A stretch of 64,000 nt of DNA from Amphiscolops sp. MND2022 (taxonomy: Eukaryota). Below the pieces are notes generated by a model. That model was not told where the DNA came from. It searched no databases and saw only the letters and a list, made by a program, of their open reading frames with translations. Below, piece after piece: positions 1 through 64,000 of the stretch (within the stretch, counting starts at the first letter, position 1; each line of letters starts with the position of its first letter). The stretch covers positions 46,934,001 through 46,998,000 of the forward strand of contig OZ076417.1 of NCBI GenBank assembly GCA_964187785.1, read 5' to 3'. Both the position numbers and the translations under genes were made by a program.

Positions 1-2124
1 TTCGAGGACCTAAAATGGATTTAAACCACTTTCTGTATATTTTTAAATTTTTAGGAAAATGTTTTGTAAAATTTTTTTGTCGAAAAATAAGCAATTGTTG
101 TTTTGATAACGCTTACTTACACTAAGCTACCAAAACACAAAAGACACCTGATAAGCGCAATAAGTGTTCATTTTAAATTTCTGAGAAAAGTTCAGAGGCT
201 AATGTTTTTCAAATTTCCGGTATAAATACATTTTTTTGGTTTTGAAATGAATGAAAAATCAAAATGAATGGATCCAAAAAGGTGTTATCATCTGGCATCA
301 TTAAACATTTTGTCATTTCTCGAAGTATACCAAACAATAACTCACAAAGCGCTGGTCTTGAGTTTCTTTCATTGACTGTTTTCTTTATATATTTTTCTAT
401 GTCTAACACTTTATGTAATATGTAACGGCAAGCGCTAAGCATTTGTGACGAGACATTGGAGTGAAGGAACTGGCCCCATGGCTATGGTGCGGGACAAACC
501 ACCATAACACCAGCTCACTTTGTCCTCCTAAGGATAGCCGGTCCCGAGGAGGGGGAACCGTCTCTAAGGATGCTCTCTGTCCTGATACCAGTCTGTTGCT
601 GCTAAAAGTCACAGGAATTGCGCTTTCCTCTCACAACCACTGCGTAAATAGCTTATAAAAACGACAAGGTAGCAAAGAACTGAATTCCACCATTGGGAAT
701 ATGTTGTAAAAGCACATGGTAAGAATAGCCCTCGAGCTAATAATTCATCAAGCAAATACGTCATTTACTACAATAAAGTCCAGTTTGACGAAGTGGGTGG
801 GCTTCCGGGCGGCATGGCACCAGCACTCGAGCTGGGCACAACCCCGGGGCACGGATACTACAATTAAGCCGTCATGCTGCTTTCCGGGTCGGTCCTGCAA
901 AAGTGGGCTTCAGCAGGCAAACACCGTGGATTCTAGCACTTTCGCTGTCTTTTTTCACCAGTTCGTGGCCTGACACACGTTCTTTTTCGCTCTCTCCTTC
1001 GCGGGGCACTTCTTTTGCTGTTTCTCAATGATTTTCGCGGACAGGTACTTTGCAAAATCATGTTCGAGTGCCACGTCAGTTTTGAACGAATTTTTCAAAT
1101 ATCGCCAAATTTTCGTTGGTTACAGGATGACGTTTCATCCACTTCCCGGGCTTCTGGCTTGTCGTCCCCGGCAAGCACCGCAGGACCTTGTCCAGCAATA
1201 GGGTGCTGCCCATCCTGTGAATACGTCTTGAAACAAAGACGAAGCCTTGTCAAACGGTTGTTGCAGAAACATCGTCGTCTGGGACCCTATGAAATACTGC
1301 TACAAAACTTCGCATTTGCACAAAAAAATCGTGACGGTTTTAGCACCAGCTCGAGAGGTAGGAATTTTGGGCGGCTTTTGCCATTTTGAAGCACATCTGA
1401 AGGCTAGGCTAGTGCCAGCTAAAAAAATGTTTTTCTCCTGTTTTTCAGATTTTCGTATTATTCAGTTTTTTACAAGAAACTTTTTTTGTTGGGAGCGCGC
1501 GAGATCCGCTTAGAGAACAGACAGTAGATAGAATGCACACGACTCAACGAAAGAATAGCAGTTCAGCTTAAAAGAACATTTTCAGGTTTCTTTTCGCCTT
1601 TGGACCAGGAACTTTTTCTCTGACACCGCTCGAGGTGTTAGCTGCAGAAAAAACTGTATTTTCTTGGTTGTCTTTTTTAACGCTCGGCTAAATTCAGTCC
1701 CAGCACGCGGGGCAGGCGCACTCTGAGGCCATACACCCACGGCATTCTTTACAATATAAAACTACCTATATAACAATCAACTAAAATTGCACCAATTTAA
1801 GGTAGCACCCAGGAAAGGCAATAGCAGTTTCAGCAGAGTGTTGGCACTTCTGTAGGTCTTGAGCCCTCAAGCTCCGAACAAATCTGGTGAGCCATCGGGC
1901 TCACCGATGTAATGGCAATTGCTTTGTATTGGTAATGGCTTTACTGCACAGCCGATTTGTGCCGACCGCGGGGTGGGATCTTTCGGATTTTTGTTACATT
2001 ATCTGTAAAGTTTTTCACGCTGTCTTTAAAACCTTTACAGATAAAGTGTTAGAAATTGAAAAATGTATAAAGAACACAGTCACTTAAGAAAGTTTAGATT
2101 TTCTGACCCTTTGAAAAACAGTTC

Positions 2125-2264
2125 AGAAAATGTTGATAGATCATCAGTTTTCAATATTTTAGTGACTAAAATTAGAAAACAAAAGAATAATTGGTTATGC
2201 AATTACAATTTTGTTTTCAAATTTTAGTCACTAAAATATTCAAAATCGATGATCAACATTTTCT
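2125..2264. repeat. Imperfect inverted repeat (fold-back), ~57-bp arms, ~25-nt spacer
   Basis: Left arm AGAAAATGTTGAT..ATATTTTAGTGACTAAAATTAGAAAACAAAA (2125-2184) matches the reverse complement of TTTTGTTTTCAAATTTTAGTCACTAAAATATTCAAAATCGATGATCAACATTTTCT (2209-2264). Confidence 0.8.
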
Positions 2265-3269
2265 AACGATTTTTCAGATGTTCAGGAAATCTAATCTTCG
2301 TCCTGAATATAACCTGCGATTTGTTTCAAGTTTTTGCTTCCAGAACAAGAACATTCGCAGAAACAAATGCGGGTTCAGCTGTTTTTAGCTTCTGCCACAT
2401 CAGTACTCAAAATGCGCATTTTTTTCAAATTCTTCATTGGTCATCGCTGGCGAGAAATTTTCAAGGTGAACATGTCAAGTCAAACATGTAGGCAGCATAA
2501 TTGACTGGCAATGATCTTTTTGGCATATAGGCTGATGTATACCCTGGTTGAAACTGCTTGAAACTTTTACATGATTTTATAGGCTACCAAGCACTTTTAG
2601 CATGATTTTTGGAGTTTCATAGAGAATCATTAATGCTAAATATTTCCGATGCAATGCTATTTCTTCAAGTATTTATTAGGATTTCTATACAATTTGGCGG
2701 GTTTTCAGAGCAACATCAAGGAAGTTCAAGAAAAATTTTCCGCGAAATTTTCCATGTTTCTGCTCAAAAACCTCAAATTTTATGAGTGCTGACGCTAACA
2801 TATGATGTAAACAATTTTTTTCGTGTGTCAGTGTGGCAAACAAATTCGTATTACTAAAAAATTTTTTCGACCACAAAAATTTTTTGCATGCAAACTGTTG
2901 AAATACGCAATATTAATCACTTTCCTCTTTTGGAAAACCCAAAAAAATGATTCCGAAGTTCCTTAAGGTTTTTTTGAGCGACTACTTCAAGAGCGGAACA
3001 TTAAAATCAGTCGTTTTAATTGGATGAAATTTGAACTTTCAAGATGTTGAAAAAAACTTGTAAAACTGGAAAACAAGAATAACTATAGGTTTTTTTGAGC
3101 ATTTTCGATTAAATTCTTTGCAAAAAATGAAAATTTTGATCAGATTGATCAAAAAAATTGATATGATTGTCGAAAAAAAATGAATTCGAGGTAAAAACTT
3201 GAAATTCTGGAAATTCTGATCAGAAATTCTATCTTAAAACATGTATTTACGAAAAGGGGGAGGACGGAA

Positions 3270-3388
3270 TAAGATCTAACGCCTAAGATCTAACGAAATA
3301 AGATCCAAAGATCTAACATGCTCAATAATAACCTTACGCCTAAGATCTAATTTGAGAAATCCGACTTGCGCCTAAGATCTAAGACCTA
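3270..3388. repeat. Cluster of short AAGATCTAA repeats
   Basis: About five TAAGATCTAA-like copies at irregular spacing. Confidence 0.75.
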
Positions 3389-3849
3389 AAATAATCAAAC
3401 TGCAAAAACACATTTTTTTCAGGTTTGTGATGCATTTTCTTTAAAGATAAAACGGAAGAATCTTGCAAGATAGGCATTTTGTTTGAACTAGGGCAGAGTT
3501 GGAACCGGGTCATGATTTTCTACTCAACGCCCGGCCCGAGCCCGTTTCAAAAATCCTAACACAATCCGATATTTTTGAACATTTTTATTACCCGACGAAA
3601 CTGATCGAAAACGAATTAGATACCCGAAAGTATATTGTAAATGATAATCAGGTATAAGCATCATGTTCAAACATCCCCCTTTTTACAAAAATTTCAAACA
3701 TTCAACGCCAGACAGTTTTTTGACAGACATCTGGGCTCTACGAGCTGTGCGAATAAATCTACAGCGAGCAAATAAAAGGAATCCATTGTGAAAATTATAT
3801 AGCCCAGTTTAATGCATAATTTTTTGATTTATTTTCCGAATTGCTATAC

Positions 3850-4560
3850 CCAGCCCAAAATATGTTTTCTCCAATACTTTCATATATTTATACCTCAGAT
3901 CATTGAAAAATCGGAAACCTGAAGATCCTTTACTGAGCACATTTCTCGTCTTTGCCTCTGGAAACCTCAATTTGCCCGTTCTGAGCCGTTTTTTGAGCGT
4001 GTGTTGTCGCAAAGTACGTGTCGGGCTGTCTTTAAGGATATTTTAGAAAAAAATATTTGTTTTCGCAGTTTTGGAACTCTGGTTTTTTTTCTAATGCTTC
4101 GCAACAATCTGAATTACACAGTGTTTTGTTTGAGCCTATCACTTCAAACTTCTAGCAATTGTGTGGACTCTGTTAAAGAGACTTGCAAGAAAGTGCCCCG
4201 GAAACCGCTGGGATCTGTTTTTGACATTGAAGATGTTCCGGCTTTCTTGCTTCTTAAATGCGAAACAATGTTTGCTCAGCCTTAAATGTAACACTTTTAG
4301 TTTTGCGGGTGGTGTTTGTGCTTCTTGAATTTTTCGCAGCTTAGGCTGATAGACTGTCAAAAATGAGTTTTCTACCTTTTCCAAAACATGTTTTCTCCAA
4401 TACTTTCATATATGTATAATCTAGATCGTTGAGAAACGGGAAACCTGAAGATCCTATAAATTGAGCACAATTCTGGTTTTGCCTTTCGAAACCTAACTTC
4501 GCAAATGCCGTTTTTTTGAGGAAGTTTTTAAACGTGTTTTTACGCTTGCGCTGACGTTTG
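3850..4560. repeat. Diverged ~170-200-bp direct repeat pair (~3850-4020 and ~4385-4560)
   Basis: Shared TGTTTTCTCCAATACTTTCATAT...AGATC.TTGA.AAA.GG.AACCTGAAGATCCT; explains the two similar spurious minus-strand ORFs. Confidence 0.7.
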
Positions 4561-5153
4561 CGAAAAAAAATAATGCAGTGACTTTTTTTCAAAAATTTTG
4601 TAAGTTGCAGCGACTTTTTTCAACGCCCAGTGAAATCCCGCCAGGATTTTCCATGCTGCAGTTTAATTTTTTCCCTGCGCGCAGTCTGAATTTTCTATGT
4701 TTTATAAAAAACTGCCCTGCGTGCTTGCCTGCAACATGTGAAAAGTCACGGCAGTTTCGACTAGGGTATCCTCTTCCTGAATTTTGGAAGTTTGGAGAAC
4801 TTTTTGTGGACGCCTACTGTGGAGGACAGACGAACTGAATTGAGAAACTAATTAGTCTGCCTCATTACTATTTGTTCGATACTATTTATAGTATGTACCT
4901 GCCTGCCACATAAGTTCAGATGATGTTCTTTCTTATATGTATTAGTACAAAAAGAATGGATCTAAAGAAAAGTTGAATTTAATATAAACATTGCTTTTCA
5001 ATCAGTATTCCAAAGAGATACAGGACGTCAACGGAATCGCACCCGAACGATCAACCGTTACCAAATGACACGCTGAACAGAACCAGTGAACGGACGTGCA
5101 CACAAAAACTAACCATCCCAACGCTAGAAAAACAAGATTACACCAACGCAAAC

Positions 5154-5950
5154 ATGTGGTGGCGGAAGTTCGTACAATACATAAAAATGACCAAGGACCT
5201 GGACCTGTCAAAAATGACGAACAACAAAGAAATACTGCCACAATACCGCGAACAGCTGGAAACGGAAATAAAAGATATATTCCTATGGGCAATCGGTCAA
5301 AACGCCATTACAGAAATGACCAAAACGGTTAGAGAAAGAGAACCAAGCTCACTACCGTTATACAACTTATACACATTGTTCAGACTGCATTTCACACCGG
5401 AAAGAAACTTCCAACACGGCAGAGCCGATTTTTTCGACCTCAAACGGGAAGACGGAGAATCTGCGGCGGATGTATGGAAACGAATACTAGAAGTAGAGAA
5501 AAACTGCGAGTTCGAGACAATAACCGCGGCAGAACTTCTGGCATCAAAATTCCTATCCGTCATTGGAAAATCAACAGGCGACTATAATCTAAAAAAGAAG
5601 ATCAGGAAAAGTGACATGTCAGTTGAAGCAATAACAGAAGCATTACACGAATACATGTATGAAAAATTGAACGACTCACCCCAGAAACAGGAGAAGAGAA
5701 GAAAATCAGATACCTCAAAAAAAGAAAAACAAGAAACATAAAAGAACTGTCGGAAAAACTGACAAAGTTCAAGAAAATAGACTGCATTAGATGTTGAGCA
5801 CCCAACTGGACAAGGCAACACGAATGTCCAGCCAAAGGGAAGAAATGCACAAAATGCGAGAAAATTGGGCACTACGCACAATACTGCAGAACAAATAAAC
5901 GAATAAACCATATACAAGATGACGAGGCAAGCAGCGCGGAAGATGACGAT
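5154..5950 (+). pseudogene. gag: gag remnant of element A (frameshifted, zinc-knuckle region degraded)
   Basis: ORF 5154-5741 (DIFLWAIG...RADFFDLKRE...EKNCEF) aligns with Gag of element D (DFIWGAG...RGDFFWAKQE...EKNCEF); CPAKGKKCTKCEKIGHYAQYC is readable in a shifted frame near 5825-5890. Confidence 0.85.
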
Positions 5951-6043
5951 TGGTCACCAGACACAATCCATTCAGTAAATCAAAAGGTCCATTCAACACA
6001 CCAATTCAAGAAGAATGGTCCGGAATTATTCACAATCACGGCA

Positions 6044-9000
6044 TTGGTGAACAGCCGACCAATCAAATTCATAATAGACAGCGGCTCGCCGGTCACAGTA
6101 ATTCCAAAATCACAATTTCACGGAATAACACCGTTAAGGCCAATTGGAACCGAATACAGAGACGTGAATGACAACCGGATAAAATTCGAAGGAAAAACTA
6201 CCGCATCAGGAGAAATAAACGGAAAAAGAAACGACCTCGAACTATTAATAACCACAAAGAAAACCATCACTCTATTAGGCTTGGACTGAATGGAAAAACT
6301 AGGTATAACGCTGGACACCGGTGAAATCGGTCCACAAATAAACCAAATAACCGAAGATCCAGACATAACCACCCTAAAGAGAAGATTTAGAAAACTTTTT
6401 AACGAGAACCACACCGTTAACGGAATCGAAGTGAAAATACAGCTGAAAGAGGACGCCAAATTGATCCAGCAGAAGGGAAGACCAATACCGATTCACCTAC
6501 AACAATCGGTTGGGAAAGAAATAAACAAACTCATAAAACAGGGGCACAGAAAAGCAAATAACATCGACGAAAATTGCTTCGTTAGTCCGGCTGTAATCAC
6601 AGTAAAAAAAGATAAGTCGGTAAAAATCGCATTAGACTCACGAAAACTTAACGAAACTAGAATAAAAAGAAAAACCCAAATGCCAAACATGGAGGATTTA
6701 ATTTCCAGAATCTCCAGAAAATAGCGGACGGTCCGGCGGACGAAATATGGGCCTCAAAACTTGATTTGGATTACGCCTATGGTCAGCCAGCTAATTCTAT
6801 CCAGAGAAGCCCAAAACCTATGCATCTTTGCCGTAACCGGAGGTGACTTCACCGGTTACTACCGTTTCCAGAAGGGATTTCACGGTCTAGCGGACATACC
6901 GACCATATTTCAAGAAAAGATCGACCAGACACTGGAAAACAAACATCCAGCATGGTGGACGATATCATTATCGTAACAAAAGGACCAAAGGAACAACACA
7001 AGAAAGAATTAATCGAAGTATTAACCCGACTAGAAAACGCCGGTTACAGATTCAGCAAAAATAAATCCGAATTCTTCAAAAAAGAAGTTGAATGGATTGG
7101 TCACAAAATTAACCAAAACGGTATCAGACGGTTACAAGACAAATTATTGGCGATAAAAAATTTAAAGCAATCAAACAACGAAAAAGAACTAAAACCGTTC
7201 TTAGGCGCCATTCAATATCTATCCAAATATATAGATAATCTCTCCGCCCAAACAGACCGTCTAAGACAACTCCTAAAGAAAGATAAGGGCTGGCTATGGA
7301 CGGAAGAACAGACCCAGGCCTTTGAAAATCTCAAACAAAAGATCACAGAAATACCGTGTCTGGCCCACTACAATTCAGATTACCCAAATATAATAACAAC
7401 CGACGCAAGCACAAAAGGCCTCGGGGCAACCCTTTGGCAAGAACAACCAGACGGAAAGTTAAAACCCATCGGATTTGCCAGTCGATTCCTTTCGGACACC
7501 GAAAAGAAGTACGCAATTAATGAACTGGAGCTATTGGCCGTAGTTTGGGGATTAGAACACTTTCGATTATATATCTACGGTGAGCCGATCAAATTACTTA
7601 CGGATCACCAAGCACTAGAACCAATAATTAAAAGGAACCGATCCAATAAGACGTACAGCGCGCGCTTAACTAGATGCCTGGACCGGTTAGCACATTTCAC
7701 CATCAACGTAAATCACATTGCCGGGAAACACTTAGCACTCACGGATTACTTGAGCAGAAATCCGTCAATGCCGCCGCAAACGGACGAAGCGTACGACGAA
7801 GAATACGTCATCAACAATATCATGCCGCACTACAAGTTCATCTCCAAACACGGTTGCCTTAGCAACCACGCTAACCAATCAGAACGCGGAACGGTCGAAA
7901 GCGAGCACAAAGCAAACAACAAACCACGGCTGCAAGACACACACAAGCAAACTGCCATTGATTGCCTAAACAACTCAGCGTTAACACGTCTTATATCAAT
8001 TGACAATAGTAACTTTAAAATGGATGTCAAAACACTTGACAACCTAGCGGCGGTAGATTTTTCCGCCGAAACAAACCAAATAAATCAGAGTTGGAAGGAG
8101 ATTGTGAAACCCGGTATTTACCGAATGACCAGTGGAAATGGAAAAAAAAACCACGAACCTTAATTCTTGCGCAATGAGCAAAAAGTAATCGAGGAGAGAT
8201 TACAACAAATTATTAATACACGAGAACAAGGCGACCTGAGACAACGAATTGGTCCACAACACAGCGGAGGATTCCAACCGAAATCCGGAAGGTCCGAACA
8301 ATGACCGTCGACCCATTCTGGGAAATGGACAGGCCAACACCGGTTAACCACGCAGATCGACTGGGTGCATCGACAACCCTACCGTCCCAACAGGGAACTT
8401 TTCGACCCCATGCCAATGGAAGAAGGCGAAATCGAATCAGAGACGGACCAAGACCCGCCAGTACTCGAAGTTCCTGCAATCCACTGGGCACGCTACGTGG
8501 GGGTAAAGAGCGTGCAGTATGTCAAAATGCATCAAAAGTCACGGCAATGGCAGAAAACAACTGGGACCTCGGACAAGCTGTAAGGGATACGGAGCGAAAC
8601 TTATCGACAGACTTACAGCTACTAATGAACGAAACAACGAATGACCCGACATTGCTGAAAACACTAGTCTGTCTGGAATGCCAACAACATGAACAAATTC
8701 CAGACGAATACCTACAACACAAGAAGAAATTGTCAACGAGATTCGGCCTGGTCTTCATCGAAGACAAAATCATCGTTCCCAAAAACCTCAGGACTACAAT
8801 TATCAGCTTACTTCACAAGGGCCAGCCCGCCACTAACAAAATGACAACAGCGGCAAGACACTTTTGGTGGCCAAAGATGACAGAAGCTATTTAAAAGAAA
8901 TGCGAGTCATGCATCCCCTGCAAAATGTCCAGTAAGAACATTGAACCTAACATACCAAGTACGGAAAAGAACAATCTTCCCCGGTTACACAATCCAAACG

Positions 9001-9242
9001 AAGAATTTCAATTGGATTTCATCGGACCAATCACGGTAGACAACCGTCAATTTCACATTTTACTGTCCATGGACCGGTTCAGTAAATGGCCAGCGGCAAG
9101 ATTTTGCACATCTACTGACGGCGAAAAGGCAATTAAAGTTCGCGAACAATACATCCAACTGAACGGGGTACCAAAAACGATAAGAACCGATAAGGCTACA
9201 GCCTTTACGGGATGCCTATTTAGAAATTTTTGTAAAGAACCT
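6044..9242 (+). pseudogene. pol: pol remnant of element A (PR-RT-RH-IN) with several stops and frameshifts
   Basis: ORFs 6044-6289, 6290-6724, 6952-8163, 8301-8894 and 8925-9242 carry PR DSG, RT KIALDSRKLN and (W)xDDII, RNase H, IN zinc finger LHKG...C..C and IN core QLDF / RTDKATAF. Confidence 0.9.
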
Positions 9243-9442
9243 NNNNNNNNNNNNNNNNNNNNNNNNNNNNNNNNNNNNNNNNNNNNNNNNNNNNNNNNNN
9301 NNNNNNNNNNNNNNNNNNNNNNNNNNNNNNNNNNNNNNNNNNNNNNNNNNNNNNNNNNNNNNNNNNNNNNNNNNNNNNNNNNNNNNNNNNNNNNNNNNNN
9401 NNNNNNNNNNNNNNNNNNNNNNNNNNNNNNNNNNNNNNNNNN
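9243..9442. other. Assembly gap (200 N)
   Basis: Run of N; the sequence after the gap does not continue element A. Confidence 0.99.
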
Positions 9443-11186
9443 TCTAAAAGTAGGTTATCTCAGTGGCCCAGCACCCTTTTTCCAACCTTTTGGCGTTATA
9501 TCCGAAGTAAATTGCGTCCGACTACGGAGAATCGGCGGTTGAGCTGTTTCAGGAATATTGCGCTGTATCCTAATTTTGTTCTTTTTTTTCAAACGGCGAT
9601 TTTGACGGCGGTACTTCGTGACATTTTTGAAAGTTTTTAAATAGAAGCTTCTTTCTCGATTTTTACTAAAAACGAAACGTTTTGCTAGCATAAATGACTC
9701 TCGGTACTATGTGACTAAAAGGAGACAATTTTCGAGAAAAAAATTCGAGCAATACATTTTAATCAATTTTGTGTTTTTCAATGTCTTCGGTTGGGCAAAA
9801 CCGTTTTTCGCGTTTTCAGGTTAACCTCTAATTACTTTCCAGTGAAGTGGGACTGATGAGAGTTTTTCAATGATTGTGCAAAAGCTTTTTGGGTTTTCGA
9901 GATTTTTTAAATAAAATTCTATTCTCTTTTGGAAAAAGACACTTTCGTTGTTTCCAGTTTGGAAAAAAATGGTTTTTGAGTCTCTTGTGTATCCCTTTGG
10001 GTATTTTTCGTCACGGTAAATTGAAAAGAGGCGCGACGGCATGTCACGCTTGCTTCGAGCACAAGGTTCTTCAATTTGTGTATATTCCAGTGCCCAAAAC
10101 CATGTGAACTTATCATGTGTCGGATCAAGAAACTTTGATGAAAAGATTGATGAATGGGAAAAAAGTATTTTTGCTAGAAACCCGAAGGCATCATACTTTG
10201 TGACGGAAGCTTAGATGCTGAAACAATTAGATCACATCATTGTCGTACATTCTGAGGGAGATGATTTCCGTGTCTGTTTTCAGTTCTGAGAAAAATCTGT
10301 TATAAATTGAAAAAAATCAGATCCATCTTTTTCAACCGGTTATTTGTAACGTAAAATGTACAGAACCCTCGTACAATTTATGAAACCATGAACTCCGTTT
10401 TTGGTCTCGGTCGGTCTTGAGATATAGGAGTTCAAGTATAAAAAACTAGAAAAAATCGAAAAAAAGTTTTTTCTGGAAGAAAAACGAAGGCGTCATACTT
10501 GATGACGGAAACTTTGTTTGTACAAATACTACATCCTTGCTGTACTTCTTGAGGAAAAACGGTTTCTGTTGCTTTTATCAGTTTCGAGAAATAGGAAGAT
10601 CTTGCACAATTTTTAGCGAAACATGGCATCCATGTCTATTCTCGGTTTTGAGAAATTTGCCTCACAAGCTTGAAAAGTGGGCACATGTCACGAAATCCGC
10701 GAAAAGAACTGCAGATTATTACTTATAAAATCCAAGATTCTTATGTTTTTCCTATTATATAATAAACTAGATTTTAAACATTTTACCTTTTGATATCATC
10801 ATTTTCAATCCAGCAATTGGATCCAAGGAATTATCCTTTGAAGTTAGTCATGAAAATAATAATATCAAAAGGAAAATTATGGTGCAAGTGAATTTATGAC
10901 TTGCCGAAAGAGAAGTTGACTATTTTCGGAACATGAACTTCAAGCAGATGTCTGGATTGGATATAATCCAGATCCATAAAATGAATCTGGTCTCCAACCG
11001 GACGATCCAATTTCCGTTGCTTGTAGGATTTGAAAAGTATAAGGTCTCAGTATGCAAACTGGCAGCTTTCTTCCCATTTGTTTTTGTTCAATCTGTGAAA
11101 ATGAAGTTGAATCATAAAGTAGGGAAACGATCTGTTCTTTGAAAACCAGCGCTCAACATCCTGTTGGTTGAAAAACGTCATCAGTC

Positions 11187-11407
11187 TGTGACATCATATC
11201 AACACCATGACCTCCAAACCCACCGCAACATACGGCATTAGACAGAGAGACGTATTTACCAACAAACTCTAATTACTGTCAATTTATGTTTGTACTACAT
11301 ACATACCATTAGTATAGTTTGAGATACCGCTGAATAGTCACTATAAAGATATAGTCTATTTTCTAGCCTACCCATCTGTTTTTACATTAGAGATTGAGAA
11401 TACAACA
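11187..11407 (+). repeat. 5' LTR of element D
   Basis: TGTGACATCATATC...GAATACAACA; no differences seen versus 16886-17106. Confidence 0.98.
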
Positions 11408-11419
11408 TGGCGCAGTAAC
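11408..11419 (+). promoter_or_regulatory. Primer-binding site of element D (TGGCGCAGTAAC)
   Basis: TGG immediately after the LTR terminal CA; cognate tRNA not assigned. Confidence 0.8.
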
Positions 11420-11466
11420 AAGACTTATTTTACCGCAAAACCAAAATTTTAACCGATCAACCACCA

Positions 11467-14400
11467 ATGACAACAACTAAAAACAACATACTACTACCAT
11501 ATCTCGAAGATACCGGATTGGACGGGAAAAGGTTATACACACCCAAAGAATGGACCGAACGATTGCGACACTATATAAAACGAATCCACAACATCGACAT
11601 AAAACCGGCACTATCCGGAGAAACAATGCCAACAAGTAACGAATGGACAACAAAAGAACCCGAAATACGACAGGATTTCATCTGGGGAGCAGGACCTTCG
11701 GCAATAGAAACAATCACTAAAGGGGAATTCAACACGGACCCCGACACCATCAACACAGAAAAACTTATCCAACTATTCAAAGACTATTATATGCCAAAAC
11801 GAAACACCTACCACAGCCGAGGGGACTTCTTCTGGGCAAAACAAGAAGAAAATGAAACACCGGAAGAACACTGGCGGAAACTAGTATCATTGGAAAAGAA
11901 CTGCGAATTCAAAGATATTAAACAAGAAGACCTATTAATATCAAAGTTTATCACCAGCATCACCGACAAAAAACTACGGGAAAAACTTATACGCGAAAAA
12001 ACACTTGACCTAAAAACAACAATGGACCTGGTAACCCAAGACAGCTACGAAAAACGGCACCGACAATCAACGATACCACCAGCACTGGCGAAAGAAAAAG
12101 AAATAAAAGAAGAACCAATACAGAAAATACAACCACAAAACAAACAAAACCCCCAGAGAAAAACCGGCGAAACATCAAAAACCAACAACTGCGGATTCTG
12201 CGGACAAAAGAATTGGTCACCCTTACACAAATGTCCGGCAAAAACGGTAGAATGCAATAACTGCCACAAAATGGGACACTTCGCAAGAGTATGCCGCAGC
12301 AAAAACAACAATACAAGAAAACAAAAGATCAATTATCTCGAAGAAACATACAATGAAGAAGACGAAAGCGAACCGGAAGAAATACAACAAATCACACAAA
12401 TTAACAGAGTATTACCGGATGAAAACGACAATTACGGGATCAAATTGAAAGTTAACGGTAGATACCAAAACTTTACCATCGACACCGGCTCTCCGGTCAC
12501 AATAATGCCAAACAACCCAAAATTATACAACCCAAGAGATATCAAACCGCTCAAAGAAAGATACCAGGACGTGAACAAAAACGAGATCAAATTCCTCGGG
12601 AAAATATGGGCAGACATTGAACACAATGGAAAAACCACAAAACTACCGATATTAATCACACAAAGAGACGACATTACACCCCTATTAGGTGTAAACTGGC
12701 TAAAACGACTACCAATTACCATTAACAAAATTTCATTGGACGAACCTACCAACCAATCAGAAAATATTTACACAAAATTCAACAAGCTATTCGAAAGCAA
12801 CCATACAATCAAGAATATAGAAGTAAAGATCCAAATCAAACCAGGATGCTACCCCATACAACAAAAAGCGCGACCGGTACCATACCACCTACAGAAAGAC
12901 GTGAAAAATGAACTAGACCGATTAATAAAATCCGGACACCTTGAAAGACTAGAAACAATCGAAGAAGATTGTTTCGTATCACCCGTAGTAATTACGGTGA
13001 AAAAGGACAAAACCGTGAAAATTGCACTAGATGCACGAAAACTCAACGAAAGCTGTATAAAGAAAAGACCACACATGCCAAACATGGAGGAACTATTAAA
13101 CCAAATATCCGCCGAATTATCCAAGAATGACCACGACCCAATTTGGATATCCGTAATAGACCTCGATTACGCATACGGACAAATGAAACTAGCACCAGAA
13201 ACCAGCAGACACTGCAATTTCGCAATGACAGGCGAAACAATCAATGGATATTACCGATTCCTAAAGGGATTCTACGGTCCAGCAGATATACCAACCATCT
13301 TCCAAGAGAAGATAGATAGAACTCTGGGACACCAAACACCAGTCTGGTTAGACGACATTATAGTCGTCACACGCGGAACAAAAGAAGAACACACCCGAAA
13401 ACTATATTCGGTACTGACCAAACTGGAAGACGAAGGATATCGGGCAAGCAAGAAAAAATCGAAGTTTTACCAAAAAGAGACGATATGGCTTGGACACACG
13501 ATATCACAAGACGGAATTAGACCAAACAAAGAGAAAACAGACGCAATAAACAAGCTAGAACCACCAACAAACACCAAGACATTAAAGTCATTCCTCGGAG
13601 CAATACAGTATTTTGCAAAATTCATACCGAACCTATCCGAAAAAACAGATAACATGAGACAACTACTCAAGAAGGGAACAAAGTGGGAATGGACCACCGA
13701 ACGAAATTCGGACTTCAATAAAATAAAAAACGAACTAACAACACTGCCTTGCCTTGCACATTACAACGGAAATAAAGAAAATATTGTAACGACCGACGCC
13801 TGCAAAACCGGCTTAGGGATAGCACTATGGCAAAAACAAGGGAATGGAGAATTAAAACCAATAGCGTACGCCAGCCGCTACCTAAATGATGCAGAAAAAA
13901 AATATTCCATCGGCGAATTAGAGTTACTAGCCGTCGTTTGGGGTTTAGAAAGGTTCCGATTTTATCTGTACGGAAAACAAGTCCAACTATTTTCGGACCA
14001 TCAAGCACTAGAACCCCTTTTAAAACGGAACAAAATGAATAAACAATACAGCGCACGGCTAACGAGATGGCTAGACAGATTAAACCACTTCGACATCTGT
14101 CTAAAACATACCGCCGGAAAAGAAATCAAATTCACCGATTTTATTAGCCGAAATCCAACCGAAAATCCAGAACCGGAAGAAAATTACGAAGAAGAATTTG
14201 TCATTAACGCCATCGCGCAACTAATTACGGTAAACGCCCGCATAGGACGGATTTTCAACCAATCAAATCTAATGAACACGGATAATGAAACAAACATGCT
14301 TGGCACGCGCTCGCTAATTGAGACGCGGCGTCGACAAACAAACAATAGCCATACTCACTTCAATTACCGCATAGAACAGCACTCCACTGAAATTGATAAT

Positions 14401-16200
14401 TCAGAAATGAATAACAACGACAACAATGCACGTTTCTTCCGAATGGACGGCCAATTACGTTACCATTGGGGAGCAGATGATGAAATTATGAACATCATCA
14501 ACAGAAGAGAAAAATCACCCGAAACTACGAATCTAGTAAAGAGAAGAATCGAACTCGCAAGGCCAGGCGCAATGAGGCCACAATGGAACAAGAACTTGGG
14601 TAGAGAAATCTACATACCAAGAAGACCGGAGGAAGACGAGAGGAGAGAGATAAAACGCATCGACATACAACTGAAAAGAAAAGAAAGGGAATCCCACATC
14701 GGCGGAGGCTATTTCCAAGACTTCGGAGATGAAATACCACAAAGGCAGCCACAAGAACAACAACAATCAACCAACAACGAGACAAATAGAGATACGGAAT
14801 CTACCACCTCCAACAACTCCGAAGACGCGGTGGCGACACACGAGCCCGGAGCCTATCCAGCAATACCGGTCCAAGAGTATAGAGACGGACCAATAGAGGA
14901 AATTGCTGTTCACTATGTGAGAATCAACCGCATAGTTGAACAAAAAGCTAAAAGGAACAAACAACAAGAGGACAACATCAGATCAGCCGAGCTGGATTTT
15001 ATGCTGGATCTGGAGACCTTAATCAAAGAAACGGCTGCCGACCCAGACCTCATCGAACTCAATTGCTGCATAGAGGACAATAACATGGAGCAGATCCCAC
15101 AGAACTACAAAACAGTGGCCAAAAAACTAACACACCGATGGGGCATCATAATGGTCGACGACCGCATCATAATACCGAAGTCATTACGATACGCAGCCTT
15201 AAACGCCCTACATTTTGGACACCCCGGCATCAACAAGATGTGCAACGATGCGGCCATATTCTGGTGGCCGAACATGCGGGAACATATCGAGAAAAAGTCG
15301 AAGACATGCTCAGCCTGCCTGAATGCCGGTAAGAATCTAAAATTCCAGTTACCAACGACCGAGAAAACTAAGATCGAACCACCGGAAAAACCGGGAGAAG
15401 AGATTCAAATAGATTTCACCGGAAATCTACATAACAAGAAACTAACCTCCCACCCTTTTATACTAGTTGCGGTTGACAAAAACAGCCGCTGGCCGGTGGC
15501 AAAAATATGCAAAAATACAAACCACGAAACCGTAACTTCATTCCTGAATGAATACATAAATGTATACGGCGTACCAAAACGAATAAAATCAGACAGAGGC
15601 GGCGCGTTTATATCCAAAGAATATAAAGAGTTTTGCAGGTCGCAAAACATTGACCGTAACTACGGCACAGCCAACCTACATACTGGCACCGGATTGGTCG
15701 AACGAACCATCCAATCACTGAAGAACCTAATATTAGCCAACCTTGAAGATGACCAAAACTTACGCGAAAGCGTAAATAGAGCACTATACGTCCTACGTTT
15801 CACGGTACACTCAGAAACTAAGAAAACCCCCTTTGAATCCCACTTTGGACGTGAACCGAGAACTAAACTACTAAACCTGAAAAACTCTGTTTTAGTGGAC
15901 TCCAAAGACCTCTCAGTCTATATCACCCGAAATTCAACCGGAGAAATAACCGACCACTTGGTCATGTCAAAGAAAAAGACGGTGGAGCCCAAATTCAGAC
16001 GGGGCATGACATTCTCACAGACAAAGAAACCGACTAGTTCGGTAAGTACAAATAAATTCCAATATCCTTTCAAATTTTACGAAAAAAACTACAAGAAAGG
16101 ATCACTGGAAAGCAAATTCAAAAAAAAATCCAAACGGCCGTATCAGGAACTAAACATACGGTCACTACCGACAAGAACAAAATACTACACCGAAAACTAA
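11467..16200 (+). CDS. gag-pol: Gag-Pol polyprotein (gag, two zinc knuckles, PR, RT, RNase H, integrase), 1577 aa as assembled
   Basis: CGFCGQKNWSPLHKC and CNNCHKMGHFARVC knuckles; FTIDTGS protease; RT IDLDYAYGQ and VWLDDII; RNase H TTDACKTG / ELELLAV / SDHQAL; IN HFGH...CSAC, IQIDF, SDRGGAF, GLVERTI. Confidence 0.97.
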   Translation: MTTTKNNILLPYLEDTGLDGKRLYTPKEWTERLRHYIKRIHNIDIKPALSGETMPTSNEWTTKEPEIRQDFIWGAGPSAIETITKGEFNTDPDTINTEKLIQLFKDYYMPKRNTYHSRGDFFWAKQEENETPEEHWRKLVSLEKNCEFKDIKQEDLLISKFITSITDKKLREKLIREKTLDLKTTMDLVTQDSYEKRHRQSTIPPALAKEKEIKEEPIQKIQPQNKQNPQRKTGETSKTNNCGFCGQKNWSPLHKCPAKTVECNNCHKMGHFARVCRSKNNNTRKQKINYLEETYNEEDESEPEEIQQITQINRVLPDENDNYGIKLKVNGRYQNFTIDTGSPVTIMPNNPKLYNPRDIKPLKERYQDVNKNEIKFLGKIWADIEHNGKTTKLPILITQRDDITPLLGVNWLKRLPITINKISLDEPTNQSENIYTKFNKLFESNHTIKNIEVKIQIKPGCYPIQQKARPVPYHLQKDVKNELDRLIKSGHLERLETIEEDCFVSPVVITVKKDKTVKIALDARKLNESCIKKRPHMPNMEELLNQISAELSKNDHDPIWISVIDLDYAYGQMKLAPETSRHCNFAMTGETINGYYRFLKGFYGPADIPTIFQEKIDRTLGHQTPVWLDDIIVVTRGTKEEHTRKLYSVLTKLEDEGYRASKKKSKFYQKETIWLGHTISQDGIRPNKEKTDAINKLEPPTNTKTLKSFLGAIQYFAKFIPNLSEKTDNMRQLLKKGTKWEWTTERNSDFNKIKNELTTLPCLAHYNGNKENIVTTDACKTGLGIALWQKQGNGELKPIAYASRYLNDAEKKYSIGELELLAVVWGLERFRFYLYGKQVQLFSDHQALEPLLKRNKMNKQYSARLTRWLDRLNHFDICLKHTAGKEIKFTDFISRNPTENPEPEENYEEEFVINAIAQLITVNARIGRIFNQSNLMNTDNETNMLGTRSLIETRRRQTNNSHTHFNYRIEQHSTEIDNSEMNNNDNNARFFRMDGQLRYHWGADDEIMNIINRREKSPETTNLVKRRIELARPGAMRPQWNKNLGREIYIPRRPEEDERREIKRIDIQLKRKERESHIGGGYFQDFGDEIPQRQPQEQQQSTNNETNRDTESTTSNNSEDAVATHEPGAYPAIPVQEYRDGPIEEIAVHYVRINRIVEQKAKRNKQQEDNIRSAELDFMLDLETLIKETAADPDLIELNCCIEDNNMEQIPQNYKTVAKKLTHRWGIIMVDDRIIIPKSLRYAALNALHFGHPGINKMCNDAAIFWWPNMREHIEKKSKTCSACLNAGKNLKFQLPTTEKTKIEPPEKPGEEIQIDFTGNLHNKKLTSHPFILVAVDKNSRWPVAKICKNTNHETVTSFLNEYINVYGVPKRIKSDRGGAFISKEYKEFCRSQNIDRNYGTANLHTGTGLVERTIQSLKNLILANLEDDQNLRESVNRALYVLRFTVHSETKKTPFESHFGREPRTKLLNLKNSVLVDSKDLSVYITRNSTGEITDHLVMSKKKTVEPKFRRGMTFSQTKKPTSSVSTNKFQYPFKFYEKNYKKGSLESKFKKKSKRPYQELNIRSLPTRTKYYTEN

Positions 16201-16940
16201 TCTCTAACCCACTACCTTTTCAGCAAGCAACTACAGCACCGATGAAACGAATGAACACCCGCAATAACACAGCTGATCAACCGACATGCTCAAAAACACT
16301 GGATACAACAAACAACAACGGAGCCCCTTGTATCTACAGCCGAAAAGAACCACCCAAACCCACAAGCCACGAAAGAAGTGAAGACTGGGTAAAAAGAAGG
16401 GACCCACCAAGAAACAATAAAGGGCAATTCACATCCCCCAACAAAAACACGGAAACCGATCTGAACCTGAGCATCATATCGGATGACGAATTTGACTGCT
16501 ATAACAAATCAGAAGGGAAGCCAATTCAGACAAACCCAGACGACGAACTGCAACTGCTCCCAAAAGAAAACAATTTAACCCCGGAACAAGGTAGATATAA
16601 AAAGAAAAACCAAACAAAACCGAAAGAACCGGTCAGAAGATCAAATAGATTACCCTTTGCAAAACAAACCGAAAAATTAGGCGGAGTACCGTACCACACA
16701 AATAACAATAAGAAAAAATTAACTTATAATGACAATTTATTACAGGAAACAACAACGGAGACAACGGAGAGTAATGAAGAAGGAAACAACCGTCCAATGC
16801 GGAAAGACGAAGAAGAAATCCGTACAATACGGCCATACAAGATGCCACAACAAACTTTCACCGGACCACTCCGGAGGAGGGGGAATGTGACATCATATCA
16901 ACACCATGACCTCCAAACCCACCGCAACATACGGCATTAG
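16121..16940 (+). CDS. C-terminal continuation of Pol in the -1 frame (includes ORF 16242-16940)
   Basis: The -1 frame is open from the A9 run at 16120-16128 (KIQTAVSGTKHTVTTDKNKILHRKLISNP...) into ORF 16242-16940, which crosses the PPT and stops inside the 3' LTR. Confidence 0.75.
16873..16885 (+). promoter_or_regulatory. Polypurine tract of element D
   Basis: GGAGGAGGGGGAA directly before the 3' LTR TG. Confidence 0.92.
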
Positions 16941-17106
16941 ACAGAGAGACGTATTTACCAACAAACTCTAATTACTGTCAATTTATGTTTGTACTACATA
17001 CATACCATTAGTATAGTTTGAGATACCGCTGAATAGTCACTATAAAGATATAGTCTATTTTCTAGCCTACCCATCTGTTTTTACATTAGAGATTGAGAAT
17101 ACAACA
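16886..17106 (+). repeat. 3' LTR of element D
   Basis: Identical copy of 11187-11407, followed by TSD CAGTC. Confidence 0.98.
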
Positions 17107-18185
17107 CAGTCCATGTTTGAAATGAAGGAACCTCACAGGTTGCAGACACCTGTCATCTGTAACTATGCAAGTTTTTTATGTCCCTGATTTTTTCATTTTT
17201 TCCAAAATTACTTTCAACTTAGTGGAAGTTCAATATTGTTATACCGGAAATTTTAGATTTCAGCAATTTTCGCTTTTATATAATCATGAATAAATTATTT
17301 TTTAAAAAGTTTCCAAACGGATTCTTCGCTTTTTAAAAAAAATCCACCGCTGTGATCTTCTTTATCTAAGAACCATTAGACACAGGTACAACATATTGAT
17401 GAGAAAGGACACGAAGCGGAGCCATTTGGTCTCACCTAGTTTTTGATTCACAATTTGAAAATTGAAAAGACCAAAATTTTTACTGAACTCGACGCATATT
17501 GTTTCTCGAGAAAAACCGAAAAATATATGTAACTTCAAGAGTAATGTATCGTAATACTACGCTTTACTTAATGCATATCATTTCAGAGACCGATCGTTTC
17601 CGAGACCTAATGAACTCGTTTGAAGCTCTGTTATTATTCTAGAAGGTTGTACGAGCAAAACGCACAGTGGCACTGTGATATGTTTCGAAAACTGTTACGA
17701 CAGAAAACTTCCAAGGGGATATTTCATGGTACAATAGACTTTTCCTTAATCCAAAATGTCTCGCGTTTTCTGAACTGAAAACAATTACAAAAGCAGGTCC
17801 TCCACAATTAATGAGAACATGGTCATCTGTCCCACAGAGCAACTAATTTTGCAAAGAGGTGACCCTTAAGACCAAAAGTGACCACCAAAGGTAACCATCT
17901 TAAGAGGTGATCATCAAGAAAAATGTCTTGATAAATCAAAAATGGCAGAAAAAGTTTTTCGGAAAAAATTCTCAGGTGGTCGCACAGTGCAGAAACACCC
18001 CATGGGGACCTCTATGATCGCAAAACGCTTTGTTTTTCCTCAAAATCATAGCGGCGCTAATACTGAAAAACATCGGTGAAAAGGTCCAGAGTGCCAATAA
18101 GCCCCAAAATGGGGATTCTTTGGTATCCCTTTTGCACTTCCGAGCGCAAAAAAAACAGGTCCACGGGACTCGAACCCATTCCGAA

Positions 18186-18354
18186 TTTGAAACAACGGAT
18201 GTAAAGGCGATGAACTTTTGTTCTCTAAACACTCGTGTTTACCTTACGATAGAAAACCGATGGTTTCTTGATGAGAAATTCCAATTTGCAATTTGAAACA
18301 ACCGATGTAAAAACGATGAACTTTTGGTCTCTAAACACTCGTGTTTACCTTACG
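18186..18354. repeat. Direct repeat, ~65-bp shared block at ~106-bp period
   Basis: ATTTGAAACAAC.GATGTAAA..CGATGAACTTTTG.TCTCTAAACACTCGTGTTTACCTTACG occurs twice. Confidence 0.85.
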
Positions 18355-20125
18355 TTTCAAATAAAGTAATCTCAATCTTTTTACAATATTTGTATATAAA
18401 ATACACATTACATTATGGCTTTTTTCGGTTCTCATGGCTACCCTTGTGAATTCACCCATGTAATTATGTAATTTAGTCAAATTAGTGTACCAGTCAAAGT
18501 CAACAGTGTGAAACAGTCAAACTAATTACCGACTGCAATATAAATGTGAAGAGTTTTTGTTAAATAAGAAAGCAATAAGATGTATTGTTTGGTTGGTGTA
18601 AAGTAGTCAAACTTTGATCACTTTCCCCGTTTTCATTGAGTGATATTTCTAAGTACTCAAAAAGTGAATTCTAGTCGAAGATTGACTAATTTACGCTTCA
18701 CACACATTACGGAATTGAGTCAATTGAATGTTGAACTTTCTTGACTGGTTTCCACTTTTCTCCAATTACGCTCAATGATCACAATCCGCAATTTCTGGTT
18801 ACACTGTGCATCAAAATTCGCGATGAACACATTGCACTGTTTGACTAGAATACGGATCGCTCTCGTTTTACGGAAAATACACATTACACTAGATGATAAA
18901 ATCCACTTTTGCGGCATATGTATCGTAATGTGTACACGGAGAGACACCCATTGTTGACCGCGGTAATGGCTAGGCTAAGGGGAATATCATGCCGCATAAG
19001 AATCGAATCGAAGTTTGAAAATTTGACGTTATGGCAGAAAATTACTGCAGAAACCCGGTTTTACGTGCTTGTGGGACGTGTCTGGATTCTGAGTGTGCGA
19101 GCATGACGCTTCGGAGCTCTAAAACGAGGAGTCTCCTCGACTTTAGACAAGTCACCCAGGAGAGACCGTTTTTGGGAGAAAAACTGATGTTTAGGATTGT
19201 AATTAGACTATGGTCTCCAGTCCAAACAACCTAAGCCTTGTCGCAGCTCTAGTATGTGTTCCTTGTGCTTCCTTTTGCTGGACGTTACTATAAGTAAGTT
19301 ATCTTTCTCTGAAGACAAATTTTGAATTTACTTTCAATATCGCACTCTAGCTTGTTTCAGTGTCTATGTACCATTTCGTAAGTTACGTTCTCCTTTTTGC
19401 ATTTTTGTTAGCCGTGACTTCAAATTCCCTCTCAGATGCACGTGCATTTTGACTGATCTTTTTTCTGGTGTTATAAGCGCTGGGTGGAGAAAGTTCACTT
19501 TTTAGAATGGAGCGTAAACAGTTGGTTCAAGATTACAGTTTTTCTCAAAGATCAAATATTAATGCGAGCAACAAAAGTAAAAATTTGAGTGATCAGACTA
19601 ATTTTTTCAAACCAGAGGCGCGCGGAGTTCTCACACCTGTACTTTACGCAATTCAGGCCAGCGGTCCCTCTAAGGCAGGAACGGATGTGTGAAACCTTTC
19701 CTCAAAACTCATGGAAGGATTCAAGATTTACATTCCTGCCCAAGTCTCATTTACTCCGTCTTTTCAGGACGCCGAACTTGGCACTGAAATTCATTATCTT
19801 AGCCAATTAATGCAAAATGAACGATGCCAAATGATAATTTCGAAAGTAAAATGTAAAAAGCTCACAAAAGCGCGATTGACGACTGTGGTGACAAAAACTG
19901 AATAATGCTAGTAATAATTTCACTTCGTCAACTAATTTTTACTGGACCACGAAATCACAGCAGTAGAACAAAGGAAGTTGAAATTCACACCTCAATCGCT
20001 CACTAGTAATATTTGACTTTGGAGCCTGTTTCCAGTCATAAAAAGGCTACTTACATCGCCTTACTTTTGTCTGCATCTTAAAATAACTAACTTTTAACTG
20101 GATTTCGGTAAATAACCTGGGACTG

Positions 20126-21174
20126 CCCGGGTTGACCCTCTTACTAGCATCTTGGCTGTCTTGGCAAGATCTTGCCAAATTCTTACTATATCTTGGCAAC
20201 CATGGATCCCATGGCAAGATTCTTATTAAGATCTTACTAAAATAATACTTATTCCAAGATCGTATCTTATCACGATGGACAAAATTTTAAGATTATAAAA
20301 AAACACTATACCTTCGATACAAGCAACCGAGACTCAATCTAAGGGCTCATTTCACCCAACAACGACTATTTCTGCTCGTTTTCATAATCAAAATGCTTAA
20401 ATCTGCTGAAAAAATTTTGCATGCAAAAATGCGTGGAAAAATTTCGATAACGTAGTCTGGCTTCCAAAATTTTGACGAGAATCCTAATAACTGCTCACCT
20501 GTTTAGGACTGAGAAATGCGAACGTACCAAATGAAAGGTCCTTTCAAGGGCTTTCCAAAACTTGTAATTTATCACTCCTGTCGATTCCAGAGGCGGAGAA
20601 ATATGCTCTCAAACGTCCAGACCTACTATCGGAAAGTTACAAAGGAAAGACCTTAAAATCCTGAAATATTCGTAAGAATCATATTTCCAGCTTTTTTTGA
20701 GCCTGTTTCAACAGCCTTATTACTGCTAGAAACGGCGGTCGTTGCTCTAATTTGGGTAATGATTCGGCTCAAGGCTTTTCTGACGCCGTTGATGGCGACA
20801 GTTTTGCAATTGAAAGAACAATATCGATATCGAAATGGTTGTAAAATTCATTCAGTAATTTTGTTTTGAGTGATGTCTAGATTATTTTTCCATAACTCTT
20901 TATGTAATGGTTTTCCGATTCTACTTTTTCTCGATATCGAGCAGTTCGTAGCAATTTTTTTCTTGCCATATTGGGCTTCTTAGTAAGATTTTTCTTGCCA
21001 TATTGGGCTTCTTAGTAAGATTTTTCTTGGAAACATGGCTCTCTTGATAAGATCTTACCATGACATCTTACAATTCTTGGCAATATCTTGTCACGATCTT
21101 AGCTAAGATTTTCCAAGATCTTGGCAAGATCTTGCCAAGATCTTACTAAGATATCCATGGAGGGTCGACCCGGG
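20126..21174. mobile_element. Non-autonomous TIR DNA transposon (CACTA/EnSpm-like MITE), 1049 bp
   Basis: TIRs CCCGGGTTGACCCTC / GAGGGTCGACCCGGG (14/15 match), 2-bp TSD TG/TG, dense subterminal CAAGATCTTG repeats at both ends. Superfamily inferred from CCC termini plus 2-bp TSD. Confidence 0.75.
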
Positions 21175-21627
21175 TGAGCATTGGCTAAAGCGCAATTAAC
21201 AAATCACGAAACTTGGAAATTTTTGGGGGGTAGAACCAAGCTAAGTGTATCTTGTGATTAAAACTAATTGCACACATTGGACAGAAATGACTCAATTAAG
21301 GTGATTTTCTATCATTGTACGCTGGTAGTGTTACTTACATTTCTTGCTTTAATTGCACATCTTTTGATTTCAAGTATCAAACGGTTAAATGTAAATGGTA
21401 AGAAATTTGAGTTTGTCGCAGCTGAGGTTGCGACATGGAAACACATTTTTCAGAGCCTAAAAAGTCCAACTTTTGACTGAATTGTGGCACAAAGAAAGTG
21501 CTCAGAAACATTTCAAAATGCACTTTTGGTACTTTTAACACGAACTGGAGTTTTGTTTTTCTTCGGCTCTTGAGCTGGACGCCAACTATTGACACTAACG
21601 CCTAATTTGAAGTATAGGAGACCGCAA

Positions 21628-22405
21628 CCCATGTTGAGCACTCCCTGTGAATCTGTACAGATCTGCACAGATCCTGAGGGATATTCCAGGATTGTTCGAA
21701 AATTGAATAGTCATAAATTAGTTGGCAAAAAGTGCTCCACGAAAAAAACACACCTCTTATTTGAAGTTTTGAAAAAGTTTCTGTGCGAATCTACACAGAT
21801 CTGTACAGATCCTTGCAGATATTCCAGGATTTGTCAAAAATTAACCATACCAATAAATTACTATAACGTATTCCGTGTTTCCAGCAGTTACTAAAACTAC
21901 TCCAGCAAATTACGTTTCCGAAATATTACAACCACAGCACTCTATCATCACATCTACCAACCCAGAAGGTTGTCACATGTCAAATTTCATCCGTCAAAAC
22001 GAAGTCAATATGGCAAACGAGCCTCTCAAAGTTGAAAAACCACTTCTGGAAAGTTCAAGTGAGTTCAAGTGTATAACCAACATCGAACATTCCCCAGACA
22101 CCAAAATTACCGTGATGGGGACAAGATTTCCTGCTCAAGAATTTTGAGTGATGGAGAGTTTCAACTGACTGAGCCTTGGTCAGCAAAAATATCTACTGAA
22201 GAAGCAAAAAAATGAAATGCATAGTTTCACCAGAAGGTCCGGAAAAAATTTTCCTGTTAAATCTGTACAGAAAATCTTTGAACATCTGTAAAGATCCTTG
22301 CAGATCTGTAGTTGTCCTCACGTAGCAGTGGCACGATCTTTACAGATCCTCAAGGAAAATTGGCTCACAGATCTTTACAGATTCTCAAGGAAAGCTCAAC
22401 ATGGG
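21628..22405. mobile_element. Non-autonomous TIR DNA transposon (CACTA/EnSpm-like MITE), 778 bp
   Basis: Perfect 12-bp TIRs CCCATGTTGAGC / GCTCAACATGGG, 2-bp TSD AA/AA, subterminal ACAGATC repeats. Confidence 0.75.
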
Positions 22406-25400
22406 AACTCGCTTCCTTGACTTTATAAACATGAAATTTTTCTGTTGAAAATGCTGACACCTTCGGAAATACGAAAGCCCGTGAAAGCGAGTAAAGTTCA
22501 AAACGTAATACTCTTTCTAGTTTCGAGCCCTGGCTGATGCGTTACATTTTTAGCGGAAAATATCCCGGTGCTTAGCTGGCGTCTTGTTAAAAAATATACC
22601 ACACCTTGCCTAATACTACATTATGGCATTCACTTTTGAAAGCCTTGATAAAACTTGAAGCGACAACATGAAGTATTTATAATCAGAATGTAATTGTTTG
22701 ATTGGTAATTTGTGTGCTGTTCGAGCCACAATGGGCAATATTTCTTTCAATTTTCATTCGCTTTTTGTAGCTTGTCTCTGGAAACGTTCGGAAAGGTCTT
22801 CCATCATTGCACACATTCTCGGCCCTCTTGATCAGATTTTGCCAAGATCCTTAACAACGGTTTATGAAATGTGAAACTCTTGTCAATGCTCATACTTTGC
22901 TTGTAAATCACATCAGCAAATTGTAATGGAAATCTAATCTTTTATGGCTTCGTAGCCGATACACTCACGTTGTACTCACACTTTGATTACTGAACGATCA
23001 AACTAAGCGAACAATCGTTTGTGAAATACGACGCCGAAGATGACACTAGTTTATAAAATGACTTAAGTTAGTCTGCATCGATTTCGCTGTAAGTTTGAAG
23101 AAATATCAGCTGATTTCAAAAATACAATTGATGCACAATGAAAAGTGGAAAACTTGTCGCCACTTTCGATGAATCGTTCGAGCACTTTCATGACGGTCGA
23201 ATATATGTTGGAAATATTAACACATTGAAAAGGCGTGAAAAATGTATGCAATCAAAACGAAACCTTCAAAAATAAGTTAAAATGTTAAAAAGTTCAAGCA
23301 ATTTGAACAAGGGTGGCCACCACAAACGGTGTCGTTCTCAGTGTACTCGCCACCGGTGAGGTTGCGACGGGAAACACTGGCGGGAAACACTGGGACCACG
23401 GTTGGACTACCTCGGATTGTTACTCTAATCGTCTTCATTTGTTTGTCTATGTGTCTCTGATTTGATTCGCTGATATGTCTCGTCGCATGCTAGAAAGTCT
23501 CCGAACTTTCATTGATTGGTTCCATTTAATACACGACACTAAAATACTTTTCCGCGTATGTTTAACAACTTCGCCTCATTCTGGTGTAGCTGGAACATAT
23601 ACCATCTTTCAACAATGCCCCTTTCAATATACGAACATCTATGTCCTGTTTGGATACATACAGACGCGGTTGAGTGGGTGATAAGCTAAAGATACAAAGG
23701 TTTTTCACTGATTTATTTGACTTAGATTGGAGTTTCTTTTGCAAGGTTGAAATCATCAACAGAGTTTGTCGTCGGAAATGATCAAACTCTAGATGAGAGT
23801 GCAGCAATAGCTGGCATTGACAAAATTTTCGAATTTTCCTCCATTGTCAGCAGGCGGCGATACACAAGGTTTACACGGGTTTCCTAGTTAGCTATTTCTA
23901 CGCAATTGAGAAAATTTTGATTCAAGTGTTACAGTGATAATAAATTAGATGGATATAGAAACATTTTTTTTCCAGTTATAAAACCTAAGTTTCTTGTTCC
24001 GAAAAAAATGTTTTAAAAATTACGATTTGGAAGGTTTTCTACTCTTGAAGCAACAATTCACTCATCTTCGGTGCTTAAAAGTCTGAACATGAAGCGACAC
24101 AAATAATATTGTCCTGAAACAACTTAATCGTTAGTGTTTTTTGATAAACAATTTTTAAAGAATGAAGGATGTCTAGAGACCATTTCTTTTGCAATTGTAT
24201 GTGGTTGTTTATATATAATTATAAATTATAAAACAAATGAACACATGTATGCATAGCATAGATTCCAAACCCTGCAAAATTGTTTGCTTCAAAAATGTTG
24301 CTTTTAGGATACAGAGCAAAAGAACAACTAGAAATGACTGATATTAGAATTGTCTTGTAAGTGTTGGAAAAATCTCGTGAACCTAAGAAAATATCACTAG
24401 ATTGTGGTTAGTTTATTATCACCATTACCAAGCAAACGTACAGAACGATCCAAAAACTGATGCATCAAAAAATTGGGCATATTGGAAAATTCAGAATGTT
24501 GAAAAGTATATCAACAGTTTAATTGCTTTAGTTCTTCTAGTACATGAATTAGCGGAGCTGAGACAAATTTCAGACTCCTACGATTCATTTGACGTCAAGT
24601 TGACGCTATCAATTAGCGGAGCTCAAACTAACGATTTCTGTTTTCAACAATTCAGCACCTCTCATACGCTTTTTCATTTTCTATTGTCATTTCATCTAGT
24701 TAGTGCTTCATTCCAATATTTGTTTCGCAATTTTCGAAGAGAAAAAAGCAGAAATATAGCTCATTATTTCTCTTTGCAAATTGTAACCGCGAGTCTTTTT
24801 GGCCTAGATCTGGCTTTATCTACTGAGCAGTACATTTTATCTCCAGAAAAGAAATCTCAGAATTCCACTCAGTCTGTTACTGCTAATAATACCGAAAGAC
24901 ATGCTCATAAGACCACCACCTAACCAACTTTCAAAAAAATCCAAGATAGAAAAGTTGAGTTTAGCCAAAATAAAACGATCAATTCCCAGTCCCCAAGTCA
25001 ATGGGAAAGGGAAAAGTAAAGTTTTCAAAGATATCCGCCTCTGTAGACAGCAATCGTTCACCAGCAATTCCTTGCGTAGGTATTGAAAACCCTGTCAGAC
25101 CCTCATTTTGTTTTTGCACTCTTTTCCCCGCGCCTCTTTGCTGTCTGTTTCTTGGGCAAAATGGCGACTGGCAGTTAAAAACTGTGGTTTTAACATTTCT
25201 GTCGCTGGTTATTGTTTCACAAAATGTTCATGCACCATTTTTGGAGATTTCTATCCAAGCAGCCAAGAAACTAAGATGATACGCAGATTGTATGTTGCAG
25301 GTTTAGTAGAAAATAATGAAACGATAAGCGGCGCGAGGGAACGCACTTCAAGCACAAGACGAGATTGTGTCTTTCTACCAATGGCCATGAGATATCCATA

Positions 25401-25748
25401 GGTTGTTATCGCCCTTGTTGACAGAAGAAGCTTTACTCGTAAGGATCCTGCAAGAATTTTCAAAATTTTTCAGAATAATGCGTTTTTTTCTCAACAAGGG
25501 CGTTGGGTTGTCTTGGAGTCGGTTTGTGGCTTCACATGCAATGTCATTGGAAAGATGGGAAATATCACAATGCTAATGATACTTAGGCTCTCTAAACTTA
25601 TGCCCGCCTAAATCGAAACCTTGCTTCACCATTCCATCGATGATTCTAAACTCTCTGAGCAAAATTGAACACGAAATCATGTTTTTGTTTGATTCAATGT
25701 TTCTCAGATACTCCATCTTTCAGATTGCACTGAGAATAGCTGCCAAAA

Positions 25749-25903
25749 ATGACGCAACAATTCATTAACTACTCGGAGTGCGAAATCTTGGAACACGAAG
25801 AAGAAGACGAATGGTGGAAGTTCAATTTCACTACTTCTGAACCTAGTTTTGAGATGCCTTTGTGGATTGCGAAGTTGAAAGATGTGGCGTCACCTGTTAT
25901 TTG
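25749..25903 (+). CDS. Candidate first coding exon of an unidentified host gene (possibly a GPCR-like N-terminus)
   Basis: AAAATG start after a TTTCAG acceptor; MTQQFINYSECEILEHEEEDEWWKFNFTTSEPSFEMPLWIAKLKDVASPVIW with two N-glycosylation sequons; ends at TG|GTATGT donor. No downstream exon assigned. Confidence 0.3.
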
Positions 25904-28551
25904 GTATGTCACACATGTTCAGGTGATAGCTTTTTTTCTACAGACAGTCAAAAACGCCTACTACTGTTCGCCGATTTGATAAAAGGAAGAACGTTAGGTT
26001 TTAAAAAAGGGTTTAAAAAGGTGTAAAAAAAGGTTTGAAATCAATTTAAAAACAAAGTGTATGTGGGATTTTAGACTTTTGGTGTCTACGAAAAGCCCAT
26101 GACATTGCGCGAAGTCCAGAATTTAGACAAAATTATGTTAAACACGTTTTTGGACCGTCTGATTAGTAAAAGCAGCTGAAAAGGCTGTTATAGCATGTTT
26201 TGTTAGGGCTCATTGGCTAACTCGGTGTATACTTAATTAGACGATACTTTTCACCCCTTAAATACGAAGTAAGATCGACGTCAACATCGTAATTGTCCGA
26301 GTCGGTTAAGTGAAATTTTTTCCCTTAAAACGCATTTCACGAAGTTCCACTTTAAGTCGAAAATATTCTAACTAAAAACCCTAAATGGTTCACACGAATT
26401 TCTCAAAGACTGTCAATATTGGAGACCTGACAATTGGCACACGTATACCTGAGCTGTTATGATACTTGTTTATTAAAATGGAACGGAGCCGGAACCCGCA
26501 GTTTCGAGCTATCTGCACCGGAAGGGCACAAGGTCAACCCCCTACGAGAGTGGCGATGAAACTCGGAATAAGTCAGATATATATTGGAATTGATAGCCCA
26601 TAGGATATTAAGCCGTTTGCGTATATTTTCGGAGCCCGCTATAGTTTTTTAAGCACACGGAAACGGACGCGCGTGCGCGTGCCCAACCTATAGAAGACAT
26701 TTGACCTTGGCTTGTAATACCTCAATTGAACCGCAATAACGAGTGCAGTCGATTGCTAGTGTGAACGAAACCGTTTTTGTGACCTATGCGGGAGTATTCG
26801 CCTTAAGTAAATAAACCATACGCATATCATGTACCTCAGGGACCACTGACCCTAAAACCAAAAAACATGGCATGTAGCAACTCCGGATGAGTACAAATAA
26901 CTTCAAAGCCACAGACGAACCTCAAGGACATTTCTGTGGCGACCCTTGAATACATAGAAAATGTATCTTAAGACATGTAAAGTTTTGTCTTTGCGTGATA
27001 TATCAGCCAGGAGAGAAAATTCGCGATGCAATGTGTGCTTATAACGATGGAAGGGTATCTCACACGTAGCGAACATGTAAACCATGTAATTGAAGGGTCA
27101 TTGGGTGACTCTCTCGAGATTATAAAAATCTTTAGTTACTTAAAAAATCTTAGAATGCGACCTTCGCAAAGATGTATAATTATTTGTCATTTGCGGCAAA
27201 TAATGTTCAGTTTAGGTACATATGTTGGCGTTCGCCCGGCCTAGTATGATAGAAAGTAAAGATGGGATCACCAGAAACACGTGCGATGAATAAACACGAT
27301 TGAGGCGGAATTGAAACAACTGGAATAGACATAACCGAGTTAGAGAGCTCCAAGCATGGTGACCCACGAGACGGGGGCAAGAAACTTGGCTTAGCGAAAA
27401 GAACTGATTCGTCGTGAGCTGGAGATAGGAATTCTACAAGTCGAGATCTTGCGTTTTGCACTTCCACACAATTGGCTGAATCGCTAATAGTTGTTTTTTA
27501 TTGCTGTTGAAGAACCAAATTTGGCTGTTTTTGAAAAAAAATTATTCCAATATTGCTCCAACTTTCTTAGTCTTTCGTAGAGAGCCGAACAACTTGAGCA
27601 ACGGGAGACACTTTGCGTAAACGATAGAAAGAGCCAAACTAACGAACCGAAATTTTTTTCTGATAGAGTTAGATTTTTGGGAACCTCTCTACGACCTGCA
27701 ATATACATTTTCTATAGTTGCGCTTCTGGGTGCTCATTTCGTAAAATTGCTATTGTGTTACAGTTTGTTACTTGGATTTTACTTTTACTCGTTGACTGGG
27801 AGATTAATCAAAATCAGAGAAGAGAATTGTTGGAGGTGGCCATGCAGGCATTCGACCACGCTATTAACAGCCAGTACAATCGCATGTTCAGCAATTACAC
27901 CCTCAGACCACCCCGGTTGTCTTCCGATGCCTATACAGTTTCTGTCCAATGGAAATTACACTTCGTCGCAGTCACCGATGCTAATACGTGGACCCAACTA
28001 CAAGCTATTGATGCACTCCTAATAGCCTACGCCACCTCCTCAGTGTAACGCAAAGCTCGGATATAACGTCAAAAGTTCGGATATATCGTTTCACTCCGGA
28101 TACTATATCAGAATTCCGTAAACTATTGAAAAACAGTATTTGTGAGTTTATGAAGAACGTGTTTTCAGACTTCAAAAAAAACATTTGAAACAAGCTCATA
28201 GCGCAAAAATGTAAAAGGGCGCACAGTGCTAAAAAAAGAGGGGACAATACAGTTTTCATCGGGTTGGTATTTTACGTTAAGAATGTGGACATAGTGGAAG
28301 GGGAACACTTCGCACTAACTTAGATGCGTCTCCGCTTGCCGGTCCAGTAGTTTCGTAGTTAGGTACAAATTTTCTACCTAGCATAAATTCTGGTATTGGA
28401 CAAAAAGTCGCGCTGCCAAAAATGCGCCAACTAAAAATGAAACAATTTAATGTCGTGAGGTCCCTTGAAACGTCGAAAAATGAAACTTAGAACAACAGTT
28501 CACTAAACTGTGCGGTGATTAAACAAATGTAACGGATCCTCAAAATTGCAA

Positions 28552-30190
28552 TGTCGCAGGCTGCAGCCTGTGACGGACCAAGGATAACTACTTCAGCAGT
28601 CGGACGAGAAGCGCAACAGGTACTCTGCCGATATACTAAAACTTTGCAAAGCCTTGAATGAAACTTAATCTATCAGGTACTACTTTCGTATAGTACGATT
28701 TGATATTTTGTACTATTAGTCTGGTAACAATTGTTAGATCATTCAGATTGAAGTATGAATTGCTTAAAGCGTTGGAATGGAAAAAATACGATTGCAATGC
28801 AAAAGTGATTTACTGTGTAGAAGTGCGGAAACGATTTCAAATGAGCTCCCGTACTTCTACGGCAGCGAGACTATCCGGCGAACAAACAACCAATCACAGC
28901 TCTTCAAAGATGGGCGCAGAAATATTATTCGCTGATTAGGGCCACTTGACTATGCTTTGATGATGCTTGATTGGAATTAGGCAATTGGCCGGTGCCAGCC
29001 AGAATATGTATTGATACCATTATTCTGCAGATAATGCTTTTATTTCCTTTAATGAGAGCGCAAGTGTTATTAACGTAATGAAATGCAATGAGTATTTATG
29101 TTTGATGTGAATATTACTTAGTTTATATGAAGTTGTAAGTACTAGTCCTTGGACCGGTTCCAGCTATTGTTTGGAACGTGACACAGTGCTAAATGGTCAG
29201 ATTTGGTTACAACACTAAATTAACCCCTCACGTGTAATTTGAAAATCACTCTGTTCAAATAGGTTTTTATGTCTCACGTCAGCGCATACCTGAGAATGAT
29301 GATGAATATTTGTAATACCTTTCACTATTTGTTGACACTCTGAGGAGTTGTTTTGATTGATAGTGATAAGCTATTTTTTTGAAGTTGCCTTCAAAAGGTA
29401 AAATGAACATTCTGAGAACTCCCCGTTGCTTTGATGTTCATCGACGTCGAAGGTCAGGTGACCTTTCAAGTGCACAATAACCAGGATTCATGTGATTTTA
29501 CTTCAATTGATGAAATTATTAAACAATTGATGATTGCAAAATTGTGAGTGCCATGCCTTAAATGGTTTATATACCTCCAGTTCCATGAGATTGACACAGT
29601 TTTCCGAACAGCTTTCCGTGTTCAAGACGTTTAATAAAAATTCAATTTCCGATATAATATTTCCAATATCATTATCGGATATGTTTATGCCTCCTACAAG
29701 TAAGCAGAAGGGTAACGCTAGAAAATCAAGAGATGCTGATATGATTTCAGACATTGAAAACGTACACATTTGGCTAGGCAGTAATCATCTAGAGAGCGAA
29801 AGAAGCGGACTCAGCAACTCTGTCCGTAGGCGTGAACGTTCTAGTTACAATGCATTGGTGAATCACGATGTTAATTCTCACTCGAATTCAAGAGAAGTTG
29901 AGAATATGGGTTATGCTGGAAACGGCCAGAACTGAAAAGAATTTGACTTCAGTAGTGAAATTAATAGGTTTTCTGGGGAACTGAACCAAAGGATCACTCA
30001 AGAAATGATTGATCTAATGAGTAGTGTGAGCTCACAAATTCAGAGAGCTATAAATGAGGCTATAAAGTCCCTAGCAGAAGACCCGAATGTAGATCTGAAG
30101 ATGCCCTAAACCGCAAATTCAGAAGCAATTCGTAAGATGTGCTTCTTAGAGACTTCAATAGAAACGCAGATCTAGGGAATACTCGATATA
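28552..30190 (+). repeat. 5' LTR of element B (~1.64 kb) containing TATA, AATAAA and the gag start
   Basis: TATATA 29568-29573, AATAAA 29633-29638, ATG (MPPTSKQKG...) 29687; LTR ends immediately before TGGGGACAGGAG. Roughly 80-87% similar by eye to 42079-43808. Confidence 0.75.
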
Positions 30191-31741
30191 TGGGGACAGG
30201 AGACAACGAATCTCCAAATCCGGTTCCCGAGATTCTCAGGGGGCACATTCATCCCACCACGAACGGTACTTAAACGCTCCAATTGCGATTACAATAAATC
30301 TCTTAATGTGACATTACATACTCCAGAACAAAACCCTTCAATGGCCGCACAAGAATCAAACCACAGACTAGCCGATGTACTAATTATTCTGCAAAATCGA
30401 CCAACAGCCCTACAACATCTCACTATCCCCTCAGTCAACTCCAAGTTTGACCTTTTTGAAGATTGTTTCCATACGATGATCAAGATTCCACAGGAAACGT
30501 CAGAGCAGAACTTAACCGTTTTCATTCACTTTTCCGCAGAGGAGATCTACCAACTTTTCGAAACATCAACAAGATTAATCAACGAACTCTCGAGGACGTA
30601 TCAGTCATTTTCAGGCGCAAATACGTAAAACCAGAATCCCAACTGCCAATCACAAATCGCACCATCTGGTCTTCGACCCCAATACAATGAAATTACCAGA
30701 CTTCCTCGAAGAGTTAAGTCAAGGGGCAGAAAAAGCGTTTGAGAGAATACTCAAAAAATGATTGACAACCTCCGCTATGCAAAACTGCCAGAAAAACTCA
30801 AAAGATCACTCAACAAGGGCCGTGTTGGGAATGGTTCGTAGGTTGAAATTGTTGCCCATTTTGAGGAGGAATTGAAGCTTAACGCTCTGGAGGAAGCGGA
30901 TGACTTGTCAATGGCAGGAGTGACTTCCTTAACATCTAAACCCAAAAGCCTTTTTCCTATGGACTACTCATTGACACCGTCTGCAACCATTGCAAGGAAA
31001 AGCGTCATATGGTGAAAAGCTGCGAGAAACTCAGAAAGAAAAAAGAAAAAGATGCCCAAAAAGGCAATTAAACTGCAAACTGGAAAGAAAACTTATTCTA
31101 AATGTGAAACTTGTGGCAAAACAAAAAACCCCGAGGAACAATGTTGGCGAGGTGCAGGCGCGCATCTCGAGCCTAAACACAACAGGCCTGAAGACTCATC
31201 GGAGAACAATCTGAACTCAAAAGCGCAAAAATCTCAATATAATTCACATCGTCCAGCTCCCAGTCCTCATCACAAGAGGAGAAATCAAAAATTAATTTAG
31301 CCCCAACATAACCATTAGTATCAGTGCGACACTGTGTCAGATCTGATCCTTCAACCAAAGTTTTCCACAAAAATCAACAAAAACTTAGGGGTATCCCTCT
31401 GTTGTCTGGCACCAACTCTCATCACATACAATAACACCCATCTATACAAAAACCAATTCCTGGCCAACCAATATGGTACCCTGATCACACAATAAACGTC
31501 ATTAAAGGATGCCCAGAAGGGCAAAGCAACTCAGAGGAAATTCTACCCTGTGTGTGGAACTTGTGGCAAGAAAAATCATCCAGAAGACCGATGTTGGGAA
31601 GGTGCACATCTCAAGCCTAAACGAACTAGGCCTGAAGACACATGGGACATTAATGTGGAATCGAAAGCACCGAAAGCTCACCATACCTCCACATGGTCCA
31701 ACTCCGAGACCACATCAAAAAAAGACGATTCAAAAAACTAA
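29687..31741 (+). pseudogene. gag: gag remnant of element B (first copy; second copy ~33182-35227)
   Basis: Fragments SKFDLFED.FHTMIK (cf. C: EKFELFEDLFRNNIK) and knuckle CGTCGKKNHPEDRCW (cf. C: CDTCGKMHKTENCW); ends AAAAAAC-TAA at 31732-31741. Confidence 0.8.
30191..30202 (+). promoter_or_regulatory. PBS of element B (TGGGGACAGGAG); duplicate at 33677-33688
   Basis: 11/12 match to the element C PBS TGGTGACAGGAG, at the point where homology to the 3' LTR stops. Confidence 0.75.
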
Positions 31742-32153
31742 TTCTCCAAAACCCCCACCTAGTATCAGCCTGAGTTTGCGTATACTAATCAAAATCACTA
31801 ACGTACACACTTTGCGGAAGTGAATTCCAGGCAAAATGTGTACCAGGTTAGAAAGAAATGGATGAAAGCTTCACAGTGGAAAACAGTCAAAGTAATCACT
31901 AGCTTTCAGACTATGATTGTTTTTCACTTTGAAAGTGAATTCCAGTCAAATTGTGTACCAGGTTAAAGTGTAAAACAATCAATTTCCGTCTTCGTGTGTG
32001 AAGTGGAAACCAGTCAAGTTACCTAATTGTAGAGAGTGTAAAGTAGTTATTTACTTTATTTCGATCACTACGCGTAACAAATATCACACAGTGTAACGAG
32101 CAAAACTCGTAACGCGTATCAGAAATAATAACGCGTTTCTATTGGCTGTTAAT

Positions 32154-32179
32154 CGAACTAGCAAGATCTTGCTAGTTCG
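32154..32179. repeat. Perfect 26-bp palindrome CGAACTAGCAAGATCTTGCTAGTTCG (copy at 35640-35665)
   Basis: Read directly; lies near the 3' end of a ~430-bp insertion (~31769-32200). Confidence 0.95.
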
Positions 32180-35100
32180 TTGCGGCATATATATTGTAAT
32201 GAGTTCGACAATACGTCAGATCTGATCTTCGAAGCAAAATATTTCACGATTACCAAGAAAAAAGATGGGGTATTTCTCTGTTGTCTGGCAGCAACAGATG
32301 GAGAAGGCAATTCCCATCACCTATAATAACACCCATCTGTACCGAAAACCAAGTGCTATTTGGGATCCTGATTACACCACAAACTTCAAACCGATTCAGG
32401 CACATTCCCCCCAATGATGACTACAACCCAACATACACCGACCCGGACAGTGGCAGAAATCCCTACTGGGACACCGAACTTTACAACCAGGACTTACTGC
32501 AGTTCCAGCACAATCTTGATGATATTGAACTCTACGAGAGATCAGCGCACGAAAATCTCCAAATGAAAAACAATTCCAAAAGATTTGTGTAACCAAAGAA
32601 TGTGAATATTACTTAGTTTATGTGAAGTTGTAATTACTAGTCCTTGGACCGGTTCCAGCTATTATTTGGAACGTGACACAGTGCTAGTTGGTCAGATTTG
32701 GTTACAACACTAAATTAACCCCTCACATGTAATTTGAAAATCACTCTGTTCACATAGGCTTTTATGTCTCACGTCAGCGCATACCTGAGATTGATGATGC
32801 ATATTTGTAAAACCTTTTACTATTTGTTGACACTCTGAAGAGTTGTTTTGATTGATAGTGACAAACTATTTGTTTGAAGTTGCCTTCAAAAGGTAAAATG
32901 ACCATTCTGAGAACTCCCCGTTGCTTTGATGTTCATCGACGTCGAAGGTCAGGTGACCTTTCAAGTGCACAATAACCAGGATTCATGTGATTTTACTTCA
33001 ATTGATGTAATTATTAAACAATTGATGACTGCAAAATTGTGAGTGTCATTCCTTAAAGGGTTTAAATACCTCCAGTTCCATGAGATTGACACAGTTTTCC
33101 GAACAGCTTTCCGTTTTCAAGACGGTTAATAAAAATTCAATTTCCGATATATTATTTCCAATATCACTATCGGATATGTTTATGCCTCCTACAAGTCAGC
33201 AAAAGGGTAACGCTAGAAAATCAAGAGATGCCGATATGTTATCTGACATTGAAAACGTAGAAATTTGGCTAGGCAGTAATCATCTAGAGAGAGAAAGAAG
33301 CAACTCTGTCCGTAGGCGTGAACGTCCTAGTTACAATGCATTGGTGAACCACGATGTTAATTCTCACTCGAATTCAAGAGATGTTGAGAATGTGGGTTAT
33401 GCTGGAAACGGCCAGAACTGAAGAGAATTTGACTTCAGTAGTGAAATTAATAGGTTTTCTGGGGAACTGAACCAAAGGATCACTCACGAAATGATTGATC
33501 TAATGAGTAGTGTGAGCTCACAAATTCAGAGACCTATAAATGAGGCTATAAAGTCCCTAGCAGAAGACCCGAATGTAGATCTGAAGATGCCCTAAACCGC
33601 AAATTCAGAAGTAATTCGTAAGATGTGCTTCTTAGAGACTCCAATAGAAACGAAGATCTAGAGAATACTCAATACATGGGGACAGGAGACAACGAATCTC
33701 CAAATCCTGTTACCGAGATTCTCAGGGGGCACATCCATCCCACCACGAACGGTACTTAAACGCTCCAATTGCGATTACAATAAATCACTTAATGCGACAT
33801 TACATACTCCAGAACAAAACCCTTCAATGGCCGCACAAGAATCAAACCACAGACTAGCCGATGTACTAATTAATCTGCAGCATCGACCAACAGCCCTACA
33901 ACATCTCACAATCCCCTCAGTCTACTCCAAGTTTGACCTTTTTGAAGATCGTTTCCATACGATGATCAAGATTCAAGAGGAAATGTCAGAGCAGAACTTA
34001 ACCGTTTTCATTCATTTTTCCGCAGAGGAGATCTACAAACTTTTCGAAACATCAACAAGAATAATCAACAAACTCTCGAGGACGTATCAGTCATTTTCAG
34101 GCGCAAATACGTAAAACCAGAATCCCAACTGCCAATCACAAATGGCACCATCTAGTCTTCGACCCCAATACGATGAAATTACCAGACTTCCTCGAAGAGT
34201 TGAGTCAAGGGGCAGAAAAAGCGTTTGAGAGAAAGCTCAAAAAATGATTGACAACCTCCTCTATGCAAAACTGCCACAAAAACTCAAAAGATCACTCAAC
34301 AAGGCCCGTGTTGGGAATGGTTCGTAGGTTGAAATTGTTGCCCATTTTGAGGAGGAAGTGAAGCTTAACGCTCTGGAGGAAGCGGATGACTTGTCAATGG
34401 CAGGAGTGACTTCCTTAACATCTAAACCCAAAAGCCTTTTTCCTATGGACTACTCATCGACACCGTCTGCAACCATTGCAAGGAAAAGCGTCATATGGTC
34501 AAAGACTGCGAGAAACTCAGAAAGAAAAAAGAAAAAGATGCCCAAAAAGGCAATTAAGCTGCAAACTGGAAAGAAAACTTATTCTAAATGTGGAACTTGT
34601 GGCAAAACAAAAAACCCCGAGGAAAAATGTTGGCGAGGTGCAGGCGCGCATCTCGAGCCTAAACACAACAGGCCTGAAGACTCATCGGAGAACAATCTGA
34701 ACTCAAAAGCGCAAAAATCTCAATATAATTCACATCGTCCAGCTCCCAGTCCTCATCACAAGAGGAGAAATCAAAAATTAATTTAGCCCCAACATAACCA
34801 TTAGTATCAGTGCGACACTGTGTCAGATCTAATCCTTCAACCAAAGTTTTCCACAAAAATCAACAAAAACTTAGGGGTATCCCTCTGTTGTCTGGCACCA
34901 ACTCTCATCACATACAATAACACCCATCTATACAAAAACCAATTCCTGGCCAACCAATATGGTACCCTGATCACACAATAAACTTCATTAAAGGATGCCC
35001 AGAAGGGCAAAGCAACTCAGAGGAAATTCTACCCTGTGTGTGGAACTTGTGGCAAGAAAAATCATCCAGAAGACCGATGTTGGCAAGGTGCACATCTCAA

Positions 35101-36129
35101 GCCTAAACGAACTAGGCCTGAAGACACATGGGACATTAATGTGGAATCGAAAGCACCGAAAGCTCACCATACCTCCACATGGTCCAACTCCGAGACCACA
35201 TCAAAAAAAGACGATTCAAAAAACTAATTCTCCAAAACCCCCACCTAGTATCAGCCTGAGTTTGCGTATCCTAATCAAAATCACTAACGTACACACTTTG
35301 CGGAAGTAAATTCCAGGCAAAATGTGTACCAGGTTAGAAAGAAAATGATGAAAGCTTCACAGTGGAAAACAGTCAAGGTAATCACTAGCTTACACACTTT
35401 GATTGTTTTTCACTTTGAAAGTGAATTCCAGTCAAATTGTGTACCAGGTTAAAGTGTAAAACAATCAATTTCCGTCTTCGTGTGTGAAGTGGAAACCAGT
35501 CAAGTTACCTAATTGTAGAGAGTGTAAAGTAGTCATTTACTTTATTTCAATCACTATGCGTAACAAATATCACACAGTGTAACGAGCAAAACTCGTAACG
35601 CGTATCAGAAATAATAACGCGTTTCTATTGGCTGTTAATCGAACTAGCAAGATCTTGCTAGTTCGTTGCGGCATATGTATTGTAATGAGTGCGACAATAC
35701 GTCAGATCTGATCTTCGAAGCAAAATATTTCACGAATACCAACAAAAAATGATGGGGTATTCCTCTGTTGTCTGGCAGCAACAGATGGAGAAGGCAATTC
35801 TCATCACCTATAACAACACCCATCTGTACTGGAAACCAAGTGCTTTTTGGGATCCTGATTACACCACAAACTTCAACCCGATTCAGGCACATTCCCCCCA
35901 ATGATGACTACAACCCAACATACACCGACCCGGACAATGGCAGAAATCCCTACTGGGACACCGAACTTTACAACCAGGACTTACTGCAGTTCCAGCACGT
36001 TCTTGATGATATTGAACTCTACGAGAGATCAGCGCACGAAAATCTCCAAATGAGAAACAATTCCAAAACATTTGTGTAACCAAAGAAGGTGAACCTGACT
36101 CTATACCACTCTCTACCAATATCTACCTA

Positions 36130-38985
36130 AAATGCAAAAAAACGACAGCTGTACTTCCCGATGGACTTTGGGGAACTAAAAACAGACGGCCTATTTGACA
36201 CTGGAGTTTTATCGAGTGCTATTCCAGAAATTCGTCTACTATCTCCGCAATAAGTAATACGAGAAATACGAGAAGGTCCTCCTTCCAACTTCCAGATTAT
36301 GGTCGTTAATGGACAACTGGAATCCCCAGAAGTACCATTCAATTACAATTCCAGGTTGGTGACATTGAGATCCGTGAAATCTTCATCGTAATGGAAAATC
36401 TAACGGGAACGATAATTGGACTACTGTTCTTTCAGAGAAATTATACAGTACTGGATATGAGACAATGCATCTTGAATTTCCCATTCTTGTCGATGCAGCT
36501 CAAAAAGGCTGACCATCGATGTTCCAATGTCCTTGAACCAATCCTCAATCCTACCGAAATAACCATTCCACCGGATGAAAGAGTCCTAATCAAGGCAAAT
36601 TCCCAACCCTATCCTGAGAACTCTGTGACTGGCATACTGCCACCGAGTTATCTACTACACGAAGAAAGTAACACAACCTGCTGTCCGGCGCTAGTCACCC
36701 TGAACGATGGCAACATTCAGATACCAGTGAAAAACCTTTCAGATCACCCTTATAAACTCAAGCAGGGGCTTCATTTTACCAATTTTTCCTTCAAGACACC
36801 GGTACAAATGGAGTATGTCAAACCAGTTGACCCAGTGTCAACTTGCCATCTATTACAAAACGACCAAGAGCAAGCTGCCCACTACGTCAGTAGTCTCATG
36901 AAGACGAACAAACATCCGCAAATCTCTCAAAACTACTGGTTCCTTACCCCGGAGAACCCTGGAAATCCTGACAAACACACGCCCATTCAGAAACGCATCT
37001 TGACGGAATTGCAAGCCCTACAAGACCTGGAGACGTTCGACCGCACAAAGGATGAGGAATCCGAGAAAAATTTCCTAGAAAACTTCGATTGGAAAGACTC
37101 CACTCTCGCACTTGATGAAATAGCGAGAATTGAAGAACTATTAGTGGAATTTCATAACATTTTTGCGAGGCACCGATTCGTCATCGGTATAAACGAAGAA
37201 TTCAATGTAAAAATGAAACCTAAGGACGATTCCCCAGCCTATAGCTGAAGCCTTCTAACACCAACAAACCTTGAGAAAGACATACTCGTCGAAAGGGCCA
37301 TGTTACACAGATATGGCATACATACAACACTTCCATTCCCGAAATATAGCAACCCAATATTTGCGCAGAAGCAGCCAAACGAGAAACTCCGATTTTTAGT
37401 AGACTTGACAAAAATCAACATCCTAATTTCGGACGATTATATGAATAGTATTAATCATGTAAGCACTCTCACTGACGCGCTGCCCAACACATGGCAACAA
37501 TGAAAATTTCTGCAAATTGAACTGTTAACAGGCATATCACTGCTAATAGATAGTCGACCAGCCCTCAATAGTCGCACATTTGCCTACAGACATTTGGCAC
37601 AAGGCCTTAGCCGGGCACTTGCCGCAATTTCCAGCTTTATGAGGGCATACCTCGATAAAGTCATTGAAGCGGATCAATGTGCTCAGTATGTGGGCGACAT
37701 CCTTTTCGCAGTCACTTATGCTGACCAACTCATCGCAAACCCGAGAGCAACATTCAAATGCATCCAGGAGGCAGTCCTTAAACTCAAAATGCACTAAATC
37801 ACTTCAGTGCAACAGAAATTGACTTCCTCGGACGAACAATCACCCCTCAAGGAGTCAAACCCAAGAAGCAAAAAGTTCAAAAATTTCTCAAGAAACTAAA
37901 CTCCCGAAGTCCAAAAAGGCTTTACAACGTTATTTGGGATTCCTGAACTATTACCGCAATTCTGTCCCGAGAGTATTTGAACACCTATCCCCATTCTACA
38001 TGAAGCTCCAAAGTTCCTAGTATCTAAAAGGTCCTAGTATCTAAAGAATTAGTCGAATAACTTGAAGAAATCAATAAAGCACACGACAAATATTTGGACC
38101 TGGCTCTCTAGCAGCCGCTTCCTAACAAACAAATCGTCCTAATGACAGACACATTTTTCCCGGCATTTTGCTGCTGCGGGATATGCAGTCCTCATAGAAG
38201 ATATAGAAGATGATCCCAATCAAAAATTCACTTCACTCCGCAAACCATACCCCCCAGTGGCTTATGGATCCAAGACTTTCACCCTAACCCAGATCAAGAT
38301 GTCAAAAAATGCAAAAGAATTCCTTGCAATATATTTTGCATTCAAGGAATTTGGGCATATTTCCTGGGGAGTGCCTAAACTGGTCATTATCCTCACTGAC
38401 AAAAAAGCTGTGACACAATTCTTTCAGACAAAGATCCTACCCCCAGCCCAGTGCAATGCTTGTGACTATGTCATATAATTCAACTTTGTCATACCTCACA
38501 TCCCAGGAGCACAAAACACAGCGACAGACTATCTGTTTGGCTAGAAGCCGACCCAAAAAACAAATTGGTTACTTACTATGCCAATTGGAATCAATGTTCA
38601 ATAGGCGGGAGAATCACAAGGAGAAATCTTCTATACCACCAATAAGGATGAAACCGAACAATAAAATTGGGCCGGGAAAGAAGCAAATAGTTGAATTCCC
38701 GCCACTACAGAGCCTGCTATAACAATAAAATCTGTCTCTACATTTTTGCTAAAACTACAACCCGATTTACACGTCCGACTAGGGGAAACTATTCAAATCA
38801 ATATCGAGCAATCCAAAGATGCAGTACTACAACAATTGAAGGCCAAACTCCTTCATGAAAACTACTCGGAAAGTTCACTGCAGCTGGAAGGTAGAATACA
38901 GAAGATCGAAATGACGAAGGGCTACCCTACAAGAGTCCAAAGCAGCCAACCTCTTGACAATACCGGAACTAAGGCCTGTTTGACG
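36130..38985 (+). pseudogene. pol: pol remnant of element B (PR-RT-RNase H; integrase mostly deleted)
   Basis: DGLFDTG protease; FAQKQPNEKLRFLVDLTKIN, LAQGLSRAL and QYVGDIL in RT; AYGSKTF...KEFLAIYFAFKEF in RNase H; all collinear with element C Pol; many stops and frameshifts. Confidence 0.9.
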
Positions 38986-40714
38986 TAGGACTTCATCCAG
39001 CAATGCGGGGTATCTGTGACGAAGTTAGTTCTAGCTGTCTCAGCGATTTTGTCAATGGCAGTCTGGTCAGACGTCCTTTTGTAGTGGAGCCCTTCAGCCT
39101 TCAACTTGCTGGCGGTTGCTACCTTGTTGACCATTTTGAGACGAATAAGGAAACCGTCTCATGTATGATCTTTCCTCTGCTGGTCTTGAAGCTCAACAAG
39201 AGGAACCAGGACTTCTCGAGAGGCACGGTTTCAGGAAGGTAGCATGTGAAGGAGTTAGCAAGGGAAATTGGAACACGAAGTGATCTACATTCAGTCGACC
39301 TATTACGCGATTACAACTCAAATATTACTATACTATCGAAAAAATCTTGCCTTGTTGTGGACCACTTGAATCTCCCGGTGACGAGGGTGTGTTGTCAGAT
39401 AGCGCAAGATAGACTTCTAGCGCTTGATCAATTCCCGACAAAGGGCGAGAAGTGTGCGCATTTCCAATCTGCAGGCGATTATGGCCCAAATATGACATTA
39501 TTCAATAGGCATCATTGTTCCTTATCTCCCTCCCTTGACCTTCTTAGACTAAAAATTAACAAACGCGAGTGAGTTTGAGAGACTCGAGAACCCACTCTTC
39601 AGCAAGGGACCCTCCTACTGAGACAATGAGGGCTTGAAGTACAGAAAAGAAATCAATTCTGCGGAACACACTGTAGCTGGGCTTGCGCGTGAGTGCTTGG
39701 AGATCGAGTCGTTCGTATCGGAAGCATTTTTGAACTCCTCGGGAAAACGACAAGCAGTGGTCAATGGTCCGCACGAGGTCCATAGACATCCTGAACTAGC
39801 CACGATATCGGCTTTGGTAGAGACCACTGATAGCAGTCGCGAGAGGGAGCCCATTTCTCGGGAAGCCACCTGCGGCAAACAAAGAACTTGCAGAGGGTAG
39901 CAGTGTTCCAGAAACGCAGGAACTTGAGTCGATTTGTTCCCCTGTCTTCAAACTCAATGGAGAAATACTGTTTGGCTACAACTTGCTCCGCTGTATCCTC
40001 CAATGCGCAGTTGAAAACATGCTGGAGTATTGCCTTAAATGGAAACTTCACAGTCCTCAAATTCCGTTCTCACCGCAAGAAATGAAGTAGCAATTTATAC
40101 TTACCGTTAGTCTCTCTTGGGTCCAATCAAAGTAACAAAAGTTGGCTCGGTGGTTGGGGAACGAACCAACTCATGCCCACAGATCTCGGAGCAGAGAATG
40201 GTCTCCCTGGCTTTGTACAAAGTCCCTAATAAGGCATATCTGAGTCTTAGTGCGTGATTGAGGGGTGCTGCTCCTCGTGAGGAAATCATCGTAGAAATTA
40301 AACCTTTCCCTGATGTCAACAGGTTCTGTGTGGATAAACTTCGGGCGTTCTTCAGCCAGCTCAGTTTTGCTCAAGATCTTCCCGTTCAGGCCCCTGACTC
40401 TATGCTGGATCTTGCCTGTAATTGGATTGACGCTTCTGATTGCTGGACCCTCCTCACACAGTTTCTGACACACTATCTTGACCTTGACTAGTTTCTTCAG
40501 GAATGTCAGCATGACTTCCTAGAGCCTGCTGTTCTGCGAGCCATTGTGTCTCCCTAAGCCGAACCTTTTCTTCTGACTGCATAAGCAGTGTTATCAACAC
40601 TGCTGTCAATGCTGAAAAGGAAATCTCGGGGCTCGGTTTGGACTTGGATGGTTGAGGCTGAGATACTGGCGGGATGATCACATCGGGGAGATTCTGGTGC
40701 TGCGGTTTCCTCAC
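38985..40714 (-). pseudogene. Antisense cargo gene of element B, homologous to the spliced antisense gene of element C
   Basis: Minus-strand blocks align with the C cargo protein (DIRERFNFYDDFL / DLSGEYPFPEDLL; GDHSLLRDLW / GDFNYLRRLW; YFSIEFEDRG..LRFW / YGMHFERSG..VLCW; ELIKR*KSILRY / DLIELWPSIRPY). A GTAAGT...TTTAAG phase-0 intron (40104-40034) sits at the same position as the C intron 50059-50182. Confidence 0.8.
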
Positions 40715-42078
40715 TTGTTAAATTTTTTTAAAGAAAAGGAATTAAATTGCAGCGGTAAGCTTCCTGTGAAAGAATCCATCATGCCGCTTTTGAAATCGTC
40801 CGGATGTAATTTTCAAAATATGACCTGCTATCGCGTGTGTTACGATGGAAACAGGAAGCAATTTTGAACAAGTTGAGCCATAATCAAACTTAAGCTTATT
40901 CAAAAGAAAAACATGAAAATCCGGACCATAAATGTTGAGTTGACATCTCAGCAGAGGAAGATGGCAGTGGCTTGAAAGGATAATGAGGGAAGGCACGGAT
41001 GTCCGGTCTTGACAGAAAGTGGATCGACAGCTAAAGTCGTCGACTGAGGCAAAGTAAGTGTGCATGATGGATCGTGAGACAATGATGAGATCAAGATTGA
41101 AAAGGAATATAACAATACTAACAGGGCAATGGTGAAAAAAGAAATTAAACGTTGGAGTTCGTAACTGAAGAATATCACAAGACAACTTTTTTGTTTTGAT
41201 TTTTTACATATTTTAAATGTACACAGACTCTGACAGCGAAATGTACAGTGTAACTTAGTTAGTCCATTCAAGAAATTCTTCGCCCAATTAGGATAATTAC
41301 CGAAGCTTCCACCGCCAAATCGGAATTGCCGGGAAAATTCTAACTCGGCTTGAAACAGAAACAACAAATTCATTCCACTTTCAATTTTAGCCAAGTTCAA
41401 TTGCTCGAGCAGCATCAAAAACTGCGAAGAAACTAATAATGCCGAAATTCAATCTGGCTAGCAATCTAATTGAATTGGATGAAGTGAGCTGACATTCGTT
41501 TCTACATTTCCAGCAACGAAGGAGATTTTTCTGACGACTGGGAGTCAAACTAATCTACCAATTCGGGACAGCTAGTACCCAGGATTAAAAAAGAAGTGGT
41601 TTCTAGCTTCATGTTGTTTGGAGGGAGAGTAATGACGACCAGCAGCATAGAAGAAAAATTGGTCACTGGCCCAAGCTCAGCATAGCCGAGTACGACTATT
41701 ACCCTTAAGTTCGACAACAAATATTTCAACGAAAAACTCGTTACAAAACATCACTGCTGATTGCAGATTCGCCAAAGTATTCCCCTCCCAACGTGAGAGT
41801 GCCATCACAGGACACACCGCTAGTTCAGCCAGTCCAAGCAGAATTCCGAGATTCCTATCATGTCCAGAGCAGTCGACAGTACGAGAACTTGTGAACAAGG
41901 AGGTACACTGGCTGTATGGTATGCGACAAATCGACGGACGCTATACAAAAAGAGAGAACTGACTGGTACATGGAACGATCGACGCCTAGGTTTGAACCTG
42001 AATTCATCATCAAGCTGAGAAGGGAGGCTAATATCGATGGACTCAATGCCGGTGCTTTTCTTTTCCTTGCTTACGCAG

Positions 42079-43808
42079 TATCGCAGGCTGCCGTCCGTTA
42101 CGGATCAAGGATAACTACTTCAGCAATCGGACAAGAAGCCGCAACAGGTACGCTGCGAATATACTAAAACTTTGCCAAGCCTAGAACGAAACTTAATCTA
42201 TCATTTACAAGTACTTATAATATGATTTGATATTTTGTAATTTTTGTCTGTTAACAATTGTTAGATTATTCAGATTGAAATTTGAATTGCTTAGAGCGTT
42301 GGAATGTAAAACAGCTGTATAATTACGATTGCAATGCAAAAGTGAATTACTGCGTAGAAGTACGTAAACGAGTTCAAATGAGCTCCAGTACTTCTACGGC
42401 ATCGAGACTTCCCGGCGAACAAACAACCAATCACAGCTCTTCAAAGATGGACGCAGAAATAATATTCGCCAATCACGGCAACTTGAATGTGCTTTGAAGA
42501 TACTTGATTGTTTCTAGGCAATTGGCCGGTTCCAGTCAGATTCTGTATTGATATCATTCTTCTGCTCATGTTGCTATTACTTCCTTTACTGAGAGCGCAA
42601 TTGTTATTAACGTGATGAAATGCAATGAGGACTTATGTTTGATGTGAAGGTTACTTAGTTCGTCTAATGTTGTACGTACCAGTCCTTGGAGCGGTCCCAG
42701 CTATTATTTGGAACGTGACACAGTGGTAGATAGCCAGATTAGGCTACCACATTAAATAAACCTCTCAAATGTAATTTGAAAATCCCGCTATTCGTATAGC
42801 CTTTTATCTCTCACGCGTCAGCGCGTACCTGAGCTTGATGGTGCATATTTGTAATACCTTTTACTTTTTGTTGACTCTCTGAGAAGTTGTTTTGATTGAT
42901 AGTTATAAGCAATTGGTTTGAAATTACTTTCAAAATGTGATATGCCCATTCAGAGAACCCCCTGTTGCTTTGATGTTCTTTGACGTTGAACGTCAGGTGA
43001 CCTTTCAGGAATGCTATAACCAGAATTCATGTAATTATTCTTCAGATGATATACTTATTAGACAATTGATGATATGTAAAAAAAATGCGAGTTTCATGGC
43101 TTAAGGGGTTTATATACCTCCAACTCCTGGAGCTTGACACAGTTTGCCGAACTAATCAGCGTTCAAGACGCATATTAAAAATTAAATTTCCCATAAAATA
43201 ATTCAAATACCAAAATCGGTCATTCTTCATGCCTGCTACAAAAAAGCAAAAGGGTAAAGCTGAATAATCAAGAGAATGTGATAAGTTATCAGACATTGAA
43301 ACCCAGGACATAATGCTAGGAAGTATTCATCTAGAGAGAGGAGAAGTAAGCGAACTCAACAACTCTGTCCGTAGGCCTGAAAGTCCTAGTTACAATGCAA
43401 TGGTGTATCACGATGTGAATTCTCACTCTAATTCTAGAGAGGATGAGATTAGGGGTTATGCCGGAAACGGCCAGAATTCAAGAGAAGTTGACTTCAGTAG
43501 TGAAACTAATAGGTTGTCTGGGGAACTGAACCAAAGGATCTCTCAAGAAAAGAATGATCTAATGAGTAGTGTGAGCTCATATATTCAGAGAGCCATAAGT
43601 GAGGCTTTAAACGAACAAGTCTTGCCTCACATTAAAGCTACTTTTAGACCCGGACAAGGACAAGTACCTAATAGGAGATGGGGAATCCCGAGCAGAAGAC
43701 CGAAATGTAGATCTGAAGGAGCCCTAAACCGCAAATTCAGAAGCAGTTCGAAAGATGAGCTTCTTTGGGACTTCAATTGAAACGAGGATCTAGAGAATAT
43801 TCTTTACA
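42079..43808 (+). repeat. 3' LTR of element B (~1.73 kb)
   Basis: Homologous to 28552-30190 including TATATA (~43110) and the Gag N-terminal reading frame (ATG ~43229; ORF 43313-43780); followed by TSD TGCAA. Confidence 0.78.
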
Positions 43809-44675
43809 TGCAACATCACAGACCGGATTATCGCAACGCTTTATTTGGCCAGTTGAAAGTTTCATTCTAGCCGGGTTTGTCTCACTACTCAGCATGCTAT
43901 CCCAATACCTGCCAAAACAGAATTGAAAAAGAAAAGCCGTCGCGTGAACGAATACAACGAAAAAGACGAAAACATAGTAAAAAAAAACTACAGTGCGTGA
44001 GCGCACTCATTGACAACTCGATTGCAATTGTGCTTTTGGCCACCGTCAGTGTTGAATGCCGCGAAAAAGGCGAATATGGAAATTCAAAACTTCCAACTAT
44101 TCAGTGCCCACGGAAGCCCCCAGCTTACGGGCTCGGCGGACTTTTGCCAACTCTTTAGGTAATAAAATTGTATTACCATGTTGTTTAAATTGTATTACCA
44201 TGCTGTTTTGCCCTTTTTTGTATCATTTCAATTCCTCCACCTTGTTAGCATTGTAGGCGTCGTTACAAAATACATCTTGAATCTCAGAATAATAAAATGA
44301 ATCTCAAATATGGCGCCTATCAAAATCGGACCAACATTTGCTTGCTGTTCATGAAGTTGTTCATTAGTCTTCAAAGCTTGTCATACAAAAACAAAACTTT
44401 GGCCAAAAGTGAAAGTCAATTACGTCATCTTCAAGTCACAAAGTTGGAAAAATTTGATGAAGTGTTCATTGATATGATGAAAAATTTGATTTTGTAAATT
44501 TTATCCATTCTGCGTTCTTTTCCGTTCTTATTTGCATTTGCTGATAAAATTAAAGTTGAAATAAACATATCATGTTTCAGCGGTCATTCTATTTTATTTG
44601 AGATTTTTTTAAAAAACATTATCATACGTTTTCTGGCGTGCCGTATACAAAACATATACGGGGTGGACAGTCTAC

Positions 44676-45125
44676 TTAATTTACTTTCCAGCTTTTGTTC
44701 GAGGGCTTTCTCGTGAGAGCAAGTGACAATTCCAATACATGCAAGTTGTTACGACTATTCATCGGAGTTGTTTTAGAGTTAGTCGCAGTTTGTGTTTTGA
44801 CTGGGGTAGATGTTCTAGTTGCAGAGATGTTTTCCTGGTCCGAATCGGAATCTTGGATGTTTGAACTAATTGGACGTTTTTTACTCACAGGTGCTATGAG
44901 TTTAAGCATTTCCTTTTGGTTTTCAGCGAGTATTTTTGTCAAGTCAGACATAATCTCTTTCCTTAGAGTTGTCTTTAATTCTTCTAAATTCTCAGGCTCG
45001 AGTCTAGGGTTTTTACTAGAACTAGCTATCAGGTTTCCAGTAGAATTGTTCTCAGTTAAAGAAGCTTCGAAATCTCCTGACACTAACTCAGCTACAGCTT
45101 TCCTCTTCTGGCTTCTGGTAGTCAT
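44676..45125 (-). other. LTR-encoded copy of the Gag N-terminus (126 codons) running 23 codons into flanking DNA
   Basis: MTTRSQKRK...TPMNSR, almost identical to the start of ORF 57846-59324, then diverges at the LTR end. Confidence 0.9.
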
Positions 45126-47006
45126 TTTTTAATGTTAGAAAAAACGTTTCTTCGGCAATAGGTGAATTCTTCGAAGACGATTTTGTTCAACGTTGAAACA
45201 ACGAAACAGTTTAAGTTTATTACAACTTGCAAACTCAACTAACTCACTTTACATGCCTTGTCTAAGTATATATACCTTCTTAGCGTCATTTGTTCCTCAT
45301 CTAAAAATTCCTAGGAATCGCAAAAATCAGGTTTGTTCATCAAAAGACGCTAATGATTCAGATTATTTCAGCTCGGCGTCATAAATTCAGGTATTGAGAT
45401 TCCTAGTTGCGTCACTATTCCGTAAAACCTTGTTGAAATCATTTTTGTTCAGATAACCCATTTCCTGTTTGAACTTCAAAATTGCGGCAAAATAGAAGTC
45501 TAGCTTACATTTTCATCAGCGTAGGCACGCCGGCGTGATCAATTAGTCAGCGTTCAAGTTGGGAAATTGAGATTCGAAGCAAAAGAATGACTCGCAAAAA
45601 TTGTAGCGAAATTGAAACGAGGCAAAAGGAACTTTGGACTAAGGATATTTGAATATTATTGAGGAACAAGCAACGCTAAGAAAAACATAATGATGACTAA
45701 TCAATTAATTTTGTAAACTGAACAACTGCACCAACAGTAAACTCAACTTTGACCTATACGTGGCCATAACGTAACAAGTACGAATTGCAAAGTACAAATA
45801 GATAGGAAAAATACATTTGCAGGCAATAATTATTCTGCACTCGATTGGACTTCGTATATGAATAAATAGAGCAGACATCCCGCAACAATAGCACTTGGTT
45901 TGGGTTTCGACGTTGACCTTACGTTACGTTCTGTGAAACATTTTAATGATAAACAACTAATCACTGAATACATAAAACTCTTAATGTAACGTAAGGTATA
46001 CGTGACTCGAGGAACTATTGTAATAGCATCGTTACTCTTCGATCATTGTTTTAGCCTCTTTTTACAGTACAACCTTTTACATGTGGACTTGTTTCCAGAA
46101 CCCTTTAATTGCGTCGATTCAGAAAAATCCTTATTTGATTTCGGTTTAAACTAATGCTTCATCGCTATTATTTTACGAATTGCTCCGTAAATGCTCCGTA
46201 CGTATTAAGATTGGTTATAGCTGAGCGGCGGAATACAATTTTACAATCCGCTCCGTAAGCGCTCCGTACGTATTAAGATTGGTTATAGCTAAGCAGCAGC
46301 AGCAGGCGGAGCGAAAACGGAGAGCGTAGGTGATACTATTCTCTTTTCTTAGCTAGTGAGCGTTGCTAGAGGCAACCAAGTTTAATTCTACTGGTACCGG
46401 CGCGGATAATTCTGCCAACAAACGACGCTATTGGTCCGTAAAAATAGAAACGCCCGTCACCAGCTTAGTTGAGTGACGCTGTCATAACGTTGTAAACATT
46501 TACTTAAAACCGCTTGGTTGCGGTATTAAGTGGATATTTAACAACTACTTTAATATTGGAATACATTTCCACTATATTTTGTATGTTCTTTCATTTTAGA
46601 TTGTATGGACTCCGTTGGGATCTCGGAGTTGAATATTGTTTTGAATGTTTTTATTTCAGTGTGGAGCAGGAAAAATGATCCCATTTGCAAAATTATTTAG
46701 TATTTAGATTGGAATGGAAAACTCAGAAGATGAAACCGGAAATAAAACGGCGTTGCGTGTGAAAACATTAGACCGGAAGTTTTAGCTAGTTTAAAGTCAT
46801 TTCTGAAAATATTCCGTAACGCTTACGTTAGATTCTGTATTCGGAAAATTATCTGCAATCGATTTAGCTGTACTGTAAGTGGAATTTAGATTAGTTTAAG
46901 ATTAGATTAGTTTAATAGAGTTTACCTCGGCCTTGTCCTCGGCCAATTCCGAAACCAGGTATCCCGCTGCAGCAGCTATAATCCCGACCGGGAGCGGGTC
47001 GTGACA
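44747..47006 (-). repeat. 3' LTR of element C (2260 bp)
   Basis: About 14 substitutions and 1 indel counted by eye versus 58946-61204. Confidence 0.97.
46182..46290. repeat. ~41-bp direct repeat (68-bp period) with CCAAT boxes in the LTR U3; copy at ~60381-60489
   Basis: GCTCCGTAA..GCTCCGTACGTATTAAGATTGGTTATAGCT occurs twice; GATTGG is CCAATC on the element strand. Confidence 0.85.
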
Positions 47007-47781
47007 GGGCCCCCCTTGAAGCAAGAGACAAGGGTATAGCTCGGCAATGGGGGATTTCTTTCCTGATGATGACAGGGGGACGGCCGTTGAAAATCCGCGT
47101 GCCGCGACCACGTCCTCTTCCCGATGTCATTTTGGTTATGAGTCTCTCTTCTTCCTCCATTTCTCGGAGCTCCTGTTCTCTTCGCGCCGACTCAATAGGG
47201 CATATTTCTGGCGGTTTAGTAGGGTCGCTTAACGCACATCTGCATTGCTCTCTTTTGGTCGGAGGGGGGGCATTCTCTTTTGCTCCGTAGTGAGTGCGTC
47301 CACGACTGACTGTTGCGAAGAACTGCCGGTCTTCTATGTCTAAACCATGTAGAGCGTCCAATTCTGCTAGCGAAGGCTCATTCAAGTCATTCAGCTTGAC
47401 TGTATTTGGAGCTTTTTCATTTCCCAGCTGGGGAATGTTTGCCTTTTCTTTTAGAACTGGTGTTGGTTTTGTTTGGGGCTGGCTCGGCGGCGTGTCCGGT
47501 TCTTCGTAGAAGTCGGTATCTGAGTTAGGGTTTACTGCTGGCGGTAGATTAAAGCTTACTCTCCCTAGCTTTTTCTTTTTGCTGGGGGTAGGGCCGCGCC
47601 TTTTCGGAGAACAGTCAGACTCGGACGTTGAATTTGTTTCAGCTTCGCTCCCACGAAATACTTCCGTGGACGAGTCACTAAGAGTGCTGACCGTATTGAG
47701 GGGTAGTGTCTTCAATGGCGTGCTGCAACGGTTATTATCTTCGTCGGAAGATATATCTATCACCAACGAGTATCCGTTCAT
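46912..47781 (-). CDS. ORF3 of element C: 289-aa low-complexity protein of unknown function, reading through the PPT into the 3' LTR
   Basis: Uninterrupted ATG-to-stop ORF; PSKKKK basic cluster, GRVSF, acidic/Pro-rich middle, GRGRGRG and GRGQGRG; the last ~31 codons are LTR-encoded. Confidence 0.7.
   Translation of the reverse strand: MNGYSLVIDISSDEDNNRCSTPLKTLPLNTVSTLSDSSTEVFRGSEAETNSTSESDCSPKRRGPTPSKKKKLGRVSFNLPPAVNPNSDTDFYEEPDTPPSQPQTKPTPVLKEKANIPQLGNEKAPNTVKLNDLNEPSLAELDALHGLDIEDRQFFATVSRGRTHYGAKENAPPPTKREQCRCALSDPTKPPEICPIESARREQELREMEEEERLITKMTSGRGRGRGTRIFNGRPPVIIRKEIPHCRAIPLSLASRGALSRPAPGRDYSCCSGIPGFGIGRGQGRGKLY
47010..47017 (-). promoter_or_regulatory. Polypurine tract of element C
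   Basis: AAGGGGGG followed by CCC and then the LTR TGTCAC on the minus strand. Confidence 0.85.
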
Positions 47782-47833
47782 GATTGCAGAGATTAAATTT
47801 TGTAGGATTTTGGCTTATGTCTTCTTTGACTAG

Positions 47834-48356
47834 GTCACGGAGAATTAGTTTGGCAAAGGATGCTGGTCAAGCTTTTATGAAAATTGGACGACAAATGAAC
47901 GTTTCAAATTCTTTTCCTTCGTAATTTTTAACGAAATTCTATTGGTCGGTTTTTCCGTTTTCGTTCCGGTGCGTCTCGAGTTGAAAGAAACGAGTTCTTT
48001 CTTACTGCGTTGTGATTGGTCGAAATAATTGAGGAAAACTTCTAATTCTAGTAGCCGTCCTCTTTTTGGTTAATGGCGTAATGACGTCACACAATTTCAT
48101 AGGTGAATTACGCCTGTGTTCCGTGATCTCCTGATGATTTTCCTAATTCTTCTTTAGCATTTCTTGGTGGATTTTTATCCATCTCTAGGATCTTTGGAAA
48201 CGTTTTGTTCCGTCAATGCCTTAATAGGCTTTTATTGGGGTTGAAGATTAGGGAATTTCCATTTGTATAGGAGTGATATTGCTAATTTCCTTTCACTTAG
48301 TTACGTCCGCGTAACGTAATTCTACCTCTTTTTGATTTTTCTCCTTTTTTCTTCAG
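47834..48356. promoter_or_regulatory. Putative internal bidirectional promoter between ORF3 (-) and the antisense cargo gene (+)
   Basis: ORF-poor spacer between divergent genes; ATTGGTCG at 47941 and 48015 (inverted CCAAT); TGACGTCA at 48082-48089. Confidence 0.45.
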
Positions 48357-48757
48357 ATTGCTGTGAAAATCTTTGCTGCTGTTTCCTCTCCATGGATGAC
48401 GATACTGCTCCGCCCCAAGGCACTATCACTGGATTTGTCAGTGGCAATGAGACCAACTTTTGTTATACTGACGATGACGTTGTCTTTTCGGAGGTAGGAG
48501 ACGGCTGTTACTTCTTCAGGTTGGTAAAATCTTTCTGACTTTCGTGGGTAATTGGACTGTTGTTTTGGTGATCAGCCTTTTCAGTCTTACCCGAATACCT
48601 GACGCGTCAAACCAGATCTTGATTTTCAGTAACTCAACCTGGCGCTTCAACTGCAGTTGTTTCCGTAGCCACTGCGGGATTTCCTTCGACAGCGACTACT
48701 GTTCTGCCATCAGTTTCCACTTTTTTATCTGCCAAGCCCACTAGTGCTGTTAACGAA

Positions 48758-51700
48758 ATGTTAACTACTGTACTGACTAGTGCTGGGCCCGCCGATTCTC
48801 TTCCTGTGGACTCTTCTCCTGTCATCGTTGGTCCTAATACACGGGTTGTTGCTGCGAGTAGCGATAGTGAGTCTCAAGAAGGTGAGACAGATCCCCCCGT
48901 CAATAGAAAAACCCGTTGGTATATTCGTTTTTGGTATTATGTTTCTGACAGGGTGATCGAAATTGTTTTTGGTGTTGTAGATGTGAGGGATATTGAGACG
49001 CAAGGGCCTTCCAACATATGTGTGACGCCATCGAAACGGGCGAAGAAGGTTGTCATCGCTCCGCCATCGCCTCCTCCTCTGATGCACGCTTCTACCGGAT
49101 GGCAAAGTAAGTTCTGTTATTGTTATTATTTCTTTCTGCATACTTTGAATTGAGGGGAGTATCAGTGTCGAATTGGTTTGGTTTCTTCGAGGACATCTTA
49201 ATTTCGGTATTCTTTTTCATTGGTTGTTGATGTTGTGTAGGTCACGATGATGAGCAGTTATATGGTTCCGGTGGAGTGACGTTAAGTCCCCAGGACGTAA
49301 TGCGATTGGGTCAGCAACTTGTGGAAGAGGTGAAGGAGAGTACTGCGTTGGCGATTCAAACCGGTTAGTGTTCGCGTTTTTCGCTGTAATCGGGTATTGC
49401 TTCTGTTTTTTCCTTAGGGTCGTCGTTCATTTTCAGTGTAGCGTGGATTTTCTTTATCACTTTCCTATGTTGTTTTGTAGAGTTGCAAGAGTTCAGTGGG
49501 AGGGTGGAGAAGCGTCTAGCCAAGCGAACAGTGAAGACGTACGGGAATCGCAACACATTGCATCGTCGTATGTTGAGTCGCCATCCTGCATTTCCTGATT
49601 TCGTGACAGGTTCTACGACCGGTGAGGGAACTCACTTCCACTGTCGGGTATGCAAGCGTGATGTGGCCATGAAAGCTCAGGGCTCTGGAGAATTTAGTAG
49701 ACATTTCCGCTCTGATGCGCACTGGTTTAAAGACGTTACTTATCGCGTCCATATGGGTCTTCAGGTGCTCAATAGATTGATGGAACCGATGGAGTTGTCA
49801 GCAAGTCAACTGGCAGATTATAAGTCGCGGCCATTTTGTGATCTGAGCGGGGAGTATCCGTTCCCTGAAGATCTGCTGCCTAAGCATTCGAAAGCGGAGT
49901 CGAACGTGCCTTACATGACCTTGGTTTCTTGCTTTTGTGAATTCTTGCGGAATGGTGGTGATTTCAATTATCTTCGTCGTCTGTGGGGCCACTTCTGCGC
50001 GACATTGGGCGACCAAGAACCTTGCTTTCCTTTACGATGGAGCCGTTCGGAGACTGTGGTGAGTTTTATTATTGTTGTTACTTGTTTTGTCGTATATCCG
50101 GGTGAGAGAAAAACAAAAAGGGAATAGGGGGGGGTATGTCTGTTGTAGTTATTGAGAAAGTAGGGTTTCTTTTGTGTTTCAGTCCTTCCTTTGTCGGGGA
50201 TTGGCTCGGCGAGTTCTTCGTCTGATGGTGAGTGACGTCAAATCTTTTGAAGAGTACGGGATGCACTTTGAGAGGTCTGGGAACGTGGAACATTGCTATG
50301 TTCTTTGTTGGGATGGGCTCAATTTGAAGAAGATTTGTGTGGGCGGTCAGTCTTTGGATCAAAAGATGCCCGAACCCGAGTTGCTTCCGTTGGCGCGTGT
50401 AGCGAACTGTCTGGAAGGACGACAATTACCGGTGTCAGTTCTCGGCGCTAGTCCTTCGCTCATTCGCGTGCTAGACACGAACAGGACGGATGATCGTCGT
50501 TTTCTGTCATGGCAGTCGTTTGATGAGGAGGTGTTTCTCCAGTGTTTCCGTCAGTCTCATCAGGACATTTTTGGAATGGTTGAGGTGACGACTGCATTGG
50601 AGTATGTGATTCATCGATTGAAAGGGGCTCTCTACGAGGATTGGACAGAAGACAGACCTCTTCTTCGAGCGTGCATACGGGAAGGCTCCGTTGCATTCTG
50701 CAACCTTCGTGAGATCCTGTCCGATTTGATTGAGCTGTGGCCTTCCATCCGTCCATACATTCGTTACACTGGACATCCTCATTTTAAGAGTGTTGCTGAT
50801 AGGGTGAGTACTATCGTATTATTGGTTGATTTCAATTTTGTGTTATTCTTTTGTTCCCCTCTGTGCTTTTCCTGAGCTATATATGATTTTGGAATTAAGG
50901 TATAGTTTATCTATTTTAGCTGCGCGGCACAGACTTTGAGTTAATTTCCGATAGTCTCATCGTCTATCGTTTTGGCTTCCTTCGACTGCTTTTAGACTCC
51001 TGTAAGTACGGTGGTTTTTCGTTAGAATTGTTCTTTTTCGACTGTTTCTGATTGTGGTAGCGTATTGACTGATGTTTCTTGTCATTGTGGGTGTGCCATT
51101 GCATCTGGTTTCTATCGGCTGTGGCGTCTTGATCAAAGTTTTCACTTCTTCACGATAATTCTTGTGTTTAGATTACTTCAATTTTGAGAAATTGCTTCAA
51201 TGCCGGAGAGATTACGCATTTCATGGGTACGGTGAGGTCTGCAACTTCGTCTACTGTCTGCTGATGCGAACCCGTAAGCTGGCTGATTTGCCTGGTATCC
51301 ATGAGTGGGAAAGTTATATGGATGTGTCAAAACTCTCCTCGTTCGACGTCATACCCATGGAAGAATTCTTGATGGACAGTGATTTTGGTCGCGAATTGGT
51401 TGCTGTCAAGACGGGTGAGATGCGGGAATTCCGAGTTAAATGCCGCGAGTGTATCGATCGGCTTGTGTCTCTGATTCTTGCCAGCACAGCTGTGACTTCC
51501 GGTGTTTCGCGTGGGCTTTATGCTTTCTGTCCAGAGATTATGTTGGGAGGCGACGATCACCATATCTTCGAGCTGTTTGGCTCTCTTTGTGATTTATTCA
51601 GGTCCTGCCGCGTGATGTCTTCAGACGGTTTGAATGCTGTTGCTGCTGAATTCAAAAGTTATGTGATAGAGAAACGCAGGCATTACGAGGATGCGACATG

Positions 51701-52436
51701 CGCTGCAAGTGATATTCCTGACTTAGTTCAGTTTCTGCTGCGGGATTTTGCCTTTCAATCTCGGACTCATGTGTTTCGGCTGTTTAAAATATGCTGTCTG
51801 GTAGTTGGATTGCCAGATAGTAGCCTCCCTGCGGTTACTATTGATCTGGGTGGTAGTGCGTTGAGTCCGGCGATGGTTCAGGATTGTGTATTGATGGTGC
51901 AGTCCCACGTTGTCAATCCGAGTTTCAATCCTCGATTATTTTTTTCGGCGTCCTTACTTGTTGCAGTCCGGGAAGCTATTGCAGAGGCAGGTATCTTCTT
52001 CAGAGTTGCTGATTTTGACATGTGGAAGGATTTTTGCTCTGGTGATATGGAGTCTTTCGTTGGGCATTATAGGTCCTTGTATCATAAGTATTTGTTGGGG
52101 CGACGGAAGGATTACGACACTTTCTATGTGGAAAGCAACAAGGCTAATCGGCGTTCCCGCGAGATCCAATATTCAAGTTCGACTGAGGCCGGAAGTGCTG
52201 CGAGTTCTGTCGTCGGTTCTAAGAAGGCGTCATCAAAGATTGCTTCGTCAAAGTCTGTGAAAGCAAATGCGTCTACTGCTCGTTCATCGGCAAAAGATGT
52301 GAACAGGGAAGATGGAGCTGTTGCGAAAAAGAGTGGCGGAGGCAGTACGTCTAGAAGATCAAAGAAGGGTAAGGGCAGTGATTCTGATGATCCTGATGTA
52401 GTCCACAATTTGAAAAGGAGATCTTCTAAGAATTAA
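48758..52436 (+). CDS. Spliced antisense cargo gene of element C (~970 aa): S/T/P-rich N-terminus, C2H2 zinc finger, hAT-transposase-like body, basic Ser-rich tail
   Basis: Exons 48758-48881, 48981-49106, 49241-49363, 49481-50058, 50183-50803, 50920-51001, 51172-52436. Six GT-AG introns of 99, 134, 117, 124, 116 and 170 bp; all phases match, giving a 2919-nt open frame. The 99-bp intron is in-frame and stop-free, so less certain. The true 5' end may lie upstream (acceptor at 48629; ATG at 48392). Confidence 0.85.
49642..49722 (+). other. C-x2-C-x16-H-x5-H zinc finger in the cargo protein
   Basis: CRVCKRDVAMKAQGSGEFSRHFRSDAH. Confidence 0.85.
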
Positions 52437-52894
52437 TGGACAGTTGTTTATGGATTGATTTCCTGATGAATTGTATCTTCTGATGTACCTGTTATTTGTA
52501 TTCTTTGTTTTATGGTCTGATTGATATCTGTAAATCACGCTAGTTGTTTGTTATAGTTACGTAGTTTTAGTAGAGTGCAAAAATTGATGTAGTCATTCCG
52601 GTTCGGTTTGACATGCTGATTCTTTTGTCTAGTCCTGAGTTTGTCGTAGTTCTCCCGTAGTGACTGAGTCGAGCATTCTGAAGTCAGGATTGATGTTAGG
52701 ACGTGGATTAGGTCTCAAATTGTATCGGCCTACTTTCCTAGGATTATATCCAACGACTATAGGCGGTAGTTCGGGTGTTTTGGGAGGGCTTCCTATAGGC
52801 GGCGGTGCAAAAATATAGGGGTTGTCGCTGACGTCCAAGTTAAATGACGTTATATTGTCGGAGGAAGTTTTATCTTCTGCCGTATTTTCATTTG

Positions 52895-53020
52895 TGGCTG
52901 TTTGAGCCACGTCATTGGCTGTTATACTTTCGCTTGTGGTTGTTTGAACCACGTCATTTTCCTCTGTAATTTCATTTGTGGTTGTTTTAACCACATCATT
53001 TTCCGTTGTAATTTCGTCGC
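52895..53020. repeat. Three ~42-bp (14-aa) tandem units in the integrase C-terminal tail
   Basis: ITTENDVVKTTTNE / ITEENDVVQTTTSE / SITANDVAQT. Confidence 0.75.
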
Positions 53021-56000
53021 GTCCTGTTGTGTCTGTGATTTCTGTAACTGTGGCTTCTTCTGCGGCGTTTTCGGTGTTGTTTCCGAACAGAACTTCTCCG
53101 AATTCAGTTTCCCAAGCTTGCGCGTACCAATTATTGTGGGTTGTTTTAACCTCTGGGTCTGGAAGGTAATCTTCCCTTCTGACTGTTACGTCAGGTACTC
53201 GTTGATTGGGCGCATATAGCCTTAGGCGAATTCTATGGAGGGTTTGAGTATACCTAGTTCCCGTGCGACGTACGACGTAGTTGTTGTTCGAGAGTTTTTG
53301 ACTACTATGTAGGGTCCAGTCCAAATGCAATCTTTAAAGGCAAATTTCATTGACTGATTGTCTGCTTTCGGATTGAGGACGTAGCAGTAATCGTTGACTT
53401 TGAGCGGTGTAGCCGATGCTTTCTTGTCATAGTATTGTTTGTATTTGAGGTAAGAGTGCATTAGATTCTCTTTTGCAGCTTGGTGTATTTTGGCTATTTG
53501 CTTCTGTAGTTGGTCCGTTATTTCTTCGTTGTTATCTTTTTCCCAGTTAGGTTTCAATCCAAGTTTTATGTCCAAAATGTTGTACGGAATGCGTCCATGA
53601 AACACTGTTGTCGGTGAACATCCTAGGCTTTCATGGTAGCTTGTGTTGTAATTCATGACTGCAATTTGGACGTATTTGTGCCACATAGAGCGTCTTTCTC
53701 CCGTTGAAATTTTTAGGGAGGTTTTCAAAGAGGCATGAGTCCTTTCTAGAATGCCAATTGTTTGAGCGTGTTTCGTCGATGCGTGGCTTATCCGTATATC
53801 CAGTGTTTGTGTTATTTGATTGACTACTTCTGACCTGAATTGTGATCCTTTATCCGTTAGAATGACGGTCGGCAGGTAGCAGTGTCGTGTCATGACGTCT
53901 ATTATGCATCGTGCGACTGTTTTGGCTGTCATGTCCTGTGTCGGGTAAGCGAAAAGGTAACGCGAAAAAACATCCATCATCGTTATGATGTGTTGGTATC
54001 CATTTGAGGAAGGTAGATTTGGTAGGATGTCTACTTCTAGGCAGTCTTCTGGTCCCATTGTGAATTCAGTGTTGCTTAGCATTTTTGGGCGTATTTGTCT
54101 TGTGTCAATTCTTTTATTGGCAATGCAGTCTTGACAGCTGGTTACCCAAGCTCTGATTTTACGTGCAAGACCTGGGAAGTAGTATTTCGCTCTGCATTCT
54201 TGTATCATTTTTGTGATTCCTGGGTGTTTATTTGTTTTTCCATGTAGAGTGGCCAAGAGTTCTGGGACTAGGTGTTTCGGAATTATAATTTGATTATGGG
54301 TGACTGATCTGTCTTCTCCATAGTATTTCCGCATCAGAACTCCATCTTTCATTATGATTCTTTCTTCGTGGCGTAATAGGTTTCGTCCTCGTGGTTCAGT
54401 TTTGAGAAGGTGTTTGTCATATTTTTCGTGTGAGATCCGTTGTTTCAGTGCTTTGAGGAGAGGGTCTGCATCTTGCTCGTTTCTGATCCGTGCATTTTCC
54501 TTAATTGCACCGAAGGAGTAGACTGCGGAGTTGAGTGGTATCTTGATGACTTCGGTTACCTTTGTTGATAGTTCTTTCTCATGTTCGTCTAGGGCGCGTC
54601 GCTTGCTGAGTGCTTTTCGGGCAAAGATTTCTTGTTCAGATTCATCTTCTTCATCAGGTAGGAAGAAAAGTTGTTCTTCGTCAGCTACATCTGATGATTG
54701 TAGATTGACCTCAATTGGGGACGTTAGGATGTCGTCTCGTAGTTTAAGTTGTACCTTTTCTTTCGGTGTAAGTTCAAGTCTTGAAAGAAAATCTGCTGCT
54801 GTGTTTTGGGAGCCTGCTACGTGCATAATTCGAAACTTGAACTGTAATACATAGTCGCAGGCATTCCAGAGTGCAGGGGGTGTCGTTTTGGTCTGGAAGA
54901 ATCTCGTTACTGAGCGGTTGTCTGTTAAGACCAGGGTTGGAATTGTTGCTTCCCATAGTATGTTGCTGTATTCGAGGAATGCATGGTAGATTGCTAAGAA
55001 TTCCTTGCTGTAGATAGACATTTTCAGTTGTGCAGGTGAAAAAACTCGTGATCCGAACGCTACTGGTGCGAAGGTTTTCCGTTTGGAGAGTATTTTGCGT
55101 TCATCGTTCTCCTCAATCATGAGGGCGTAGCCTGACGCGCGAAAGCTTGCGTCCGTCATTAGAACGTACTGTTTTCCTGCTATAGGCTGTCTGAGTGCGA
55201 GTCCACAAGCTTCCGCTAAACTGGCGTTGATTTCCTTAAAGTTATCGACAAGTTCTTCTGAAATTCTGATCTTGGAGTCTGCTTTAAGAAGTTCGTACAT
55301 GCCGATGAGTTTTTCTGATAAGCGCGGTATGTAGTTGCGGTAATAGTTAACAAAGCCAATGTATTTTTGAACTTGTTTTTTGGATTTGGGGAAGCGGACT
55401 TTGGAGAGGAAATTTTTGACTTTTTGATCTTGCGGGGCTACTCCGTCGGGGGTGATGGTTCGGCCAAGAAATTCGATTTGGGTTACTCCAAAATGACATT
55501 TTTCGATGGTTAGTTATAGTCCTGCTTTTCTAATGCATTTGAAGACTGCTCTGATGTTTTTTATGAGCTGTTCCGTTGTGTTTGCGGCAATGCCAATGTC
55601 ATCTACGTATTGTGCACATTGGTCGGCTTTGATGACTGAGTCCAGATACTCGCGCATGAAGCTCGAAAAAGCTGATAGGGCTCTGCTTAGTCCTTGTGCC
55701 AGGCGACGGTAGGCGAACGTCCTACTAGCAAAATTAAAAGCAAGTAACTCTACTGACCTTTGGTCTGCCATTTGAAGGCAGTGATACGCCTGGGAGCAGT
55801 CAAGCTTGCAGAATAGTTTTTTCCCTGCTAGGTGTTGTGCCGCATCTGAGAGGGTGCTGACAGGGTGGTTGTTGTTGATGTAGTCATCTGCTATGAGTGC
55901 GTTGATTTTGCGTAGATCCACCAGCAGTCTCAGTTTGCCGTTGGGTTTCCGTTGTGCAAATATAGGACTGGCGTACTTGGAGAAGGGGAGTGTCGTGATG

Positions 56001-57869
56001 ATACCGTATCGGTGCATGAGGGCCAGTTCTACAGTCAGATCTTCTTTGAGGTTGATGGGTACGGGTAGGCTTTGCGTGTAGACTGGTTTGTCGTCTTGTG
56101 GTGTTAGGCTGACTTTGAATTGTGTGTTCATTCCTATGTCTAGCCGGTGTCGAGCGAAGATGTCATTAAATTCGACAATGGTGTCCTCAAGGTTCTCACG
56201 GTCTTTGCCCGCAATTAGTGAGTCTGTCCAATTGAACATTGATAGAAATTTGTTGCGAGACTCTTCGTTTTCGGTTGGGTCAAGTTTTTCTAGTTCGGCA
56301 AGGTCTCGCAGTTCTTTCAAGATTCGCTTTTGTATGGGCGAATGTTCTTGTTCGTTGCCTGGGTGTTCTGGGGTCGGAAACCAGAATTTTTCTTCATTGT
56401 CTTCGGGCCGTTCTACTTGCATTAGTGCGTTGATGTACGTGACCACATCGTCATGGTCATTGAGGAGATTCAGGGCGGCAATGTCAACCGGGCGGATCAT
56501 CTTCGTTTCTTCGGGTTTCAGGATTTGCAGTTCAGCCATTTTGGTGTCGGTGGCTATTGTGTATGGGAAATATGTGGTGTTGGCGATTTTAATTGGGAGC
56601 TTTTTATCTCTGGTTGTTGTAATCGCTGGGGCTACTATTACCTTCGCGCATTCGTCGAATTGTGGTAGGGGTTGTATTGTACCCGTTATTGAGTGTTCGG
56701 TACTCACAGGGATTGTTGCGTAGATGATTCGGGTAGAGTGCGCTGGAATTGTGTGTTTGGCTTCGGTCTTTATCATGATGGGCTTGGGATTGCACTTTTG
56801 TCTTTCGTCTGTGAGCGCCATTGTGATTTGGATTTTGGGAAAGTCGATGGTTCCTTGTGCCGTGTCGAGAATTGCGGCATGCTTGCGTAGGAACGCTAAT
56901 CCGATTATGGGAAATGACGTTTGATTCATGATGATGAATGTTTCTTCAAAGGTGTAATCGCCTATTTTGAAACGTAGGGTGTACGTGGCGAGTGGTTGTT
57001 CTAATTCAGCATTGGCATATTGCACTTTGAAAGGGGGTGGGGGTGCTTTATTGACGATGCACTGACTAGCGTGCTGTCGGAGTCTTTCAGCGTCTCTTTC
57101 ACTAATAGCGTTAATGTACGCACCTGAGTCAACTAAGGCGTCGATTTTGACCATGTTGAATTCGACTGGTAGAAAAAGCATTCGTTTTTTCTTCTTGAGG
57201 GCGATGGAAGACATTAACGGAATGTAGTCGTCATCTTTGTCATGTTGAATGAATTCTTTGATGGCATCTAGATCTTCGGGTAATTTTGAGGGACATTCCG
57301 TGATTTCTACGTCGTCATTCATCAGTGTTGTGACGGGCGCAATTTTTGGAGAGGTTACTGGAGGGTCGACATTCTCTCGTGTTGTTCGCCGTTGTTGTGC
57401 TCATATTGTTTTGTCTTCAATGCAGATGATATTTTCGGCATCTATCGGTGTGGAGGTGATGGTGGCGGGTACTGTTGGGGATGGTGTTGTTCGTTTTAAA
57501 ATTGGCGATGGTGGTGATGGTAGGTCCATGATTTCTGTGGATTGAGCTTGGGGGTTTGAGACTTGTATTTTGAAGGAGAGTTTGTTAGTATCATAAATGG
57601 TTGGTTCGTCCCAAGGATCGCATCTGTAGTCTCTATCGTAAATGTAGATACGCTCGGTTTTTGATTCCGGCAAGGGTCTCTTGAGTGTTGCATAGTTATC
57701 CGGTGATTCAGTTATCCATTGGGGTAGTGGCGTTGGATCGTCTGGGTGTCTGGCATTGTGTCGGAGGATCATGCCTACATTCCAACGACGTTGCCAGTCC
57801 TGAGTTGGTTCCTCGTTACACTCTGTGAAAAAGTCTTCCTCATACCTATTTGGGGGGTCTTCGATGGTG

Positions 57870-57925
57870 TACGCCCCCGCGTCTACTTTTTCCCCGAAGC
57901 GTAGGCGCGGCGACTTCAGTTTTTT
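57870..57925 (-). promoter_or_regulatory. Putative -1 programmed ribosomal frameshift signal (A_AAA_AAC at 57925-57919, then TGA and a GC-rich stem)
   Basis: The -1 frame is open from the heptamer into the pol ORF at 57772; downstream CCGCG-C-CTAC can pair with GTAG-A-CGCGG; the same heptamer-plus-stop occurs in element B. Confidence 0.75.
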
Positions 57926-59324
57926 GCTTGGGACGACGTTGTAGGTACGGGTTGTTCGTCAATCTTGTTTGTTGGGATATTGAACTCACGTTTGCGTTTT
58001 CTGGGGTCGTTTGCCGCATTGGCTCCGTCCCAGCAATTTTCGGTTTTGTGCATTTCCCACAAGTATCGCATTTGGGTTTAGTTGTATCTGTTTGTTTGGT
58101 GTCTGTGGTACCTGTTTTTGTGGCGTAGTACCTGTCCTTACGGAGGCGACTGCATTGTGCCTTGTAATGGCCATATTTCCCACAGTGGAAACAGTAACCT
58201 CTCTGTTGTTGTTCTCTCTTATCATCCGCCACTGCTGTGTCCACAGTGTTGAGAGGGACTAGGGTGGTTTCATCGGGCGCTCCTAGTCCGTTGAGGCGCA
58301 TTTCGCGTTCAAGGTGTAAAACAATATCGTTATAGGGTTTGTCTTCTAGGTAAGCTCTATTAAGGATCTTTTTTACGTGATCCGGCATTTTAGCGTATAT
58401 GGCTTTGTAGATGAACTTCTGGGCTTCTGAGCCAAACGCTTCCTTTGCGGTTTTTTGTAACTCATTAGGAAATTCGTGGAGTTTTTGTTTAGTGGGGTCA
58501 AAATGCAGCGCATCCCACTCGCATCTCGCTTTAGCGGATGATTGGAAATCGCCAAAGCGACGTTTGAATGCTGTTATGACTTCTTCTAGGTTGTCTTTTT
58601 TAGTGTCGTCTAGATTACAATACGCTTGTAGCGCGTTTCCTCGTAGGAGTGAATGAAAGTAGTTGATCTTTTGTATCTCGGTTAGGTGAGGGTACATTTT
58701 GATATTGTTTCTAAAGAGGTCCTCGAAAAGTTCGAATTTCTCGGAATTACCGTCAAAGGCTGGAAGCGAAGCTGTCAAAGCTTTCGGCATCGGGGGTAGA
58801 TTGGCAGTTGGGAATGTCTGCGGGTGTGGTGCGAACAGGATCTTAGATGTAGAAGGACGGTCTTTTGTTTGTTCATTGGATGCACGTTGTTGTTTCAATC
58901 TTTTCGTGGGTTGGTTGGTAGAGTCATTGAGGACTCCTGTCACCATGTCACGACTATTCATCGGAGTTGTTTTAGAGTTAGTCGCAGTTTGTGTTTTGAC
59001 TGGGGTAGATGTTCTAGTTGCAGAGATGTTTTCCTGGTCCGAATCGGAATCTTGGATGTTTGAACTAATTGGACGTTTTTTACTCACAGGTGCTATGAGT
59101 TTAAGCATTTCCTTTTGGTTTTCAGCGAGTGTTTTTGTCAAGTCAAACATAATCTCTTTCCTTAAAGTTGTCTTTAATTCTTCTAAATTCTCAGGCTCGA
59201 GTCTAGGGTTTTTACTAGAACTAGCTATCAGGTTTCCAGTAGAATTGTTCTCAGTTAAAGAAGCTTCGAAATCTCCTGACACTAACTCAGCTACAGCTTT
59301 CCTCTTCTGGCTTCTGGTAGTCAT
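57916..59324 (-). CDS. gag: gag of element C, starting inside the 5' LTR; 1-nt frameshift near 58053
   Basis: ATG 59324; reads across the LTR end and PBS (CGT GAC ATG GTG ACA GGA); LPAFDGNSEKFELFEDLF capsid-like region; CFHCGKYGHYKAQC knuckle; restoring one A at 58053-58055 gives a second knuckle CDTCGKMHKTENCW and the stop ...AKN* at 57916. Confidence 0.9.
58933..58945 (-). promoter_or_regulatory. PBS of element C (TGGTGACAGGAGT), probably tRNA-Leu type
   Basis: Directly follows the LTR terminal GACA; from recollection, resembles the tRNA-Leu(CAG) PBS TGGTGTCAGGAGT with one mismatch. Confidence 0.75.
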
Positions 59325-61204
59325 TTTTTAATGTTAGAAAAAACGTTTCTTCGGCAATATGTGAATTCTTCGAAGACGATTTTGTTCAACGTTGAAACAA
59401 CGAAACAGTTTAAGTTTATTACAACTTGCAAACTCAACTAACTAACTTTACATGCCTTGTCTAAGTATATATACCTTCTTGGCGTCATTTGTTCCTCATC
59501 TAAAAATTCCTAGGAATCGCAAAAATCAGGTTTGTTCATCAAAAGACGCTAATGGTTCAGATTATTTCAGCTCGGCGTCATAAATTCAGGTATTGAGATT
59601 CCTAGTTGCGTCACTATTCCGTAAAACCTTGTTGAAATCATTTTTGTTCAGATAACCCATTTCCTGTTTGAACTTCAAAATTGCGGCAAAATAGAAGTCT
59701 AGCTTACATTTTCATCAGCGTAGGCACGCCGGCGTGATCAATTAGTCAGCGTTCAAGTTGGGAAATTGATATTCGAAGCAAAAGAATGACTCGCAAAAAT
59801 TGTAGCGAAATTGAAACGAGGCAAAAGGAACTTTGGACTAAGGATATTTGAATATTATTGAGGAACAAGCAACGCTAAGAAAAACATAATGATGACTAAT
59901 CAATTAATTTTGTAAACTGAACAACTGCACCAACAGTAAACTCAACTTTGACCTATACGTGGCCATAACGTAACAAGTACGAATTGCAAAGTACAAATAG
60001 ATAGGAAAAATACATTTGCAGGCAATAATTATTCTGCACTCGATTGGACTTCGTATATGAATAAATAGAGCAGACATCCCGCAACAATAGCACTTGGTTT
60101 GGGTTTCGACGTTGACCTTACGTTACGTTCTGTGAAACATTTTAATGATAAACAACTAATCACTGAATACATAAAACTCTTAATGTAACGTAAGGTATAC
60201 GTGATTCGAGGAACTATTGTAATAGCATCGTTACTCTTCGATCATTGTTTTAGCCTCTTTTTACAGTACAACCTTTTACATGTGGACTTGATTCCAGAAC
60301 CCTTTAAGTGCGTCGATTCAGAAAAATCCTTATTTGATTTCGGTTTAAACTAATGCTTCATCGCTATTATTTTACGAATTGCTCCGTAAATGCTCCGTAC
60401 GTATTAAGATTGGTTATAGCTGAGCGGCGGAATACAATTTTACAATCCGCTCCGTAAGCGCTCCGTACGTATTAAGATTGGTTATAGCTAAGCAGCAGCA
60501 GCAGGCGGAGCGAAAACGGGAGCGTAGGCGATACTATTCTCTTTTCTTAGCTAGTGAGCGTTGCTAGAGGCAACCAAGTTTAATTCTACTGGTACCGCCG
60601 CGGATAATTCTGCCAACAAACGACGCTATTGGTCCGTAAAAATAGAAACGCCCGTCACCAGCTTAGTTGAGTGACGCTGTCATAACGTTGTAAACATTTA
60701 CTTAAAACCGCTTGGTTGCGGTATTAAGTGGATATTTAACAACTACTTTAATATTGGAATACATTTCCACTATATTTTGTATGTTCTTTCATTTTAGATT
60801 GTATGGACTCCGTTGGGATCTCGGAGTTGAATATTGTTTTGAATGTTTTTATTTCAGTGTGGAGCAGGAAAAATGATCCCATTTGCAAAATTATTTAGTA
60901 TTTAGATTGGAATGGAAAACTCAGAAGATGAAACCGGAAATAAAACGGCGTTGCGTGTGAAAACATTAGACCGGAAGTTTTAGCTAGTTTAAAGTCATTT
61001 CTGAAAATATTCCGTAACGCTTACGTTAGATTCTGTATTCGGAAAATTATCTGCAATCGATTTAGCTGTACTGTAAGTGGAATTTAGATTAGTTTAAGAT
61101 TAGATTAGTTTAATAGAGTTTACCTCGGCCTTGTCCTCGGCCAATTCCGAAACCAGGTATCCCGCTGCAGCAGCTATAATCCCGACCGGGAGCGGGTCGT
61201 GACA
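58946..61204 (-). repeat. 5' LTR of element C (2259 bp): TATA 59466-59473, AATAAA 59415-59420, gag ATG 59324
   Basis: Near-identical to 44747-47006; motif order on the minus strand is TATATATA, AATAAA, ATG, LTR end. Confidence 0.97.
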
Positions 61205-61297
61205 CAAGTGTCTAACAATTTAGAATAGGGGGAACCGATCCCAATTCCCGGAAAACACTAGGAGTAGTAAGCATAATGATCCTCCAAGAAAAAGTTC

Positions 61298-62365
61298 ATG
61301 ATCCATAGTAAGAGCATCTTCAACTGCAGTAGTACAGGCGGTTGATGTCACTTGAGCTCGGCGTTCAATCTGAGTTGAAATCAGTCAATCTCTCAACAAT
61401 GATTTGGAATTGAGAGACATAGAAAACAGTATCTGGTTAATCTGGTTTTAAAAATTTTAGGTCCTGTCAGGATTGCATTTTGAATGTTTATCTCGTTACT
61501 GTCATAATGCCGGTGAAGCTACAATCGATGCAATTTTACCCAATTGCCTCACAATTTTTTTTGACGTTCTGATTGGTCAGGCAGTTTCCCGATATACAGT
61601 CGAGAGCTTGGCAGAAAGTTATTGCTCGGAGGAAAACATTGTGAGCCCTTTTTCTCAGAGAACGCAGGACATTTTGATGAAAACAGTCTATCCTTTGAAC
61701 AATTATATATTTTAACATGTTAATCTTTTCATTTATTTCAAACTCAACGTGTTTTCTAATCCATTTTGCTTACTTTCCGTCGCTATAGAGCGATACATCT
61801 TGGTATGCCATCATTTCCGAGCGAAACAAATTCTGAATAGAAAGTACATATACACAGCTGCAGTCTTTCTGACATTGTTCATCGTCATCTATTCTGTGCA
61901 CAGTTTCGTATTTTATGATTTTTTGCCCCCTTTTTTCAAGGAAGAACTTGGGACTCCTACTACAACCGATTTTGCCGGACATGCCCAGAACGTCATTTTT
62001 TTCGAGATCGTTCCAGTTGTATCCACAACAACTCTCTATTCATTGGTCGGAATCCAGCTTATAAAAAATAAACAAATAAAATGACCGTAGCCTTTCTCAT
62101 ATCATGCGGGTTCTGGATTTTACTCTGGCTTCCAAAAACTCTGGCAGATTTATTTTACTGGTACGACGCTGATATTGTGCGTATCTATATGGGTCCTATG
62201 CAGTTACCATCGGCTGTTATAGAGCAAACGTCACTGGCCTTATTCAATTTATACTCTCTGATCAACCCTCTTTTTCTGATATTCGTCACTAAAAGTTTCC
62301 AAGAACCAATCAAAGGTTTATGGGCAAAGCTTTGTCTCCAGTGTAAAAGATCCACACCCAACTGA
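61298..62365 (+). pseudogene. Rhodopsin-like (class A) GPCR pseudogene
   Basis: TM3 LLSVAIERYILVCH, TM5 FEIVPVVSTTTLY, TM6 WILLWLP, TM7 SLINPLFLIF; TM1/TM2-like segments upstream; in-frame TAA at 61713, frameshifts near 61471, 61555 and 62080. Start position tentative. Confidence 0.75.
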
Positions 62366-62602
62366 TTTCATTTGGAATTAAATGTACGAATTGATCAGAA
62401 TTTTCCCAAAGGATTGAAAAAAGAACCCAAATTCATGAAAATGTTCCAAAATTTTACATAAACTACCCTCCGATAATTTTCCTTTCCAATAATTGAATTG
62501 AAATTTGAAGTGAACTCTTCAGCGTTGACGATGCAAAGCTTTGGCCACCGGTGGAAACAGTGACTGATTATCCAAAATTGCCTCCGCCGGTGGTCACTGG
62601 TG

Positions 62603-62870
62603 CCCGGATCCAAATTCATAAGTCTTCCATGCGATTCCATGCATGGAACCATATGGTTCCAGACAATAATTTCATGCCGTTTCCATGCATGGAATTGCAT
62701 GGAAAAATATGGTTCCATGCACAGATTCGCATGGAACCATATTATTCCATGCGAGTCCATGCATGGAAACGGCATGAAATTATTGTATGGAACCATATGG
62801 TCCCATGCATGGAATCGTATGGAATTATATAATTGTAGGCATGAAATCGGATTGAATCATATGGAAAACG
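62603..62870. repeat. Array of short palindromic CCATGCATGG/TTCCATG repeats, probably the subterminal part of a CCC-ended TIR element
   Basis: Starts CCCGGATCC; many ccatgcatggaa units; no matching right TIR found. Confidence 0.6.
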
Positions 62871-63039
62871 AAGGAAACCACAGTAATGACATCTGAAAAT
62901 ATCGAAAGCGTTAAAATAATATCTAAAACCAGAGCCGCATATGCGGTAAAGGAGTCGGCTTAGGTCTTTTTCCTTCTGACTCGCTCCAATCCCAGTCATA
63001 CCATTTTTTTGGAAATACACACATATGACCATACTATGG

Positions 63040-63870
63040 TGTAGAAAATGACTGTAGAAATTTTCCTTCGAATCGTATGAACAGTTTTAGCAAAAGTCAA
63101 AAAAAAATCGAAAAATGACTGTTTTTGGGCAAATTTTTGGCCATTTTTGGGCCTATTTTGGCTATGTTTATCACATTCCAGTCATACGATTTTGATGCCT
63201 TTGCGCACGTAGGGGCCCCTTTGGGTGTAAAATGACTGTGCAAAATTTCGTGAAAATCGTATGGACAGTTTTTGAGAAATTCGAAATTTTCACGAAAAGG
63301 TTGGGAGAAATAAAACAGCACGATTGCATAAGTAGTCGAATTTTTTTCCGACTCCTAACAACAGGAAGAACCTCTAGAATAGGATGTAAAATTCCTGAAG
63401 AATCCACTGGAACAAGGTCTAAGAAAAAAGGGAAATCACATCCGAAAATGTCGAACATAGTTTGCAGAAGCTGAAAATCGAAGTCCTTATATTGAAATTT
63501 TGGAGGCACTCCGCAAGTGAGACTTGAAAGATCTCACATGACAGGACCCACGACGAGAACGTGGCCTCCGTTGGGCCCCAAAGCTGAGAACAAAACCAAA
63601 ATACATGAACAGAAATTTAGAAGCCACTTCGATAGTGAGACTTGGAAGACCTCACATCACAGGACCCAAGAAGAGAGGGTGACCTCCATTAGGCCTCAAA
63701 GCCGAAGAAAATAACAAAGCTGAAACGAGAAAAACCCAAAAAATGGGAAATCTGACAATGGAAAAGCAGAAATCACTTCTAAAAATGTCGGACACGGTTC
63801 AAACTGCAAAAATAGTTTGCAAAAACTGAAAACCCAAGTCCTTATATCTAACAGTTTGGAAGCACTCCGA
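63040..63870. repeat. AT-rich interspersed repeat with internal duplications
   Basis: AAAATGACTGT...AATCGTATG.ACAGTTTT twice (~63046, ~63230); GAGACTTG.AAGA.CTCACAT.ACAGGACCCA twice (~63520, ~63637). Confidence 0.55.
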
Positions 63871-64000
63871 TTTTCCGGTTTTATTAAATCGTTTTCCGTT
63901 TTCCAGTTCAATTCAAATCAAATCCAGTTGTTTTCCAGTTGTTTCCGGAAAGTGACACGCAAGTCGAACGAAAATTTGAAATTTTGAGAATTTCGAATTT

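What the first reader, a model, noticed from the sequence alone, without database searches (positions are those of the whole stretch)
48630..52436. Intron-containing gene carried antisense inside a retrotransposon
Seen: the three separate + strand ORFs in the track (49483, 50174, 51162) plus small unlisted exons (49241-49363, 50920-51001) join through canonical donors (GTGAGA, GTAAGT, GTTAGT, GTGAGT, GTGAGT, GTAAGT) and T-rich TAG/CAG acceptors. All six junctions are in phase and give ~970 aa without a stop. Established: introns in sense orientation are lost on retrotransposition, while antisense introns are invisible to splicing of the genomic RNA. Inference: the orientation is what lets a spliced gene persist in a retroelement, and the 760 bp of retained introns imply the gene is expressed from integrated DNA.
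Basis: partly seen in the sequence, partly recalled or inferred. Interest (0 to 1): 0.95.

Follow-up and report, generated by a model that had tools for sequence, protein, structure and literature searches.

The report
Spliced antisense gene inside a retrotransposon
A young 16.5-kb Ty3/gypsy-type retrotransposon carries, on the strand opposite gag-pol, a conserved eight-exon protein-coding gene; its seven introns survive copying through RNA because they face the wrong way to be spliced. Antisense extra genes are known in such elements, but a multi-intron one encoding an orphan zinc-finger protein is unusual.

Summary
The window holds a complete LTR retrotransposon on the - strand (44747-61204). 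It has 2260-bp LTRs that are 99.3% identical, a 5-bp target duplication, and gag plus PR-RT-RH-INT. Between pol and the 3' LTR, on the + strand, lies a gene of eight exons and seven GT-AG introns (48392-52436). I add a start exon with a conserved ATG and one more intron.

Eight related copies from three public assemblies were compared, at 34-97% protein identity. Splice sites sit at the exact homologous position in 34 of 37 cases, and an 82-nt micro-exon keeps its length. All six copies with long context have the same layout. dN/dS is 0.14, like gag and pol.

The protein has a conserved C2H2-like zinc finger, all-alpha domains and a basic disordered tail. It has no Pfam, PDB or BFVD relative. 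A conserved TATA-less region with CCAAT motifs lies upstream, next to a second, sense-strand accessory ORF. Synonymous divergence shows that pol and the antisense gene have different histories.

Verdict: a real accessory gene and a new variant of the known antisense extra ORFs of LTR retrotransposons. Function and host species remain unknown. No expression data were available.

The parts
44747..61204 (-). Complete Ty3/gypsy-type LTR retrotransposon, 16458 bp
   Evidence: Direct repeats 2260 bp long and 99.3% identical. Ends are TG..CA, flanked by the 5-bp duplication ACTTG at 44742-44746 and 61205-61209. Pfam domain order is gag, PR, RT, RH, INT.
58946..61204 (-). 5' LTR
44747..47006 (-). 3' LTR
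   Evidence: A purine-rich tract directly precedes it at about 47007-47018.
58929..58945 (-). Primer-binding-site-like stretch that starts with TGG directly after the 5' LTR
   Evidence: No tRNA was assigned.
57846..59324 (-). gag ORF, 492 aa, open
   Evidence: Pfam DUF1759 (1.1e-9) and a weak Retrotrans_gag match. It is 81-88% identical in protein to gag of L001 and L002, with dN/dS 0.10. The listed ORF begins about 380 nt inside the 5' LTR.
52632..57772 (-). pol (protease, RT, RNase H, integrase). Broken in this copy: 1 frameshift and 2 in-frame stops, counted against the intact 1714-aa pol of L001.
   Evidence: Pfam domains. Counts and outer bounds. Protein is 96% identical to L001 pol, with dN/dS 0.06-0.11.
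48392..52436 (+). Antisense accessory gene. Eight exons: 48392-48519, 48630-48881, 48981-49106, 49241-49363, 49481-50058, 50183-50803, 50920-51001 and 51172-52436 (stop codon included). Seven GT-AG introns of 110, 99, 134, 117, 124, 116 and 170 nt. This copy carries 1 frameshift relative to its sister copies, so the conserved start codon is out of phase with the long frame.
   Evidence: Splice sites and phases. Conservation in relatives. Phase in sister copies. dN/dS 0.14 against L002.
49633..49755 (+). C2H2-like zinc-finger module inside exon 5 of the antisense gene (C-x2-C-x16-H-x5-H)
   Evidence: Share of aligned sequences with the same residue: C54 37/38, C57 36/37, H74 34/39, H80 37/39, H90 38/39. 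The model predicts two strands followed by helices, mean pLDDT 84. External support is weak only: zf-C2H2_ZN292 in 5 of 39 members, and BED and U1/matrin-type fingers at Foldseek E>1.
47865..48100 (.). Conserved non-coding core between the two divergent accessory genes; candidate internal, possibly bidirectional, TATA-less promoter
   Evidence: 84-94% identical to L001, where the flanking coding sequences are saturated. ATTGG (CCAAT on the other strand) occurs at 47883, 47941 and 48015, and TGACGTCA at 48082. No TATA box was found in the spacer.
46912..47781 (-). Second accessory ORF on the sense strand, 289 aa, running 95 nt into the 3' LTR
   Evidence: 63% identical over its full length to L001 and 56% to L002. 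87 relatives found. dN/dS 0.12 against L001. No Pfam family.

Best explanation
This is a genuine accessory gene of a Ty3/gypsy-type LTR retrotransposon lineage. It lies between pol and the 3' LTR on the opposite strand and is built of eight exons. Its introns are antisense to the element's genomic RNA, so they are not recognised as introns in that RNA and are copied intact at every round of reverse transcription. The gene can therefore only be read from the integrated DNA copy. A separate RNA polymerase II transcript would start at an internal promoter (most likely the conserved CCAAT-rich, TATA-less core at 47865-48100), run towards pol, and be spliced seven times. The product in intact copies is about 1050 aa. 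It has a disordered Ser/Thr/Ala/Pro-rich N-terminus, a C2H2-like zinc finger, all-alpha domains and a basic disordered tail. Most likely it is a nuclear nucleic-acid-binding factor that acts in trans for the benefit of the element family, as a transcriptional activator or as an antagonist of host silencing. Shown here: the gene structure, its conservation, purifying selection, its constant place in the element, and the mosaic history of the modules. Inferred: the promoter, nuclear location and trans-acting regulatory role. The window copy itself is young but damaged, with 1 frameshift in this gene, and 1 frameshift plus 2 stops in pol.
For: Structure: canonical GT-AG at all seven introns, with consistent phases, and each exon open only in the needed frame. 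Shared introns: 34 of 37 sites lie at exact homologous positions in eight loci with 34-97% protein identity. The 82-nt micro-exon keeps exactly 82 nt in 6 of 7 loci. In L002, both stops of the exon-2 region lie inside the 99/108-nt intron. Integral to the element: all six relatives with long context (L001-L003, L006-L008) have gag(DUF1759)-pol convergent with the gene. Family size: 515 representative clusters match the last exon and 125 match the zinc-finger exon. Selection: dN/dS is 0.14 over all exons and 0.05 in the zinc-finger exon, against 0.05-0.11 for pol and 0.10 for gag. Promoter: a non-coding core is 84-94% identical between lineages whose coding regions are saturated, and it carries CCAAT motifs and a TGACGTCA motif. 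Protein: confident all-alpha model for residues 8-210 of the last exon with a disordered tail; zinc-finger exon model with mean pLDDT 84; conserved Cys/His residues. Composition: the gene's coding strand carries the mirror of the element's A-rich bias, as expected after long residence in a retroelement.
Against: No RNA or protein data exist here, so transcription, splicing and translation are not shown. The protein has no recognisable relative in Pfam, PDB sequences, PDB folds or BFVD, so its function rests on weak features. No canonical AATAAA follows the stop codon. The promoter core is detectable only in the closest lineages (L001, L002, L009), not in L003 or L006-L008. All relatives come from only three ENA assemblies, and none was found in JGI metagenome contigs, so the taxonomic breadth is unknown. 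The window copy itself has a frameshift in the gene.
Confidence: 0.85

Rival explanations
1. A host gene was captured once (transduced) and is now carried as a passenger. It does nothing for the element, and its apparent conservation only reflects recent copying.
For: Gene capture by LTR retrotransposons is documented (PMC7264820). The protein is an orphan with no tie to known retroelement functions.
Against: The gene is present in every sampled lineage, including ones whose copies of it are only 34-45% identical. Divergence between lineages shows dN/dS 0.14, the same range as gag and pol. Intron positions are kept throughout. No copy outside an element was seen in six long contexts.
Confidence: 0.06
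2. The gene is the remnant of another mobile element (for example a DNA transposon with an intron-bearing transposase) that nested into an ancestral retrotransposon and has been co-amplified since.
For: Nested insertions are common. The zinc finger faintly resembles BED-type fingers, which occur in hAT-derived proteins (E>1, so not significant).
Against: No terminal inverted repeats flank the region. There is no transposase, RNase H-like or other mobile-element domain in Pfam, even at E=10. There is no fold match. Selection has been maintained.
Confidence: 0.04
3. The + strand gives only a spliced non-coding antisense RNA that regulates the element through double-stranded RNA or small RNAs, as in HeT-A, TART, L1 and Arabidopsis Copia. 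On this view the long frames are incidental.
For: Spliced antisense non-coding RNAs of retroelements are well documented (PMC2615633; 10.1101/2024.04.02.587720). The 3' end of this gene must converge on pol, whose end lies only 195 nt from the stop codon, so sense/antisense overlap is likely.
Against: About 3.1 kb of frame is kept open across seven phase-compatible junctions. dN/dS is 0.05-0.36 in every exon. Cys/His residues are conserved. Fold predictions are confident. An RNA role could still exist in addition to the protein.
Confidence: 0.03
4. It is a chance arrangement of ORFs and GT/AG dinucleotides.
For: None beyond the fact that short ORFs and GT/AG pairs are frequent.
Confidence: 0.01

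Closest known systems
Antisense additional ORFs between pol and the 3' LTR of plant Tat/Retand-lineage Ty3/gypsy elements (maize Grande gene23, rice RIRE2, Silene Retand; TRP28- or PMD-domain proteins); also Boty of Botrytis
   Same: Same place and orientation (between pol and the 3' LTR, antisense). Present in most or all copies and across related lineages. The element is long, with a long pol-to-3'LTR region. Grande gene23 is reported to have its own promoter and a nuclear product (PMC7264820, PMC11963269, PMC4408406).
   Different: There is no TRP28 (PF04195) or PMD domain, and no Pfam match at all. The gene here has seven conserved introns, whereas the two papers on antisense extra ORFs that I checked never mention introns in them. 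gag matches DUF1759. A second, divergently placed sense ORF accompanies the gene. The host is unknown, so a plant origin is not established.
HBZ of HTLV-1 and related antisense genes of deltaretroviruses
   Same: A protein-coding gene on the minus strand of a reverse-transcribing element, lying towards the 3' LTR. It is transcribed from the integrated DNA, has a spliced form, and gives a nuclear regulatory product. PMC11963269 mentions it; the splicing detail is from my own knowledge.
   Different: HBZ has one intron and a bZIP domain, and its transcript starts in the 3' LTR. Here there are seven introns and no bZIP, and the candidate promoter is internal.
Spliced antisense transcripts of HeT-A, TART, L1 and Arabidopsis Ty1/Copia elements
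   Same: They show that introns on the antisense strand of a retroelement persist and are used (PMC2615633; 10.1101/2024.04.02.587720).
   Different: Those RNAs are reported as non-coding. Here the exons are under purifying selection as protein.
Intron-based retrotransposition reporters
   Same: Same logic, mirrored: an intron is removed only if it lies in the sense of the element's RNA (PMC12786077).
   Different: These are an engineered tool. Here the natural arrangement keeps the introns because they are antisense to the element's RNA.
VANC anti-silencing proteins of Arabidopsis VANDAL (Mutator-like) DNA transposons (my own knowledge, not tested)
   Same: An element-encoded accessory protein that diverges fast between lineages while the enzyme gene stays conserved. 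This is a possible analogue for how the gene works.
   Different: VANC belongs to a DNA transposon. No homology was found or tested, so this is purely an analogy.

Membership tests
Ty3/gypsy (Metaviridae-type) LTR retrotransposon | Two long terminal repeats with TG..CA ends, flanked by a short target-site duplication | tested here: met
   2260-bp LTRs, 99.3% identical. TG..CA ends and the 5-bp duplication ACTTG.
Ty3/gypsy (Metaviridae-type) LTR retrotransposon | Domain order gag, protease, RT, RNase H, integrase (integrase after RT) | tested here: met
   Pfam hits along the three - strand ORFs. A single 1714-aa pol in L001 has the same order.
Ty3/gypsy (Metaviridae-type) LTR retrotransposon | Primer binding site complementary to a tRNA 3' end, and a polypurine tract | tested here: inconclusive
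   A TGG-initiated stretch follows the 5' LTR and a purine-rich run precedes the 3' LTR. No tRNA was matched, and there are no tRNA genes in the window.
Antisense additional ORF between pol and 3' LTR (aORF-3R class of LTR retrotransposons) | Coding region between pol and the 3' LTR, antisense to gag-pol | tested here: met
   The gene spans 48392-52436 on the + strand, between the pol end at 52632 and the 3' LTR at 47006.
Antisense additional ORF between pol and 3' LTR (aORF-3R class of LTR retrotransposons) | Present in most copies and in related lineages, not a one-off capture | tested here: met
   All six long contexts have it. There are hundreds of clusters of relatives.
Retand/Tat-lineage antisense proteins (TRP28 / PMD) | Transposase_28 (PF04195) or plant mobile domain in the antisense product | tested here: not met
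   No Pfam family was found for any exon, even at E=10, nor in 39+33 relatives.
Retand/Tat-lineage antisense proteins (TRP28 / PMD) | RT phylogeny places the element in the Tat/Retand clade of flowering plants | not testable with these tools
   No reference RT set was at hand. All pol relatives are unnamed ENA proteins. The host is unknown.
HBZ-type retroviral antisense gene | bZIP domain, and a transcript that starts in the 3' LTR | tested here: not met
   No bZIP or any other Pfam domain was found. The transcript start is not testable without RNA data.
Non-coding spliced antisense RNAs of retroelements | No long conserved ORF | tested here: not met
   Long phase-compatible frame with dN/dS 0.14.
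C2H2-type zinc finger | Conserved C-x2-C ... H-x(3-5)-H ligands on a beta-beta-alpha unit | tested here: inconclusive
   The ligand pattern C54, C57, H74, H80 is kept in 87-97% of 39 sequences, and the model predicts two strands followed by helices. However, no Pfam model passes its threshold (best zf-C2H2_ZN292 at E=0.0096, in 5 of 39 members), and all Foldseek hits have E>1.

The most novel reading that the evidence does not exclude
The antisense gene encodes a lineage-specific trans-acting factor (an activator or anti-silencer) that recognises sequences of its own element. It would diversify together with the LTR, gag and the sense accessory ORF, and be reshuffled against a conserved pol by recombination between co-existing lineages. 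On this reading, a two-gene accessory cassette driven by an internal bidirectional promoter is a retrotransposon counterpart of retroviral regulatory genes, kept in intron-bearing form by its orientation.
Probability: 0.2. Interest if true: 0.85.

Novelty: new variant of a known kind. Interest (0 to 1): 0.62.

Why it matters
Retroelements are expected to be intron-poor, because their genome passes through a spliced-or-packaged RNA stage. Here a large gene with seven introns has been kept for a long time inside one, purely through its orientation. It is constrained as tightly as gag and pol, which argues that some LTR retrotransposons depend on regulatory proteins made from the integrated copy, as complex retroviruses do. 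The case has three practical strengths. It has an unusually clear gene structure. It has many natural copies at graded divergence. It also shows evidence of module exchange: pol dS is 0.23-0.33, while the synonymous sites of the antisense gene are saturated for the same pair of copies. This makes the long-open question of what antisense extra ORFs do approachable by comparison and expression mapping. There is also a lesson for annotation. ORF-by-ORF gene callers split this gene into unrelated 'hypothetical proteins', and every one of its hundreds of database relatives is such a fragment.

Tried and rejected
**Protein identity**
- Pfam gave nothing on all exons at E up to 10 or on 72 relatives.
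- PDB sequence and profile searches gave nothing.
- Foldseek of both models against PDB, and of the last-exon model against BFVD, gave nothing significant.

**Host identity**
- The window has no Rfam family and no tRNA gene.
- 19 further ORFs outside the element either have no Pfam family or match another retrotransposon's domains.
- All protein relatives are unnamed ENA entries.
- The sample codes are not found in the paper library.
- The host stays unknown. A sister copy that is 99.5% identical but has different flanks ties the window to the species behind assembly ERZ25074608.

**Wider distribution**
- A scan of JGI metagenome contigs with the zinc-finger alignment found no relative.
- Bacterial genome, phage, plasmid and E. 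coli collections were not searched, as they are irrelevant here.

**Nested DNA transposon**
- No inverted repeats flank the gene.

**Poly(A) signal**
- There is no AATAAA-like hexamer within 660 nt of the stop codon.

- The exons were searched, aligned and folded one at a time by reference. As a result, full-length annotated relatives (about 1000 aa) could not be sought with the length-limited search, and domains that span exon borders could not be modelled.

- I stopped, used none of them, and make no tRNA assignment.
- The alignment printed by the tool shows where the one-base difference in the antisense gene lies. I do not repeat it.
Full report
**1. What is there**

The - strand of the window carries a complete LTR retrotransposon at 44747-61204.
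- Two 2260-bp direct repeats, at 44747-47006 and 58946-61204, are 99.3% identical.
- They begin with TG and end with CA, and are flanked by the same 5 bases, ACTTG.
- A TGG-initiated stretch follows the 5' LTR, and a purine-rich run precedes the 3' LTR.
- The - strand ORFs carry gag-like (DUF1759, weak Retrotrans_gag), aspartic protease, RT, RNase H, integrase zinc-binding and integrase core domains, in the Ty3/gypsy order.
- Compared with the intact 1714-aa pol of relative L001, pol of this copy has 1 frameshift and 2 in-frame stops (counts only).
- gag is one open 492-aa ORF.

**2.

- The phases fit, and each exon is open only in the frame that the phases require.
In relative L002 its homologue is 108 nt and contains both of the in-frame stops of that region, while the flanking parts are open and in phase. 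It is therefore an intron that relatives share.
- An alignment with L002 and L001 revealed one more exon upstream, at 48392-48519.
- The full model has eight exons and seven introns, which sum to 870 nt.
- In L001, L002 and the sister copy L009 the start exon is in phase with the rest. The window copy has one frameshift, so its conserved ATG is out of phase.
- From the in-frame ATG at 48758 the remainder reads 972 codons. This was worked out by arithmetic on exon lengths.

Every search used single exons by reference.

**3. Relatives**

- The 424-aa last-exon ORF finds 515 representative proteins (E<=1e-3) among 1.84 billion, and 65 of them at E<=1e-30. All are of exon size.
- The zinc-finger exon finds 125 relatives.
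- All are unnamed ENA gene calls.
- Contexts were fetched for nine relatives.
- All six loci with long flanks (L001-L003, L006-L008; all from assembly ERZ25074608) show the same layout: LTR, gag(DUF1759), pol on one strand, and the gene convergent with pol on the other.
- Two short contigs from other assemblies (ERZ1742291, ERZ23487912) carry the gene as well.
- L009 is a sister copy, 99.5% identical over 6 kb. Its homology ends at the LTR edge, so it is a different insertion of the same young subfamily, and the window very probably comes from the same species.

**4. The introns are conserved**

- The three large exons align end to end with the relatives at 34-97% protein identity, with a change of frame between them.
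- When the alignments are extrapolated to the exon ends, an AG or GT sits exactly at the predicted position in 34 of 37 cases. The extended motifs are the same: GT[AGT]AGT, and T-rich ...TAG/CAG.
- Between the sixth and eighth exons, six of seven loci hold a micro-exon of exactly 82 nt with strong splice sites, although only 9-12 of its 27 residues are kept.
The gene passes it.

**5. It is a protein under selection**

| Comparison | Result |
|---|---|
| Window vs L002, all exons | dS 0.38, dN 0.053, dN/dS 0.14 |
| Window vs L002, zinc-finger exon | dN/dS 0.05 |
| Window vs L002, introns | 80-86% identical |
| pol | dN/dS 0.05-0.11 |
| gag | dN/dS 0.10 |
| Sense accessory ORF | dN/dS 0.12 |

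Differences between element lineages accumulate in copies that go on to replicate. The constraint therefore argues that the gene matters for the element's own propagation.

**6. The protein**

- There is no Pfam family at any threshold.
- There is no PDB relative by sequence or profile.
- The zinc-finger exon folds with mean pLDDT 84. Two short strands and helices carry C54, C57, H74 and H80, which are kept in 87-97% of 39 sequences, as are H90 and H135.
- The only outside hints are weak: zf-C2H2_ZN292 in 5 of 39 members, and BED- or U1/matrin-type fingers at Foldseek E>1.
- The last exon gives a confident all-alpha domain (residues 8-210, pLDDT about 85-97), a long helix, and a disordered Lys/Ser/Arg-rich tail. 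It has no fold match in PDB or BFVD.
- The N-terminal exons are Ser/Thr/Ala/Pro-rich and vary strongly between lineages.
- I read this as a nuclear nucleic-acid-binding protein. That is inference.

**7. Surroundings**

- Upstream of the gene, divergently oriented on the element's sense strand, lies a second conserved ORF at 46912-47781 (289 aa). It is 63% identical to L001 and has 87 relatives.
- The 610 nt between the two start codons contain a core at 47865-48100 that is 84-94% identical between the window and L001. It holds three ATTGG motifs (CCAAT on the other strand) and a TGACGTCA motif, and there is no TATA box in the spacer.
- This core is my candidate for an internal promoter, possibly bidirectional. 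It is detectable only in the closest lineages.
- An acceptor-like site just upstream of the start codon is conserved too, so a further untranslated exon cannot be excluded.
- No AATAAA follows the stop codon.
- The gene's stop codon and the end of pol are 195 nt apart and convergent.

**8. Mosaic history**

Between the window and L001:

| Region | Synonymous divergence |
|---|---|
| pol | dS 0.23-0.33 |
| gag | dS 1.2 |
| Sense accessory ORF | dS 1.9 |
| Antisense exons | saturated (pS 0.76-0.81) |

The LTRs are about 76% identical for the same pair. Against L002 the values are even, with pol at 0.17-0.32 and the antisense gene at 0.38. Unequal synonymous divergence cannot come from protein constraint, so the modules have different histories. 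This is as expected from recombination between co-existing lineages.

**9. Comparison with what is known**

- Antisense extra ORFs between pol and the 3' LTR are a described class in plant Tat/Retand elements, and in Boty of Botrytis. They include Grande gene23, which has its own promoter and a nuclear product, and TRP28 or PMD domains (PMC7264820, PMC11963269, PMC4408406).
- The two papers on those ORFs that I checked contain no mention of introns.
- Spliced antisense RNAs are known for HeT-A, TART, L1 and Arabidopsis Copia elements, but as non-coding RNAs (PMC2615633; 10.1101/2024.04.02.587720).
- A spliced antisense protein gene is known in a deltaretrovirus (HBZ). I name it as an analogue only and fetched nothing.

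The present gene shares place, orientation and constancy with the first class. It fails the TRP28/PMD test. It adds seven conserved introns, an orphan zinc-finger protein, a paired sense ORF and module exchange. I file it as a new variant of a known kind. I may have missed older subscription-journal work, such as the 2011 survey of extra ORFs in plant Ty3/gypsy elements, which is not held in the library.

**10. Limits**

- No expression data were available.
- The host is unidentified.
- Only three assemblies hold the family, and none was found in JGI metagenome contigs.
- The joined protein was not analysed.

Noticed in passing
window 46912-47781 (- strand): A second accessory ORF lies on the element's sense strand (289 aa), divergent from the antisense gene, and runs 95 nt into the 3' LTR. 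It is conserved in L001 (63%) and L002 (56%), has 87 relatives, shows dN/dS 0.12, and has no Pfam family. How it is expressed is open: a sub-genomic spliced RNA or the internal promoter.
   Followed up: partly
window 52632-57772 versus 48392-52436, compared with L001: Mosaic ancestry. For the same pair of copies, pol dS is 0.23-0.33, while the antisense exons are saturated at synonymous sites, gag dS is 1.2 and the sense ORF dS is 1.9. This implies exchange of modules between lineages.
   Followed up: partly
window 57846-59324 and 58946-61204; L001 16761-18170 and 17802-20138: The listed gag ORF starts about 370-380 nt inside the 5' LTR, in both the window and L001. Either gag translation begins inside the LTR and reads across the primer-binding region, or the true start is a downstream ATG.
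   Followed up: no
window 52872-53016: Three tandem 42-nt units (69-77% identical) lie inside the 3' end of pol. On the - strand this gives a repeated 14-residue motif in the integrase C-terminal region.
   Followed up: no
window 11187-17106: A compact second gypsy-type element has 221-bp LTRs that are 100% identical (family D11) and one open 1577-aa PR-RT-RH-INT ORF. It looks very young and has no antisense gene.
   Followed up: no
window 6952-9542: Pieces of a third gypsy-type pol (RT, RNase H, integrase zinc finger) are interrupted by the N run at 9243-9442. The N run was left untouched.
   Followed up: no
window 28689-36044 and 42216-43810: A unit of about 3.49 kb is repeated in tandem (95-98% identical), with a third copy at 78-89% identity some 10-13.5 kb further on. 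ORFs in it have no Pfam family.
   Followed up: no
window 46000-60000: The + strand has a strong negative AT skew (-0.15 to -0.32) across the whole element, including the antisense gene, whose coding strand is therefore T-rich and A-poor (exons 30% T, 22% A). The gene carries the element's A-rich sense-strand bias.
   Followed up: partly
public protein collections: Every database relative of this gene is an exon-sized 'protein' from prokaryote-style gene calling on eukaryotic contigs in metagenome assemblies. The family is invisible as a gene in current annotation.
   Followed up: partly

What the first reader, a model, noticed from the sequence alone, without database searches (positions are those of the whole stretch)
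49642..52050. Cargo protein looks like a catalytically dead hAT transposase
The motif order matches my recollection of hAT-type proteins: N-terminal CxxC..H..H finger; YGMHFERSG..VLCWD where FSxxxDExTD..VRYxD is expected; LIELWPSIRPYI after the usual TRW position; FGFLRLLL...FEKLLQ for FLxxxLxxFNxxFQ; AEFKSY for xEWxxY; RLFKICCLVVGLP at the dimerisation region. The catalytic Asp motif, CxxH, RW and ERxFS Glu are not recognisable. Inference: a DNA-transposon enzyme captured by a retrotransposon and repurposed as a DNA-binding or oligomerising factor, e.g. for integration targeting, transcriptional control or anti-silencing. No TIR or 8-bp TSD flanks it.
Basis: inference. Interest (0 to 1): 0.8.

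Follow-up and report, generated by a model that had tools for sequence, protein, structure and literature searches.

The report
Retrotransposon carries disarmed transposase-like gene
A large family of copy-and-paste retrotransposons in this genome carries and preserves an extra, backwards-facing gene that looks like a cut-and-paste transposase which has lost its cutting residues but kept its DNA-binding end, suggesting that one kind of jumping gene has turned another's enzyme into a regulator.

Summary
The cargo gene is real and larger than reported: eight coding exons (48392-52436, about 1,070 codons), antisense between pol and the 3' LTR of a 16.5-kb Ty3/gypsy element. Splice sites are kept in copies down to about 45% protein identity, dN/dS is 0.07-0.19, and a sister branch with an intronless core (26% identical) aligns colinearly. 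All 52 loci fully inspected have it antisense beside pol. It is swapped as a cassette between near-identical backbones. hAT ancestry is likely (about 80%) but not proven. Hermes is the top structural hit for exon 6 (E 0.063), at colinear positions, and language-model neighbours are hAT families. Pfam, PDB-profile and host-hAT profile tests were all negative, and the models are low-confidence. If the by-eye register holds, the second catalytic Asp is Gly, CxxH and RW are gone, and there are no TIRs. The zinc finger and DNA-binding/dimer region are the best-conserved parts. Best reading: a disarmed hAT transposase used as a trans-acting nuclear DNA-binding regulator, probably activating or anti-silencing; function is inferred. 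No precedent for capture by an LTR element turned up in five targeted literature searches.

The parts
44747..47006 (-). 3' LTR of the gypsy element (2,260 bp, TG...CA), preceded by the 5-bp TSD at 44742-44746
   Evidence: 99.3% identical to the other LTR; ends and TSD
46170..46297 (.). Two 60-bp repeat units 68 bp apart in U3. They hold a 10-mer shared by 31 of 32 U3 segments: a candidate target, or simply a host-factor CCAAT element
46912..47781 (-). Second accessory ORF (ORF3), same sense as pol, about 290 codons, low complexity, runs into the LTR edge; no Pfam match
   Evidence: conserved in copies
47781..48391 (.). Divergent spacer between ORF3 and cargo: probable internal bidirectional promoter with CCAAT boxes and a CRE-like 8-mer at 48082; a 5'-UTR splice acceptor at 48356
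   Evidence: 8-mer in 41 of 48 loci vs 0 of 48 control segments; CCAAT-box pentamer in 48 of 48 vs 36 of 48; motif names from my own knowledge; acceptor kept in 7 of 7 copies
48392..48519 (+). Cargo exon 1 (start codon); frameshifted in this copy
48630..48914 (+). Cargo exon 2, Ser/Thr/Val-rich low-complexity region
48981..49106 (+). Cargo exon 3, basic stretch and proline run
49241..49363 (+). Cargo exon 4
49481..50058 (+). Cargo exon 5: C2H2 zinc finger (C-x2-C-x16-H-x5-H), linker, and most of the Hermes-DBD/dimerisation-like region
   Evidence: the domain label for the DBD-like part is by eye
50183..50803 (+). Cargo exon 6: helix, three-strand meander, then helices; RNase-H-like core plus start of an insertion domain, catalytic positions substituted
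50920..51001 (+). Cargo exon 7 (82 nt)
   Evidence: found in 37 of 37 loci
51172..52436 (+). Cargo exon 8: helical region, hAT C-terminal-like segment lacking the catalytic-Glu helix motif, about 100 further residues, then a Lys/Arg/Ser-rich tail (23 K+R and 25 S in 100 aa)
52629..57958 (-). pol (protease, RT, RNase H, integrase, acidic tail), interrupted by stops and frame changes in this copy
   Evidence: Pfam; ORFs
57846..59327 (-). gag (DUF1759, Retrotrans_gag, CCHC knuckle)
58946..61204 (-). 5' LTR, followed inside by a TGG-starting primer-binding site; TSD at 61205-61209

Best explanation
[quoted passage not shown] Antisense placement lets its introns survive reverse transcription (follows from established splicing logic), and it is transcribed from an internal divergent promoter (inferred from conserved motifs). 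The protein lost the catalytic set but kept the zinc finger, the DNA-binding/dimer region and the overall scaffold. It acts in the nucleus, in trans, as a sequence-specific DNA-binding regulator of the element family, most likely keeping LTRs or the internal promoter active against host silencing. It does so through a cis-motif shared by all subfamilies, which is why diverged cargo cassettes can be exchanged between backbones. Shown: gene structure, selection, linkage to pol, cassette swapping, conservation pattern. Inferred: hAT origin (about 0.8), loss of catalysis given that origin (about 0.9), DNA-binding regulator role, anti-silencing direction.
For: Linkage: cargo is antisense beside pol in 20 of 20, 12 of 12 and 20 of 20 intronless-type loci. 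Selection: dN/dS 0.07-0.19, and 0.11-0.17 in unsaturated pairs. Conservation is highest in the finger (0.74, 0.78, 0.35 within, within and between branches) and the DBD-like region (0.64, 0.76, 0.42), and lower in the core (0.56, 0.44, 0.24); an active enzyme would be expected to conserve its core best. Finger histidines are invariant in 33 of 33 rows and each cysteine is kept in 32 of 33. hAT signals: Hermes is rank 1 of 350,542 chains for exon 6. It is rank 1 in the second look, with model 130-205 on Hermes 282-352, which contains W319 (W319 from PMC4763223 passages). Exon 8 aligns 128 residues to Hermes, ending at chain residue 566, the longest alignment among the 50 rows. Six of the ten Atlas rows shown for the full-length relative carry hAT families. 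The D2-equivalent position is Gly in 107 of 124 rows. Precedent: transposase-derived TnpA, and transposases acting as sequence-specific activators (bioRxiv 10.64898/2026.08.24.746577, abstract and passages); BED fingers bind subterminal repeats (PMC10368747 passages).
Against: No hAT match passed a threshold. Pfam gave no hAT family for window exons, exon alignments or full-length relatives. PDB profile searches were empty or chance-level. HMM and profile-profile tests against host hAT ORFs were at null level, best z 2.5 against 2.0 for an RT control. Hermes was not in the top 50 for exon 6 in the wide VIA search, was only rank 41 for exon 8, and was absent from the listed rows. Models have pLDDT 53-56. 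Atlas scores are 0.81-0.85, leads only, and the top three rows are unnamed clusters. Cargo identity correlates weakly with U3 identity (Spearman 0.25, against 0.67 for IN), unlike VANC and its co-evolving targets. The intron branch keeps Glu at the D1-equivalent position (14 of 14) and an invariant Asp near the E position. There is no expression or binding evidence.
Confidence: 0.5

Rival explanations
1. hAT-derived and dead, but it works as an adaptor or decoy and not as a transcription regulator of its own element. It could tether the integrase complex to preferred host DNA, or titrate a host silencing factor. Cassette swapping would then be allele exchange in an arms race with the host.
For: Cargo is decoupled from its U3, promoter and IN (both trees reject each other, AU p < 1e-4 with only 2,000 replicates). 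It diverges much faster than IN (total tree length 4.26 vs 1.27). The whole scaffold, not only the finger, is under purifying selection.
Against: No pair shows dN/dS near or above 1 (site models not run). An integrase partner should travel with IN, and it does not. Insertion-site preference was not examined.
Confidence: 0.2
2. The protein is not hAT-derived: it comes from another insertion-domain DDE family (Mutator, P, Kolobok) or is an unrelated helical protein with a U1/matrin-type finger, and the motif resemblance is coincidence.
For: All sequence-profile tests against hATs were negative. The weak Pfam hits for the finger were to non-BED fingers (Sgf11, SF3a60, KIN17; E 0.03-0.2). About 100 conserved residues follow the point where hATs end.
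Against: Three methods named hAT, the family predicted in advance, and named no other transposase family. The matched Hermes ranges are colinear. Host hATs with the same C-x2-C...H-x5-H finger exist (L117, L119, L122-124). The host hAT sample was small and may lack the closest subgroup.
Confidence: 0.15
3. The protein is a repressor or competition factor: it limits copy number or blocks rival subfamilies (or host hATs, as a dominant-negative subunit), possibly paired with the divergently transcribed ORF3.
For: It shares a divergent promoter with ORF3. Both are exchanged as modules. The host has many hATs.
Against: Cargo and ORF3 swap independently (for example L020 vs L067/L068: ORF3 96-98%, core 57%). 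The cargo is too diverged from the sampled host hATs to be an obvious partner.
Confidence: 0.1
4. It is still an active nuclease or transposase with a rearranged active site, or a nested hAT that still mobilises itself.
For: The intron branch keeps acidic residues at or near two of the three triad positions. The register is by eye.
Against: The D1-equivalent is K/R/Q/H in 19 of 19 intronless rows. The D2-equivalent is Gly in most rows. CxxH and RW equivalents are absent. There are no TIRs. It always lies at the same place beside pol, and the core is less conserved than the finger.
Confidence: 0.05

Closest known systems
hAT transposases (Hermes; PDB 8edg, 8sjd)
   Same: Probable domain order: N-terminal zinc finger, DNA-binding/dimer domain, RNase-H-like core, helical insertion, C-terminal helices. 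Best structural match for exon 6.
   Different: No DDE, CxxH or RW at equivalent positions; no TIRs or 8-bp TSD; no Pfam hAT match; extra N-terminal 220 and C-terminal 200 residues; encoded by an LTR retrotransposon.
Antisense additional ORFs of plant gypsy elements (Retand TRP28/PF04195, Grande gene23, RIRE2)
   Same: Antisense between pol and 3' LTR, present family-wide, own promoter, nuclear or DNA-binding role proposed (PMC7264820, parts 1-2 of 3 read; PMC11963269, passages).
   Different: Those are plant elements with no recognised origin; both papers say aORFs show no similarity to other TEs. TRP28 was not matched here. This cargo is about 1,070 aa, spliced, and seems to keep a whole transposase scaffold.
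Spm TnpA and VANDAL VANC regulators
   Same: TE-encoded accessory, sequence-specific activators or anti-silencers; TnpA derives from a transposase (bioRxiv 10.64898/2026.08.24.746577, abstract and passages; PMC5735166, abstract).
   Different: They serve DNA transposons, and TnpA comes from its own element's enzyme. VANC diversifies with its target repeats, whereas here cargo swaps across near-identical LTRs. No activity is shown here.
Host-domesticated hAT proteins (CGGBP1, ZBED, Kat1)
   Same: hAT-derived DNA-binding proteins that can escape Pfam detection (PMC8097297, part 1 of 3 read).
   Different: They are single-copy host genes. This one is kept by, and multiplies with, another transposable element.
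PMD-carrying gypsy elements and extra ORFs of animal LTR elements (bdelloid ORF3s, planarian Burro)
   Same: Cargo domains shared between TE classes, or extra ORFs in animal gypsy elements (PMC5418596, PMC6431247 passages; PMC5408684 listing and term search).
   Different: PMD is not a transposase core. The word transposase does not occur in PMC5408684, and hAT occurs in neither it nor PMC6431247.

Membership tests
hAT transposon/transposase | N-terminal zinc finger (BED or related) | tested here: met
   C-x2-C...H-x5-H kept in 32-33 of 33 rows per ligand; same end spacing as host hATs L117/L119/L122-124; no zf-BED Pfam hit
hAT transposon/transposase | Intertwined DNA-binding/dimerisation domain | tested here: inconclusive
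   Position and helix pattern fit by eye; most conserved region between branches; no profile match; exon 5 was not folded
hAT transposon/transposase | RNase-H-like core interrupted by a helical insertion domain | tested here: inconclusive
hAT transposon/transposase | Catalytic DDE triad | tested here: not met
   By-eye register: D1 is E (14/14) or K/R/Q/H (19/19); D2 is G in 107 of 124; no acidic column shared by both branches at the E position
hAT transposon/transposase | CxxH and RW active-site motifs | tested here: not met
   C is F/Y, H is mostly E/D, W is F, R is variable; role of the motifs from PMC4763223 passages
hAT transposon/transposase | C-terminal region matching PF05699 | tested here: not met
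   0 of 20 exon-8 members and 0 of 21 full-length members; host hAT controls matched
hAT transposon/transposase | Terminal inverted repeats and 8-bp TSD | tested here: not met
   the spacer test was run on the window copy only
hAT transposon/transposase | Excision and strand-transfer activity | not testable with these tools
   needs biochemistry
Ty3/gypsy LTR retrotransposon (carrier) | Two TG...CA LTRs, short TSD, PBS, gag then PR-RT-RH-IN | tested here: met
Antisense 3' additional ORF (aORF-3R) | Antisense, between pol and 3' LTR, conserved in most copies | tested here: met
   52 of 52 loci; loci were chosen by cargo match, so cargo-less copies were not counted
Antisense 3' additional ORF (aORF-3R) | Transcribed from its own internal promoter | tested here: inconclusive
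   Conserved promoter-type motifs and splice sites; no transcript data examined
Retand-type aORF | TRP28 (PF04195) domain | tested here: not met
VANC/TnpA-type anti-silencing regulator | Sequence-specific binding to and activation of cognate elements | not testable with these tools
   needs ChIP/DAP-seq and knock-down
VANC/TnpA-type anti-silencing regulator | Regulator diversifies together with its target repeats | tested here: not met
   13 of the 32 pairs with U3 at least 90% identical have cargo cores at most 75% identical; a U3 motif shared by 31 of 32 loci could be a common target

The most novel reading that the evidence does not exclude
An animal-type gypsy clade long ago domesticated a whole hAT transposase, disarmed it, and now uses it as an exchangeable, family-wide anti-silencing or trans-activating factor: one transposon class domesticating the enzyme of another, with cassette swapping as its arms-race mechanism.
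Probability: 0.35. Interest if true: 0.88.

Novelty: new variant of a known kind. Interest (0 to 1): 0.72.

Why it matters
The origin and function of antisense extra ORFs in LTR retrotransposons are stated to be unknown (PMC7264820, PMC11963269). Here is one with a probable origin, a DNA-transposon enzyme. It comes in many diverged but selected variants, with intronless versions that can be expressed directly, and with a candidate target motif. It would extend the transposase-to-regulator route, so far described for hosts and for DNA transposons' own accessory genes, to capture by a retrotransposon. It could also give a first testable candidate for a retrotransposon-encoded, sequence-specific counter-silencing protein outside plants (that none is known is from my own recall).

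Tried and rejected
Pfam on window exon ORFs, three exon alignments and 21 full-length relatives: no hAT family. PDB sequence profiles: nothing meaningful. Word-indexed protein search with exon 8 among longer proteins: none. Atlas with exon 8 alone: 0.75, unrelated family. Foldseek of exon 8, wide VIA of exon 6, second-look VIA of exon 8 and viral-library Foldseek of exon 6: no hAT row listed and no significant hit. DUF4371 search of the genome rang nowhere, controls included, so it is uninformative. HMM, hhalign and my own profile aligner against host hAT ORFs: null level, while the positive controls between hAT groups worked; one run timed out. The homodimer prediction for residues 85-560 of P0141 returned no answer. 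No RNA holder was listed. The metagenome scan found no relative. Earlier-findings look-ups were empty. Rejected: nested autonomous hAT (no TIRs, fixed position in 52 of 52 loci); chance ORFs on the antisense strand (selection, conserved splicing); env-like role (antisense, zinc finger, no env family). A motif-spacing table against host hATs was not produced, so the register stays by eye. Literature searches for a hAT-derived ORF in an LTR element listed no such report; the library lacks most subscription journals and Repbase Reports, and no supplements were read.

Full report
Setting. The finding lies inside a 16.5-kb LTR element at 44747-61204: two 2.26-kb LTRs 99.3% identical, TG...CA ends, a 5-bp TSD and a TGG-starting PBS. 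On the minus strand are gag, protease, RT, RNase H and integrase in Ty3/gypsy order. Pol is interrupted in this copy. Between the end of pol and the 3' LTR are a plus-strand, hence antisense, cargo gene and a short sense ORF3, head to head across a 600-bp spacer.

The gene is real. The four core exons (49481-50058, 50183-50803, 50920-51001, 51172-52436) keep their GT/AG sites in subfamilies down to about 45-50% protein identity (output partly cut). The 82-nt exon was found in 37 of 37 loci with full flanking exons. Four more exons from 48392 are supported by seven aligned copies, giving about 1,070 codons. dN/dS over exons 5, 6 and 8 is 0.07-0.19 in 22 of 28 pairs (six saturated), against 0.02-0.14 for integrase. 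The window copy alone has a frameshift in exon 1, which 0 of 16 other aligned copies share. The spacer carries a CRE-like 8-mer in 41 of 48 loci (0 of 48 in control segments) and CCAAT-box pentamers in 48 of 48 (36 of 48 in controls), which suggests an internal bidirectional promoter. The motif names are from my own knowledge and no transcript was examined.

The family is large and old. Genome searches returned 125-126 scored matches per query out of more than 7,000 first-look candidates, in subfamilies at 99, 89, 75, 68 and 56% identity and others (lower bounds). A profile of exon 6 found 307 proteins at E <= 0.001, of which 150 were listed. One of them, P0141 (890 aa), is a full-length version without core introns; it led to 30 more. 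This branch is also in G000. P0141 itself is only about 50% identical to anything there, so it probably comes from another organism or an unassembled part. The exon-by-exon model aligns colinearly with the intronless branch across all junctions at 26% mean identity, an independent check of the gene model. Cargo lies antisense next to pol in 20 of 20, 12 of 12 and 20 of 20 loci; the intronless branch sits on a related gypsy with 54% integrase identity. These loci were picked by cargo match, so cargo-less elements were not counted. An older gypsy in the same window has four colinear decayed cargo pieces on the strand opposite its pol (best 13.4 bits against at most 1.4 in 12 control stretches).

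The cargo is a swappable cassette. Among 32 loci, cargo-core identity correlates weakly with U3, ORF3, spacer, tail and IN identity (Spearman 0.13-0.25), while those correlate with each other at 0.55-0.79 (4 loci dropped for short IN or no LTR edge; sampling favoured diverse cargo). L010/L012 and L018/L019 are 94-98% identical on both sides but 69% in the core; the window and L073 share 98% IN and 94% U3 but 61% core. Trees of IN and exon 8 for 21 loci reject each other (AU p about 1e-5 and 7e-5, 2,000 replicates, flagged by the program as few).

Is it dead? On a by-eye register against host hATs, the first Asp position is Glu in 14 of 14 intron-type rows but K/R/Q/H in 19 of 19 intronless rows. 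The second is Gly in 28 of 33 (107 of 124 in the deeper set). CxxH reads F/Y..E/D, the RW tryptophan is Phe, and the helix with the catalytic Glu appears shortened. Each branch has an invariant acid there, but two columns apart. The triad is thus incomplete in both branches if the register is right. Independent of register labels, the finger and the following DBD-like region are the best-conserved parts (between-branch identity 0.35 and 0.42, against 0.24 for the core). No TIRs bracket the gene. It fails membership as a hAT transposon but plausibly works like the DNA-binding half of one.

Mechanism. The most likely reading is a nuclear, trans-acting, sequence-specific DNA-binding regulator of the element. 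Hermes fingers bind subterminal repeats (PMC10368747 passages). Transposases can act as activators, and Spm TnpA derives from one (bioRxiv 10.64898/2026.08.24.746577, abstract and passages). VANC proteins counter silencing through repeats (PMC5735166, abstract). The swapping argues against subfamily-specific targets, but U3 holds a motif shared by 31 of 32 loci, often in 58- or 68-bp repeats, which a conserved finger could read. It overlaps a CCAAT box and may only be a host-factor site. Antisense orientation explains why introns persist through an RNA intermediate; whether the ancestor had them, or one branch gained or lost them, is open. Rivals are adaptor or decoy (0.2), non-hAT origin (0.15), repressor or competitor (0.1) and active enzyme (0.05).

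Novelty. Antisense ORFs at this position are known in plant gypsy elements, with origin and function stated as unknown and no similarity to other TEs (PMC7264820, parts 1-2 of 3; PMC11963269 passages). Extra ORFs occur in animal LTR elements (PMC6431247 passages; PMC5408684 term search), and PMD domains move between gypsy and MULE elements (PMC5418596 passages). Five searches listed no LTR element carrying a hAT-derived gene; repeat databases and supplements were not seen and could hold such an annotation. Verdict: a new variant of a known kind, interest 0.72. The anatomy and evolution are solid, the origin is probable, and the function is inferred.

Noticed in passing
window 39565-40353 (minus), inside an older element at about 28548-43611: Decayed remnant of a third, more distant cargo gene, antisense and downstream of a gypsy pol only 40% identical in RT. 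It suggests the capture predates both branches studied.
   Followed up: partly
window 46912-47781 (minus); L093:77-871 and similar: Second accessory ORF, sense to pol, 260-300 codons, no Pfam match. It is swapped independently of the cargo, and a similarly placed ORF occurs in part of the intronless branch.
   Followed up: partly
window 52629-53333 (minus): Long acidic, Thr-rich integrase tail containing a 42-bp tandem repeat at 52886-53015; its length varies among copies.
   Followed up: no
window 58946-59327 and 44748-45128: The gag reading frame begins inside the LTR, so its first 127 codons are duplicated in the 3' LTR.
   Followed up: no
window 11187-17106: Separate gypsy element with identical 221-bp LTRs, a 1,593-codon gag-pol frame and an overlapping 294-codon frame at its 3' end; a decayed relative lies at about 4983-9640.
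   Followed up: no
window 29105-36093: Tandem duplication of a 3.5-kb unit (96% identical) spanning LTR and gag of the older element.
   Followed up: no
window 62625-62824 and 2090-2298: Near-perfect 200-bp palindromes, MITE- or hairpin-like.
   Followed up: no
L117, L119, L122-L124: Host hAT group with a C-x2-C...H-x5-H finger like the cargo's; the profile comparison with the cargo was not significant.
   Followed up: partly
G000:C5:67566632-67573396, C3:70053116-70056512, C11:32276921-32282541: Cargo matches repeated a few kb apart at single sites, suggesting tandem duplication of the cassette.
   Followed up: no

Follow-up and report, generated by a model that had tools for sequence, protein, structure and literature searches.

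Where the Gag protein of a long terminal repeat (LTR) retrotransposon begins, and whether its start can lie inside the LTR itself, is the question raised by element A, located in a 64,000-nucleotide stretch of the Amphiscolops sp. MND2022 genome (contig OZ076417.1; the whole stretch is called the window, and all positions are counted within it). A sequence-only reading of the window had proposed that gag initiates within the LTR, in a predicted U5, and that the primer-binding site (PBS) is protein-coding. The answer offered here is that a gag start in the LTR is very probably the usual arrangement, kept by selection, in a large Ty3/gypsy clade of this genome, with a promoter about 500 nt before the LTR end, an AUG-free leader, a start codon at 59324 and an LTR-coded pre-capsid head.

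Anatomy and classification of element A

Element A lies on the minus strand. Its 5' LTR (58946..61204; 2,259 bp, TG...CA, starting TGTCA and ending ACA) is 99.3% identical to the 3' LTR at 44747..47006, identified by self-comparison of the window; the pair differs at 15 positions and is flanked on both sides by the 5-bp target duplication ACTTG. A polypurine tract (AAGGGGGG, 47010..47017, minus strand) is placed 3 nt ahead of the 3' LTR. The gag open reading frame (57846..59324, minus strand) has 492 codons in this copy, leaving the family frame near 58050; Gag of the family (family A) is about 469 aa long, with the capsid at approximately residues 180-345 and a zinc knuckle at 377-392. The 492-codon frame matches Pfam DUF1759 (E 1e-9), while Retrotrans_gag and zf-CCHC appear weakly, below cut-off. 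The pol region (52629..57958, minus strand) follows the order protease, reverse transcriptase (RT), RNase H, integrase (PR-RT-RNase H-IN) and is interrupted near 57400, 55515 and 53300. For the pol of a relative (L131), the best solved match among those listed is Ty3-G (E 2e-46), followed by foamy virus (6e-30), in a list that holds no BEL/Pao RT. Element A is thus a Ty3/gypsy (Metaviridae) retrotransposon, with TG...CA LTRs and a target duplication, the corresponding pol order, a tRNA PBS and a polypurine tract. The listed relatives carry no clade name (Osvaldo, Mag, CsRn1, Tor or others), the Atlas entries being generic RT clusters.

Slippery-type heptamers occur at the Gag end just ahead of the stop, near 57920 (minus strand) in the window and in loci L095-L118 (AAAAAAC at 8 loci, GGGTTTT at 3 and TTTAAAC at 1), and suggest -1 frameshifting into pol. 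Along U3 and gag, at the equivalent of 61000-58150, copies of family A are strongly mosaic, with blocks of 65-80% and 95-100% identity alternating. In the region separating pol from the 3' LTR, a search for an envelope gene gave no Pfam match for a 300-codon sense frame (46912..47814, minus strand) or its counterparts. This frame stops 95 nt inside the 3' LTR, and hence both LTR ends are coding. Most other elements carry a sense frame of 209-354 codons at the same place, without detectable similarity. Elsewhere in the window, palindromic stretches of about 200 bp are found at 62625-62824 (91%) and 2090-2298 (80%).

An antisense accessory gene (48355..52436, plus strand; start approximate) is apparently intron-containing and has counterparts in L131-L146; of 10 other elements, 8 carry homologues (21-47% identity) in the same position and orientation, and no Pfam match exceeds the cut-off. 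For a relative's protein (P0300, 835 aa), which is 99% identical to L136, itself 24-33% identical to the window pieces, a structure model (pLDDT 70) retrieved the Hermes hAT transposase in each of the 11 highest-ranked Foldseek rows listed (E 1e-3 to 3e-2). Superposition on Hermes gave Z 12.6 (rmsd 4.9, 397 residues aligned), the next structure reaching Z 6.5. The gypsy clade thus apparently carries a captured derivative of a DNA transposase, with a hAT fold predicted from the model.

An open and selected reading frame in the LTR

The coordinates proposed for the TATA box (59473-59466), AATAAA (59420-59415), ATG (59324) and LTR end are all confirmed. The ATG at 59324 is the first one past an in-frame stop and is situated 379 nt from the LTR end at 58946. 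Gag therefore begins, as proposed, inside the LTR: 126 codons (58946..59324, minus strand) are encoded there, and the frame continues through the LTR end and PBS without a stop before the capsid. At the stop frequency of U3, where the longest open run is 72 codons, a run of 126 open codons has a probability of about 4e-4, and the open LTR frame is hence not due to chance.

Selection on this segment was assessed by aligning the window copy with 39 other 5'-LTR copies of family A (81-99% identical). From ATG through PBS, 39 of the 40 copies are open, a share inflated by the 11 copies that had been chosen for their open frames in a protein search; in a set assembled without such a choice, 126 codons are open in 21 of 30 LTR ends. 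Over 391 pairs below 93% identity (which are not independent), dN/dS is 0.08 in the 126 LTR codons, 0.22 in the 49 codons from the PBS onwards and 0.04 in the capsid. Read in its two other frames, the LTR segment yields 1.66 and 2.01; U3 and the leader yield 0.53-0.84. Variants common to at least 3 copies number 18, 8 and 65 at codon positions 1, 2 and 3 of the LTR-coded part, as against 24, 33 and 44 in U3. A lack of purifying selection on these codons had been named beforehand as an outcome speaking against the proposal; the 126 LTR-coded codons are under purifying selection across the 40 copies. Furthermore, of 12 within-family pairs drawn from family A and other families, 10 give a dN/dS of 0.07-0.25 for the LTR part and the remaining 2 are saturated.

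The LTR/PBS junction

The 12-nt PBS (58934..58945, minus strand; TGGTGACAGGAG from 58945) directly follows the 5' LTR, is complementary to the 3' end of tRNA-Leu(CAG) plus CCA and codes for (M)-V-T-G, so that the junction is translated R-D-M-V-T-G. A G at position 58949 of element A's 5' LTR accounts for the D; the 3' LTR and relatives give R-N-M-V-T-G. A fixed G/A difference between 5' and 3' LTR ends was considered and rejected, the G being private to this copy. The genome holds 825 matches to the tRNA 3'-end pattern complementary to the PBS, and of 6 loci examined with ARAGORN, 2 were called as tRNA-Leu(CAG) genes whose end coincides with the pattern. On one strand, 814 of the 825 matches are found, with a long tandem array (period about 296 bp) running from 35587798 of G000:C8, which may be an amplified primer-tRNA array.

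Three frames could cross the junction. Frame +1 runs into TGG TGA at once in 30 of 30 loci, and in 14 of 30 the LTR terminus already holds a stop for frame +2; only A/TG GTG ACA GGA (the slash marking the LTR end) is generally open, and the M-V-T-G peptide is therefore forced by DNA signals. Similarly, the junction methionine exists because the LTR end and PBS start spell CA/TGG, and by itself is uninformative about the start codon. Over the leader-to-PBS stretch, predicted RNA structure is not special (z -1.3).

The integrase att end and the PBS had further been proposed to be under dual constraint. Both are indeed coding, and codons 123-133, which span them, hold no variant common to at least 3 of the 40 copies, which fits constraint at the DNA level; this part of the proposal is weakened by some capsid blocks that are nearly as quiet because the copies recombine.

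Promoter, leader and start codon

In each of the 17 family A copies displayed, the TATA box of element A (TATATATA, 59466..59473, minus strand) is kept, either as TATATA or as TATAAA. Across the clade, TATAWAW is found 122-157 nt ahead of the ATG in 11 of 20 loci, the strict form being absent at that distance in 9. Motifs of the type TTAGT, which resemble the initiator consensus, are located 30 nt past the TATA box (59439..59445, minus strand) and would place the transcription start near 59443; TCAGT/TCATT/TCACT-like words occur at a similar distance past TATA in several relatives. The putative leader (59325..59443, minus strand) thus comprises 119 nt without any ATG. In the leaders of relatives (TATA+28 to ATG), 0 ATGs were counted in any frame over 1,254 nt in 11 of 11 cases, compared with 49 in equal lengths upstream of TATA; this count took the 11 loci with TATAWAW and left out the other 9 of 20, and the absence of ATG in the Gag frame is partly true by definition. 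As ribosomes scan a leader and start at the first AUG, an AUG-free leader would make 59324 the Gag start. The TATA box, the initiator-like motif and the AUG-free leaders all point to the LTR ATG.

The sequence of events suggested by these features is as follows. Transcription would be driven by a promoter about 500 nt before the LTR end (TATA at 59473, start near 59443), a ribosome would scan the 119-nt leader and begin Gag at 59324, and minus-strand strong-stop DNA would be about 500 nt long. Translation and priming would share one RNA at different times, as in Ty1.

The suggestion in the sequence-only reading that a downstream methionine at the PBS could be the real start is disfavoured. Gag would then begin at 58946, the upstream frame being open by chance or coding for a separate peptide. 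The junction methionine is present in 14 of 14 aligned Gags, and it serves as the called start in 9 of 42 scorable representative proteins; however, its presence follows from CA/TGG and from the search pattern, and the calls reflect gene-caller choices. Several in-frame AUGs precede it, and the 126 codons upstream are selected in frame, without a stop before the capsid. A start at the junction is therefore very unlikely, while a minor, shorter Gag form made from it by leaky scanning is possible. A start at 59324 is compatible with more than one R/U5 map, and the proposed 'short R, long coding U5' is unproven. The candidate poly(A) signal AATAAA (59415..59420, minus strand) is conserved in 36 of 40 family A copies yet is not clade-wide: of 20 clade loci, 5 have one, at varying places, in the last 190 nt ahead of the ATG. 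Since the ATG may lie in R or in U5, 'coding R or U5' is the better wording. Poly(A) 3' ends elsewhere than about 59400-59380 are a possibility held tentatively, as the less probable map. It is favoured by the absence of the leader AATAAA from 15 of 20 clade loci, by an AGTAAA near 59216 in 40 of 40 family A copies (though the region is coding there) and by a search for A-tailed genomic copies ending near the signal at 59420, which gave 0 matches. A GT-rich tract, usual downstream of the signal at poly(A) sites, follows AATAAA 59420 in family A and argues against it, as does the decayed element B of the same window, with AATAAA in the 5' LTR and ATTAAA in the 3' LTR at about the same place. 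A mapping of R from recombination, by which one U3 type was joined to different leaders at 59455-59443 (seen by eye in several copies), was rejected: a four-gamete scan, run over 303 sites, places this interval outside the 15 strongest, and breakpoints are found everywhere.

Distribution of the layout in the genome

The LTR start of gag is widespread beyond element A. Across 1.07 Gb there are 7,689 occurrences of the junction motif ACATGGNGACAGRAG, compared with 24 for the reversed control. Among the first 30 loci, the frame through A/TG is open for at least 100 codons upstream in 24, and the other two frames in 0 of 60. In 10 of 10 elements, picked by the author among those with long frames, LTR similarity (upstream DNA against the 3' LTR) stops at the junction, one base later by chance in one of them. 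The LTR-coded length ranges from 103 to 215 codons (309-645 nt) over 20 loci, and 13 aligned Gags are 23-82% identical to that of the window. One element with near-identical LTRs (L109/L139) runs from the LTR-coded head straight into pol without a capsid region and is probably a non-autonomous deletion type.

The window itself offers two further elements for comparison. Element B has a 5' LTR at 28552..30190 (plus strand), a 3' LTR end at 43808 and the target duplication TGCAA. It had been described as having the same layout, and the motifs are as described: TATATA at 29568, AATAAA at 29633, ATG at 29687 (a second in-frame ATG at 29681) and the LTR end at 30190, followed by a PBS-like TGGGGACAGGAG from 30191. 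The element is decayed, with a stop at codon 83 and frame changes; its layout is nonetheless recognisable because 37% identity to intact relatives begins at residue 1. Its LTRs are about 83% identical, the 5' LTR lacking about 72 nt of the coding part, and a 3.5-kb tandem duplication (29105-36093, 96.4% identical) repeats the LTR end, PBS and gag. A young short-LTR gypsy element of another lineage (11187-17106, plus strand) has identical 221-bp LTRs and a single 1,593-codon gag-pol frame that starts after the PBS, and the LTR-coded layout is therefore specific to the clade of element A.

Nature of the LTR-coded Gag head

The 126 LTR-coded residues would form a pre-capsid head consisting of a basic tail, one amphipathic helix and a disordered linker. 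Any role given to the head draws on composition and on a low-confidence AlphaFold2 model of Gag (mean pLDDT 50), in which residues 1-41 and 81-177 are disordered, a confident helix spans 44-77 and the capsid helices follow. With this low-confidence model as query, Foldseek ranked the capsids of PNMA2 and Arc first (E 0.04-0.9). Residues 126-130, at the junction, belong to the linker predicted to be disordered; the att end and the tRNA-Leu PBS would thus sit where fixed residues cost little. Pfam searches of the LTR-coded heads returned no family over the cut-off, only weak helix or coiled-coil rows. In other families, the same order of parts (a basic start, then a central helix, then a polar linker) is discernible by eye, without alignable sequence.

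The first 14 residues carry 2-7 K/R in 20 of 20 loci, compared with 1.1-1.9 per 14 in the remaining head. In Tf1 Gag, the first ten residues are required for nuclear import (PMC7175516), and by analogy the basic tail is probably a nuclear-localisation or nucleic-acid-binding signal. A nucleosome-binding role, also by analogy, was considered; histone genes are found in the genome.

Gag heads on 3' and solo LTRs

Each replication cycle would copy the LTR-coded stretch into both LTRs. On the 3' LTR of element A, the copy of the Gag head (44676..45125, minus strand) is open for 149 codons, 23 of them in flanking DNA. The expectation that 3' and solo LTRs carry a Gag N-terminal frame open into the flank holds for 14 of 20 such LTRs, with tails of 1-60 codons. 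That such frames could be a source of chimeric proteins is borne out by one case at the DNA level: a 3' LTR inserted in frame into another reading frame yields a 380-codon frame (L175:716-1855, minus strand). It joins the Gag head to a 254-residue tail with a CCHC finger and an endonuclease-like PD...E.K motif (a weak Pfam row only), presumably similar to the end of an R2/NeSL-type element. This case was found among the six longest frames picked, of which another (L178) has a 110-codon tail and the other four are 5' LTRs.

Whether these heads have a function of their own is a separate matter. If expressed from solo-LTR promoters, they might interfere with particle assembly or nuclear import, controlling copy number in the manner of Ty1 p22. 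Ty1 is restricted by a truncated Gag (PMC7175516), the frame is open in the majority of 3' and solo LTRs, and solo LTRs appear to be numerous: the exact end motif of family A has 417 occurrences, of which 145 have the PBS directly after them, and the 272 ends without an exact PBS next suggest more than 100 solo LTRs. Nevertheless, the open share of 3' and solo LTRs equals that of 5' LTRs (7 of 10), as passive copying predicts, and the tails are random. Selection on the frame is thus no evidence that 3' or solo copies function, and such a role is distinctly unlikely. As the stretch is copied into both LTRs, selection on the 5' copy most likely yields the frames of 3' and solo LTRs as by-products. 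A bolder reading, somewhat less improbable yet doubtful, takes every LTR of the clade as a complete mini-gene open at its 3' end (promoter, AUG-free leader and 100-215 selected codons that include a basic targeting tail and a helix), with thousands of 3' and solo LTRs making head peptides or fusions that act as a brake or seed nuclear-targeted chimeric proteins.

Comparison with known systems

In Ty1, the PBS directly follows the LTR. The PBS of this Saccharomyces cerevisiae element is located within the GAG ORF (PMC4974528), and its RNA has a 5' UTR at nt 1-53 and the PBS at nt 95-104 (PMC5454406), which places the Ty1 AUG in the LTR. Similarly, Tca5 of Candida albicans (Ty5-like, Ty1/copia) has a 685-bp LTR with the first ATG 382 bp from the 5' end; its reading frame thus begins about 300 nt inside the LTR, about 100 codons being LTR-coded in what was termed an 'unusually deep inset', with the start left open (PMC4139406). 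The sequence-only reading, which took gag to start normally downstream of the PBS, therefore overstated the surprise of the layout. Element A shares with Ty1 a Gag frame that opens within the LTR and a PBS that codes for protein. The two differ in extent (about 41 nt, or 14 codons, in Ty1 and 309-645 nt in the clade of element A) and in kind: Ty1, a Ty1/copia element, has integrase before RT and a tRNA-iMet primer, whereas element A has integrase after RT and tRNA-Leu(CAG). Tca5 is a single low-copy fungal copia element with few solo LTRs, and the section describing it holds no selection test; the clade of element A, in contrast, is gypsy, with thousands of junctions, up to 215 LTR-coded codons and dN/dS of 0.07-0.25.

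Among gypsy elements, the PBS of Ty3 lies outside GAG (PMC4974528) and Cer1 has a 5' UTR after the LTR (PMC10309623). The clade is nonetheless Ty3/gypsy-like in its PR-RT-RH-IN order, Ty3 as the nearest solved RT, tRNA PBS, polypurine tract and 5-bp duplication, and possibly in an Arc/PNMA2-like capsid (weak E). Plant Retand (Tat) gypsy elements possess a long region separating pol from the 3' LTR, with conserved antisense ORFs (PMC11963269). These encode a plant TRP28 domain, and the word 'intron' is absent from the main text of that account, whereas the antisense gene of the element A clade has no Pfam match, apparent introns and a Hermes-like predicted fold. Phrase matching in open-access text, which misses older and subscription papers and Repbase, found no report of an animal gypsy clade with 103-215 LTR-coded codons, and the portion of PMC6451197 consulted holds nothing on an LTR-coded Gag layout.

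The layout has practical consequences. Annotation that seeks ORFs only between the LTRs cuts 100-215 residues off Gag and takes the junction methionine as the start. Furthermore, every 3' or solo LTR offers a promoter joined to a Gag N-terminus, so that the genome's thousands of copies allow tests of gene birth by LTR fusion and of self-restriction through Gag fragments. The arrangement known from Ty1 and Tca5 is now seen in a dominant gypsy clade, where it takes in an entire region of the protein and is accompanied by evidence of selection that the Tca5 account lacks. In sum, element A belongs to Ty3/gypsy and behaves as Ty1 and Tca5 do in starting gag within the LTR.
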